A DNA stretch of 60,533 nt from positions 22,064,437 through 22,124,969 of the forward strand of contig NC_057719.1 in the NCBI RefSeq assembly GCF_004010195.1, given 5' to 3'. Position numbers and translations under genes: made by a program. Of the stretch, positions 1-60,533 are shown in pieces (position 1 is the first letter of the stretch; the number at the start of each line of letters is the position of its first letter). The notes under the pieces were generated by a model that saw only the letters and a list, made by a program, of their open reading frames with translations, searched no databases and was not told where the DNA came from. Source of the DNA: Chiloscyllium plagiosum (Eukaryota).

Positions 1-174
1 AATAGAATTATGGTTGCTGGCCCCAAAGTGCTCTCCCACTGACACCTCAGTCACCTGCCCTGCCTTATTTCCCAAGAGTAGGTCAAGTTTTGCACCTTCT
101 CTGGTAGGTACATCCACATACTGAATCAGAAAATTGTCTTGCACACACTTAACAAATTCCTCTCCAGCTAAACC
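1..174 (-). mobile_element. CR1 LINE ORF2 fragment, APE-type endonuclease C-terminal part (runs off the window)
   Basis: The minus strand translates GLAGEEFVKCVQDNFLIQYVDVPTREGAKLDLLLGNKAGQVTEVSVGEHFGASNHNSI. This contains the PTR..LDL..(S)DH motifs of the LINE APE endonuclease. Confidence 0.9.
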
Positions 175-379
175 AGTATGGCAGAGTATGTTCTGCTTTT
201 ATAAGTACGTCAAATTGTGCATGAAAAGACTCGAATTAATCTCTGATCAGGATATTCATCAAAGGCACCAGACAACCAGATAAACCTTTAATCGCAGACC
301 TTGACTTCTCATTAAGGACCCATCTGGGGATTATTACCCAATATATGTCGAGAAGTTGATGATGCCAAATTTATTTCAT

Positions 380-988
380 GGCTGTGGCCTTCTCTATATT
401 GGGGAGACAGGCCGCCTACTTGCGGAGCGATTCAGGGAGCACCTCTGGGCCACCCGGACGAACCAACCCAACCAACCTGTGGCACAGCATTTCAACTCCC
501 CCTCCCACTCCACCGAGGATATGCAGGTCATTGGACTCATCCACCGCCAAACCACAACAACCCGACGGTCGGAGGAGGAGCGTCTTATCTTCCGACTGGG
601 AACCCTCCAACCGCAGGGGATGAACTTGGACTTCACCAGTTTCTTCATCCCCCCTCCCCCCACCTTGTCTCAGCCGGATCCTTCCAGCCCGGCACCGCCT
701 TCCTGACCTGCAGTCTTCTTCTTGACCTCTCCGCCTCCACCCTACTCCGACCTATCACCCTCACCTTGACCTCTTTCCACCTATCACATTTCCAACTCCC
801 CTCCTCCAAGTCCCTCCTCCCTACCTTTTATCTTCTCCTGCTGAACACTCTCTGCTCATTCCTGAAGAAGGGCCTGTGCCCGAAACGTCGAATCTCCTGT
901 TCCCTGGATGCTGCCTGACCTGCTGTGCTGTTCCAGCAATAAAGTTTCAACTTTGATCTCCAGCATCTGCAGACCTCACTTTCTCCTC
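380..988 (+). mobile_element. Penelope-like element (PLE), 5'-truncated: GIY-YIG endonuclease C-half plus 3' tail/pseudo-LTR (family A)
   Basis: ORF 356-706 reads CGLLYIGETGRLLAERFREHL...VAQHF...EERLIFRLGTLQPQGMN, with the YIG, R, E and GxN motifs of PLE GIY-YIG. It is followed by a C-rich tract, a hammerhead motif, AATAAA (938-943) and the tail GATCTCCAGCATCTGCAGACCTCACTTTCTCC that recurs across the window. Confidence 0.93.
858..893 (+). ncRNA. Minimal type-I hammerhead ribozyme in PLE 3' region, intact core
   Basis: Stem I ATTC(858-861)/GAAT(890-893), core CTGAAGA(862-868), stem II GGGC-ctgt-GCCC(870-881), GAAA(882-885), palindromic ACGT in place of stem III, and cleavage triplet GTC (predicted cut after C889). 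Confidence 0.85.
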
Positions 989-2129
989 TCCCTTGCTTCA
1001 ACCAATTCAAGTCATATGAGCATTTATAGAAGCAAACTTTCCATCAAGATCACACAAGCAACTGAGTGAGTACATTTTTACTCTCAACTTTTTACTTCTT
1101 AACTCTTTACTCGGCATTATTCTACAGTTGGACAACAATATTATGGACTAAGATATATTTATCAAGTTTGAGTTTAAACATCGATATTTATAGTTAGAAT
1201 TAAGTAATAAACAAATGAAAGTTTGCAAATGCCACTCATTTGTGACAATACTTACAATAATTCACCTTTAATACTCTTTTCTCTTTAAATTTATGATCGT
1301 GATCAATTTCTGAGATTGGTAGTGATTTAATTTAGAATGAGGTACCTTGTATAATTGACAAGGGAATGGCAATTGACAGCCAGGATATAGATCATTTCAA
1401 AATTAGCAATATTCCAGAATTTAAATAACCTCAACTTTGAACAAATTGATTGTCTCACATTTCTGCAGGAAGATGTGTTATTTTTCTGAAACTTCACAGT
1501 GATGAAACACTGCAAAGAGATCTCTAATGCTCAACTCCTGAAGGACGTTTTTTTTTCCATGTTGGTAGTTGAAATTTGGCGAACACACCTAAATTCTCAT
1601 TATCCTACCTCTCTTGACCCTATGAAAGCTTGAATGTTGATATAACATTATTATCTGTCTACTTCTGGCTGGATTGTATGGTTAATTACAATTTTGATGT
1701 TTGTAAACTCTTTCTCACTCTCTATCACACATACTCTCTCTGAGACATGGTTTCTGTTTTTACAGACACAATTACGATCAGAACAATCTCTTATATAAAC
1801 ATTGATAGGAACTGATCTGGATCAGCTATGAAGAAAAATTGCTCAGGCTGATCAATATTTATTATTAGTGAGATATTTTATGGCACACCTTTGGGAGATA
1901 GCCAGGAAGGATAATAGCCACATGGTTTATGTGTTTATGTGTTTAGTTGGTTAAAAAGCTCTAACAAACCTAACCGTTAATAGCAGAAAGCATTGGCCCG
2001 TTAATGATTAATTCTGTTACAAAACTGAAGAAAAGCAGAAAAGAAATCTAGGTTTCTCACTTCTTCTGTTAATCCATTACTACCATTTTGTGCATATGTT
2101 TGGTTTTGCTGCACAATCTGTTGGTATCA

Positions 2130-2325
2130 AAATCACAGAATTGTAATGGTGCAGAAGAAGACACAGTCTGTTGTGACTGCATCAGCTCTCTGAGCATTTT
2201 GATTTATTGCCAATCTCCTGTCTTTTCCCCATATCATTGCACATTATTTCACTTTAAATATTAAACTAGTGCCCTCTTAAATACTTCATTTGAACCTGCA
2301 CTCAATATAGCACTCTTCCATGTGG
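2130..2325 (-). mobile_element. Old CR1 3' tail fragment
   Basis: The AATCACAGAATTGT..GGTGCAGAAGA start and downstream text resemble 8425-8615 and other minus-strand CR1 tails. It is highly diverged. Confidence 0.5.
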
Positions 2326-3124
2326 TGTGCACATGAAAAATGATCATGCAGGCAAGATATCAGAGCACCATCATTGCCAATGCTGTATTAAAATCAGCAG
2401 CTAAGAGAGAAAACATTTAGAAATAAGAGAAAATAAAATCATAACCTTTCACTAGTTTCGAGATTTGCTTTTCCATTTTTTGCAGCTTTCAAGTTAATAT
2501 TGTATTTTTAATCCTTGAATACCAATGGCAGTTGAACTAATCCAATGTGAAATTACTATAGTCATAAAGTTTGAAATGAAATTGATTCATATCTTTTTAA
2601 TATTCTTGTGAATATGGTCATGTTATTTCAACCTGATTATTTAATTGGGTCCTGCATGTTCTGAATTAAGCCAAAACATTTTTATTTCCAATTTGGTGCA
2701 CCATTTGGCATTCCACAACACTGGCAGTGTTTGCATGTTCTATTAATCAAAGTTAATTGAGATTACGTTAACGTCTTCTGCCTGGTTTTCACTGAATGCA
2801 ATTGATACAACTGGAGGTATTAGTCAGCAGGCTGATAGAGAAAAATGTATTTTACCATGTTTTGCTAATTTGGTAGATTGATTGCAGATTTTCCTGTTGA
2901 TTTAGCATTGCTGTTGGATAAAGGAAGTCATTGGAAATTAAAGAACGACTAACTCTCTGGATCTTACGTACTGCGTAACCAAAAAAAAAATTTGGTGACT
3001 AACCAATCTCTTGTGCAAAATTGCAAACTTGTGTTTGAAAGCCATCACACAGTTTTTTTTTCAGCTAGTGTATTCAGTCCTGTAAATTTTCTAATTCCAA
3101 GGCATAAGTTCACGAATCTGACAC

Positions 3125-3230
3125 TTTGACAAATTAAGACTAATGCATCTGCAATTTCCTCACCAACTTTCTAATACCCTCATGCAGACTCCATCACTAC
3201 ATGGAGATTATTTTTACATTAAGTCCCATT
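3125..3230 (-). mobile_element. Highly decayed CR1 ORF2 fragment
   Basis: The minus strand resembles the KSPGPDGIxxRVLxExxEEIAxxLxLIF block seen intact at 23470-23600. Confidence 0.45.
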
Positions 3231-4424
3231 ATTTCATCCATTATCATTATTTTAGCATTTAAACACATTTGTCCCTCTCTTTATTCTTCTTTAATTAGCA
3301 TAGTTTTTTGCCACCCATCACTGGCAAAACAAATAGAAATTGCCAATTTTTAAATCTGTTTTATTACTGTTGATCATAGCCCTTAACCAGTCTTGTAAGC
3401 ATTCATGCTGCTGATCACCTGATCACACCACATATAGGAGATTAATGGATAATGTGAGTCCTGCGTTTGAGGGTGTTATGTGATTCATCTTCCCTGACTC
3501 ATTTATAAGCCAAGTAAATCCACGATATCCTCCTCAAAAATTATCAAATGTTTGTAATTTCCGAGCCATCTTCCAAATAATTTCTCTTTCCTTGTGTTAT
3601 GCGTCATCTATCCTGCAAGCCATAAATAAATTTCTTTGAGGTCATGTATTATAAAATACAGTGACATAAAGATGTCCAACCTTTGGTAATTTAGTTTGCA
3701 TCCATTTGTTAAGTGACTGAATTACATTACAATGATTTTCATGTAGGACTGTTAAATAATATCAGTATGCCATGGATTTTAGATTTAAGTTTTATCCTGA
3801 ATATGTGCTATGCTGCAATATAGGGCAAACACAGTATATGATGGGAGTTATAAATTTATTTAAGGACTCGTTAGGACTAACAAAACATTTTGGCACACAC
3901 TGTGAGGTATATACTTTGCCTACCTATTTGGTACAGAAAGGACTTAATTGTGTCTTTAAAGTTTCTTAAGGCCCCAAGTCCTATGTATATTTTTCAGAAA
4001 TTTTATTCGGACCATTATCTACAATGTGTATCCACTTGGGGAAGTGCTCAGATTGGATCCTCTTGAAAGTCTTCAATTAATCATCCACCAAGCAAGAGAG
4101 TTGGTGCTGTGCTGTGCTTTTCAGGTACACAGAAGTGGTTTCTTTGCCTGTTTTGCTTAGCTATCATCAGCTGTTTGTTTTGAATGGATTTCACTTTATT
4201 ATGTCAGGTCTATTCAGGTCCTGATACTACTATTTGACTATCTGACCATCATTTAGTCCACATTTTAGGAAGACGAAGTCTCATCCATCCCTTGTTCGAT
4301 CAACACATCATACCTGATGGTGCCAACTGCATAGTGCAATATACTGACCAGAAGTCCCCCATAAGTAATTCCCCCCCCTCCACCACCCCGGCAGCCCATC
4401 CTGCCCTGATATTACTGTGATCAC

Positions 4425-4645
4425 ATAAGACCATAAGTTTTCGGAGCAGAATTAGGCCTTTCAGCTCATCAAGTTGGCTTCATTATTCGATCATGGCTGA
4501 TATGTATCTCAACCCCATTCTCTTGCCTTCTCCACCTAACCCTTGATCCCATACCACCCAAAAACTTATCTAACTTGATCTTAACTACACTCAATAACTT
4601 GGCTACAGAAGAATGTGAAGGCAATGATTTCCAAAGATTCACCTA
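4425..4645 (-). mobile_element. CR1 3' tail fragment
   Basis: CATAAGACCATAAG tail repeat, then GGAGCAGAATTAGGCC..TCAGC..ATCATGGCTGAT, a typical CR1 3'UTR in reverse. Confidence 0.75.
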
Positions 4646-5149
4646 AGACCCCTTTCCCTTGAATCTCTTTTATCTTGTGGAAACAGTTCCCATGTGATGG
4701 CCCATGACACCATCGATTCCATGTTCTGGTGGGAATCAAACCTGGTCTTCTTTTATTATTTTTAAGTCCCTTCCATCAGGTCACTTATAAGTCTTCTCCC
4801 ATCCATCTAAGAATCTCAACTTGTTCAATCTTTTCTAATCGTTGTGTCTTCTCAGGTCTGTTAACATGTTTGCAGTTTCTTTTTAACTTCTTCCTGTGTA
4901 GGTCTTGTTTATTGCAATGTGGAGAATGGACCATGGGTATTACAAGTGTGTGTTCCAACCAAAACAGTTATTTTTGAGATCTCATAGTTTCTGTGCTCCA
5001 TCACTTTATTCTCTTAGGTTCCTTCACATTGAATCCCAATTTCTTGCTCTAAGAGTAGGTAAATATCCTTACGTTGCAGTGAATCTCCTACTGAAGGTCT
5101 CAAGGAGGTGTGTTATTGTTTCTATCCTGTCTGGTTAGCCACAATTGGA

Positions 5150-6670
5150 AAGTCACTATGTGAACAAGTACAGCTAATTGCATCAATTAGCTTTACTTTT
5201 CCTATTCGATCTATTCTATTGATCATTTGCAACTGCCCAACAGTGAGGAATAATGTCCAGGTACTTATGCCTTGTCCACAAAATGTTGGATACATCCAAT
5301 CCATTCTCTACTCTCAATCATCAACAAAATAGCAAGATGTATTATTAACAGCACTATCAATTGGCTCTTAGCAATAAGCTCATGGCCTTATTATAGCCTT
5401 GATCCAAAGATGGGCAAAGCAGAACTTTGAACAGATGAGACTGACTTCCCTTGGCATCAAAGCAGTTTTTGACCAAGTATAACCCAAAAAACATTAATAA
5501 AATTGAAGTCAATGGATAGCAAGATAAAACTTCCAACTCATTGAAGTCATTCCTGGCACAAAGAGTTGTTGGAGACTAGTACATTCCTGGAAAAAGTCCT
5601 AAGGGCAGTGTCCTAGGCCAAACTGTCTTCTGTTGCTTCATCTATTGCCTTGTCTACATCATAAGGTCAAAAGTTTTCGAAAGTTTAATTCCTTTTACAT
5701 GTCCTCAGATAAAAAGCCACTGACTCTCCTATAACAATATCCTGAGGGTTACCATTAACCAGAAACCAACTAGGCAACTCAGGTAAACCTGCAACAATGA
5801 AAGCAGGCCAAAGGCTGAGAATTCTGCAGCATGTAATTCTTGACTACGCAAAGCCTGCCCAACATCCAGAGTGTACAAGCTAACAATGTGATATTTCACC
5901 CTTCCCCAATTCCGACAGGTCTCAGAACAAAGCAGCCCACTTGGTTAGTACTCAAACACCACAATAACCATTGACTCATTCCACTCTTTGGGATAGAATG
6001 GTGACTCAGTAGTTAGCACTGTTGTCTCACAGCGACAGGTTCAATTCCACCCTCAGATGATTGAACATTCTCCGCGTGTCTGCGTGGGTTTCCTCTGGGT
6101 TCCTCACAGATGGTCCATGCTAAATTGCCTATAGTGTCAAGGGATATGCAGGTTAGCTGGATTAGCCATGGGGAATGCAGGGGTTACAGGGATAGGGTAG
6201 GAGTTGGTCTGGGTAGGATGCTCTTCAGAGGGTCAGTGTGGACTCGATGGGCTGAATGGTCTGTTTCCACACAGTCGGGATTCTATGATTGACCCCTTGT
6301 GCATAGTGGCTGCATTGTGTATCATTAATGAGATTAATGCAATAACTCACCAATACTCCTGCAGTATCATCCAAATCTGTGACTTTTACCACTTAAAAGA
6401 ACAAGTGCACCAAACACAGTGAGACACCAGTACTAAATGTCCATCCAAGCAGTTAACATTCTGACTTGTAAATACATCACCTTTCTTTCACAGTCACTGA
6501 GTTAAAATCCTGAAACTCCATCCTTAATGTCACTATGGCTGTACCTCCACCATATGATCAGGGCAGTTCAACAAGATGGCTCATGACCATTTTCTCAAAG
6601 ACAACTTAGAATGAGCAATAAACACTAGCACTACCAGCAACACACACCTTCCAAAAGTGAATAAAATGGG
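5150..6670 (+). mobile_element. Decayed LINE of a second CR1/L2-group family (RT region to 3' end), interrupted by an HE1 SINE
   Basis: Collinear with the reverse complement of 58300-59815 (..LDIKAxFDxV..PQGSVLGP.. region; 3' end ..GCAATAAA..CCAGCAA..GTGAATAAAA). Many stops and frameshifts. Confidence 0.7.
5990..6290 (+). mobile_element. HE1-type tRNA-derived V-SINE, older copy with internal deletions
   Basis: Head GGTGACTCAGTAGTTAGCACTG..GGTTCAATTCC, core GTGTCTGCGTGGGTTTCCTC..GCTAAATTGCC and CR1-like tail. Aligns to 9566-9869. Confidence 0.85.
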
Positions 6671-6814
6671 CCACTGTAGAAAGTAACTTATCATTCATCT
6701 TCTTGAGGTTCAGAATCTGTTAAAAAATCTAATTCAAAGAACTTAACAAATAAAGTGGAAAAACTGAATGAAAAGCAAAAACTGCCCAAGTGGCCTGACC
6801 ATCACAATTCATAT

Positions 6815-6925
6815 TTTTTACTCAATCTGTTCAGAGATATTATTACACACCTCTAAAGCAGGTTGGACTTGAACTCAAGCCTCCTGACCCAGAGATAGAG
6901 TCACTACCACTACGCTAAAAAGCAC
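6815..6925 (-). mobile_element. Short (~110 bp) tRNA-like SINE
   Basis: The reverse complement has GTAGTGGTAGTGACTCTATCTCTGGGTCAGGAGGCTTGAGTTCAAGTCC (A/B-box-like) and aligns to 53760-53872 and 25040-25490. Confidence 0.65.
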
Positions 6926-6939
6926 CATCACAATTTGTT

Positions 6940-7770
6940 TACATTGTTGTTTGTAATATATATAAATGATATGGAGGAAAATGTACACAGTCTGATTCAG
7001 AAGTTTTCAAATGACACCAAAATTGCTGGAGTTGCAGATAGTGAGGAGGATTGTCAAAAGATACAACAGGATATAGATAGATTGCGGATTTGGGCAGAGA
7101 AATGACAGATCGCACCAAATCCAGACAAATGCGAGGTGAGGCATTTTGGAAACTCTCATTCGGGTGGGAATTGTAGAGAAAATGGCAGAATCAATAAGAG
7201 CACTGATATACAGAGGGATTTGGGCATACAGGTCCACAGTTCCCTGAAAGTGGCAACACAGTTGGATAAGGTGGTCAAGCATGCTTGCCTTCATAGGCCA
7301 GGACATCGAATATAAACGATGGCAAGTTATGTTACAGTAGTACAAAACATTAGTTCGGCCGCATTTGGCATATTGCGTGTGGTTCTGGTCACATGTATAC
7401 TTTGGAGATGCTGCAGAGAAGGTTTACCAGGATGTTGCCTGGTCTGGAGAGTTTTAGTTATGAGGATAGGTGGGAAAAACTTGGATTGTTTTCACTGGAA
7501 GGACAAAGGCTGAGGGATACCCTGATAGAGGTCTACAAAATTATGAAAGGCATTGATTGGGTGGATAGTCAGAGGCTTTTTCCCAGAGTGGAAATGTCAA
7601 CTACAAGAGAGCACAAATTCAAGTTGAGAGGGGGAAAGTTTAGGGCAGAAGTGCAGAGAAAATATTTCACACAGAGGGGAATAAGTAGTGGGTCTAAATA
7701 GGGATTAGGAATTGGTGCAGGCTTGGTGAGCTGAAGGGCCTGTTCCTGTGCCGTACTGCATAGTATTGTA
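6940..7770 (+). mobile_element. CR1 LINE, RT C-terminus to 3' end, degenerate
   Basis: Fragments YINDMEE..KFSNDTKI, QRRFTRMLPGLESFSYEDR..LFSLE..LIEVYKIMKGID; 3' end GAAGGGCCTGTTCCTGTG. Confidence 0.92.
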
Positions 7771-8356
7771 CTGTTTTTTTTCTCTTTTTTTAACGTATCC
7801 AGAAGTGCTCCTACACACAATGGAACAATTTTCTTCACCATCAGCAAATCATCCGTGGTATTTTTTTCATCTACTAACCAACATCAGTAAAGCTCGTGAT
7901 TTTCAATTGATTATTTTATGTTCAAAGCCCATTAAGGGAAAATCACCATTTAGTTTTGCCTTTTGTTTCTAATACCATCACTAATTATTTGCCGATTCTT
8001 AATTCATAAAATCTGTTAAGTGTTTTAGAGTTCATCAAATATTTATGTATGAAGTGTTGAAATGGTCCAAATCAAAAAGAAAACTATTTCATGACTGAAT
8101 ATGTGAAGACAATAACAGTCATCACTGAGTGATAGCAGTATATTTTTATATAAGTATCATGTTATTGCAAATACTGTACTTCTATCACCAAACATGTTGG
8201 GGCCCCTGCCGTTTGGAATGCACAATACAAATTTCATACCTGCTAGTCACGGCATATAAATATTCTAACCTCTAACAGGGAAAGATGATGGACAGAGGGA
8301 AGGAGTTCATTGCAACAGAAATGGATGAAATCTTTGCTGCTCAATTTGCTCTGGAG

Positions 8357-8377
8357 ATATATATATATATATATATT
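8357..8377. repeat. (TA)n microsatellite
   Basis: About 10 TA units seen directly. Confidence 0.9.
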
Positions 8378-8424
8378 ATGTAAACCACATGTCTGCTAAA
8401 ATAGGTAAAGATGAATTGAGTAGG

Positions 8425-8615
8425 GAATCACAAAATTGTTATGGTGCAGAAGATGACCGTTCAGCCCAGCATGAATTCACTGGCTGTCTAAGCATTTTGG
8501 TGCTGATCTTTTGCCTTTTCCACACATATTATTTATATTTAAATCATCATCCAATACCTGCTTGAATCTTCAGTTAAATCTGGCTCCACCACAGTTCTGG
8601 GCAGTGCATTCCAAA
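8425..8615 (-). mobile_element. Old CR1 3' tail
   Basis: AATCACAAAATTG..GGTGCAGAAGA..TTCAGCCCA..CTCCACCACA..GGCAGTGCATTCCA, matching the other minus-strand CR1 tails. Confidence 0.65.
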
Positions 8616-8622
8616 CTCGGTA

Positions 8623-8741
8623 AAAGTGAGGACTGCAGATGATAGAAATCAGAGTTTAGATCAGAGTGGTGCTGGAAAAGCACAGCAGGTCAGGCAGCAT
8701 TCAAGGAGCAGGAAAGTTGACGTTTTGGGCAAAAGCCCTTC
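8623..8741 (-). mobile_element. PLE 3' tail fragment (family A), truncated inside the hammerhead core
   Basis: The reverse complement GAAGGGCTTTTGCCCAAAACGTCAAC..GCTGCCTGACCTGCTGTGCTTTTCCAGC..CTGCAGTCCTCACTTTT aligns to 867-985. Confidence 0.85.
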
Positions 8742-9016
8742 GACCAACTTGCTTTTTTTTTAAACATACCATACATTTGTTTTTCTCACAAAATATTTTA
8801 AATCTATGGTGTTATGTCCTGAATACTCTTACAAGCAGGAACAGTTTCTCCATATCTACTACTTTTGGGAAATCTACAACTCAATTTTGAAATCAACAAT
8901 TAAGTGATATTGCTCACATCTGTTCTTGAGAAAGATTATCCACAAAGTATGGGTTTTATTTTCCAAGTATAGACTTACTTTCAAAGTAAAAATGGTAACC
9001 TTTTCCCTAAGGTTGT

Positions 9017-9238
9017 TGAAATAACTCCTAAGGCTGGTATTCCATCACCAAGTCATGCTTTATTTACATATGCCTAGAACTTGACATTCCTCAGAGCCAG
9101 CTCTGAGTGAGCCGAACCTCTGACACTCTTGAATACATCTGTCAGCCAGGGCTCCCTGATTGCACCAGGTTAACAGCCCCAATCAGGGAACTCCTATTCT
9201 ATGAGGTCCACCTGGCTGATCTCATCACGATCACTACA
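9017..9238 (-). mobile_element. Solo LTR (222 bp) of an LTR retrotransposon with 5-bp TSD
   Basis: TG...CA termini (TGAAATAAC...CACTACA), perfect flanking GTTGT at 9012-9016 and 9239-9243, and AATAAA on the minus strand (~9059-9064). Confidence 0.8.
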
Positions 9239-9565
9239 GTTGTAATCTGTAGATTATTTCCAATACCGATTATCCTTCACGTTTTAAATGGCCCTGATAT
9301 TCAAATGGGCAGATAGTTATTGGACCGACACAGAATGGAGTTCTGCATTAGGACTTTGTGGAATCACTGACACAGCAGCTTCTGATGGACAAATCGCTGG
9401 GCGAAGAATCATCTGGAAATCCACGGTCCGTGACTCTGGAGATTTTTAACTTCATTAAATGTAATATTTACAAGAAAAGTTAAAGGATCAAAAAATTTCC
9501 TGTAGGTTCTGGGGCTGATTAAACTGACATTCTCAAATAATTTCTGAACCCTGCAGCTAAACTTT

Positions 9566-9869
9566 GGGTGGCACGTGGCACAGTGGTTAGCACTGCTGCC
9601 TCACAGCGCCAGAGACCCGGGTTCAATTCCCGCCTCAGGCGACTGACTGTGTGGAGTTTGCACATTCTCCCCGTGTCTGCATGGGTTTCCTCCAGGTGCT
9701 CCAGTTTCCTCCCACAGTCCAAAAATGTGCAGGTTAGGTGAATTGGCCATGCTAAATTGCCCGTAGTGTCGGGGAATGGGTCTGGGTGGGTTGCGCTTCG
9801 GCGGATCGGTGTGGACTTGTTGGGCCGAAGGGCCTGTTTCCACACTATAAGTAATCTAATCTAATCTAA
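9566..9869 (+). mobile_element. HE1-type V-SINE, young near full-length copy
   Basis: Pol III A box TGGCACAGTGG (9576-9586), B box GGTTCAATTCC (9620-9630), V-core GTGTGGAGTTTGCACATTCTCCCCGTGTCTGC..., CR1-like GGCCGAAGGGCCTGTTTCCACACT and (AATCT)n tail. Confidence 0.95.
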
Positions 9870-12800
9870 CCCCTGACACCTCCAAAACTTTGATAACAAT
9901 CAACCAAACCATTCGCCCCCCAACCCAACCCAACTTGATCCAATCTCACCAGATTCAACGTAACTCACCTTCAATGTAATGCCTCAGTACCCAAGTACTT
10001 GTTCGTTTAGCTGGCATTGTACTTGCCTGGCATCCTAACCACCTCAACCATCTGGTACTTCACTCACTTGACACATTGTCCATTTTACCGAGCTAACACC
10101 CGACTCAGCTCAGCCACCCCCCCCCCCCCCCACCCCATCACTGTACTAACTTCATCTACCTGATACCCTAAATCCATAGACAAGTACTCTACGTTTTACT
10201 GCCACATTTATATTACATATTTACTCTTTCACATAAACTGTTACTGTGGTTGGTACTGCTGCATATTTAAAGCACAGAATAAGGCACAGTGCCTGACATA
10301 AAAGGGAGATCTTTGAAAGATGGTGTGATCTGAAGGAATGATGGTTGGCTGGAAGCCCCCATAACCGAGCAGCAAGTTGTTCCATGAATGGCGCATGGTA
10401 AGATGGGATATAAATAGGACTTGACTCTTGCTGCAAGGGCTCAATTGACAATGAAAGCAATAAGTTTGGGTAAGATACTGTGAGAAACCTCACTTGGCCT
10501 CTTGGCGAGATTCATTCCAAATAATTTGATACGATTCACACTTAGACAAAAAAAAATTCTGTCATAATATTTTGAATAGATGGAGAGTATTAAGCAAGTT
10601 AGGTTGATTCTCATTAAATCACACTAATATGTTTGTGTAAAGAAATGTGTTCTTGTTCGATAATTTTACCATTATAGGTTTGTCACATAAATAGAACTCC
10701 TTAGTTTTGGAAGAAATGATATTACATCTGTAGCTGTTTAATAATGTTGGATTAATGTACAGGAAGCCTGAGGAAACATCTTACTCTATTAATCAATGAT
10801 GAGTAGAGTTGTAGGACAAAGTTCCTGCAATTAGTGTTTGCCAAGCCAGTTTCTAAATTAGCATCCGTGAAACAGAAAATATGATGAAATTTATAAAATG
10901 ATTAAAGTGCTGACTTCCTGCTTTTCTCAACATCATTATAATTGAAAATATTTACAATAGAACATGTTTTAATCCTTGACTGAACTATAGCAACACTTAA
11001 CTAAAAGACAAATTATGCACAATGTTTTGCTGCTACAGCTGCCGACTGTATTCAATTAAAAATCATTGCTTGAACTAGTAAACATTTTTATTACACTCTA
11101 AGCGTAATAAACTTTGGCAAACAATACTTTAATGAAGAATAAACTATTAGAACTATAAAGCAGTACGAATGTCACTCAATCATTAAACTTTCATTAAAAA
11201 GCACTTCTTGTGCTTGTTGTTCCTAATCCTAACATCTTTCCTCTTTATACTCCCTTATGCAGCATCAATAATGCCAGAATTGCATTACATTGAAATCAAA
11301 TAATCTTAAATTGCTTATTTACTGTTGACCAGAGTTTGATCTAAAGCACTCCACAGCTTTCAATCACTCACTGGTGGAAGTGAAGAAATGTGTGTGACTA
11401 ATTATGTGAAACAAATTTATCTCCAGAGTTTTCTTGCCCACAGCAATTCAGACGTCAACGAGAGATTGTTTCAATCATTCATGTAGATACATTAGAATGC
11501 CTGGATCAACAGCGTGCTTGCAGTTGAGAATAGCAGTCAGCGTCAACATGAATGAGACTGCAGGCTGAGTTGTGAACCTCAGGTAACACCCCAGAGGCCA
11601 AGGGTTTTATCAATCATTCTATTATTCTCCTTAGTTGAAGTGTAGATATTAGCTTCAAAATGGCAGGTATAAGCAGGAATTACTGAATCTTCTGATATCA
11701 TTCCCAGGTGTGGGAGAGAGCTGTTATTTCTTGACATGCTGCATGTTTCAAATTCTCAAGAAAGCAATTAAGAAATTCAAAGTGGAATAAATTTTGCTCC
11801 GCAGTGCGATGTCTCTTCAGCTGCTTTCAAAACATCATGGGTAGTTCAAGTAAAAAATGTTATATTTGCTGGTTTTCCTTTATGCTTGTAGCTCATCAAA
11901 AATATTAGCCTGCCAATGTGATTGTGAATATTTTTTCTCTCATTCAGTATGTCAATGTGGGCTTTATCTAATCCAATGAGATGATCAAAGTTGATAATAA
12001 TGACAGATGAGTGCATGCAATTGATGCACTTGCAGAATGAATAGTTCAATAAAAAAAACAAAGTCGTCAGTTTTTGTTAGTTAGAACATTATAGTAGCAA
12101 TTTAAACTTCGTAAAATGGGTGATATTAAACTAGCCATTCATTATACATATCTAACTCTCCTTTGTATTAGGTTTCTGAAAGAGGAAATTTGGCACACTG
12201 TATAGTAGATAGCTAATTACACAATCTATGCTATCACTCAATATTATACCGATCCTTGTACTAATTGTCTCATTTCAGCAATATTCATGGTCGCACTAGA
12301 TATTACCAGTTGATTTGTATTTTAGCAATGCCTGAATAATAAGAAAACTTAGGGCAGAATTTTATAGGAGCTGGAATGACGTGGACTTTGCCGAGAAATA
12401 TGGGAAAATGATGTGAAGTCGAGCAATGCCGTTTTCAATGTCAGGAGCATCTCTTTGCATTTTCCAATTATGTTCCAGATGTTGAGATGGGATTCTTGCT
12501 AGAGAGTGGTGTGATGCCTATGAAACACAAATTATTGCTGTTATAACTCTCATTAACTGCAAATCTCACCTTTAATATACAGCTCCCTATCCTATTACCC
12601 TGCCCTGAGGAAATTAACATCATCAATTCCTGCCATGAAAGTCAAAAGGCTTTTCTAGGTTGCTGCTCATGATGGACAGTTGGCACCGACATCTCAGGGT
12701 ACGCCCATGGGCAGGAACTGCATAAGCCTCATGCAAATTGACTCTGAAATTCAACACATGCCAGTCTTACTGTGTCATCATGGCTTATTTCTGATTCCCT

Positions 12801-13544
12801 TACAATGAACTTCTGCACTGCAGGGCTGCAGCTCAGAGTGCACTGGCAACTATTATTGTAATGTTGCAGCAAGGACACAGTACACAGGAATACACCTTCA
12901 GCTCTTGGATTGAATTAAGCTGCATCTGAAAGCTGCTCACCTGCTTTTGTAGCGCACACTCACTTTGAGTGTACTGGATGCTCCCAGAATCCCTACCCTG
13001 CCTTGTCTTCCCCAATCTTTCTTTCATGATATGCCCCCTTGGTCAGAGCACCGAACCTACTGTCTTTCCAGTTAGTGCAGGCATGAAGGCAGGAAGCTTG
13101 TCATTTTCCTTAGAGGTCCTCAGACAGGTTCAGGGAGTCTTGGCACAGTGAATCAAGGGTAGCTTCCGATCCCAGTCCAGGGCCTTAGGTGCAGTCAGTC
13201 AGTAACTCAGAGTTAGACACTTCTCCTTCTCTGGTTTGAAGAGCAGGAAGATGGGCAGCCTATTACCTACCTTGGTTCTTCCTGCCTGATAGAGGCTGTG
13301 TTCTCCTGGAAAGTGAGTGACACAGCTGTTAGTGCTACTTCCAGCTGAAAGAGATCCCAGTTGAGTGAGTAGACTGTATGGAGGCATGCAAGATTCGGAA
13401 AGGAGACATTGAGTTAAATGAAAGTCACTTAGGGAAAATTTCAAATACAACAGTAGAATGAGAGCTACTAGGAGCTTCAGATTGGAATATCACTGAAAGA
13501 TACTGAAGCATAATCAATAAGTTTTCATTTTTAAAAAACTTATT

Positions 13545-14468
13545 GATTATGTGATTCTTAGAAATGACTTGGTAGAGGAAGTGGAAGGGTGGGTTAGTAA
13601 GTTTGCCGATGACACGAAGGTTGATGGAGTTGTGGATAGTGTGGACGGCTATTGAAGGTTGCAACAGGACATTGACAGGATGCAGAACTGGGCTGAGAAG
13701 TAGCAGATGGAGTTCAACTTGGAAAATGTGTGAAGTGATTCACTTTGGAAGGTCAAATTTGAATGCAGATTAAAAGGTTAAAGGCAGGATTCTTGGCAGT
13801 GTGGAGGAATGGAGAAATCTTGGGGTCTAAATCCATAGTTCCCTCAAAGTTGCCACAGAAGTTTACAGGATTGTTAAGAAGGCTTACCTTAGCAGGGGGA
13901 TTGAGTTGAAGAGCTGCAAGGTTATGCTGCAGCTCTACACAGCCCTGGTTAGACCACACCTGGAATACTGTGTTCAGTTCCAGTTGCCTCATTGTAGGAA
14001 AGCTTTAGAGAGGGTGCAGAGGAGACTTACCAGGATGCTACTTGGACTGGAGGGCATGTCTTATGAAGAAAGGTTGAGCGAGCCAGGGCTTTTCTCATTG
14101 GAGTGAAGAAGGATGAGAGGTGACTTGATAGAGGTGTGCAAGATGTTAAGGGGCATAGATAGAGTGGATAGCCAGAGACTTTTCCCCATGGCAAAAATGT
14201 CTATCATAAAGAGGTATAATTTTAAGGTGATTGCAGGAAGCTTCAGGGGAGATGTCAGAGGTAGATTGCTTACACAGGGAATGGTGGGTGTGTGGAATGC
14301 ACTGCCAGCTGTGGTAGTGGAGTCAGATCCATTAGAGACATTTAAGCAACTCTTGGATAGTCATGTGGAAGATAGTACAATAAAGGGTATGTGGTTAGTC
14401 TGATTTAAGAGTGGGATGAAAGGCCGACACAACATCAAGGGCTGCAGGGCCTGTACTGTTCTATGTTT
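13545..14468 (+). mobile_element. CR1 LINE, RT (FADD) to 3' end, frameshifted
   Basis: VSKFADDTK.., LYTALVRPHLEYCVQF, ALERVQRRLTRML, RGDLIEV..GIDRVDSQRLFP; tail CTGTACTGTTCTATGTT. Confidence 0.95.
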
Positions 14469-15120
14469 AATAATAAGTTGAAATGATAACAGTTTAAAGG
14501 AACATAATGATATTTTATAGATAGAGAAGCTTGAGAACATAGGGGTGTTCAGGATATAATGGAAAGTGCAGCAGAGGTTAGGAAAGTAGTAGTTGATGGC
14601 ATGAGGAATCAGGGAAGGTTTTATGGTTGTTATGATGATAAAATGGAAGAACATGTTTTTGTGTCATGAGGACAGACTCAAATCTTGCCTTGACATTTGG
14701 TGCAGATAAATGATTTATCATGACTTCAAGCTAATCTTTGGTGGGAAATCTATCTTTCTTTTGCTATTCTCCACTGAAAGACCTGCAGTTTCCAGCATTT
14801 TCTGTTCCTATTCACAAAGCTTTCAGAATTGTTGGCTCATTTCAATAGTTTATAAGGTCTTTGCTTTTATTATTAACATATAAGCAGATATAGGAGCAGT
14901 AGCTTTACACAAAGAACCCTTCCAGTTCTTCATTTGGTAGTTCTGCCTCACCCCTCCCCAAACTCCCCTATTGTTTCAGGAGATTTTAACATCTGCACAC
15001 CATCTAATATCTTGGCCTAGAATTTCTTTTGATCTCAGGAAAACATATCCTGAGCAGTTTTGCCCTGTTCTGAAATCATAGCTGGCCTATGTGTGGCTTT
15101 GCCAGGACTTCTGTCTTTTA

Positions 15121-15470
15121 TAGAATCATATAGAGTCATCAAGTTGTACAGCATGGAAACAGATCCTTTGATCCATGCTGACTCGATATCCTAAATTAAC
15201 CTATTTCATTTGCCAGCACTTGGCTCACATCCCTCTAAACCCTTCCTAATCATATATCCATCCAGATGCCTTTTAAATGCTGTAATTGTACCAGCCTCCA
15301 TCACTTCCTCTGGCAGCTCATTCCATACATTCACCAGGCTCTGCGTGAAAAAGTAGTCCCTTAGGTCCCTTTTAAATCTTCCCCCCTCTCACCTTAATCC
15401 TATGCCCTCTTGTTTTGGATTTTCCTACCCTGGGGAAAAGACCATGGCAATTCCACCTATCCATGCCAGA
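15121..15470 (-). mobile_element. CR1 3' end fragment
   Basis: TAGAATCATATAGAGTCAT tail repeat. The body is similar to 38560-38900 and 43975-44200. Confidence 0.9.
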
Positions 15471-15944
15471 AGTCATTATCATGATAGGTGGCTTTTTTTT
15501 AATGACCAGTCTACCACATGTACATCATAATCTGCCTGATTGTGTCCTAACCAGAGACTGCTATTGTTATAGCTTTGAGTCAATGTTATTGGATGGCAAT
15601 GTGAATCCTGTCTACCTGACTGTCGGCCTGTCAACCGTAATGATGTCCTCACAGTCATCTCATCTGAGCAGTCAGTTCACCAGAGATCAGTCATTAATTC
15701 TGAGAGCCACCAGAATTCACATGTTAAGTACAAACAATGTCAAGTTGGTTAATATGCTCCAATGATGGCAGGTTCACCCTGAAAAAATGTACATATCTTG
15801 GTATTACCTCTGATTGCACGGACATATCATGGCAATGGCCAGAACAAGATTGGGGCTTGGACATGCTGGGTGCTGGCTAAGGTCTTCCACATAGTAGTAG
15901 TCACAGAGTATTGGAGAGTTGGTCAGGCCAAATGAGAATTAGAC

Positions 15945-16266
15945 TTTGCTTTTAAAGAAATGCATCATGGTATCTTTTAGATCAATTTGTTCATAGCCTC
16001 AGTTGAACAGCTCATGCACAAAGACTGTATGTCCCTCAGTATTACACCGAACTGCAAGCCTTGATTCTATGCCAGATTCTGACTTGGTGTTAAGCTTGAC
16101 TCTGTAATCACACAAACAGAAATTTCTGGAAAAACTCGGCAGATCTGGCAGCAGCTGTACAGAGAAAGCAAAGTTAATGTTTCTGATCCAGTGACTCTTC
16201 TTCAGAACTCAAGGACATTTTTGAACCTATAGTCTTTTGGCTCAAAAGAAAGTGCTGCTGAATTAG
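15945..16266 (-). mobile_element. Decayed DeuSINE-like (SacSINE1-like) tRNA-derived SINE, interrupted by a PLE fragment
   Basis: The reverse complement shows a tRNA-like head (AGCACTTTC..TGAGCCA..GGTTCAA), then GTAATACTGAGGGA..GAGCTGTTCAACTGAGGC..AAAAGATACCATG, resembling the Deu domain as I recall it. Confidence 0.5.
16106..16210 (-). mobile_element. PLE 3' tail fragment (family B) beginning at a hammerhead motif (16172-16209)
   Basis: Minus strand reads AGTT-CTGAAGA-A-GAGTC-actg-GATCA-GAAA-CATT-AACT, then ..CTGCCAGATCTGCCGAGTTTTTCCAG, as in 46520-46590. Confidence 0.75.
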
Positions 16267-17334
16267 AAATAGTAGTAAACAAACAAAACATGGTCAAAAA
16301 GTGCCCCTTACATTTTTACCTTCTGCTTATGCTAGAGTGACCAAAGTTAGGAAATCACTCTAACATTATTTTCTTCAAATGCTTTGATGTACCAAAACTG
16401 TTATGTAATATTTCTGCAATAATATTTATTTAAAAATAATAAAAATTGTAGGGCTCTAGCAACAATGTAACACAAATGAAAAAAAAATGCATAAAACATA
16501 GGAATGGCACAAGTCCAGTCATCCGATGATGTGTTGCTTCGCTTTCATTATTCATAGACTGTTTTACTAAATGGACCAAATAATGCAGTTTTAATGTAAT
16601 CTTCTGAACTGAGAGTAATGCAATTTTTATTGATAGTGCAGTCTGAACTGCCTGCACTTTGTATGACGATGAAAATTATATCTTAGAATTGCTGTACTTT
16701 CTAAAGTACATTCCCTTTCATTTAAACATTGCCATTTGAGACAATGTTTATCACATTAATGGTTTCTTTAGATTACTGCCTGATAAATTGTCCATGGATC
16801 ATGCAATTTTTTCTAATTACATTTAAAAACGTTGAAATGTCACATAATCATCTGAACTAGAATTACATATTGATATACAAAGAACATAGTTACTGGCTTA
16901 CATTTGAAAAGAGAATTCTAGGGTTTTATAAACACTGGTTTTCAGGTCGATCATTAGCTAACATCAAGGAATGAAATTATTAATATGGGAAGCAATTCTC
17001 TGCACAACTTATAAAACAGCGCTCCAAGGGCACAAACTTCTCAGTCACCAAATGGTATGGGCTACGGCGAGAAAGTTGGGAAAATCACATGGGATGGTCT
17101 GCAAGTAGTTTCTGAATTTTGAGAGCAAAATAAACTATTTTCCAACAAGTATTGAACAGCAAGACAAGATTGTCCATAGTGGCAAAAGACTTTTTTTTAG
17201 GCATTAATATCTAATTCCACTTCATGAAAAGGCACTGTCCCATTCTCCTACATACTCAATTGATGGCAATAATTACCAACAAGAAAGTCAGGCCAGGTAC
17301 ATGGTGATTCCAACTCACTGCTTGATCCTCTAAA

Positions 17335-17460
17335 AATGTCGCTAAGTTAATAATCCAATGACCTGGCTCATGTCCTGGCGACATGGTTTGAACCCTGCAA
17401 TGGCAGATTGATATTTGAATTCACAAGATCTGGAATTATAAGCTAGTCTCTAATGATGTC
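17335..17460 (+). mobile_element. 5' part of a further tRNA-derived SINE family
   Basis: AATGTC..TAATCCA..GACATGGTTTGAACCCTGC..TGGCAGAT..TTTGAATTCA..TCTGGAATT. A related copy lies on the minus strand at 27600-27715. Confidence 0.55.
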
Positions 17461-18099
17461 TGTAGTGGAATCTTATAGGGGTCTGAGCGATTTGGGTGAT
17501 ACAAGACGTGGCAGAATCAGGTAATGCCGGTTTCGATATTGGGAACAAGTTATTCTCCCTTTTATGCTTTTCACAAGTGCTGTTGCAAATTTCTCATGAG
17601 GCAGCAGCAAGCTGCCAATTGATGATAATTATTGTTTGTTAACTTACTCATTAATCTTCAGACTGCCATCTTACCAAACTTACTATATAAAATCTAAATC
17701 TAATCTAAAAGTCTAAACATTAACTCAACATTGGAATAGCTCAAGGAAACCAGAGCAAGAGCCGGGTCAATTCAGCTCGCCATTTGTTCCGAACAACTTT
17801 AGAAACAAGGTATTGATGTCTCAGGGCACACTTCAGAGGCAACATCCATGAACATTGGCATCCAACGTGTACCAGCTAAGAACCTTCAAGGCTTATCTCT
17901 GATCCGTTTATGGATGCTTCTGCATGTCAGTGGTGCACCTCGAACCACACCAGCAACTATTATAATAATCTTGTGGCAAGAATATTTTCCACTCAGGGAC
18001 ACACTGCATCTCCAGGCTCTTAGCTAGCTCTCAATGCACTCACTCAGTTTGAGCCAGTTGGATGCTTTGCTTTGTCTTGCCTTTATGACTCTGCTCGAG

Positions 18100-19267
18100 A
18101 TAGAACATAGAGAACATAGAACAATACAGCACAGAACAGGCCCTTCGGCCCACGATGTTGTGCCGAACATTTGTCCTAGCTTAAGCACCTATCCATGTAC
18201 CTATCCAATTGCCACTTAAAGTTCGTCAATGATTCTGACTCTGCCACTCCCACAGGCAGCGCATTCCATGCCCCCACCACTCTCTGGGTAAAGAACCCAC
18301 CCCTGACATCTCCCCTATACCTTCCACCCTTCACCGTAAATTTATGTCCCCTTGTAACANNNNNNNNNNNNNNNNNNNNNNNNNNNNNNNNNNNNNNNNN
18401 NNNNNNNNNNNNNNNNNNNNNNNNNNNNNNNNNNNNNNNNNNNNNNNNNNNNNNNNNNNNNNNNNNNNNNNNNNNNNNNNNNNNNNNNNNNNNNNNNNNN
18501 NNNNNNNNNNNNNNNNNNNNNNNNNNNNNNNNNNNNNNNNNNNNNNNNNNNNNNNNNNNNNNNNNNNNNNNNNNNNNNNNNNNNNNNNNNNNNNNNNNNN
18601 NNNNNNNNNNNNNNNNNNNNNNNNNNNNNNNNNNNNNNNNNNNNNNNNNNNNNNNNNNNNNNNNNNNNNNNNNNNNNNNNNNNNNNNNNNNNNNNNNNNN
18701 NNNNNNNNNNNNNNNNNNNNNNNNNNNNNNNNNNNNNNNNNNNNNNNNNNNNNNNNNNNNNNNNNNNNNNNNNNNNNNNNNNNNNNNNNNNNNNNNNNNN
18801 NNNNNNNNNNNNNNNNNNNNNNNNNNNNNNNNNNNNNNNNNNNNNNNNNNNNNNNNNNNNNNNNNNNNNNNNNNNNNNNNNNNNNNNNNNNNNNNNNNNN
18901 NNNNNNNNNNNNNNNNNNNNNNNNNNNNNNNNNNNNNNNNNNNNNNNNNNNNNNNNNNNNNNNNNNNNNNNNNNNNNNNNNNNNNNNNNNNNNNNNNNNN
19001 NNNNNNNNNNNNNNNNNNNNNNNNNNNNNNNNNNNNNNNNNNNNNNNNNNNNNNNNNNNNNNNNNNNNNNNNNNNNNNNNNNNNNNNNNNNNNNNNNNNN
19101 NNNNNNNNNNNNNNNNNNNNNNNNNNNNNNNATCCTATCCGTCAGTACCCTTTCCATTACTTTGCCTCCCACCGAAGTAAGACTAACTGGCCTGTAAATC
19201 CCGGGGTTATCCCTATTCCTTTTTTTGAACAGGGGCACAACATTCGCCACTCTCCAGTCCCCTGGTA
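18100..19267 (-). mobile_element. Young CR1 LINE spanning an assembly gap
   Basis: (AGAACAT)n tail at ~18100. 18116-18359 is closely similar to the reverse complement of 30100-30345. The island 19132-19267 encodes VANVVPLFKKRNRDNPGIYRPVSLTSVGGKVMERV. Confidence 0.9.
18360..19131. other. Assembly gap (772 N)
   Basis: Run of N. Confidence 0.99.
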
Positions 19268-19767
19268 NNNNNNNNNNNNNNNNNNNNNNNNNNNNNNNNN
19301 NNNNNNNNNNNNNNNNNNNNNNNNNNNNNNNNNNNNNNNNNNNNNNNNNNNNNNNNNNNNNNNNNNNNNNNNNNNNNNNNNNNNNNNNNNNNNNNNNNNN
19401 NNNNNNNNNNNNNNNNNNNNNNNNNNNNNNNNNNNNNNNNNNNNNNNNNNNNNNNNNNNNNNNNNNNNNNNNNNNNNNNNNNNNNNNNNNNNNNNNNNNN
19501 NNNNNNNNNNNNNNNNNNNNNNNNNNNNNNNNNNNNNNNNNNNNNNNNNNNNNNNNNNNNNNNNNNNNNNNNNNNNNNNNNNNNNNNNNNNNNNNNNNNN
19601 NNNNNNNNNNNNNNNNNNNNNNNNNNNNNNNNNNNNNNNNNNNNNNNNNNNNNNNNNNNNNNNNNNNNNNNNNNNNNNNNNNNNNNNNNNNNNNNNNNNN
19701 NNNNNNNNNNNNNNNNNNNNNNNNNNNNNNNNNNNNNNNNNNNNNNNNNNNNNNNNNNNNNNNNNNN
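19268..19767. other. Assembly gap (500 N, probably a fixed-size placeholder)
   Basis: Run of N with a round length. Confidence 0.95.
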
Positions 19768-20029
19768 TCTATGTTCTATGTTCTATCTCTGTTTTACTCC
19801 ATGACCTGGCCTCCACTGCTTTCTGTGGCAATGAATTCCACAGAATCACCATGCTCTGGATAAGGACAGTACCAGATTGCCAATACTTGTGTGGACGCAC
19901 AACAGGTTTGAAAGATGGGGCGGGTACAAGGAATGCTGATGAATTCTGGGATATCCATGGAGTGATGAATCGTTCTGAGAGTAGTCCATGGTAAGACAAA
20001 GTGGAAATCGGATGTGAAATTTGCCATGG

Positions 20030-20340
20030 GGGTGTGGTAGCTGAGTTTAGTAAGATAATGTGAGAAGACTCACTAGGTCACATGGCAACAAACTCCAACA
20101 TAAATCGACAAAATTTGGACTTAGCCAAAAAAAACGTTTGATTCAGCTGTGTGCAACCATTGTTGATTATTGTAGAAACCCATGTGGTTCATTTTGGGTA
20201 GGAAAGCCACTATTTTTCCCTGGGCTGACCTACATGTGACTGCAGACCCACAGCAAAGTGATTTACTTTTAACAGCCCACTGAAATGGCCTGGAGTGAGA
20301 AATTGTTCAAGGACAATTGGAGATGGACAATGCAAAAATA
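20030..20340 (+). mobile_element. Decayed SINE with CR1/L2-type 3' end
   Basis: AACCATTGTTGATT..AAACCCATGTGGTTCA..CCTACATGTGACTGCAGACCCACAGCAA..CTGAAATGGCC. The 3' end matches the reverse complement of 49168-49270. Confidence 0.6.
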
Positions 20341-20934
20341 TAAAAAAAGCACTTTCCAAATTCCAATGTTGTGAACATTAGGCAGAAGTTGCTCACTTCA
20401 CACTTTGGACCTTAAAACATCATGTTATGATAAGGATAAGATGGACAGGCATTCGCTCACAGATTTGATGGTGTAAAGTGAACAGATGTTAGTCATTGGT
20501 CTTCTTCCTACACTTCTGGGCATTTTTTCAGGCCATTGGGACTGGCATCCTCAGACTGGCTGGCAGTGTCTGATGTCATGGCCTCCTCTGCCAGCCCTCA
20601 GGGAAGAAGATGCCCCTCCTCTGTGCTATCCAGTACACCCGTACTTTCAGGTGTCTGCCCACAAAGTGTGACACTAATTTCCCCTTATCCACAATGTATA
20701 GGGCAGGTTAAATTGAACTGGGCAGTACAGCTCTGAAATGTCAGGACGTGACTGGGTGCTTTTGAAATGGTACCGGTCCCAGGAATTCTGGGATATCCCA
20801 GCAGTGGCAAGAACTTCTGCTGACAGTGAGTAGGAAAGTACAATGGATAGGGTGCTAGAGGGGCGTGGTGCACAGGTAATGAGGTGAGTTTGAGTTCAAT
20901 GGCATGAAAAACCCACTCGGCCTTGCGAAAAGAA

Positions 20935-21216
20935 ACCACAGAATCCTTACAGTGCAGAAATAGGCCATTCAACCCATTCAATCTGACCTGACTCTCCAAA
21001 GAAAATCCCATCCAATCCTCCCTACCCTATTTTGTAAGCCACATTTACCATGGCCAATCCACATAACATACACGTCTTTGACTGAAAAGAAACTGGAGCA
21101 TCCAGAGGAAACCTGCATAAAGTGAGAATGTGAAAATCCTACACAGCCAGTCACCCGAGGCTGGAGTCAAACCCTGGCATTGTGAGGCAGCAGTACTAAC
21201 TGCTGAGACATTGTGA
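20935..21216 (-). mobile_element. HE1-type V-SINE, older copy
   Basis: Aligns with the reverse complement of 9566-9869 (TGTGAGGCAGCAGTACTAAC head, GGAGCATCCAGAGGAAACC core). Confidence 0.85.
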
Positions 21217-22261
21217 TACACTTTATGACATTTCCTGGTTAGATTCAGCCCAGTACACTGTTTTTATTGAATCATTCCATTCTTGGATCTACCTCCCTCA
21301 CCACTTTAAAAAAAAGTCTCTCAATCACTTGGAACAATTATTAATTGCTTTTCAAAGTAGCACTTAGGGTATGCCTATCAATTAACCTAAATCTGAAGTT
21401 TGAGTATTTACCAGTTATCATTGCCCTGACTGAATCTTTGAACCACACTGAAATAATGGTAAACATGGAGAAATAATTGTTGTGGTCATTAGTCTACAAT
21501 TGCTTATATCAGCTTACTAAGGGGAACTGAATTGCTAGCACAAATGTGTTATCATTGAAATACCAAGATACTTAAATGGGTCATTACAATGTGCTTTGGA
21601 CAATGAATAAGAAGCAGATAAATTAGAGAGCAAAAGTGCTATAAATGAGAAAAAATGTTGTTGCCATTTAGACTGAAAAACCATTAATCTACCAAGCATA
21701 CCTTGTGTAAGTAAGTATTTTAGTGTGTTCATTTTGTTAATTTGCTCTTATGCAGAATCTCTTATTCAAAATTGTACACTTGCAGAGTTTAAATTGGGCC
21801 AACAGATGTCTAGCCGCATACACTTGTCATTCACTTAAACAGAAACGTTTATGATATAGTAGCAGACATCAGATTAATTAAAATTAACATAGAATGCAGA
21901 ATTCCTTTTGTGTATTTTTTCTGAGATATTCCATGTAGGACTTATGGAAATAAATTATTTGATTTCATGCTGATGCTTTGTTATCTCAAATAGTAGGACT
22001 TTAAATTGTTCTGGATCTGGGGACTGTAATCTGAAGTCCTGATTTGATAGTTTACTACGTGTTATTGGTCACCCAATACAAACATATTTATCAGTTGAAA
22101 CATCTTACAGCCCTCAAAGAAATAATATAATTTGGGATATTACACCTAGAAATGCTGGATTTGCAGGGTTTGTTAAAATTATAGCATGGTAAAGGCCTTT
22201 TGTTATTGCTGCTCAGGCCATGTGAAGCACAGGAAGTCATGACAAATCAGATTGCAGTAAT

Positions 22262-23625
22262 TAGAACATAGAACATAGAAAAATATAGCGCAGTACAGGT
22301 CCTTTGGCCCTCGATGTTGCGCCGATCCAAGCCCACCTAACCTACACTAGCCCACTATCCTCCATATGCCTATCCAATGCCTGTTTAAATGCCCATAAAG
22401 AGGGAGAGTCCACCACTGCTACTGGCAGGGCATTCCATGAACTCACGACTCGCTGAGTAAAGAATCTACCCCTAACATCTGTCCTATACCTACCACCTCC
22501 AGTGCCTCCACATCCTTCCTATAGTATGGCGACCAAAACTGCACATAATATTCCAGATGCGGCCGTACCAGAGTCTTATACAACTGCATCATGACCTCAG
22601 GAGTCCGGAACTCAATTCCTCTACCAATAAAAGCCAGTACGCCATATGCCTTCCTCACCGCACTATTTACCTGGGTGGCAACTTTCAGAGATCTGTGTAC
22701 ATGGACACCAAGATCCCTCTGCTCATCCACACTACCAAGTATCCGACCATTAGCCCAGTACCCCATCTTTTTGTTATTCTTCCCAAAGTGAATCACCTCA
22801 CATTTAGCTACATTGAATTCCATTTGCCACCTTTCTGCCCAGCTCTGCAGCTTCTCTTTATCCTGCTGTAACCTGCCACATGCTTCCTCACTGTCAACAA
22901 CTCCTCCGACTTTTGTGTCATCCGCAAACTTGCTCACCCAACGTTCTAACCCCTCTTCCAGGTCATTTATAAAAATGACAAACAGCAATGGTCCCAAAAC
23001 AGATCCTTGCGGAACACCGCTAGTGACGGCACTCCATGAAGAAACTTTGCCATCAACTACTACCCTCTGTCTTCTTCCATCCCGCCAATTCCTAATCCAA
23101 ACCTCCAACTCACCCTCAATGCCATACCTCTGTATTTTTTGCAGTAGTCTACCATGGGGAACCTTATCAAACGCCTTACTAAAATCCATATACACCACAT
23201 CTACCGCTTTCCCCTTGTCCACCTCCTTAGTCACCTTCTCCAAGAATTCAATAAGGTTTGTGAGGCACGACTTGCCCTTCACAAAACCATGCTGACTATC
23301 CTTGAACACATTATTCCTTTCCAGATGTTCATAAATCCTATCCCTTACAATTCTCTCTAAGATTTTGCCCACAACAGAAGTGAGACTCACTGGCCTATAG
23401 TTACTAGGGTTATCCCTACTCCCCTTCTTGAACCACATTTGCTATCCTCCAGTCTTCTGGCACTATTCCTGTAGACAACGAGGACATAAAAATCAAGGCC
23501 AATGGCTCTGCAATCTCCTCCCTTGCTTCCCAGAGAATCCCAAGATAAATGCCATCAGGCCCAGGGGACTTATCTATTTTCACCCTTTCCAGAATTTCCA
23601 GCACCTCTTCCCTACATACCTCAAA
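22262..23625 (-). mobile_element. Young CR1 LINE with nearly full RT domain, 5'-truncated, with two internal deletions
   Basis: ORF 22443-23438 has [45 protein letters not shown]. Upstream is KSPGPDGI; the tail is (AGAACAT)n. Confidence 0.97.
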
Positions 23626-24111
23626 TTGTCAATAATTACATAATATAACAAGCAAGATTTAGGATAAATCATCCAGTTTATTACAATTGTTGCTATCCTC
23701 TCCATTAACTCTTCCTGTAATTTATGATGACTCATTGTAACCTTTACTCCCTCCCTCATCTTAGCGTAAAGTCAAATAGATAATGAACATGTAAATATTG
23801 CGATAATGGCAGTATTTTCAATGATCACGTTTATATTCTCAGAAATGTAAGTTTACATAATGTTCATATTGGCTGATTTAGTTAAGAGGCTACCACTGAA
23901 GCTGTTTTCTGATTAAATATGGGAACTCATCATCAAGTGCTACCATCCCAACAAGAAGATCAGGTCTCAGCAGCGCCACTGCTACTGGTGGCCATTGACC
24001 AGACTACAACAAAAGCCAGTGGGAGCCTTGATGACTGGGTATCATCAAAGCTGGGTCACCTCTTGTATTTGGAATCAGAAGCTACTTATCTCCAGTCATA
24101 ACAAATCTGTA

Positions 24112-25030
24112 TAAAGATATGCAGGCTAGGTCAATTGGCTGTGCTATATTGCCCATTGTGTGCAGGGTAGGTGGACTAGCAATGGGAAGTGTGAGGTTGC
24201 AGATTTAGACTTTATTGTCACCTGTACTCGCTGTACAGGAGTAGAGTGAAAGGTGTACAATATTGCCACAGACAGCACCAACTTAGGTACGAAGTTGTGT
24301 AGTTACACATTCTTAGGCACAAACTAGTAAAAGTAAGAAACAAAGTTACACGTTACTAACCGTCCTAGTATAAGCAGAAAATCTTTTTGAAACGTAATAG
24401 TTATCATTAAAGGCCTTCTTAATATAAACTAGAAAAATAGATAAATAATGTTCAAAGTTCAACAGCCATTCTTGAGAGCTTAGCCATAATGGGACCCCAA
24501 CCTCCTCCACTTAGCTCACACTCCAGTTGACATCAGCTGCCTGTTCCCGCTGTTGCAACCGCAGATACTGGGGGACCTCCCTCATCGCTTGCTCTGCCCA
24601 ATTCCAAATGACAAAATTCATGCTTTGGACCTGATGGAGCCATTTGCCACCGCCTGCTGCTAAAACTGCCACCTCCAATCTCCTCCTCCTGGCTCCAGAA
24701 CATGCCCAGGCATCACCCACACAGAGCCTCCGATTGCCGGGTGTGCGCTGGCCACCTGGTCATGCTGTTCAGTCTCTCTACACTGTACAGACTCACGTAA
24801 TCTAAGTAGAGTAGTGAAAGAGAAAAGAAAAATAAAGAGTGGGAAAAAAAACAGACAGAGCAGGGGTCCAGGTCGGAGGTCACACACTGCTCTCTGACTT
24901 CACCACGATTTTAGTTCTTGATAAGGTAAGGGGGTGAGTCTGGTGGGATGATCCTCTTCAGTAGGTTACTGTGGACTCAATGGGCTGAATGGCCTGCTTC
25001 CACACTGTAGGAATTCTGTGGCGCTATGAC
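24112..25030 (+). mobile_element. HE1-type SINE 3' half, split by an insertion (pieces ~24112-24202 and ~24920-25030)
   Basis: AAAGATATGCAGGCTAGG..ATTGCCC..GAGGTTGCAG resumes after the insert as GATAAGG..GTGGACTCAATGGGCTGAATGGCCTGCTTCCACACTGTAGGAATTCT. Confidence 0.8.
24203..24915 (-). mobile_element. Unclassified non-autonomous retroposon ending in GTGACAATAAA
   Basis: It interrupts a SINE. Its 3' end (TTTATTGTCA..ACAGGAGTA..TGAAA..TGTACAA..TTGCCA on +) is shared with 40345-40420, and in sense orientation with 56190-56245. Confidence 0.6.
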
Positions 25031-25039
25031 TGTTAAGTG

Positions 25040-25490
25040 ATCTTATGGCACAATCCCTCCTTCTGAGTCAGGAGACCTGTTTTAAGTTTTATCTGCTCCA
25101 GAGGTGTGTAATAGCATCTCTGAGCAAGTTGTTTAAAAATGTTCTGTATTGCACTTTCCAGCTTATAGATGTGTTAGTCTGAAAATGGACATCTTATGAG
25201 AATTTGGAAGCTTAGTAGACACAGAACAGGTTAGCACTTAGGACGATAGACTGCATATGGTATTCCCAGACAATGGTGGTGTCACTGTCAGACAGTCTCA
25301 GTTCAAGAGATACGCCAGGATGCAATACTTACATAGTGTATGTCATAATTTGTCCAAATAGATGGATTTAAAATTAATATTCTATCAATGGAGCTCTTGT
25401 GATAGTGTCCCTTCCTCTAAGCCAACAGATTCCAGTTCAAGTCTCACTGTCCAGAGAGTGTTGTATCATATCTGATCAGGTTGATTATGT
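25040..25490 (+). mobile_element. Cluster of 2-3 co-oriented short tRNA-like SINE copies
   Basis: ~25040-25140, ~25260-25375 (weak) and ~25390-25490 each resemble 53760-53872. Confidence 0.55.
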
Positions 25491-25671
25491 TATGGACAAA
25501 GGATCGTCTCTGGTAGGAGGTAGACATTCTAATTGTGTATGCTAATTCAGTTTGAGTTCAGTGCTAAGGTAATGAAGCTAACAGTAATGTGAGTTTAGTT
25601 TTAACTATAGCCTGAGATCTCACCAAGGACTCTCATGTAAATTAGAAGAAATGTAACTAGCTCCTAAAAAA

Positions 25672-26985
25672 AAGGTAAAGTTAACATAGTCTTACCAGGG
25701 CTGCTCACTCATTGGAAAGGGATGGCTGATCATAGTTTCACATGAGATCAGGAAAGGTGGTAAAGGAGTAATCTTCATGGTAAACTCAACCAGTGTCAGA
25801 ATCAAACACAAGCTTGTGTATGGGAGATCATGGCTCACAAACTTGTTAGAGTTCAGGGGGATCTGGCAAATTGGATACATAATGGTCAGAAGCAGAGAGT
25901 AGTAGTGGAAGCATGCTTGTTAGACTGGAGGCCTGTGACTAGTGGAGTGCCTCAGGGGTCAGTGCTGGGACCATTACTGTTTGGTATCTATATCAATGAT
26001 TTGGATGAGAATGTACAAGGCATGATTAGTAAGTTTGCAGGTGACATTAAAATAGGCGGGATCATGGACAGTGAGGAAAGTTATCAGAATTTCCAGCCTG
26101 ACCTTGATCAGCTGGGGAAGTTGGCCAAGAAATGACAAATGGAGTTTCATATAAATAAGTATGAAGTCTTGCATTTTATAAAGTCAAATCAAGGTAGGAG
26201 TTTCATCGTGAAGGATAGAGCCTTGAGAGGTGTAGTGGAACAGAGGGACCTTGAAGTTCAGGTGCACCGTTCTCTGAAAGTAAAGTCACAAGTAGACAGG
26301 GCAGTGAAGAAGACTTTTGGCACACTGGCCTTCATTGGTCAGGACACTGAGCATAGATGTTGGGAAGTTATGTTGCAGTTGTACAGGACATTGGTGAGGC
26401 TGGACTTGGAGTATTGTTTTCAGTTTTGGTCGCCTTGCTATCGGAAGGATGTTATTAAACTGGAAAGAGTGCAGAAGAAATCTACAAGAATGTTGTCAGG
26501 ACTCAGTGGTCTGAGTTATAGAGAGGGGTTGGGCAAGCGAGGACATTTTTCTTTAGAGTATAGGAGACTGAAGGGGAATCTTATGGAAGTGTATAAGATC
26601 ATGAGAGATATGGATAGGGTGGATGCACTCAGTCTTTTTCCCAGGGTTGGGAATCAAGGACTAGTGGGCATCAGTTTAAGGTTAGAGGGGAAAGAATAAA
26701 AGGCAACCTGAGGGGTAGCTTTTTTTACACAGAGAATGATATGCATATGGAATGAGCTGCCAGTGGAAATGGTTGAGGCAGATACATTAACAACATTTAA
26801 AAGGCATTGGAACAATCACATGGATAGAAGGGAATTGGGGTTAGTGTTGATGAACATTTCAGTCGGCATGGACCACTTTGGGCCAAAGCATCTGTCTCCA
26901 TGTTGTAGGACTCTATGGCTCTATGATAATCTCTTGGCATAACCCTGCATTGCAAACCAGCCATGCAGCCAACTGAGCTAACCAA
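25672..26985 (-). mobile_element. tRNA-derived SINE (pieces ~25672-25817 and ~26930-26985) split by a CR1 insertion
   Basis: Minus-strand head GGTTAGCTCAGTTGGCTGCATGGCTGGTTTGCAATGCAG (A box) lies right of the CR1. The B-box-like GTTTGATTCT and the tail GGTAAGACTATG..ACTTTACCTTT lie left of it. Confidence 0.6.
25818..26925 (+). mobile_element. CR1 LINE, RT to 3' end, degenerate
   Basis: [53 protein letters not shown]; tail GACTCTATGGCTCTATG. Confidence 0.95.
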
Positions 26986-27249
26986 TCCTCAGTTAGCAAC
27001 TAAGAACTATGTATTAAAAAATTCTGTTCACAAAGAATGAGGCTCACTCCTGCTCAAGTCCTGGAGTGAGAATCTTTCCCCATAATAATCAGAAGGATTG
27101 ATGGCAGCAATCTATCCAAAGAACTGCAGGTGGATCTGATAGCATGCCAAAGAACTGGTATCTGAAATATATTATATTGACAGTGGTATGGGTTTCATCA
27201 CATACTAACTTTCAGATTTTATTAACTGAAGTAAATTTTATTAATTGAA

Positions 27250-27598
27250 GGAGTGCCACAGTGGCACATTAGTTAGCATTACTGCCACAGGACTTATGAC
27301 CCAGGCTCAATTCCAGCCTCGACCAACTGTCTGTGTGGAGTTTGCACATTCTCCCCATGTCTACATGGGTTTCCTCCAGATGCCCCAGTTTCCTGCCACA
27401 GTCCAAAGATGTGCAAGTTAGGTGGACTGGCCATGGTAAATCACCCATAGGGTCCAGATTTGTGAAGGCTAAATGGATTAACAATGGGAAATATGGGGTT
27501 ATGAGGATGGGCTGGGGCTGGGTGGGATGTTCTTTAGAGGGTTGTTTCAGACTTGAAAGGCTGAATGGCCTCGATCTGCACTGTAGGGATACTGTGAT
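27250..27598 (+). mobile_element. HE1-type V-SINE, older copy
   Basis: GTGGCACA..GTTAGCATTACTGCC, TCAATTCCAGCC and the GTGTGGAGTTTGCACATTCTCCCCATGTCT core. Confidence 0.9.
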
Positions 27599-27599
27599 T

Positions 27600-27715
27600 G
27601 TAATCGAGTTTGAATTTAAATTCCACCAGCTACTATGGTGGGATTTGAACTCATACTCCCAAAGAATCGGCCGAGGCCTACTGGATTACAAATCTAGTGA
27701 CATTATCACTAGTTT
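27600..27715 (-). mobile_element. SINE head fragment (same family as 17335-17460)
   Basis: Reverse complement GTGATAATGTCACTAGATTTGTAATCCAG..GAGTTCAAATCCCACCATAG..GGTGGAATTTAAATTCA (B box GTTCAAATCC). Confidence 0.65.
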
Positions 27716-28971
27716 TTGCTACTAGTTCTTCAACATTCCTCTGTATTAGTAGGAAAATCAATCCCTTTGTCTGCACAAGCTCTTTGTTAATGCCTTTCAC
27801 AGATAATTTTGCAAAGTCTACATCATCAGATAAAAGATTTTGAATACTTTCTTAAATGCACTGGATTTCTCAATCTGCTATATAGCAAAAAGCATTCTCT
27901 GACAGCAGATAAAATATGAAGCAACTTATAATTATATAGATGTCACAAGTTATCTGCAACAGTGCTCTCCAGCTGGCAAAGTTTCCTTGACCTTTTCTTT
28001 GACAGAATGGGGGCTGTTGACAACTGTCAAGAGAGAAAAAATAACAAACCCTGGGATTGTGCACTTCGACCTGTTTGAGGTTTTTCTTGAAACAGGAATC
28101 AATTCTTATGAAAAGCTTTGCAGAGACATGTTTAAGAATGTATGGCTTCTGTGGGTTCCAATGAATGACAACTTGAAATAGGTTTGGTAATAAAGACACT
28201 CTGGGTTTCCTTCTATTTAAATAGGAGCTTCAAGAAGCTGAGTTAATTGTATGTTGATCTTCTAGTTTAGTTTTATTTTACAAATCTAATAATGTTAGCT
28301 TGGCAGTCTTCAAATTGATTTAGTTCTTCTGTAGAGCTTTATGATTACCAACATTGGCAAATAAAGCAGATTTCTCAGCTGCAACAAAACATTGATTGTA
28401 ATGCAAACGTGAAAACAATAAGCTTGTTCCATCTTTTCGTGTACAATTTACATCATAATGAAAAGTGATTGTTCAAGCTGCAGATCTTTCTTGACAGCAC
28501 AAAGTTGCTCATACAATCTACTGCATCATTTTGGCTGCAGTACTGATAATGGTTTTTGATGTTGGCTGTCTGAATGTCACCCACAACATGGCAGAGATCG
28601 GAAGCATGGGCTGCATGAGTAAAACAGTAAAAAGTTCTAAATGGCCATGTGATATTCGGGTCCGAGCACTCCACATGTTCACAAGCTATTAATTTTGCTG
28701 GGTTTTAAATGGATAGCCTCCATGAAAAGAAAGCAATGTCAAATTGTATAAATAAACGTTGTGCTTCCTCATTGTCACGTCAAGGCTAATACATTCAAGA
28801 ACGTTATTTCAGTAATGAGCATGGATCTTGCATCATAGCCAATTTTTTTTTTTCCCTGAGATGTTAATCAAAACTGAGGAATCAAGGATCAGGTTTAGGC
28901 ATCTCTTTGACTTCATAGAATTGGTGTTTAAGGCAACATGTCTTCAAATTGACAGATTGGACTTTTGGAAG

Positions 28972-29097
28972 CAGTGAGGTCTGCAGATGCTGGAGATCAG
29001 AGGTGAGAGTGTATTGCTGGAAAAGCACAGCAGGTCAGGCAGCATCTGAAGAGCAGGAAGATCGATGTCTCAGGCTGGAGCCCTTCATCAGGAATGA
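28972..29097 (-). mobile_element. PLE 3' tail fragment (family A) starting at a decayed hammerhead
   Basis: Minus strand ATTC-CTGATGA-A-GGGC-tcca-GCCT-GAGA-CATC-GAT followed by the family A tail. Confidence 0.85.
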
Positions 29098-29468
29098 GAA
29101 TGAACCTTTGTCAAAGCGGCATTGAACCTGAGACCTGGATCTTTGATTTTAGATCAAATTATCCAGGTGCATTTATTTTTAAAAACAACTGAATTTTGTC
29201 CCTGACATATTCTGAAGTATTTTACCAATCTGAGACCTTGTTATATTGAAAAGCCCCTCTGTTTTTGAACCATAATTCTGCATTGAGCAGTTGTAATGCA
29301 CTTTGAAGTGGAATGGAACATGAGTTAGGAATAAGAATAGGCCACTTGATCCCTCAAGCCAAATAGGATTATGGATGATTAGTTTGTAATCTCAGCTCAG
29401 CAATCATGCTTAGTTCTGATAACCTTCACCCCATGGTAAAACCTTGATGATTGGTAAGTGTGTATTTT

Positions 29469-30352
29469 ATGCAACTTGCAGATGATACGAAGATAGGTGG
29501 AGTTGTGGACAGTGAGGAGGGCTGTTGTCGGCTGCAGAGGGACTTAGATATGATGCAGAGCTGGGCTGAGGAGTGGCAGATGGAGTTCAACCCTGCCAAG
29601 TGTGAGGTTGTCCATTTTGGAAGAACAAATAAGAATGCGGAATACAGGGTTAATGGTAGGGTTCTTAGTCAGGTGGAGGAACAGAGGGATCTTGGGGTCT
29701 ATGTACATAGATCTTTGAAGGTTGCCACTCAGGTGGATAGAGTTTGTAAGAAGGCCTATGGAGTATTATCGTTCAGTAGCAGAGGGATTGAATTCAAGAG
29801 TCGTGAAGTGATGTTGCAGCTGTACAGGACTTTGGTTAGGCCACAGTTGGAGTACTGTGTGCAGTTCTGGTCGCCTCACTATAGGAAAGATGTGGAAGCT
29901 TTGGAGAGGGTGCAGAGAAGATTTACCAGGATGTTGCCTGGAATGGAGAGGAAGTCGTACGAGGATAGGTTGAGAGTTCTCGGCCTTTTCTCGTTGGAAC
30001 GGCGAAGGATGAGGGGTGACTTGATAGAGGTTTATAAGATGATCAGAGGAATAGATAGAGTAGACAGTCAGAAACTTTTTCCCCGGGTACAACAGAGTGT
30101 TACAAGGGGACATAAATATAAGGTGAAGGGTGGAAGGTATAGGGAAGATGTCAGGGGTGGGTTCTTTACCCAGAGAGTGGTGGGGGCATGGAATGCCCTG
30201 CCCGTGGGAGTGGTAGAGTCGGAATCATTGGCGACCTTTAAGCGGCATTTGGATAGGTACATGGATGGGTACTTAATCTAGGTTAGAAGTTCGGCACAAC
30301 ATCGTGGGCCGATGGGCCTGTTCTGTGCTGTATTGTTCTATGTTCTATGTTT
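29469..30352 (+). mobile_element. Young 5'-truncated CR1 LINE with an uninterrupted ORF2 C-terminal frame
   Basis: ORF 29451-30281 runs from ADDTKIGG to the natural stop with no disablement; tail (TATGTTC)n. Confidence 0.97.
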
Positions 30353-32269
30353 CTGGCAATCTCCTTCAAGTAAACTTTCATAGAGGACTGAATATTATTT
30401 ATTCCTGTGCTGGCAGAGTTGCACTGAGGTTTTTGTTTTGGAGAGCTTCTTTTCACACGGCCCAGCAAGACTTCTCAGCATATCTTCCCAAACATGACTC
30501 ATTAAGGACCTACTCCACCCTATGGCGTTCCTCGTATCCAGTTCTAGTCCATTTTACCACATGACCTCCTCAGAGCAACATGCCACTCAACAGATGACGC
30601 CAACCTTTTGGTGGATCTTTGCACCTGTGTTATCTATGTAAGCCCACAGTGCACTGGGACAAGCATTGGCAATCCAGTCAAGCCCTTCAAGGCAGTGTAA
30701 TGGCACAACAGCCATGAAGCCATGTTAACCACAACACATGGCTGACACTGTACAGTCAATGCAAACCCATTCTCAAACAATTAAAGTTTCCAATTAACTA
30801 GCAGGCCCTTCAGTTTGCTTGTCCTTAGATACATCCTATCTGAAGACCCTTTCTGTATCTCTGCCACTCTTTCCCCAATGCATACTGGACACCCACATCA
30901 TGTCACTGTCCAGTCAGAGAACATCAGATATAAGCAAACAATCAGCCAACTCCTAATGCCAGCTTTCATTGACAGCCAGTCAAAAAAAAGAGAGAATACA
31001 AGGGGGATTAATTAGACTGCAGTGGACACTCACAATGGAAAGAAAATGGTGGCATCTTGACCTGAACAGTCTATGATGGTCTTCTGTGCCCAGCTCACAT
31101 TTACTGGAATTGAGTGTCAATCAGACCCTATCTATATTGTAAATGTCCAATGCAGATGAATTCTGTTAAAAATGAAGTGAGCTTCATCCAACTCCAAAAC
31201 CTCATCCCTCTCTTTGGACAACTGTTCCCATTCCCCTGGCTCCTCAGCAACTATCACATTGTTTCATTGCTTGCTCCAATTGTGCAGAGTCCAGCACACC
31301 AATATGATGGGGCAAGTTCTGTCTGGACCATGGTGAAGGCCCTCTAGAATGCTCCACATTAATTCTGTGCCTTCAACAGCCACATTATCTCCATCACCTT
31401 GGTCTTCGTCATACAATGAACACTGCACTGGCATTACATCTAATCAGGAGTGTCTGCCAATATCTTTCCCATCCAGATACCCATCAACCATAAATCTCCT
31501 GCTTTCTGCTGCAGCCTTGACTATCTCACCATTTTAGCAGTAATACAGCTGCTGTCACTACAGAGCCCTTTGTATCAGCTTTAAGAATTGACAGACTGAT
31601 CCCAGGATCGTATTTTCTCTAGACCGCTAACCAATTTCAACAAGCAAACACGAGACCAGACCCCAGTAGCTATATTCCTGACTAATGATACGTGATTCCC
31701 CTGATTGCTGGTGCTTGTCCCTATTATTTAGATTATTGCCCACTCCCTGACTGCGGTCAGACAAATCCCTTGAAGATGAGTGTCCCAAGTAGATGACTGT
31801 TCATTGCCAAGACCCTGTGTACAGACTATGCCCCTGTCTGACTGTACTGGCACTGTCTGACTGTCAGCAGCACTGCCTTGACTGACTGAGGAGCACCCAC
31901 ATCCAGTTTCTGATGTGGCCATATGAAGGGTGTTTGCTGTGGAGGGAACTGGAACATACTGTAGGTATTAAATCGATGTCTCGGTGTGTTGTACTGCCAG
32001 AAATACTCCACTTTCCTCTGCAAGCTTCCCTACTGACAAGTCTGCCAAGCAGCCTCTCTGTATGTCTGCACAAAAGAGCATTTCAATCCAACAGTACCGA
32101 TAGCCTTTGATTTTAGCTGAAGCACTAAAGCGCCAATAGGGACAGTTCAGCAAGGCAAAGCATGGTTGCTGTGAGAACTCACGAAGGCACTAAGTCAGCG
32201 AGTGAGAACAAAGCAGCCCTGAGATGTAGCCTGGTTCAATCCATGAGCTGGGTGTCTACTCCTCAAACA

Positions 32270-32420
32270 AGTACAGTAAGGGAATGGAAGAATTTGGGAA
32301 GAATAAAGGACAGGAAAGTGGAGCTGAGGATTAATAGATCAATTGTGATATCACTGAATGGTGGAGCAGATGAAAATGAGCTGAATAGACTGCTTCTGCT
32401 CCTATGTCTTATTGTCTCAC
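32270..32420 (+). mobile_element. Old CR1 3' tail
   Basis: GGAAAGTGGAGCTGAGG..AGATC..TGAATGGTGGAGCAG..GCTGAATAGACTGCTTCTGCTCCTATGTCTTAT. Confidence 0.7.
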
Positions 32421-33039
32421 AGTCTTAGTTACATTAAAGGTTGCCAAATCTAGTTTAAAGAGTTTGAAACACATTTAAAGTAAAATATATTAAATAGGAA
32501 AGCTAATCAAAGGAACAAAAAAATCTTGAGGGAAATAAACTGAAGGAAAATATGCTAAAATATTTATGTTTTCCATTACATTTACATGATCAGTAAAATG
32601 GCAACTAGCCAGAAATATATTCTGCAGTTATGCACATTTACTTCTGAGCTAATAGCAGGAGAGCTCCAGTTCGCATGTTCTGATTCACCCAGCCAGACAA
32701 CAGCAATGTTTCATTGAGTTGTTCACAGACTTCACTCATCTTTTTGAATCTTCTAAGGAAACAAAAGAAGAGGAGTAATTTGTGAGTGTGTATGTAACAT
32801 TTATTGGGACCCCAATTACATCATAGAAAGGGCTTCTAAAATATTTCAAATACCAACATTCTTTAATGGTTAAAAATTTAGTAGATTTGTCCTGACCAGT
32901 CAATACTAAGAGTTGCCAGTGACAGATGCTTTTCCCATGTTGCTTAGGCTTTAAAGTTGACCAAGCGTTAAAGGCAAGTAGTTTCTAATTTCTCAACCCT
33001 AGTTCTAACTGGCTGACTAAATGGCAATATTTATGTCAG

Positions 33040-34810
33040 AGAATAACAACAAGAAGTTGAATGTCCTACCATTCAACAAGATCATGACTATGCTATGCAA
33101 GGTCTCAACTCCTCTTTTAAACCATTTCATTACAACCTTCAATTCCTAAATATTTCAATAATCTACCTCACTCCAATTTAAATACAACAATTTAACCTCC
33201 ACAAGTCTGGGTTGAGAATTCAGACATCCACTAATCTCTGGGAGAAAAAAAAAATATTTGTTTCTCAGATTTAAATATGTGATGTGTTCTTCTGCAACTA
33301 TGCCTCCATCCCCTTCCCCATTTCGAGATTCGCCCACTGGGGAAATCAACAATGGTATAGTATGCTCCTTATTCGCTACTAAATAATGCTACCAAAGGAG
33401 CACTGTATGTGGCACCAATGTTGGCAGATAAAGGTGAGGAAACATCAGTGTCGCAGAGTATTAGCAAAGAAAGAGGACCTTTGGTTAACCGTGCCTATGC
33501 CGGTCATCAAGCACCAATCGACTTTCATTTTATTTCAAAGTACAGGACATAGGAACATAGGGTCATTCAGCCCCTTGAGCCCATTATACCATTCAATGAG
33601 ATTATGGCTGAGCTGTGGCCTAACTACATATTCCTACCTTTTTCTGATATCACTTAAATGTTTGTTAAGCAAAGTTACTATCTCAAATTTAAATTATCAA
33701 CTGATCCAGCATCCACCACTGTTTGTGGGAAAGAGTTACAAACATCTACCATTCTGTCTATGTAGAAGTGGTTCCTAAAATCTCTCATGAATGGTCTGGC
33801 CCTAGTTCTGAGTTTGAACCGTACTCCCTGAACCCTGTTCCAGAAAACCAAACTTTAGAAAGAGTTTCTTCAACCCTTTTTCCTGTTAATATCTTGAAGA
33901 CTAGAATCAGATCACTCCTTTTACATTCCAACAAAAACAGACCTAGTATGTATGATTTCCCTTCATAACTTTCCCCTGAGGTCCACATATCATTCTTGTG
34001 AATCCACATTGCAATCCCACCAATATATCTTTCCTCAGGTGTAGAGCCCAGATCTGCTTGCAGTACGACCTTTAGCCTTGTATGCTATAATGTTTCAAGT
34101 GTTGATCTAAACACTTCTTAAAATGATGTGATGTTTCCCTTTGCTATCACCTAATCCTAAAGCCAGGAAATGAGTTCCAGAGAACTATCACCCTTTGGAT
34201 GAAAACACTTCTTCTTAATTCCTCCTCTAAAGCTCCTGCCCTGACTCAACTAAATGGCTGGTCTGCTAAGGGAAAAGATTTCATTCCCATCAATCTGCCT
34301 ATGCTCCCCATTTTGTAAATCTCATACAGGTCCCAATTGTCCTGCTCAACCCAAAGGAAAAGAAATCCAACCTATTTCATTTCTCTTTAATGGCTGAAAA
34401 GCCTACACAACATCCTGGTGAATTTCCTGTAATCAAAACCTTCCTATAGTGGTGACCAGAACTGCACCTTCAGCTGTGGTCTACCATCATAGCCCCTTTG
34501 TTCTTCTATTCAATGCCTTGACTAATAAAGACAAGTTATTAACCACTTTGTCGACCTGTCCTGCTTATTTCAAGCATCTATGGACATGTGCTCCACGGTT
34601 CCGCTGATCCTCTGTACTTTCCCACCATTCACCATGTACCCCCTTACCTTATCAATCCTTGCAAAAATGCATTATCTCAAACTTTTCATCAGTAAATTCC
34701 ATATCCCTATTCAGCCCATTTGACCAACCTGCCCACATCACCTTGTAGTCTAAAGCTTTCCTCTTCTCTATGTACCATACCACCAGTTTTTATGTCAGCT
34801 GTGAAATTAC
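33040..34810 (-). mobile_element. Stack of several decayed CR1 3'/RT fragments
   Basis: Tail ACATAGGAACATAGG at ~33548; YILGLFLLE..SDLILVFKILTG; GGTGACCAGAACTGCAC (= VQFWSP) at ~34451. Confidence 0.75.
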
Positions 34811-35616
34811 TGAGTTTTAGTTGGAGGCCTGCCTGAGAATGCTTTTAAAAATCAAGAACAAAAAGTAGTATCAAGATATACATGTGAAATTTCTCTTCAT
34901 TCAACAAAGCTTCCAGCCATTTTCAGATAAGCAGCTATCCTTTTGCATGACTAGTGAAAGGAGTTTTCTTGATAAATCAAGATGGCTGTTGTGCTATTCA
35001 CCTTCAGATGTGACCTGTGCAATTCAGGAATTTTTAGTTTCTATTTCAGTCTAACCTTTGCCTTTTAAATCCCACTTCCTTTTATCCTCGTCAGAGGAGC
35101 AGAGTTCAAATGATTTTGTGCACTTGTCAATCAAAAGAAATTCTGCTTTTACTTTTTTGAGGCAGCTGTGAATCAGTCACTGGGCTCCGGATGTTTACCA
35201 GATTTTATCAGGCAATTTGACGGCCTTATAGGAGTCACAGGGGTTTGGACAATTCAATTAGAATCTGTTTCTTGACCTACTGAGTCAGTTTGCATCTCTG
35301 CTGTAGTTATGTCTGGGCTCAATAGCTGAAACGAAATACCATTGATGTTGTAACCCATTGTAATGTTTGCTCAGATCCAATAATTTTTATCACTAAGATC
35401 CAACATGACAAATTTTAATGCTAATCACTGTTTGACAACAGAATTTTAATTTTGAATTATTCATTTCAAGGATGCACTGTTTAATCTGTATTTGTAAAGC
35501 TTGCACTCTTGATACTTGTTGCTCATAAAGTATAGCTATCACTTACTCTGGGGACTGAGAGGTCATCACAGCTTAAAGGACAAAGATCAGTGAGGTTTTT
35601 AAACTATAGGCTCTAT

Positions 35617-35730
35617 GTCCTTCTATTCCACTCATTCAGGGCACATCTTGTTAATAAAGTTTCAACTTTGATCTCCAGTATCTGCAGACCTCACGTCCTT
35701 CTATTCCACTCATTCAGGGCACATCTTGTT
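35617..35730 (+). mobile_element. 42-bp PLE 3' tip (35653-35694) flanked by a perfect 36-bp direct duplication
   Basis: GTCCTTCTATTCCACTCATTCAGGGCACATCTTGTT occurs at 35617-35652 and 35695-35730. The insert matches 938-979 with one mismatch. Confidence 0.92.
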
Positions 35731-35864
35731 GTGGTAGTAGAATTCTAAATTCCAGAATTTTAAAACATTAATCTGGCTTTTGAATTTCACTTATTTTGCT
35801 GATGAGCTCTCTGAAAGGTTGTTGATTCCTGCTACAGTAGGGGCAGATGGCTATACCTCACCAT

Positions 35865-37550
35865 TCAAATAGAATCAGGCCATTCAGCCAGTCAAGCCAA
35901 TTCTGCCAGTCAAGATGATGGTTGATCTGTTTGTGTTTTGAGTTCCACATTTTCATCTACCCTCCGATGACCTTAAATTCCCCTGCCTCACGAAAATCTA
36001 GATAATTCTGCTGTCTGTTGATGCAGAGAGCATTTCAAAGTCACATGACTGTCTGGAGAGAGAAAAAAAAAATCTCTTCGTAGTTTGAAAAAGGCAACCC
36101 TTAGTTTTAAGAAAAGTTCTTTCTAGTTCTGGATTGATTCACAAGAGGAAATAGATTTTCCATGTTAACCTTGTTAATATCATTCAGGACTGCATGTTCA
36201 ATTCACCCACCTTCACTTTTCTGAACTCCAGTGAAAATGAGCTCAGCATTTACAACCTATCCTCACACAACCACCCACTCATTTCAGCTATTCATTTCGT
36301 AAACCTCTTCTGAACCACCTCCAAATGCATTTATATCATTTCTTAAGTAACAAGACAAAAGCTGAACACAGTATTCAAGATGTGCTCTGTATAACAAATA
36401 TGACATCCTTACTTCTCAATTCAACTTCTTTCACAATAGAAGGATGACATTAGACTCCTTGATCACTTACTGTACTCACATGAATTTTTGTGACTCATCC
36501 ACTAGAACACCAACATCCCTCATGTCCCATCTAATCCTTTTGCCACTTAGCTTGAATCTATGAGCACTAGTTTTTGACCCCTCTGCCAAGGGAAGCAGGT
36601 TTCTCCTGTCTACTCTATCTCTACCCCTCACAATTCTATACACCTCAACCACTCCTCCACCTTCTGCGTTCCAAGGAAAACAACCCCAATCTCTCCAATC
36701 TTTCCTCACAGCTACCATTCTAGTAAATCTTCTCTGCACTCTCTAAATTCTTCTTGTAATGTGGTGACCAGAACTGCACACAATACTCCAATTGTTGTCT
36801 CACCAATGTCTTATGCAGTTTCATCATTATTTTCCTACTTTTGTATTCTATACTTCTGCCAGTGAAGGAGAGCATTCTATATGCCTTCTTTACAACCACA
36901 TCTACCCGTACTGCTACCTTGACGTTCCTGTACACATGCAAACCAAGATCTCCCACAATATAAACATCTTCCAGTGTGTTCCCAATTGTTTTGTATTCCA
37001 TTTTAATAATGGATCTCCCTAAATGCATTACCTCACGTTTATCAGAGTTGAACTCCATCTGCCTTTTTCCTGTACACTCCACTAACCCATCTCAATCATT
37101 GGAGCTAACAGCTATCCTCTACATGATCCACTACATGGCCAATTTTGTGTTGACTACAAAGTTTCCAATATTGCACCCTGTATTCAAGTCTAAATCATTA
37201 ATGTATAAAATAAACAGCAGGGTCTCAGTGTGGAGCCCTTCGGAAAGCCATTTGAAACAGATTTCCATTTGCAAGAGCAGCCATTGATCATTGCCCTTTG
37301 TTTCCTGTTCCTAAGCCAACTTTGGATTCAATTCAACACATTGCACTGTATCCCATGACTTTTACTTTATTGGCCAGTCTGCCATGTGGGACTTTGTTAA
37401 ATGCCTCTCTAAAATCCATGCAGACAACATCTACTGTACTACCCACATCAATCTTCATTGTCACTTCCCCAAAGAATTCAATCCAATTTGTAAGGCATGA
37501 CCTTCCCTTAACAAAAGCCATGCTGACTCTCCCTGATGAGTCCATGCCTT
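35865..37550 (-). mobile_element. Two adjacent degenerate CR1 fragments (~35865-36530 and ~36530-37550)
   Basis: FVKGRSCLTN..EFF..VDVVCMDFREAFNKVPH, KTLVRQQLEYCVQFWSP, QRRFTRMV. Confidence 0.9.
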
Positions 37551-38559
37551 CCTTTAAGCAGGTCACCCTGAGTTCAGGACCAGATGGGTGCAGTGGGAGC
37601 TTAGAACAAAGAGCTGGGAAGATGAAACCTGGGGATAGAAGTGATAGCACTCATAAGAAAGGCCTTGTGGGGCAGGACATTCATAGAGATACATCCCTTC
37701 CTCTCCCTGCCCAAGACCTGAGCATACTTTTCCATGGCATCCTCCTGATCTTGAGCTCCTCTCACCAACCTGAAAATTGCAACCTGGCAGGAATTAACTA
37801 TTGGCCTCAAAACAGGCAAGGGTGAATGAGGCCAAGCCTTGCCTATGCCATTCTAAAATTGTGGAAAAGGTTGGGTCAGGTTGAATTTTAGTAGCATCTG
37901 CCCCTCCCACCACCTCCCACCTGCAAAACTACTGGCATCGGACCACGAAATCACCCATTTTGTCAAAGCAGGGACATACACAGTAGCTAAAGTCAGATCA
38001 ACGGGAAGCACAAGAGGGGGTTATGGAGTTACAGCAAGTTCCAGGATCATGGTCAACTAGGCCACGGAGAGGTTTGAAAACAAATGACAAATTCATAAAA
38101 CAGCAACTACCACTGTTAGTCTGCCAGTTTTACAAAACTCTCTAAGATGAATGGATATGACAGCATGGAGATCTGCCAGTTTAGTAGATGTATCTTGTAA
38201 TGTTACATTGACAATAGGGGACAATATGTCTTCCTCTTATGTGATCTCAGGTGGGACTTCTGATCTATGATGCATTGAAGCATTTGGAGATTAAAGCTGC
38301 CTCAGCAAGGCAAGAAATGGATCTCACCTCAATAACTGAGTGAGAAAATTAAATCAAGGAGTAGCTCTCACTCCTCTGCTTTTCCAAAACCTTTACTTAT
38401 GCAGGCCTGTGGCAAGAACTAGTTTTGGCTTGGGCATGAGACCTTACTTGTCAAAATAACCTGCAACCTTCACTACAGGTAATTACACAAACAATGGATG
38501 TTTGGCTGAGGCATGTGAGGATCTGTAATACACACCACCAATTATTATTTGTCCAGCGA

Positions 38560-39455
38560 TCGAGTTATACAGCATGGAAACAGAATCTTTGGTCCAATTT
38601 GTTCATGCCAACCAGATATCCTAAACTGATCTCGTTCCATTTACCAGCATTTAGCCCATATCCCTCTCAACCCTTCCTATTCATATACCCATCCAGATGC
38701 CTTTTAAATGCTGTAATTGTACCAACCTCCACCAATTCCCCTGGAAACTCATTCCATGCATGCACCACACACTGCATGAAACATTTATCCCTCATGTCTC
38801 TTTCAAAATTTTCCCCTCTCACCTTAAATCTATGCCCTCTGGTTTTGGACTCCTTACCCTGGGAAAAAGACCTTAGCTATTCACTCTATCCAAGTCCCTC
38901 ATGAATTTATAAGCCTCTACAAGATCACCCCTCAGCATCTGACACTTCAGGGATAAAAGTCATGATCTATTCAGCCTCTGCCTATAGACCGAACCTTCCA
39001 ATCCTGGTAACATCCTTATAAGTCTTTTCTGAACCGTTTCGAGTTTATCAACATCTTTCCTCTAGCAGGGAGATCAGAATTGAATGCAGTATTCTAAAAG
39101 TGGACTAGCGAATGCTCTGTACAGCTACAACATGACCTTGCAACTCCTATACTCAATGAACTGACCAATAAAGGTAAGTGTACCAAATGCTTCTTCACTA
39201 CCCTTTCTATGTGCAACTCCACTTTCAAGGAACTATGCATCTGTACCCCAGGTGTCTTTGTTCAGCCACGCTACCCAGGGACCTATCATTAACTGTACAA
39301 ATCCTGATCTGGTTTGCCTTATGAAAATGCAACACCTTACATTTACCTAAATTAAACTCCATCTATCATTCCTCGGCCCACTGGCCCATCTGATCTCGGT
39401 CTCATTGTACTCTGAGATAATCTTCTTCACTGTCCATTACACCAACAATTTTCTG
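38560..39455 (-). mobile_element. CR1 LINE, RT C-terminus to 3' end
   Basis: Tail TACAGCATGGAAACAGA; GATCAGAATTGAATGCAGTATTCTA (= LEYCIQF); similar to 15121-15470. Confidence 0.9.
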
Positions 39456-40344
39456 TTAAACAGAAGGTCAGAACTGGCAAGTGGGTGGACCAAATAAGCC
39501 AAGCTGTATTCTTGTTGTTATCATCATGGCTTCTCTGCACAGATTGGAACATAAATATACAAAAGACAGTCCCTTCTATAAATCTGCCCAGTGACAATCT
39601 TCACTGGTACAAATCTCTACCACTGAATGAAAACATCGATCAAACATGTACATTACATTCTCAATAACATCAGGAGCACATGTTATGTATATTTCCTGGT
39701 TTTGCCTTCTTTAAAGGAATTAAATATGCCAATTTGAGAAATGCATCTAAAATAAAAATCAATACACTCAATTAATTGTGCTAATCAGATCCAAACAACA
39801 GTAAGTAATATTCATTGGTAGCTGCAAGTGCATTTCCAGACTGCCTTACTTTTATTTAAAATATGATATTGGTTTATATTGGAATAAAACAAACCATCAT
39901 TAATGATATCTGAAATTAAGCAGTTCAAGAGATTTATTTACCCTGTGCTGAGAGACAAGAGAGAGCTCTGTGAACAGCAAGAATTGGAATTCACTTGAAG
40001 GGCTCTGGAACAAAGATGATCAGAATAACTGACACCATCCACTGTTAAAGCTTTCTTCTGAAGTCTGTCCTGACCATTAATCAGGAAAATTGTTGCCACC
40101 TGAACATTTGAGATCCCACACACATCTTGTCAAGGCAGTAGTAAACCATCCTTAGTACCAAGATTATTTTTTAAAACAGCTAGATTGTACAGTGCTAACA
40201 TTAGAGGCCTGCATTCCATGCACAATGCTGCATTTATTGGAACCTTATTAGCCATTATTTCCGAAGTAACTCAGGCATGTTTAAATGACATTTATTTGCT
40301 TGATCATTTGACTACATTTTAGCAGCATTTTTCAGAAATAGAAT

Positions 40345-40589
40345 AAGTATTTATTGTCATGTGTTCTCAAGTAAAGGAATACAGGAGTACAATGAAAAAT
40401 GTACAAAGTTGCCATCTTGGTTTCATGCTTGATTTCAAAACCACAATTTAAAATAAAAAGCAGAAATAAAAGAAACAAAGCTAAAAAGAGTAGAAAAGCA
40501 TCCAGGTATTAGAGTCTTAATTAAGTTTTATCTCCATGCAGTCACACGGGTCAAGCCAAGGCTTGGAGTCTCGGGAGGAGAACTCTGTG
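40345..40589 (-). mobile_element. Unclassified retroposon 3' part (GTGACAATAAA-type tail) abutting the minisatellite
   Basis: TTTATTGTCATGTG..ACAGGAGTACAATGAAAAATGTACAAAGTTGCCA resembles 24210-24270. Confidence 0.55.
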
Positions 40590-41207
40590 ATCAGAGGGTG
40601 TGAGGGGGCCCCACACTGTCCCAGGACCCAGCAGTCAGAGGCTGTGAGGGGGCCCTGCAATGTCCCAGGATCCAGCAATCAGAGGCTGTGAGGGGGCTCT
40701 GCAATGTCCCAGGAGCCAGCAATCAGAGGCTGTGAGGGGGCCCTGCACTGTCCCAGGACCCAGCAATCAGAGGCTGTGAGGGGGCCCTGCAATGTCCCAG
40801 GACCCAGCAATCAGAGGCTGTGACGGGGCTCTGCAATGTCCCAGGATCCAGCAATCAGAGGCTGTGAGGGGGCCCTGCACTGTCCCAGGACCCAGCAATC
40901 AGAGGCTGTGAGGGGGCCCCGCACTGTCCCAGGACCCAGCAATCAGAGGCTGTGAGGGGGCCCTGCACTGTCCCAGGATCCAGCAATCAGAGGCTGTGAG
41001 GGGGCCCTGCACTGTCCCAGGACCCAGCAATCAGAGGCTGTGAGGGGGCCCCACACTGTCCCAGGACCCAGCATCAGAGGCTGTGAGGGGGCCCTGCACT
41101 GTCCCAGGAGCCAGCAATCAGAGGCTGTAAGGGGGCACTGCAATGTCCCAGGACCCAGCAATCAGAGGCTGTGAGGGGGCCCTGCACTGTCCCAGGACCC
41201 AGCAATC
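40590..41207. repeat. GC-rich minisatellite, 44-bp unit x14
   Basis: Unit ATCAGAGGCTGTGAGGGGGCCCTGCACTGTCCCAGGACCCAGCA. Starts at 40590, 40634 ... 41030, 41073 (1-bp loss), 41117 and 41161. Confidence 0.98.
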
Positions 41208-41704
41208 CCAGGGCTGCATGCAAGCCCTGCCCATGCTTGTTCCAGAACCCAGTTGCAGCACTGTTAACTAAAATTGCCGTTGTGTATGATATTAATTTCA
41301 TTACAATGTCTCCTATACTTCATGCCTAACATTGCCCTCAATTGTTTTTCACTCTAATGTACTGTATCATGTTATGACATTTAAGAATGTAATGTTGATG
41401 GTTATGAAATATTCAAAACAATATAGACTTCAAAGTTTTCATTTTAAGTTTTGAACAGCTGTCCTGGAACAGATATAATGTTTACTGTTAGAGAACATTG
41501 AGTTGTTATAAATGGTAACTATAACTAAAGTTGATCAGCGTGTAGTCTTTGAAATTCAGTGTTATTTGCTGAAAATAATTAAGAATGAGCGTGTTCAATT
41601 TGAAGATTTAAAAATAACAAGTTTCAATCGTCTAACCTTTCCTTCCTGAATGGATTGATCATCTTCACTCCTCCTCTCTCTTTTTTGACCTCTTTACATT
41701 TCCG

Positions 41705-42140
41705 TGACAGCGCAGCAGCAGAATGGTTGGCACTGCTGCCTCACAATGCTACAAGAGATCAGAGCATGCTGACCCCACCATTAAACCCTTGGACATCAAT
41801 TGCACTTTACCTCCTGCCCCTTGATCTCTTGAAGGACAAAAAAAATTATCTCTTTCACACACACATACAGACCGACACAGACACACAGATTTAAATATGT
41901 TCAACAATGAAACACTTACAACCCTCTGTGGTTTAGAAGTCCAAAGATTTATATCCCTTTTATGGAGGAACTTTCTCCCCATCCCTGTCCTCAATGGTCA
42001 TCCACTTATCCTGAGACTATGCTCCTGTGAATTAGACTCCTTACCCCACCATCCCCCAACCCCTGCACCCCTGTAGCCAGCAAAACAAAAACTGCTCAGT
42101 TTACACCTTGTCATACCCTTTCTCAATCATATATGCTTCA
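41705..42140. mobile_element. HE1 head fragment (+, ~41705-41760) followed by an old CR1 3' fragment (-, ~41770-42140)
   Basis: TGGTTGGCACTGCTGCCTCACA, then CCCCTTGATC..GAAGTCCAAAGATT..CTTTCTCCCCATCCCTGTCCT. Confidence 0.6.
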
Positions 42141-43369
42141 GACAGAAATAGCCCTTTCCATTCATAAAATACTAACTTTCACAGAAATGGAAATGTTTTG
42201 AATGATGAGGTGATGTTTCAAAGTATTAGAGGTGGTTAAAAGACATAGAATATTGGAGATCTACCATGGACATTCAGTGTTCTTCACAATCACCAAGTTC
42301 TTGACCTTAGCTATAAAATTATGAATGGTACCAAGTTAAAGCCTGGATAGTGCACTGATGATGAACTTCGACAATTGCTCATTCCTAAATTATGTTCACA
42401 CAACTTTTACCACGTGATTACACTGGCATTGACTCCAGCCTGTTTAATGTAAAAAGCAGGGTTCTAGGAAAGTAAAATAAAGAATAAAGGACTGAAGAAT
42501 ACAAAGTGTTGAGATAAAAAATGATTTCAAATTAGAGTTGCAGCTATTTACCAACTGCTTATGATTTATATGTAAAAAATTGAGGGAAAAAGAATTTGTG
42601 GTGAGAATCGTGTTTAGCAATTGAAATGCAAAACCTAAACCTTTGTGAAAACAGGCCTATGCTTTGTAACTTAATATCGTGTTCATACAAACAGATTCAA
42701 GTTTAGAATTACTGTTGCCATAAAGTATGTATCTGCAGGTTTCAGTGTAAGGAAATGATGCATTGTGTATTGTTCAGAGGTACATTTTTCTGTGTTGAAT
42801 ATGTTGCTTAACATAGTTCAGCTTCGAGTTAATTATAATTGGATTGCATTTGTACCTGGAGCCAAATCCCTCTGTAGGGTTTGCCGACTTGCCAAAAAGT
42901 ATGAAAGCAATCATCAGATAAAAGTATAAGCATATACCATGTCATTTAGTTGATGTGAAATGTACCAAGCCCAGTTGGATTTAGTGCAGTACTTTTTGTA
43001 AACTTATGCTGCCAGCAAGTAGCTTTTCTTGGAACAAACATAGGATTTGAGTTGCACAGGCCCATGCATGCTACACTTCACAGGAAAGAAAGCTTTTAGG
43101 CAAATAGAAGCAACACCAGTGGCCAAGACAAGCAGCCTTTGGCTATCTAACTGACCTTAAAAGAATTAAACGACCTTCTTCAGAACTCACTCCTCACCAC
43201 TCGCCCTGCTCCTGTAAAATGGTCACCATAATAATTCTAAGCTCACAGAAGCTGGATCATTAATGTCAGGCTTGACTTTGATTGAAGAAGAAGTTCTGAA
43301 ATAAATTGTTAAAGTGGTTCCCTAGTTGAGATTACTGAGGATTTTGTCAATAACTTGCATCAAGAAATG

Positions 43370-43910
43370 CCACTTACATTATTAGGTCAGAGGCTGGGAA
43401 TACTGTAGTGAGTGACCCTCCTCCTGAATCCTCAGATCCTTTTCACATCAGTAAGATACATGACAAACAGAACAACGGAATATTCTTCACTTGCGTGAAG
43501 ACTTGAAAACATTTCAGAAGTTTAACACTATCTATAGGAAAACAGCCCACCTGATCAACTTCCAATCCACCACCTTAGTGGGTTCATGCTGCCCATCACT
43601 AACAACTTATCCATGCTTCTTGGACACCATCTTCCAAACTCATGGTCCTCATCATTGGGAAATACAGGAAGAGAAGACAGTTCATGAGAAAGCCACCCAT
43701 CCAGGCTCCTCTCTAAGTCAAATCACCAATCCTTTAACAGATGGCAAAATGATGCAACTTCCTCCCTCACAGAATTGTGGGAATAGATTCACCACATGAT
43801 CTGTCATGGTCAAAGAGCTGGTTCAATGTCACCACCTCTGCCATTTAAGATTGGACAATAAAGGCTAACCTTGTCAGTAATGAACACATTCTGTGAATAT
43901 ATTTGAACAA
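43370..43910 (+). mobile_element. Decayed 3' part of the second CR1/L2-group family
   Basis: AGGTCAGAGGCTGGGAATACTG..AAAACAGCCCACCTGAT..GGACAATAAAGGCT..CACATTCTGTGAAT, collinear with 5800-6670. Confidence 0.7.
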
Positions 43911-43974
43911 GAAGGTGTCCCTATGGCTTTAGATAATACGGTAGCTACTTTTCTGTTTAAGCTTGGGCAATCTC

Positions 43975-44200
43975 TTAGAGTTGTAGAGATGTACAGCTTG
44001 GAAACAGACCCTTTGGTTTAACTCATCCATGCCAACCAGGTATCCTAAATTAATCTAGTTCCATTCACCAGTACTTGGCACATATCCCTCTAAACCCTTC
44101 CTATTCATACACCCATGCTTTTAAATGTTGTAATTCTACCAGCCTCCATCACTTCCTCTAGCAGTTCATTCCATAAGCGCACCACTCTCTGAGTGAAGAC
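43975..44200 (-). mobile_element. CR1 3' tail
   Basis: Closely similar to 15130-15350. Confidence 0.88.
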
Positions 44201-45306
44201 GTTATTCACAAAATGCCCACATTATGTTAACAGTTCAGGTTGGTGGTCTTCCTGACTTTCAGTAGCCAAATGGTTCATTAAACAAATTTGTGACTATTCT
44301 TTCTGAACATTATATGGACAATTTAAAACAATTAATTTTGAAATAGGGTCACCTTACAGCTTATGAATATACAGACAAATACGGTGGTGATGACAACAAA
44401 AATTGAAATGCAGCATGTCAAAAACCTGTGCAATAATGTGCACTCAAATGCAATGTATAACACATAGTGAAAATGGATGTTGAGTTCAATGAGTGGCCTT
44501 TTTATGACTTTATTTTTGCAGATCCAGACATAGAAAATAAGCAAGATTGGCATGAGTTCAGAAAATATCCAAAGGAATCTTTCTGAGCAAGCAAGGTTAA
44601 GGTAACAAAGGAAGTTAAGTCAGTGAAGAGGAAGGGGAAGGGATATATGAGCACTCTGATAGAAAGGTCAGATAGGCAGGAGAAACTCTGGAATTGTGTG
44701 AGGCAAGAAGCCAGGAGAAAGGAGGGAAGTCTGTCGCTGTTTGAAGTCTGACTAACAAGACTATCTCAGGAGACTTAGAGTCAATGCTGGGTTAAATGAG
44801 GAAAACATGCATGAATTTATCAAGTATTCTGAAGTAATAGGTGATGCATTGTTTAATGCGCTGCCTCGCTAGATTATTGAATAAGATGATTTTTTTTCTC
44901 CATCTGGATATTGCATACAACTAAGAAAGTAAGCTGTTGCAGACTTTAGAAGTGATTATCAACAGATGAAGAAATGTGATCCTCAGTAAATTGTTAAGCT
45001 GAAACAGTGTCTTGAAGAAAGCTTTAATTCCAGCTGAGAGAATTGAAATATTACTTCGTTCAGAGCAAACCACACAATGAAGGAGAAACCCACTCCAGGG
45101 AAAGGATGATACCACAATACACGGTTAAGAACAAAATGCTACAGCTAATTGTTAAATTGATTCAGAAAGTTATTCAAAGCACACAGCACATAGGTGCATA
45201 GTCTAACTGAAGGATAGTCACAGGCGCATGTAAAAATAGTTACGAGAAACAAAAAGGCACCCTTCTGTATTCTCTCCTCAACAAAGCACATGTATTATTG
45301 TACAAA

Positions 45307-45506
45307 GTTAAAAATCATACAACACCAGGTTATAATCCAACAGGTTTAATTGGAAGCACACTAGCTTTTGGAGCACCCCCCCTCATCAGGTGGTTGAGGT
45401 GAAGGAGCTAGTGTGCTTCCAATTAAACCTGTTGGACTATAACCTGGTGTTGTGTGATTTTTAACGTGGTACACCCCAGTCCAACACCGGCATCTCCAAA
45501 TCATGA
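45307..45506 (+). mobile_element. Fold-back mini-PLE (family C) with 60-bp inverted arms and 15-bp TSD
   Basis: Arms 45307-45366 and 45406-45465 (58/60 complementary); TSD GTATTATTGTACAAA at 45292-45306 and 45507-45521; minus-strand hammerhead relic at 45359-45392. Confidence 0.85.
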
Positions 45507-46407
45507 GTATTATTGTACAAAATCAATAGAATGGTCCTCAAGCCAAATCCATGTCTGTTTGGTGTCGCACTGTTTGTAAAGTGCATATCCTTCTTGGACG
45601 GTATCTGCTACTTATGATGTAGCATAATTTTTTTAACTTAAACAACCTGTTCAGACCTCTGGAGCAGGTGGGACTTCAAACCAGTATTACTGCAGCCTTA
45701 AAGTAAATTGCAAGCCAAGAATAATTTTAATAAAGTAAAGAATACTCCCACACATCATGTATAAAGAAAGATTTGAAACATTATGATAATATTAAACATG
45801 GCTGAAGCTCGTTTCAGCTATATTGCGATGGCTGAATTGAAGCTGAGCACACATCACTTTAATTCAGATTTATTGCTTGCCTTGTTAAACTGGAAGTGAA
45901 CATGGGAATCATTTTTTACTGGAACTCCAGTCCTAATTACGTCAGTGCAGTTATGTCTTTCTATCTCAGTTCCTGGCCAAATTCTTCCATTCCCAAATCA
46001 TCCTATTCTCTAACTATCAAGTTCAAACTACAAAATACACTTTTAAAAAAATAAGAGACGGTGACAAGCATTGTACTTGTTTTTTTTTAAACTTCAGTTT
46101 GCATCAAGACATGTTTAATATAAAATTAAGAAGTATAGTTTTGTTAAAACAGACACCAATGCTGAACAGTAATTTATTAAGATCCTAAGTGATGTTCTGA
46201 TTATCACACCTCTTGCCTCAGAAATAGATAAGGGTATCAAGGAACAAATACTAATATCTTAACTGCATTATCCTATTTAATTACTTAATCTGTTGCTATT
46301 GTACTCTTTAATTCCCACTTCCAATTGCTCTGTATAGCCCTAGGTAGTGGGCTCCCATGACTTAAATTCAATCCCCAAAGTCAATTTCCACCTTCTGATT
46401 TCTGTGG

Positions 46408-46623
46408 AGAAAATGCTGGAAAATCTCTGCATGTCTGGCAGCATCTGTAAGGAGAGAAAAGAGCTGACGTTTCGAGTCTTTGACAAAGGGCTTTGACAAA
46501 GGGTCAGTTAGACGCGAAACATCAGTTCTTTTCTCTCCTTACAGATGCTGCCAGACCTGCTGAGATTTTCCAGCATTTTCTCTTTTGATTTCAGATTCCA
46601 GCATCTGCAGTAATTTGCTTTTA
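46408..46623 (+). mobile_element. Fold-back mini-PLE (family B) with ~72-bp inverted arms and 15-bp TSD
   Basis: Arms ~46408-46479 and ~46510-46581; perfect TSD TTCTGATTTCTGTGG at 46393-46407 and 46624-46638; tail TTCCAGCATCTGCAG. Confidence 0.9.
46490..46526 (+). ncRNA. Variant minimal hammerhead ribozyme with U3-A8 core (TTGACAA)
   Basis: GCT-TTGACAA-A-GGGTC-agtta-GACGC-GAAA-C-ATC-AGT. The inverted arm preserves the ancestral GACTC-GAAACGTC-AGC. Confidence 0.65.
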
Positions 46624-47059
46624 TTCTGATTTCTGTGGTTGCTTTGTTTTTGCAAAATTTAGTTGCAGCTACATTTTTGAGTTGACATACTAGCAGTTCT
46701 GCGTTATTAATGTATTCGGCTGTTTTCTACATCCTTTAGCAACCCAGCATTCCTCAATGCCAACAAGCATATGCATTACTTGACACTTTCAAAACTGACA
46801 GGCCAGCAATTCTGTTTCTTTCTCATATCAAGTACAGTTACAGGATAAACAAGCTGTTGATGTTTCTGCAAATTATATTTTTTGCCTGTCAGACTCTTCA
46901 ATGTTTCACTGTAGATAGACTAATTAACCCACAGAGCATGCAAAAGTTGTTATTTTTGCAAATGCATCTCACTTTTAGCAGAAAAGATAAAGAACATGGA
47001 ATTGAAATATTTAGGAATAAAAACTTCAAAGAAAAAGTTTTTGTGATAAAGAGAGGCTT

Positions 47060-47715
47060 GATACATAAGGACTGTCTTGACTGTAGCATAGGAGGTTAAG
47101 AGGTAGCCATATAGAGGTTTTTAACATCATGAGGGGCATGGTTAAGGTGAATGGCAGGTGTCTTTTACCTAGGGTGGGGAGTTCAAAAAGAGGGGCCATA
47201 TTTTTAAGGTGAGAGGTAAAAGATTTCAAAAAGGCACGAGAGGCATAGAGAGTGGTTCGCATGTAGAATGGACTTCCAGAGGAAGCATTTGATGCATGGA
47301 CAGTTACAATGTTTTAAAGACACTTAGATAAGTACATGAGTAGGAAAGGTCTGGAGAGATATGGGCCAAGTGCAGGCAGGTGAGATTAATTTAGTTTGGG
47401 ATTATGGTTGGCATGGGCTGGTTGGACTGAATGGTGTGTTTCCATGCTCTCCGATCTATCACCTTTACCCCCACTTCCATCCACCTATTGCACTCTTAGC
47501 TACCTTCTCCCCAGCCCCAGCCCCACCCCCACCCCCCTCCCATTTATCTCTCCACCCCCGAGGCTCCCAGCCTCATTCCTGACTAAGGGCTCCGGCCTGA
47601 AACATCAATTCTCTGCTCCTCGGATGCTGCCTGACTTGCTGTGCTTTTCCAGCAGCACACTCTCTACTCTGATCTCCAGCATCTGCAGACCTTACTTTCT
47701 CCTGTATGACTCTAT
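47060..47715 (+). mobile_element. CR1 3' fragment whose terminal motif is split by a PLE insertion
   Basis: RLRGSHIEVFNIMRGM region. The end GTGTTTCCATGCT (~47449) resumes as GTATGACTCTAT (~47704). Confidence 0.85.
47450..47702 (+). mobile_element. PLE 3' tail (family A) with mutated hammerhead (47575-47610)
   Basis: Collinear with 746-986; ATTC-CTGACTA-A-GGGC-tccg-GCCT-GAAA-CATC-AAT. Confidence 0.9.
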
Positions 47716-48240
47716 AGCAATGCTGCAGTGTATAAAACAATTTTAAGCTGTGATCCTCATTCATGCAAAAGGACCTTGTGAGAGTGCTTTCATCACAAGA
47801 TCAAGAAATAACCCCTTCTGATTGGTTTGGTTACAAAGAGAATGAAGCTTTACAGTTTTGGAACATTTCCTTCTTCAGTGCTCCAGTTCTGAAGATGGAC
47901 AACCACAATGACAATTGCTTTCGACATAGACTAAACATCTTCGTCACTGGAACGATGAATGCATTACTTGTCTTTGTTGAGACTCGTTTTCAGTTTTTGA
48001 CACATGACTACCATCTTCCTCCCAATGCCTCTCTTCCAATGTCTAATTCAGTCAGATTACCTTTTCATGGTTGAACATTAAACATATCAATCATATCTAG
48101 ATTGCTTGCAGAAATAATTTCTATTCCTCCTCCATGTCATTATAGCTGGAGTCAATAAAGAACAATCCTTTGGGCCCTTTGTTTTCCCTAACTCCATGCT
48201 GAAATTAAGTGATTTTTGTTTAAAACAATATTATACCCTG

Positions 48241-48315
48241 ATGCCAGCCATTTTAAAAATCTCTGTATTGTCATACATCAAAATGCCAGCCATTTTAAAA
48301 ATCTCTGTATTGTCA
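48241..48315. repeat. Perfect 33-bp direct duplication with a 9-bp spacer
   Basis: ATGCCAGCCATTTTAAAAATCTCTGTATTGTCA at 48241-48273 and 48283-48315. Confidence 0.95.
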
Positions 48316-49049
48316 AAAATCTTACATAGAGCATGTACTATTATGATCCCATTATTGCTGGAGAAATCAGATCCCAGATTGAAACCTGGCTTGATAGATC
48401 ATTTTGTTTTTTTTTTAAATTGTGGTTTTTAACAAGTTGCTCTTTTATTAAAATGCAAAAACACAATGTTGTTGATTTGTTTTTTTTTAAATAGAATAAA
48501 CCAAACTATTTACAGGCAACACAATTTTAAAGATTTTGAACGTGTGACAAAATTGTTTGTGAATTTTGTAGTGGAATTTGACAAAGAAGGGCAGAAAATA
48601 AATCTCCTCCCTGGGTCAGGCTGGTTGGAAGGGAAGTTATATAATGAGATGAGAAACTGTGGGATGAAGCCTCTCACATCCTGACTCCCCATAATGAAGG
48701 GCAGGGTGAAAAAATGTTTTTGTGGGGATTTATATCATCTTCAGGTGAGCTCTCTGCACACCCCTCAGTGTGTTTCCTTAAACTGTATTTGTAAGACATG
48801 TACATGATGTAGCACAAGGTATCTCTGGCCAGAGCTGCACTGGTTTGAACCTTCTAACAATCTCTATTATGATTTCTAGGTTTGCTGCCTCACCATATAC
48901 CTCAACTGTTTACTTATCCGAGCTCTGTACGAAGGGTGGAAGAAAGATTTTTTTGCCCGATAGCAGTTGAAGCCACTAAGTCACTACTTTTAGGGACAAC
49001 ATAACCTCTGGTTTGGAGGGCATTAGCTATGAGGAGAGATTGGTTTGAT

Positions 49050-49560
49050 TTCACTTGAATGTCAAAGGTTGAGGGGAGACCTGACAGAAGTTTAAAGATT
49101 ATGAGATGCATGGATGGAATAGCTAGTTAGAGCCTGTTCCCAGGGTAGAAACCTGTTTCCTTCCTTTATTCATTCACTGGATGAGGGTGTCACTGACGAG
49201 ACAAGCATCTATTACCCATCCTGAATTGCCCAGAGGGCAGTTAAGAGCCGACCACATTGCTCTTGGTCTGCTGATCTCTGTGACCTCTTCAACCTCTACA
49301 ACCCCTTCAGGATTGTTTTGCTCCAATTTGTGTACATCCTCCAAAACTCCATTTGTCACCCATTGGGAACCATGCCTTCATCCACCTAGGCCCCATGACC
49401 TAGATTCCCACCTTGAGCAAGTCTGTGTCTCCACCTCATACTCCTTCACTCCATAAACTTGGCAAGGTTTTGATTACTCTTCCTAATATCTCCTTTGTGT
49501 CTGATTATAGCTCTGGGAAGCACAACTCCAGTAATAAATATGCTTTCTATAAGTTGGTCA
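49050..49560. mobile_element. Mosaic of small relics: CR1 (+, ~49050-49150), SINE/LINE tail (-, ~49168-49270), L2-like 3' end (+, ~49275-49560)
   Basis: RLRGDLTEV.KIMR at ~49067; CTGAATTGCCCAGAGGGCAGTTAAGAG; CTACAACCC..CATGCCTTCA..CCTAGGCCC..TAATATCTCCTT. Confidence 0.55.
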
Positions 49561-49743
49561 TTGCTGTTGAAACAGTGATGGTCTAGGTATTATTTGACAG
49601 AGAAAAAAATCTTATAAGAGTGCCTGAAAAACAACAATAGGAAGAAGATTGATTTTGCTAGCTGAATATTTTTACACCTGTTAAATTTCCAGTCATCACC
49701 AGTTTAATAAATCTATCGAGCCTTAAAAAGCAGCACACCCTTT

Positions 49744-50354
49744 TTTTGTTTACTTTCTTTCTTCCCCCACAGTGCTTATTCTCCCGCCCCCCCGGCACCC
49801 AATTTGTGTGTGTGTTGGTGTCGGACACAGTGAGGAACAACAAGTGTGTAAATCGTTATTTATATTCCACCAGCAGGAAGAAGGGTGGCCCATGACAAGC
49901 AGTGCCCTTCTCAAGAGAGGGCAATGCTGCATGATCAAACAGTGAAGGGAGGGCAGGGATTAAATCAAAATGGAGTTGGAGGGGGAAATAAAATACTCCA
50001 TTTTCTACAGTGCCCACCTCTCCCTGAAAAGCTCGCAGGTGTTGGTGGACACCACGTGCTCCCTCTCCAGGAACACCTGGGCTCTGATATAACCACGGAA
50101 GAGGGCCAGGCAATCGGCCCTAATGATTCCCTCCACAGCCCGCTGCCTGGACCTGTTTATGGCCAGTTTGGACTGGTCCAGGAGCAGACTCCTCCAACCT
50201 ACCCACACCCGTCCGCACTGAGTGCCCAAAGCTCAGGATAGCAGGACTGAAGTACAAACAAAAACAGAGGAGAAGGCTTTTAAGAAAATCAAAAAGGGAG
50301 TGCAAACGCCCACACCCTATATATATGGTCCACAGATCATTGAACAAGCAGTTG
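49744..50354 (-). mobile_element. Tx1/L1-clade LINE 3' fragment (ORF2 C-terminus plus 3'UTR) with 12-bp TSD
   Basis: Minus frames give ..DHIY/IGCGRLHSLFDFLKSLLL..FG and LLL..SKLAINRSRQRAVEG..DCLALFRGYIRAQV.LEREH....FRERWA, resembling the Tx1-type ORF2 end. A-rich tail; TSD AGCACACCCTTT at 49732-49743 and 50355-50366. Confidence 0.8.
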
Positions 50355-50369
50355 AGCACACCCTTTATA

Positions 50370-50575
50370 TTTGGTTGATCTTGAATCTGCCATCAAAGCT
50401 ATCCAAAACAGATTAACTGGTCATTATCACAGTGCTGTTGTGAGATCCCACTGTTATTTGAAACCTGCCAGCAATATTTGTCCTCAAAACTACAGGGACT
50501 TGATTTCAAAAGTAACTCTTTGGATCCAAGTGCTTTGAGATGCTGTTAGAAGTGCAACATAAGTGCAAGTTTTTT
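50370..50575 (+). mobile_element. DeuSINE-like/L2-type SINE 3' half
   Basis: AAAACAGATTAACTGGTCATTATCACAGTGCTGTT..TTCAAAAGTAA..GTGCTTTGAGATG..AAGTGCAAGTTTTTT. Confidence 0.6.
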
Positions 50576-50768
50576 TTCCTCTTTCTCACCTGCTGCCTGA
50601 ATGCCTTTTGTGCACGAATAAGCTGTGCAAGGAACATTTCATTAATCTCACCTGCCTTAAATTTGACCTGTTCTCTGTAAGGGTGAAAGCATGACGACTT
50701 TTCCTGTACCTAAGAAATAAACACCTCAAGTTTTAAATTCTACCTTGCTGAGCAGAGAAACTGAATTA

Positions 50769-51064
50769 GATTAGATTACTTATAGTGTGGAAACAGGCCT
50801 TTCGACCCAACAAGTCCACACTGACCCACTGAAGCGCAACCCACCCAGACCCATTCTCCTACACTTACCACAATGGGCAATTTAGCATGGCCAATTAACT
50901 TAACCTGCACATTTTTGGATTGTGGGAGGAAACCGGAGCACCAGGAGGAAACCCACGCTGACATGGGGAGAACGTGCAAACTCCGCACAGTCAGTCGCTT
51001 GAGGCAGGAATTGAACCCGGGTCTCTGGCACTGTGAGGCAGCAGTGCTAACCACTGTGCCGCCC
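50769..51064 (-). mobile_element. HE1-type V-SINE, young, with TSD
   Basis: Reverse complement of a 9566-type copy; (TTAGA)n tail; TSD TGAATTA at 50762-50768 and 51065-51071. Confidence 0.95.
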
Positions 51065-51767
51065 TGAATTAATAACACCTATTTTATTTCACCACTTCAA
51101 ATTCAACTGGGGAGCATGCCAAGATCTATATTGGGGAAAACTCCAAATACATGAAAGCTTATCATGTTTGATTTATTCAAAAACTTTCAGTCATAAATAG
51201 AGGTTTTCATTGATTGGCTGTCTATTTTCAAAGATTAACAAGGTGTAAGAGATACTTGAACTACTGGTCTGATTCATGTATTTAAACAATTAAGAGAAGC
51301 CTCAGTGTTCTTTAGAATGTTGATTACTTTCCTCTGTACTGAATAAATACATAATTACCCAATCTAGCAAATGGCCAATTTAAATTGTGCTCATTCTCCA
51401 TTAATTGTCCTTGACTATAACACTTTAAATTACAATGCTTTTGTTTGTATCCTTGTCTTTAGTCGGTTGAAGGCTGGAAATATTTATACTTTGGCTATGG
51501 GGACTACTTCAACATATTAACGTGCTATTCTACTTTGAAGCCTGCTTATGAATCATATAGAATTTTTGCATACTTTAACCATACTTACAAAGTATTTTTT
51601 AAATTCTCTTGAGCTGAGAAATAACCACACCAAGAAAGGTAAACATAAACATGCCAAGATGTAATTGGGGGAAATAATTCCAATGATCAATTTTTTTGAT
51701 ACTCTAACATTAAATGTATGTTAATACAGTCCTGGGATTCAAAATTGCCTCCAATTGGTTTTTGTAG

Positions 51768-51985
51768 AGACAAAACAAACTGCAGATGCCGGAATCCAAA
51801 GCAGAAAAGCAGGAGCCTGAAGAACACAGCAAGCCAGGCAGCATCAGGAAATGGAGAAGTCAATGTTTCAGGCATAAACCTTCTTTAGGGCTTATACCCA
51901 AGGATTATACCCAAAACATTGACTTCTCCATCTCCCAATGCCTCCTGGCTTGCTATGTTCTTCCAACCTCCTGCTTGTCTACTTC
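51768..51985 (-). mobile_element. Fold-back mini-PLE (family D) with ~78-bp imperfect inverted arms
   Basis: Arms ~51801-51878 and ~51905-51983; minus-strand tail TTCCGGCATCTGCAG; hammerhead remnants AGGGCTTATACCCAA / CCCAAAACATTGAC at the turn. Confidence 0.75.
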
Positions 51986-52517
51986 CCATTGGTTTGTGGC
52001 AATGTTCAGGATAAGATTATTACATAGAGTGAGGAAGACACATGGAAATATTATGGAAAGTCGAGAAGCAATTGAAAATAATCATCAACTTTCAATTTGA
52101 CAACAATTTTAAGAATTATTCTGGTTCAGTGGAAGAATGAAGGGAAAATAGCCACACAATTAACCCATTTGAAATTGTATTTGGTAATTATGTAGTTAAT
52201 TATTTTTAACAAAAATGATAAAACAGAGACTATTTTGTTGCATAGCACATTGGTGCCATAGCTGACTGTTTCTCTTACATATGGCAGTGAGTAAAAATAT
52301 TCATTTTTCCAATCTTGATGTCAGGTATTTGAAATAGTAAAGAACAAATGATTGCTTGACCATAAATATTAAATGACAATCTCACAGCAGAGGGTGAAAC
52401 TTGAATTCAATGAATAAGTCTATTACTAAAACCTAGTATAATTGTGACCACAAAAATATTGCCCCAAAAAGCTTCTGTGGGGAAGAAAAATCTGCTATCC
52501 TCATCCAGTATCACCCA

Positions 52518-52632
52518 CAGGTCTGGCAGCATCTGTGGAGAGAAAGCAGGAGGATCACTGGACCCAGAACAGTAATTCTGTTTCATCTCCACAGATGTAG
52601 CCAGATTTGCTGATTCTCTCCAGCTATTTCAG
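52518..52632 (+). mobile_element. Small decayed fold-back PLE (family B)
   Basis: TCTGGCAGCATCTGTGGAGAGAAAGCAG pairs with CTGTTTCATCTCCACAGATGTAGCCAGA. The loop GGATCACTGGACCC is a stem II relic of the 16172-16209 hammerhead. Confidence 0.65.
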
Positions 52633-52644
52633 TTATTGAGGGAC

Positions 52645-52950
52645 AAATAGCTCTGCTGGACAAGTCCTCCTTCGTAACATCTGGGGGTTTGTGTCAAAAT
52701 TGGAAGAGTTGTCCCACAAGTTGGTTAAGCAACAGCCTGCCATTTTCATTCACACGTAAGTATATGTTACAATGTCTCAAACACCACCATGGCCATCCTT
52801 CAGAATGTCCTGTTTCACGCAATGGCATACAAGTTAGAGTTATCATTGGAGAGTGCAACATTGACTTCAGACCCTATGAGGTCTTATGGCATTAGGCCAA
52901 CCATGGCCAAAGAAACCACGAGCTGACTACTGTTTTATGGATATCTTGCG
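52645..52950 (+). mobile_element. Decayed APE endonuclease N-terminus of a CR1/L2-group LINE
   Basis: Across frames: NIWG..KLEELSHKLVKQQP.., NIDFRPYEVLWH. Confidence 0.6.
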
Positions 52951-53178
52951 TTTAAGACAATTCACCATTACGGACTCCATGTGCTATGAATAAATCATGC
53001 TGCAGTTCTCCCTGGCAGTTAGTCTGCTGTGTTTCTACCACCTACACATGCACATAAGTCTGGTGATATTGCTTTAATATCTGCTCATGACTTGGAATGT
53101 GTTTTAAATAAAGTTAATCAATCTCTGATGAGCAATTAGATCATTATAATGACCATGACATGGTGAGAAGCAATAGCA

Positions 53179-53469
53179 GGGCGGCACAGTGGATAGCACT
53201 GCTGCCTCACAGCACCAGGGTCCCAGGTTTGATCCCCAGCCTTGGGTGACTGTCTGTGTGGAGTTTGCATATTCTCCCGTGTCTGTGTGGGTTTCCTCCC
53301 ACAGTCCAAAGATGTGCAGGTCAGGTGAATTGGCCGTGCTAAATTGCCCATAGTGTTAGGTGCATTAGTCAGAGGGAAATGGGTCTGGGTGGGTTACTTT
53401 TCAGAGGGTCAGTGTGGACTTGTTGGCCTGAAGGGCCTGTTTCCACAATGTAGGGAATCTAATCTAATC
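53179..53469 (+). mobile_element. HE1-type V-SINE
   Basis: GGGCGGCACAGTGGATAGCACTGCTGCCTCACAGC, V-core, (AATCT)n tail. Confidence 0.93.
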
Positions 53470-53490
53470 AGAAAACATCATGCTGATGAG

Positions 53491-53626
53491 TGGTGCTGGA
53501 AAAGCACAGTAGGTCAGGCAGCATCTGAGATTTTCCTCCTTGGATGCTGCCTGACCTGCTGTGCTTTTCTAACACCACTTTAATCTAGACTCTGATCTCC
53601 AGCATCTGCAGTCCTCACTTTTGCCT
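53491..53626 (+). mobile_element. Fold-back mini-PLE (family A) with degenerate 14-bp TSD
   Basis: GTGGTGCTGGAAAAGCACAGTAGGTCAGGCAGCATC inverts to GATGCTGCCTGACCTGCTGTGCTTTTCTAACACCAC. Flanks are ATCATGCTGATGAG (53477-53490) and ATTATACTGATGAG (53627-53640). Confidence 0.85.
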
Positions 53627-53759
53627 ATTATACTGATGAGGCCTATTGCACTTGAACAGTCAGCAAGCACGTTAATCTGCAGGTGAAACACATTGGCATG
53701 ATCTAATCTATTGACAAAGTGAAGAAGACAATAAAAATTAAATTCATGCTAAAGTGGTG

Positions 53760-53872
53760 GGGTTCTTGTGGAACGGGGGCAATGTCCCTATCTCTGAGCC
53801 AGGAGGCCTGGGTTTAGGTTCCACCTGCTACAGACGTGTGTCATTAGCAGATCTGATCAAGTTGATTAAAAT
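53760..53872 (+). mobile_element. Short tRNA-like SINE
   Basis: TGTCCCTATCTCTGAGCCAGGAGGCCTGGGTTTAGGTTCCACCTGCT..GTGTGTCAT..TCTGATCAAGTTGATTAAAAT. Matches the reverse complement of 6815-6925. Confidence 0.65.
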
Positions 53873-53891
53873 CAAATGATGATAAAATGCA

Positions 53892-55050
53892 TGAGACAAC
53901 CCTTAGCATCATTATTGTTGTACCAAAGGAGTGAGTGCCAGACCAATAACTAAGGGTAGGTCAAAGACACATTGTCAGAACATTTGCAGAATTCCTTAAG
54001 TTAAGTTGGGTTTCAACAGGCCTGTTAACAGAATTTCAAAAGTTTAAGCAATGTTTGGAGCAACAGTTCCTAGTTTTTGATGTGTTCCATGCAGGAAAAT
54101 AAGTCAAAGATTTGCTCCTGCTTTATAATTTTCTGTATTTGCACAGACCGTATCTTTACCCATTTTTCTATCATTTGAATCAGGGACTGAAATCAAAAAG
54201 GCAATGTTTTAAAAATCAAGGATTATGGAAAACATTTCTACACCTTTTTAAAAAGCAAGTTAATGGGGGACATTACGACAGTAGAGCTGGAATCAGGGTG
54301 TATGGAGATTAAAACTGGCAACAAGTAGAGAATTGGTCTGTGCACTGGTTAACTATTGTCAATGACAAAGACCTTCTGCTTGCCAACAAATATGTGCTTG
54401 GCTCCCAGGTTGTCAAATTGCTTGGGGTGTTAAAGCTTGGGTCAGAAGCAATTGGACCTCCAGAAAGAAAGGAGCTGTCCTTTCTCTGCAGTTAAAACAA
54501 ACACCTCAAGCATGAAAAAAGCCGATTCATTTCCTTCAACGTTGCTGTAAGCTGTGTCTTTTAAGCAATAAGACAGAAATTTTATAAGTGTGCATCAGTC
54601 GCCCTGTGGCTCCTTCAAGCAAGTGAAAATACCTGGAGAAGGAAGATCAAGGAGCAGTATGTCCTAATGAGCCAAAAGGATAATCCCAATGAATCCTGTG
54701 GACAGAGACCATTGAACTGCCTTGCCTGCCTTTCTCTGTACCCATAGCAATGATCATTTTCTAAGGTGTCTGTGTAGATGTGTCAGGGCAAGTTTTTTAA
54801 AAAGAAGTTGGAGTTTTAACTAGTAGAGTTACATGTTGATTATTCATAAGTTTTTAAATCTGTAAATAGAATTGTTACCAATAGTAATTCTTGTTAAGTT
54901 CAGAAACCTGGTCTGTGTTTTCTGTTACCCTTGACAAAAAAAAGTTAATTTGAAGAATGTTGCATAGTTTGATAAAATAAGTAGTTTTTGTGATGACTCC
55001 AGAAATAGTGAGACTTATTTTCCAGCATGCTAACCTAGTGAGGTATTAAC
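53892..55050 (+). mobile_element. Possible old solo LTR (~1.15 kb)
   Basis: TGAGACAACCC start and GAGGTATTAACA end give an LTR-like look only. No TSD found. Confidence 0.3.
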
Positions 55051-55240
55051 ACTTGAGATTAAAGGTCTACATAAAGTGAACAGGTCATATTTATCAGCTT
55101 GAGAGTTAAAATAACATCAAAAGGATTGACCTTAATAAAGAATCAGCTAAAGGTTGATCCATTCCTTAAGTAGTACTGCAGGGCTCATCCGCTTTGTCTG
55201 ATTTTCTTTTCTTTTCCTTTCTTTTCTTTTTCTTCTCTTT

Positions 55241-55551
55241 TTAGATTAGAGTGGATTACATTACAGTGTGGAAACAGGCCCTTCGGCCCAACAAGTCCAC
55301 ACCGACCCGCCGAAGCAAAACCCACCCGTACATTTACCCCTTACCTAACACTACGGGCAATTTAGTATGGCCAATTCACCTGGCCCAGTACATCTTTGGA
55401 CTGTGGGAGGAAACCGGAGCACCCGGAGGAAACCCATGCAGACACGGGGAGAACGTGCAAACTCCACACAGTCAGTCGCCTGAGGCGGGAATTGAACCCG
55501 GGTCTCTGGCGCTGTGAGGCAGCAGTGCTAACCACTGTGCCACCGTGCCGC
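55241..55551 (-). mobile_element. HE1-type V-SINE, young, adjacent to a (TTTTC)n tract at 55202-55241
   Basis: The head and core are nearly identical to the reverse complement of 9566-9770. Confidence 0.95.
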
Positions 55552-55589
55552 GTTTTCTCATCTATTTTATCTCACTTATCGCTTGGTGA

Positions 55590-56246
55590 TTGAGCTCAAT
55601 TGCGGTGATAGCATTGGTGACCTAGGAACACAAACTCAAGTAGGCCCAGCAGCTCGGACTCTTGGCAACAGTGCCAGAAGCAAATTTGCGTTCCCGGCAG
55701 CTTCTGTATCAACGAGGTGGTCCTAGTGCCAACTCATGGTTGCAGCTTCAAAAGCAAGCTTGGGTTCCCATCGGGCATCTGCTTCCAGCGCAGATTCATG
55801 GAGGCGGCGATGGAGGTGATTTTGGGTCTAGTACGAGACCAGGTGGCAGTAGCAAGGTGGGCCTGAAACTGACTCATGGTGGTGGCAGGGTTGGGTTTGG
55901 ATGGGTTCTGTACCCAGCAGCATCACTAGCGACTGTATTGGAGAGGTCCAGCAAGAACTCATAGTGAACGAGGGCATCGATGGAGGCAAGATAGCGCGGA
56001 AGGGTGGTGATTTTCATTTCAGCAGTGGTGGTGCAGCAAAGGAGTTTCTAATCTGGCCACCAGGCCCTTGGCCCATGATGGAGCACTTAACAAGAAAGAC
56101 TGCAAAGTTGGACACATCCTTTATTTCTTCATTTTTCTAAATGTTTTGGTTTATTTTTCTTTGTTTTAAGATTGTGCCAGAGAATGGCAACACAATACGA
56201 CAGTTTACACTGTATTTTGTAACAAGATATGTGACAATAAATAAAT
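55590..56246 (+). mobile_element. Unclassified GC-rich retroposon ending in GTGACAATAAATAAAT
   Basis: GC-rich body, T-rich segment and terminal TTTACACTGTA..ATGTGACAATAAA. Same architecture as 24203-24915. Confidence 0.55.
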
Positions 56247-56589
56247 TATATTAATCTTACCAAATCCAATCTGAGTTTTTCTGTGTTAGGAACATATAAA
56301 ACTCACTAATTTGGCGTGACTTAGCACTTGAGTGCAACTTACAATAAAACCAGAGGCAAGGATAAAAGATGTTCTGGTAGTCTTTGCTCACTTATTAACT
56401 TTTATACCATTTGATTCTAACCTACTACAAGAAAGAAACCTGCTTAATTGGTGTGTATCCAGATTAAGGTTTGAGATATTCGGACTATTTCAAAATTATG
56501 AAGCAGCTTGAGGTAATGTTAATAAAATACGTAAAAGCGGAACTAAATTCAAAGTTGAGTGCAATATTTAAGTAGTTCCTAAAAGCACA

Positions 56590-58285
56590 CTAAGGATGAC
56601 AGGACAGGATAGATGATGTGTACAGTTGCAGCATGTGGGAGCTCCTGAATACTAGTTTGGTGCAAGGTAAACACACCAGCAACAAATGTGTGAGGTTCGA
56701 GCAGCTTCGACACAGAATTTATGAGCTGGAGCCTGAACTACAGACACTGTGTTGCAGCAGGGAGGGAGAAAAATACCCAGATTCCTTGTCCTCGGATGCA
56801 GTCATAGGTCTTATGATTGGCTTGCTTGATTTAGTCACTACTGAGAGGCAAGCAAGTCTGACAACAAGTGAAGCAGGCAAAGGGACCAAGAGGAGAAAAT
56901 GAGGACTGCAGATGCTGGAGATCAGAGTCGAAGAGTGTGGCACTGAAAAGGCACAGCAGGTCAGGCAGCATCCGAGGAGCAGGAGAATCAATGTTTCAGG
57001 GAAGAACCCTTTGATAGGAATCAGGCAAGGGGACCAAGAGGACAAGAGCACAGAAGCCTCAGTGTTTGGATTGTACAGCAGGTCTGAGATTCTTTCGGCT
57101 TGTCTGAATAAAAGTGAGAACTGCACAGTGGATGAGCTAATAGTGCATGGCATGATGTCATAGGAATCCACTCAAGGTGGCGGTCTGAGTTGGACCGTAG
57201 TGTAAGTAGGAGATGGTAGACTGGAGGGCATTGACATTGTCCTCTGCAGCAAAGTGCTTGAGTCCAAGCAGTTGTGGTGACCCTACACCCCCTCCAATCC
57301 TGGATGCAGAATTCAGGACATCTGCTGAGGGCTGGAAAGGAACTTGTAGTGGAGCGCAGGGAGGGTCCAGTTGTTGCAGTCTATGTACATACTATATAGA
57401 CAAAACAAGGAAGGAGTTTCAGCATAAACAGTCTTAGAGCCTAGTTGCCAAATTAAGAAGCATAACTTCAAAGGTCATAAGTTCTGTATTATTACCTGAT
57501 CCAGAGGGAAATTAGCAGAGTACAAAACAGACAGAGATAAAGAAACAGCTCAATACTGGGAGAAGTAGATTTCATAGTCCAGTGGCACTAATACAGGGGA
57601 AAATGAGATTTATACTGTTGGGATGGTCTCCACCTGAACTATGCAACAATTGTTGTTTTTGCCAACTGCATAACTTGAGAAGTAGAGATGATTTTAAACT
57701 GAATAATGGAGGTAAGGGATCAAATTTGAAAAGATGGGGTTAATTAAAGAGAATAGTTGAGGTCTCAGAGAAAAATATTAATATAGGAAATGGTAAAACA
57801 GACCATGACAGGAAGCGATAGAGGGAATGAATGTAAAAGTCAGCCAACAAAAAGAATAAAACAAAGTATCTGTATCTGATTGCTCATAACATTCAAAATA
57901 AATGCACTGAGAATACAAATAGAAATTCCTTAGTATAGATTGTTAGCTATTACAAAGGTTGAGCTGCAGAACGACATGGAGTTACACTTCAGTCTTGGTG
58001 GGGGGGGGGGCGGTGTTTGTTTCAGGGCATTTAGGAATGACAGGAAAGTAGGAAAAGGTGGAGGGGGGTGCCTTTTATATTTATTAATACATAGTATTTG
58101 AACAATAGAAAGAGATGATCTAAGTTCAGGAAACCAAAATGTGGAGACAGTTTGGGTGAAAATGAGAAATGGTAAAGGCAAGAAGTCACTATGAGAATAG
58201 TGTACAGGTCCACTAACAGTAATCACATAGTACGGCTAAACAGAAAGGAAAATTTAATGAGAACTTGACAGAAAGACATGATGAT
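56590..58285 (+). mobile_element. Decayed 5' portion of a CR1 LINE: ORF1 (zinc-finger/coiled-coil plus esterase-like) and start of ORF2 endonuclease
   Basis: SCSMWE..NKCVRFEQLRHRIYELEPELQTL; VGD..RALT..; later LLAITK, GGGV.., DDLSSGNQNVETVWVKMRNGKGKK..VYR. Confidence 0.75.
56895..57021 (-). mobile_element. PLE 3' tail (family A) inserted in CR1 ORF1 with 21-bp TSD
   Basis: TSD CAGGCAA(A/G)GGGACCAAGAGGA at 56874-56894 and 57022-57042. It begins at a decayed hammerhead, ATTCCTATCAAAGGGTTCTTCCCTGAAACATTGAT. Confidence 0.9.
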
Positions 58286-58299
58286 AATTATGGCAGATG

Positions 58300-59815
58300 T
58301 TGTTTTTTTGACTTGTGAGAAGTAGACATTGCTGGCCGGCCTGCATTTATTGCCTGTCTCTAGTTGCTCAGAGAAGGTGGTGGTTAACTGCGTTTTTCAA
58401 CCAGCACCAAGTCCATGTACTGTAGGTAGACCCACAATGACCTATTTCCAAATCAGCATGGTGGGTGGCTTGGAGGGGAAATTGCAAGTGGTAGTGATGT
58501 TTTCATGTACCTGCTGCCCTTGTCTTTCCAGATGGAAGTGGTCATGGGCTCAGAAATTGTTGTCAAAGGATCTTTGGTGATTTTCTGCAGAGCATCTGGT
58601 AGATAGTACACACTGCTGTGAACTTTCCTGAATGGTGTAAAATATCATAAGTGCTGTTAATGCTGCACCTATCCAGGTTTATCCAGGTCGAGAGTGTGGT
58701 GCTGGAAAAGCAGAGCAGGTCAGGCAGCATCCAAGGAGCAGGAGAATCAACATTTCGGGCATAAGCCTTTCATCAGGAAGGGCAGTCCTCACTTTCTAAT
58801 AATTCCGTCACACTCTTAACTTGTGCCATGTGTACCTGATAAAGGGCTTATGCCCGAAACGTCGACTTTCCTGCTCTTTGGATGCTGCCTGTCCTGCTCT
58901 GCTTTTCCAGCCCAATGCTTTTTGACCTTGGATATATTGGACAGGCTTTGGGGAGTTAGGAGGTGAGGTACTCACTGCAGTATTCCAAGCTTTGGCCTGC
59001 TCTTTTAGTGACTATTTATTTTGTGAATCCAGATGAGTTTCTGTTCAATTTGTGATCCCCGTGGATGTCGTCAATGGAGGATTCAGTGATGGTAACATCA
59101 TTGAATATCAAAAGGTGGTAGTCACATTATCTCTTATTGGAGACAGAATTGCCTGGCATTTGTGTGGCACGAACGTTACTTGCCACTCGTCAGTCCAAGC
59201 GTGGATGTTTTGAACATGGACTGCTTCAGTGTGTGAGGAGTGCGAATGGTTCTGAAAATTGTATAGTCATCGGTGAATGTCCCCAATTCTGACTTTATGA
59301 TAGAGGGAAGGTCATTGATTAAACAGCTGAAATGGTGGGGTTCAGACACTACCCTGAGAAACTCCTACAGAAATATCCTGGAGCTGAGATGACTGACTTC
59401 CAACAACCACAACCATTTTCCTATATGTCATTTTGAGTTTGTCCCCTGATACCTATTGATTCCAATTCTACTAAAACTCCCTGATGCCAGACTTAATTGA
59501 ATGTAGCCTTGATATCCAGGGCTGTCACTCTTACCTCACCTCTGGAATTCAACTCTTTTGCCCATGTTTGAACCAAGGCTGCAATGAAGTCAGGAACTGA
59601 ATGACCCTGGCAGAATATAAGTTGGGCGTCACTGAGCAGGTTATTGCAGAGCAGGTGCTGCTTGATAATACTATTGATGACTCCTTCCAACATTTTACTG
59701 ATAATCAAGACTAGAGTGGATGGGATGATAATTGGCAAGTTGGATTTGTTCTGCTTTTTATGTACAGGGCACATGTGGACAATATTCCACATAGTTGGGT
59801 AGATGCCACTGTACT
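58300..59815 (-). mobile_element. Second CR1/L2-group family LINE, RT to 3' end, interrupted by PLE DNA
   Basis: VCPVHKKQNKSN..IISKMLEGVINSIIKQHL..LLSDAQ..FCQGHS..ELNSRGEVRVTALDIKATF; 3' end GGCAATAAATGCAGGCCGGCCAGC. Confidence 0.88.
58680..58934. mobile_element. Composite inverted PLE (family A) structure with two divergent hammerhead motifs
   Basis: Minus arm ~58680-58779 (CTGATGA..GCCC-GAAA at 58746-58779) and plus arm ~58834-58934 (CTGATAA-A-GGGC-ttat-GCCC-GAAACGTC at 58836-58863), with host LINE sequence between them. Confidence 0.85.
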
Positions 59816-59819
59816 GGGA

Positions 59820-60071
59820 GACAGTGAGATCTGCAGATGCTGGAAAAACACAGCAGGTCAGGCAGCATCCGAGGAGCAGGATTGAGAGGTGGAACAGGTC
59901 ACGAGAGTGGTGCTGAGCTGGAAGGTTGGAACTGGGGTAAGGTAGGGGGAGGGGAAATGAGGAAACAGGTGAAGGTCACATTGATGCCCTGGGTTGAAGG
60001 GTACTGAGGTGGAAGGTGTTCTTCCTCCAAGCCTCGAGTGTGAGCGAGTGGCAATGGAGGAGGCCCAGGAC
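59820..60071 (-). mobile_element. Inverted 3' portion of a PLE (GIY-YIG end plus tail, internally deleted)
   Basis: Minus frames VLGLLHCHS.., LEEEHL.., QPQGINV.F resemble the end of ORF 356-706; tail GATGCTGCCTGACCTGCTGTG..CCAGCATCTGCAGATCTCAC. Confidence 0.85.
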
Positions 60072-60533
60072 TTCCGCCCACCTCCAACACACTGCATCCA
60101 CCTGGACACCCTGCGCTGGCCTATTACATGCCCTCGACCTCTTCATTTCCAACTGCCGCCGGGACATTAACCGCCTCAACCCGTCTACCTCCCTCCCCCA
60201 CTCCAACCTCTCACCCTCACAACGCGCAGCCCACCAATCCCTCTGCTCCAATCCCAACCTCACCATCAAGCCAACGGATAAAGGGGGCGCAGTGGTAGTC
60301 TGGCGCACTGACCTCTACACCGCTGAAGCCAAACGTCAACTCGAGGACACCTCTTCCTACTGCCCCCTCGACCATGACCCCACCCCCCCATCACCAAACC
60401 ATCATCTCCCAGACCATACAGAACCTCATCACCTCAGGAGATCTCCCACCCACAGCTTCCAACCTCATAGTCCGGGAACCCCGCACTGCCCAGTTCTACC
60501 TCCTTCCCAAGATCCACAAGCCCGACCACCCTG
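60072..60533 (+). mobile_element. PLE ORF, pre-RT/RT N-terminal region (continues beyond the window), one frameshift
   Basis: SNLSPSQRAA..NPNLTIKPTDKGGAVVVW (PLE DKG motif at 60277), then a +1 shift in the C-run near 60385, then FYLLPKIHKPDHP (60494-60532). Confidence 0.92.

Follow-up and report, generated by a model that had tools for sequence, protein, structure and literature searches.

Miniature head-to-head insertions of Penelope-like element 3' ends at a locus of Chiloscyllium plagiosum

Complex insertions of EN+ Penelope-like elements (PLEs) are composed of a direct and a head-to-head inverted copy, with a 30-40 bp tail on one arm, a TSD, a 5' truncation, a GIY-YIG-linked 3' end and a minimal hammerhead in the terminal repeat (PMC3846280; PMC8557442). 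Pen2a_Av, for instance, has an inverted pLTR, a 31-bp tail and a 9-bp TSD (PMC3846280). In PAc (Poseidon of Anolis carolinensis), both target strands are cut and extended in vitro, and the tail is defined by two internal sites of RT initiation, located 111-118 nt into the ORF; the hammerhead lies ~85-100 nt upstream of these sites (PMC11167929). The accessible part of that work describes neither reconstituted cDNA joining nor an inverted product, and it presents the later steps of PLE integration as still unvalidated. Dispersed metazoan PLE hammerheads display a minimal type I motif and are mostly single truncated copies; opposite-strand pairs 100-700 bp apart and, in Schistosoma mansoni, a U3-A8 core variant are already documented in the accessible text of PMC4209133, in which junction positions are not mapped. 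Finally, animal non-LTR retrozymes (bioRxiv 10.64898/2026.07.22.740005) are non-coding, pLTR-derived type I hammerhead units, found as dispersed monomers, dependent on PLEs; their definition requires head-to-tail tandems in which the motifs are complete.

The window considered here, i.e., the whole stretch of 60,533 nucleotides that was analysed, harbors six hairpins (E1 to E6) within 13.6 kb (Table 1). They are truncated head-to-head end pieces of the kind known from PLEs, the "inverted pLTR plus one-sided tail" in miniature; the architecture is already published and the elements themselves are ordinary. They share the above features of the EN+ complex insertions, from which they differ by their short arms (16-145 nt) devoid of any ORF, by their density and by TSDs of 14-15 bp as compared to 8-10 bp in rotifer PLEs. 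The hairpins resemble retrozymes as dispersed, non-coding units of pLTR origin with type I hammerheads and PLE dependence, and family A, one of the sequence families described below, has head-to-tail joints of a 131-nt unit; the six hairpins themselves, however, are head-to-head and their motifs are mostly decayed. The U3-A8 variant is found here in a vertebrate family. The literature searched, to which most subscription papers and the Repbase/Dfam notes were external, contains no description of miniature PLE fold-backs in cartilaginous fishes, nor of a 5' boundary at the hammerhead.

Table 1. Features of the window; offsets (+/-) count from the first base of the hammerhead core
Feature	Position	Strand	Description
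P1, reference family-A copy	305..987	+	end of GIY-YIG ORF and 3' UTR; minimal hammerhead intact, with core at 862-868, GAAA at 882-885 and scissile bond 3' of 889; tail stops at 987
E1 hairpin	45307-45506		
E1 left TSD	45292..45306		exact 15 bp; right copy 45507-45521
E1 short inverted arm	45307..45395	-	family C; entire hammerhead motif, core 45389-45383
E1 long direct arm	45400..45506	+	begins within core; 33-41 nt extension beyond short arm
E2 hairpin	46408-46623		
E2 left TSD	46393..46407		exact 15 bp; right copy 46624-46638
E2 short inverted arm	46408..46479	-	family B; 5' end ~+17, within the 3' strand of stem II
E2 long direct arm	46478..46623	+	42-nt extension; core 46493-46499 reads as U3-A8 variant
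E3 hairpin	51768-51985		
E3 left TSD	51750..51764		15 bp, 2 mismatches; right copy 51984-51998
E3 long arm	51768..51889	-	family A'; full tail; 5' end ~-2; core decayed
E3 short arm	51888..51985	+	begins at stem II (+7 to +12); 3' end ~31 nt short
E4 hairpin	52518-52632		
E4 short inverted arm	52518..52549	-	family B; 5' end ~+32, 3' of scissile bond
E4 longer direct arm	52550..52632	+	begins at stem II (~+6); lacks tail end and TSD
E5 hairpin	53491-53626		
E5 left TSD	53477..53490		14 bp, 2 mismatches; right copy 53627-53640
E5 short inverted arm	53491..53529	-	family A; 5' end ~+41
E5 long direct arm	53529..53626	+	5' end +28 to +31, at or just past predicted scissile bond; 47-nt extension
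Solo family-A unit (control)	56889..57023	-	no inverted arm; 21-bp TSD, 1 mismatch; start ~5 nt upstream of core
E6	58680-58934		
E6a inverted arm	58687..58781	-	family A; 5' end ~-3; 3' end ~35 nt short of tail end
E6a direct piece	58782..58797	+	last 16 nt of tail only (+107 to +122)
Host LINE ORF2 between PLE pieces	58798..58834	-	37 nt; in frame with LINE reading frame on both sides of E6
E6b second PLE piece	58835..58934	+	motif and short tail, from -1
Long head-to-head PLE insertion	59817..60533	.	inverted tail, inverted 3' piece (P1 710-589), direct PLE-type ORF leaving window

The whole window contains 12 inverted pairs of at least 20 nt lying at most 600 bp apart; E1 to E6 are the six longest, and the others do not exceed 24 nt. 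The original prediction of six hairpins at this locus, belonging to four families and derived from PLE 3' ends in a known inverted arrangement, was borne out. Their arms are 82-94% identical (matching bases: 64/68 in E1, 67/73 in E2, 54/64 in E3, 23/28 in E4, 34/37 in E5 and 69/77 in E6), and their folds reach z-scores of -16.1, -14.9, -14.4, -6.1, -10.6 and -18.7, respectively. E1 to E5 are single head-to-head insertions, each an inverted and a direct copy of a PLE tail as had been proposed for all six; E6, in which a head-to-head arrangement also exists (E6a), proved to be two PLE pieces separated by 37 bp of a host LINE. In E1, E2, E3, and E5, one arm holds the full tail and the other is 31-47 nt shorter, leaving an unpaired, one-sided extension, with the TSD outside. 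These TSDs, exact in E1 and E2 and with two mismatches in E3 and E5, bring to four the number of clear cases, of which three had been announced; none was found at the flanks of E4 and E6. Exact matches among 400 random pairs are no longer than 12, and with two mismatches allowed the 99th percentile is 13.

Other classes of hairpin were rejected. A MITE is at odds with the unpaired extension at one end and with arms that are retroelement 3' ends, not DNA-transposon TIRs. All nine Rfam matches to microRNA precursors score far under the gathering thresholds and were taken as generic hairpin matches. A retrozyme-type tandem was discarded as all six are head-to-head and none has an exact canonical core.

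The four sequence families are A (E5 and E6), A' (E3), B (E2 and E4), and C (E1). The tails of E5 and E6 match P1 at 80-94% and that of E3 at 72%, and family B is linked by a tail similarity of 72-76%. E1 matches only itself within the window, and its architecture and motif point to a PLE origin. The ORF link is direct for family A only: the P1 ORF, contiguous with a family-A tail, scores 0.95 with the GIY-YIG clusters of the Atlas. Pfam returned no family for either PLE ORF piece, and the Atlas assigns the right-hand ORF to DUF8422, a label that does not name RT; the PLE ORFs of the window are fragments only. Searches of metagenome contigs gave no match to a 28-base tail motif, and 151 pattern matches but no confirmed relatives for the PLE-type ORF.

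The P1 tail ends 125 nt past the core start. P1, at 862, is also the sole genuine match to the exact canonical core, which no hairpin arm passes; a second exact match, at 53483, was dismissed as a chance join of the E5 TSD and inverted arm. Rfam detects no hammerhead. Allowing one mismatch, 17 hammerhead matches are observed versus 5.8 +/- 1.8 in 30 shuffles, and the core-stem II-GAAA spacing is preserved in families A, B, and C despite differing stem II pairs. Hammerhead sequence had been reported at the turn or spacer of five hairpins; it was found there in four of the six (E1 to E4). The entire motif of the E1 short arm is mutated in stem II and in the GAAA box, and the long arm lacks ~13 nt of these two elements. 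The E2 junction displays a 13-nt tandem duplication, and that of E3 an 8-nt duplication at the start of the short arm.

E6 is a composite site. Its 53-nt spacer consists of 16 nt of PLE tail and 37 nt of host LINE, and the hammerhead is carried by the two arms and is absent from the spacer; the E6a inverted arm carries the entire motif with a mutated stem II. The LINE reading frame inside the spacer rules out a single fold-back. The last 9 bases of E6b resemble the inverted host junction of E6a. E6 is devoid of a TSD, and the best explanation given below covers it incompletely.

Where the arms end was assessed on a small set of 21 5' ends (13 hairpin arms and eight other copies), the arm ends being assigned by hand. 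As anticipated for breakpoints plotted against the CUGANGA core, these ends are not uniformly distributed: 12 of the 21 lie at most 8 nt from the first core base, or nine when ambiguous arms are called less favourably; with the latter calls, the clustering does not depart significantly from a truncation model with a short mean (p 0.33 for a mean of 60 nt, 0.08 for 80 nt). The cluster falls at the 5' edge of the hammerhead, with the scissile bond ~30 nt downstream. A ribozyme link special to fold-backs found no support, since the boundary zone contains eight of the 13 hairpin arms and four of the eight non-hairpin copies (Fisher p 0.67). The ribozyme marks the position of the turn, and its cutting is unnecessary for most arms.

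The hairpins are probably one-step, dead-on-arrival insertion products of endonuclease-bearing PLEs, formed by priming on both strands and head-to-head joining of the cDNAs. The GIY-YIG endonuclease would cut the two target strands ~15 bp apart, a spacing suggested by the TSDs, and each target 3' end would prime reverse transcription of the element RNA. Judging from the arm asymmetry, one priming would occur at the tail end and the other 31-47 nt inside; the shortfall of one arm would then result from two start sites. Both cDNAs would end after ~40-130 nt, mostly near a fixed boundary that precedes the hammerhead core by ~5 nt; this boundary may lie close to a fixed RNA 5' end where they would run off. 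They would be joined via short microhomology, small duplications or a deletion, the hairpin being created anew at each insertion. The same 5' boundary recurs in solo copies and tandem joints as well as in hairpin arms. L1 twin priming also involves second-strand priming, which yields an inverted segment joined by microhomology, the two parts usually originating from different RNA stretches. Here, in contrast, both parts begin near the RNA 3' end, so that they overlap and form a hairpin.

The strongest competitor is snap-back, or template switching, driven by structure at the ribozyme: a single cDNA folds on short inverted matches in the hammerhead stems and serves as its own template, or else an antisense RNA primes its own copying. 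For rotifer PLEs, both self-priming and palindromes located at the inverted junctions have been proposed (PMC3846280). The long arms of E2 to E5 extend further 5' than the short arms, as this route demands, so four of the six junctions fit it as well. At the junctions of E1, E2, and E3, bases of the core or of stem II are deleted or duplicated, and a family-B core 18-mer (29099-29116) directly adjoins a family-A copy at its 5' end, with 0.10 expected by chance. As a general cause, however, snap-back is contradicted by E1 and E6a, whose short arms reach further 5' and hold sequence missing from the long arms, and which therefore need two independent primings; in E1, this asymmetry could also stem from bases lost later from the long arm. 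In addition, half of the copies that form no hairpin stop in the boundary zone too, most ends lie past stem II along the direction of synthesis, indicating that the stem did not stop the enzyme, and two start sites directly explain the shortfall. Snap-back is an unlikely origin.

It is very unlikely that ribozyme cleavage sets the template, i.e., that reverse transcription acts on the 3' product, whose first base is at +28, and that this end becomes the turn. Four ends do lie at +28 to +41 (both arms of E5, the E4 short arm, and the 59.8-kb copy at ~+32) and could derive from cleaved RNA. Nine of the 13 arms, however, carry sequence 5' of the bond, their templates hence being uncut, and a single end out of 21 is within 2 nt of it. 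No pile-up of RNA molecule ends is listed on the reference copy, a weak test given the 3'-tag library. In the anole PLE, hammerhead mutants insert normally, cleavage is dispensable in vitro and no RNA-seq ends were found at the cleavage site (PMC11167929). A cleaved-template route is at most minor.

Independent neighbouring insertions in opposite orientation, or a later rearrangement, apply at least partly to E6 with its host LINE spacer, but as a general account they are highly improbable, a single TSD pair surrounding each of E1, E2, E3, and E5, and arms sharing variants absent from other copies. A non-autonomous hairpin element, transcribed and re-mobilised as a stereotyped, self-propagating unit, would agree with the similar, TSD-bounded sizes, with six occurrences in 13.6 kb and with the ability of PLE pLTRs to mobilise sequence in trans (PMC3846280), but is scarcely credible as all six junctions differ, including both within-family pairs (E2/E4 and E5/E6a), as the E1 short arm ends in microhomology with its own TSD (the last 7-8 bases of the left TSD also match the element at the priming site), and as no head-to-head joint recurs among the 15 of 70 joints listed, where the sole compatible strand change, 860/946, occurs in one contig.

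These joints come from ~158,600 public contigs and 3,494 reads, aligned to positions 401-1000 of the reference copy rather than to the hairpins themselves. No RNA record was listed for 45000-54500, a result given no weight here. Tandem joints from 988 to 857/858, in contigs of two of the three organisms, mark the same 5' boundary. RNA reads display 206 loose ends at 858, and their depth increases 3.5-fold between bins 841-860 and 861-880, the largest of 29 bin-to-bin rises, which could partly be due to subfamilies with a 3' UTR less than 80% similar to P1. A strand-change joint, 938/988, is recurrent (13 contigs, three organisms) and reads as tail-to-tail, not head-to-head. Loose ends at 877, 938, and 950 were discarded as breakpoints, P1 departing there from commoner subfamilies. 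The RNA reads also exhibit an A>G excess, a weak lead toward RNA editing, and dsRNA production by the hairpins is plausible.

The hairpins constitute a fossil record of PLE integration. Their arm ends, junction microhomologies, and -5 boundary offer a means of telling two-strand priming apart from self-priming and of examining whether cleavage by the ribozyme ever contributes to the template. A more speculative and rather doubtful reading is that a ~130-nt RNA, from the hammerhead edge to the tail (a solo pLTR or retrozyme monomer), acts as a PLE-dependent non-autonomous retroposon in these fishes, with priming from the two target strands converting a large share of its insertions into short hairpins with new junctions, which would seed the genome with very many ADAR-edited dsRNA sites. 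If so, these sites would be comparable to inverted Alu pairs, but each from a single event, and genome-wide counts of arm ends would reveal the second-strand and joining steps of PLE transposition. Penelope elements are a main source of edited dsRNA in Xenopus tropicalis (PMC10636886); PLE stubs may likewise be one in this lineage, provided that the A>G excess reflects editing.

The six hairpins of Penelope-like element (PLE) 3' ends proposed in the original prediction (E1-E6) are all present, and they are the six longest of the 12 inverted pairs in the window (vertebrate DNA, 40% G+C, 1,272 N, abundant LINE and SINE pieces). They were measured against P1, a PLE 3' end whose ORF scores 0.95 with GIY-YIG clusters and leads into a 3' UTR, and whose minimal hammerhead is intact. 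On the scale used here, 0 is the first core base, +125 is the tail end (987 in P1), and the scissile bond separates +27 from +28. The arms are 82-94% identical, with fold z-scores of -6 to -19, and all six hairpins are head-to-head with outward 3' ends. In E1, E2, E3, and E5, one arm reaches the tail end and the other stops 31-47 nt before it; the tail end of E4 is lost. Exact 15-bp target-site duplications (TSDs) frame E1 and E2, and TSDs with 2 mismatches frame E3 (15 bp) and E5 (14 bp), compared with random pairs giving exact matches of 12 bp at most and a 99th percentile of 13 bp with 2 mismatches. No TSD emerged when the flanks of E4 and E6 were compared. The proposed sorting into four families also holds in sequence comparison. 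All six hairpins lie within 13.6 kb (45307-58934) and none in the first 45 kb, which holds five non-hairpin copies. A ~300-bp SINE, presumably of the tRNA-derived type, has four copies in the window that are 76-90% alike.

Features in the window, with 5' ends of PLE copies on the core-based scale (arm 5' ends are hand calls from alignments)
Feature	Position	Strand	5' end(s)	Remark
P1	305-987	+		family A, ruler
P1 hammerhead	core 862-868; GAAA 882-885; predicted cut after 889	+		intact
E1	45307-45506		-4 and +4	family C
E2	46408-46623		+17 and -2	family B
E3	51768-51985		-2 and +7	family A'
E4	52518-52632		+32 and +6	family B
E5	53491-53626		+41 and +28	family A
E6	58680-58934		E6a -3 and +107; E6b -1	family A
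Eight other copies			+5, -5, -7, -5, +77, +32, -126, beyond -500	
Control solo unit	56889-57023		near -5	TSD-bounded, no inverted arm
SINE copies	9570-9869, 50765-51066, 53176-53475, 55241-55549			~300 bp
Tandem array	40590-41252			period ~88 bp

E6 had been taken for a single fold-back, a reading rejected here because host LINE sequence splits its PLE pieces. Translated on the minus strand, both flanks of E6 and a central stretch of 37 nt yield successive portions of a LINE ORF2 motif; E6 therefore consists of E6a (an inverted arm and the last 16 nt of a tail), host DNA, and E6b (a second short arm). Among proteins of at least 440 residues, out of 150 collected, P0068 matches 59058-58927 with residues 647-691 and 58675-58619 with residues 705-723, and its intervening residues resemble the translated spacer. 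The 19-residue match has by itself an E-value of 0.65, the case resting on order and motif. The E6a and E6b arms have one variant and a 9-base end in common, and so may derive from one complex event.

The original prediction made the ribozyme region a recurrent point of template switching or snap-back. When breakpoints were plotted relative to the core, 12 of 21 5' ends fell within 8 nt of 0 (scan statistic omitting P1; p 0.02 for a mean of 60 nt and 0.001 for 80 nt, under uniform or geometric truncation), or 9 of 21 when five ambiguous arms were called less favourably (p 0.33 and 0.08). Clustering near the core is thus probable and, on window data alone, not proven. It is not specific to hairpins, since 8/13 of their arms versus 4/8 of the other copies end there (p 0.67). 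Nine of the 13 arms run 5' past the scissile bond and were therefore copied from uncut templates; the E5 long arm alone starts at the bond. The ribozyme marks the region where short copies start, and is apparently not the cause of the fold-back.

Purified PLE protein from the anole is reported to cut and extend both target strands, and insertion remains normal with a dead ribozyme (PMC11167929). Priming from both nicks would produce two inward-pointing cDNAs between TSD copies, with the outer end of one cut short, which is the layout of the hairpins; two primings explain all six. Snap-back of a single cDNA requires that the short arm not extend further 5' than the long one, a condition that E2-E5 allow. 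However, the short arm of E1 contains the stem II and GAAA region absent from its long arm, and the long piece of E6a is just 16 nt. Small duplications (E2, E3) and a deletion (E1) look like end-joining scars, and at the start of the E1 short arm 7-8 bases of the TSD end also match the element; some junction microhomologies may come from hammerhead stems. The cDNA stop near -5 may be run-off at the RNA 5' end; a structural block fits poorly, because the enzyme is by then already past stem II. In the anole element, two internal start sites bound the tail, 111-118 nt into an ORF that begins inside the hammerhead (PMC11167929), and the Drosophila virilis transcript starts inside the pseudo-LTR (PMC2377424). 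An intron boundary at the helix I 5' end of the latter element (PMC4209133) is a further possible source of a fixed boundary.

Contigs of three organisms (54,045, 36,088, and 68,455 records) and 3,494 RNA reads (~2% of one run) were aligned to 401-1000 at 80% likeness. Mean RNA depth is 70 across 401-800 versus 1,525 across 861-980; since both strands are covered, it is attributed mainly to dispersed copies being read through. The largest rise, 3.5-fold, lies at 860, a step to which subfamilies with different 3' UTRs would contribute. Contigs of two of the three organisms contain head-to-tail joints from 988 to 857/858, loose ends at 858 are seen in 206 RNA reads, and at 877 the consensus of loose ends continues the motif back to ~857 before fading. 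Depth step, tandem joints, and loose ends point to a recurrent ~131-nt unit beginning at the stem I 5' strand. Among the 15 joints listed of 70, far fewer than the junctions that exist and hence weak evidence, no head-to-head joint recurs, one at 860/946 fitting that type in a single contig; no pile-up of molecule ends is listed for contigs or RNA reads on 401-1000. A strand-change joint, 938/988, recurs across the three organisms (13 contigs) and reads as the rarer tail-to-tail arrangement. At 985, 179 RNA reads continue beyond the tail into a single consistent flanking sequence (agreement 0.86) with a polyadenylation-like signal, which probably marks a single expressed locus that has a PLE tail close to its 3' end.

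As for double-stranded RNA, A>G makes up 57/351 variant places of family A (401-1000) in RNA versus 11/160, 15/270, and 20/294 in the DNA contigs (Fisher p 0.003, 0.00003, and 0.0002), raw reads from many loci being set against collapsed contigs from other individuals. No RNA versus DNA-contig difference is seen at these places for T>C, C>T, and G>A. The excess is consistent with possible A-to-I editing of sense transcripts; in Xenopus tropicalis, Penelope elements are reported among the most edited repeats (PMC10636886). Between the E1 arms (45376-45389, minus; 45400-45408, plus), two A-to-G changes and one C-to-G change (RNA sense) in core and stem II create a G run, for which slippage and an edited template are both possible.

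The E2 core (46493-46499) reads UUGACAA, the U3-A8 covariant known from Schistosoma PLEs (PMC4209133). An 18-mer of this family-B core region recurs with 2 mismatches at 29099-29116 (minus; 0.10 expected), directly next to a family-A copy whose 5' end is at 29098, which suggests a family-level variant and a possible family switch at the hammerhead. At 35617-35730, solely the last 42 nt of a family-A tail (35653-35694) lie between the two copies of a perfect 36-bp duplication, a tail extension inserted alone. A long head-to-head insertion inside a LINE (59817-60533) comprises an internally deleted inverted tail, a jump past the hammerhead to another inverted 3' segment (P1 710-589), and a direct ORF.

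In the literature searched, no description of a miniature PLE fold-back form in cartilaginous fishes was found. PMC3846280 presents a similar layout (inverted pLTR, one-sided 31-bp tail, TSD), with junction palindromes and a self-priming hypothesis, and PMC8557442 and PMC8969392 call the inverted pLTR with one-sided tail typical. Minimal hammerhead pairs on opposite strands, 100-700 bp apart, are also described (PMC4209133). Retrozymes are presented as pLTR derivatives, one cartilaginous fish included (bioRxiv 10.64898/2026.07.22.740005); E1-E6 lack the tandem arrangement used there as a criterion. The hairpins are genuine and represent a further example of an already known insertion pattern, most likely remade at each insertion.
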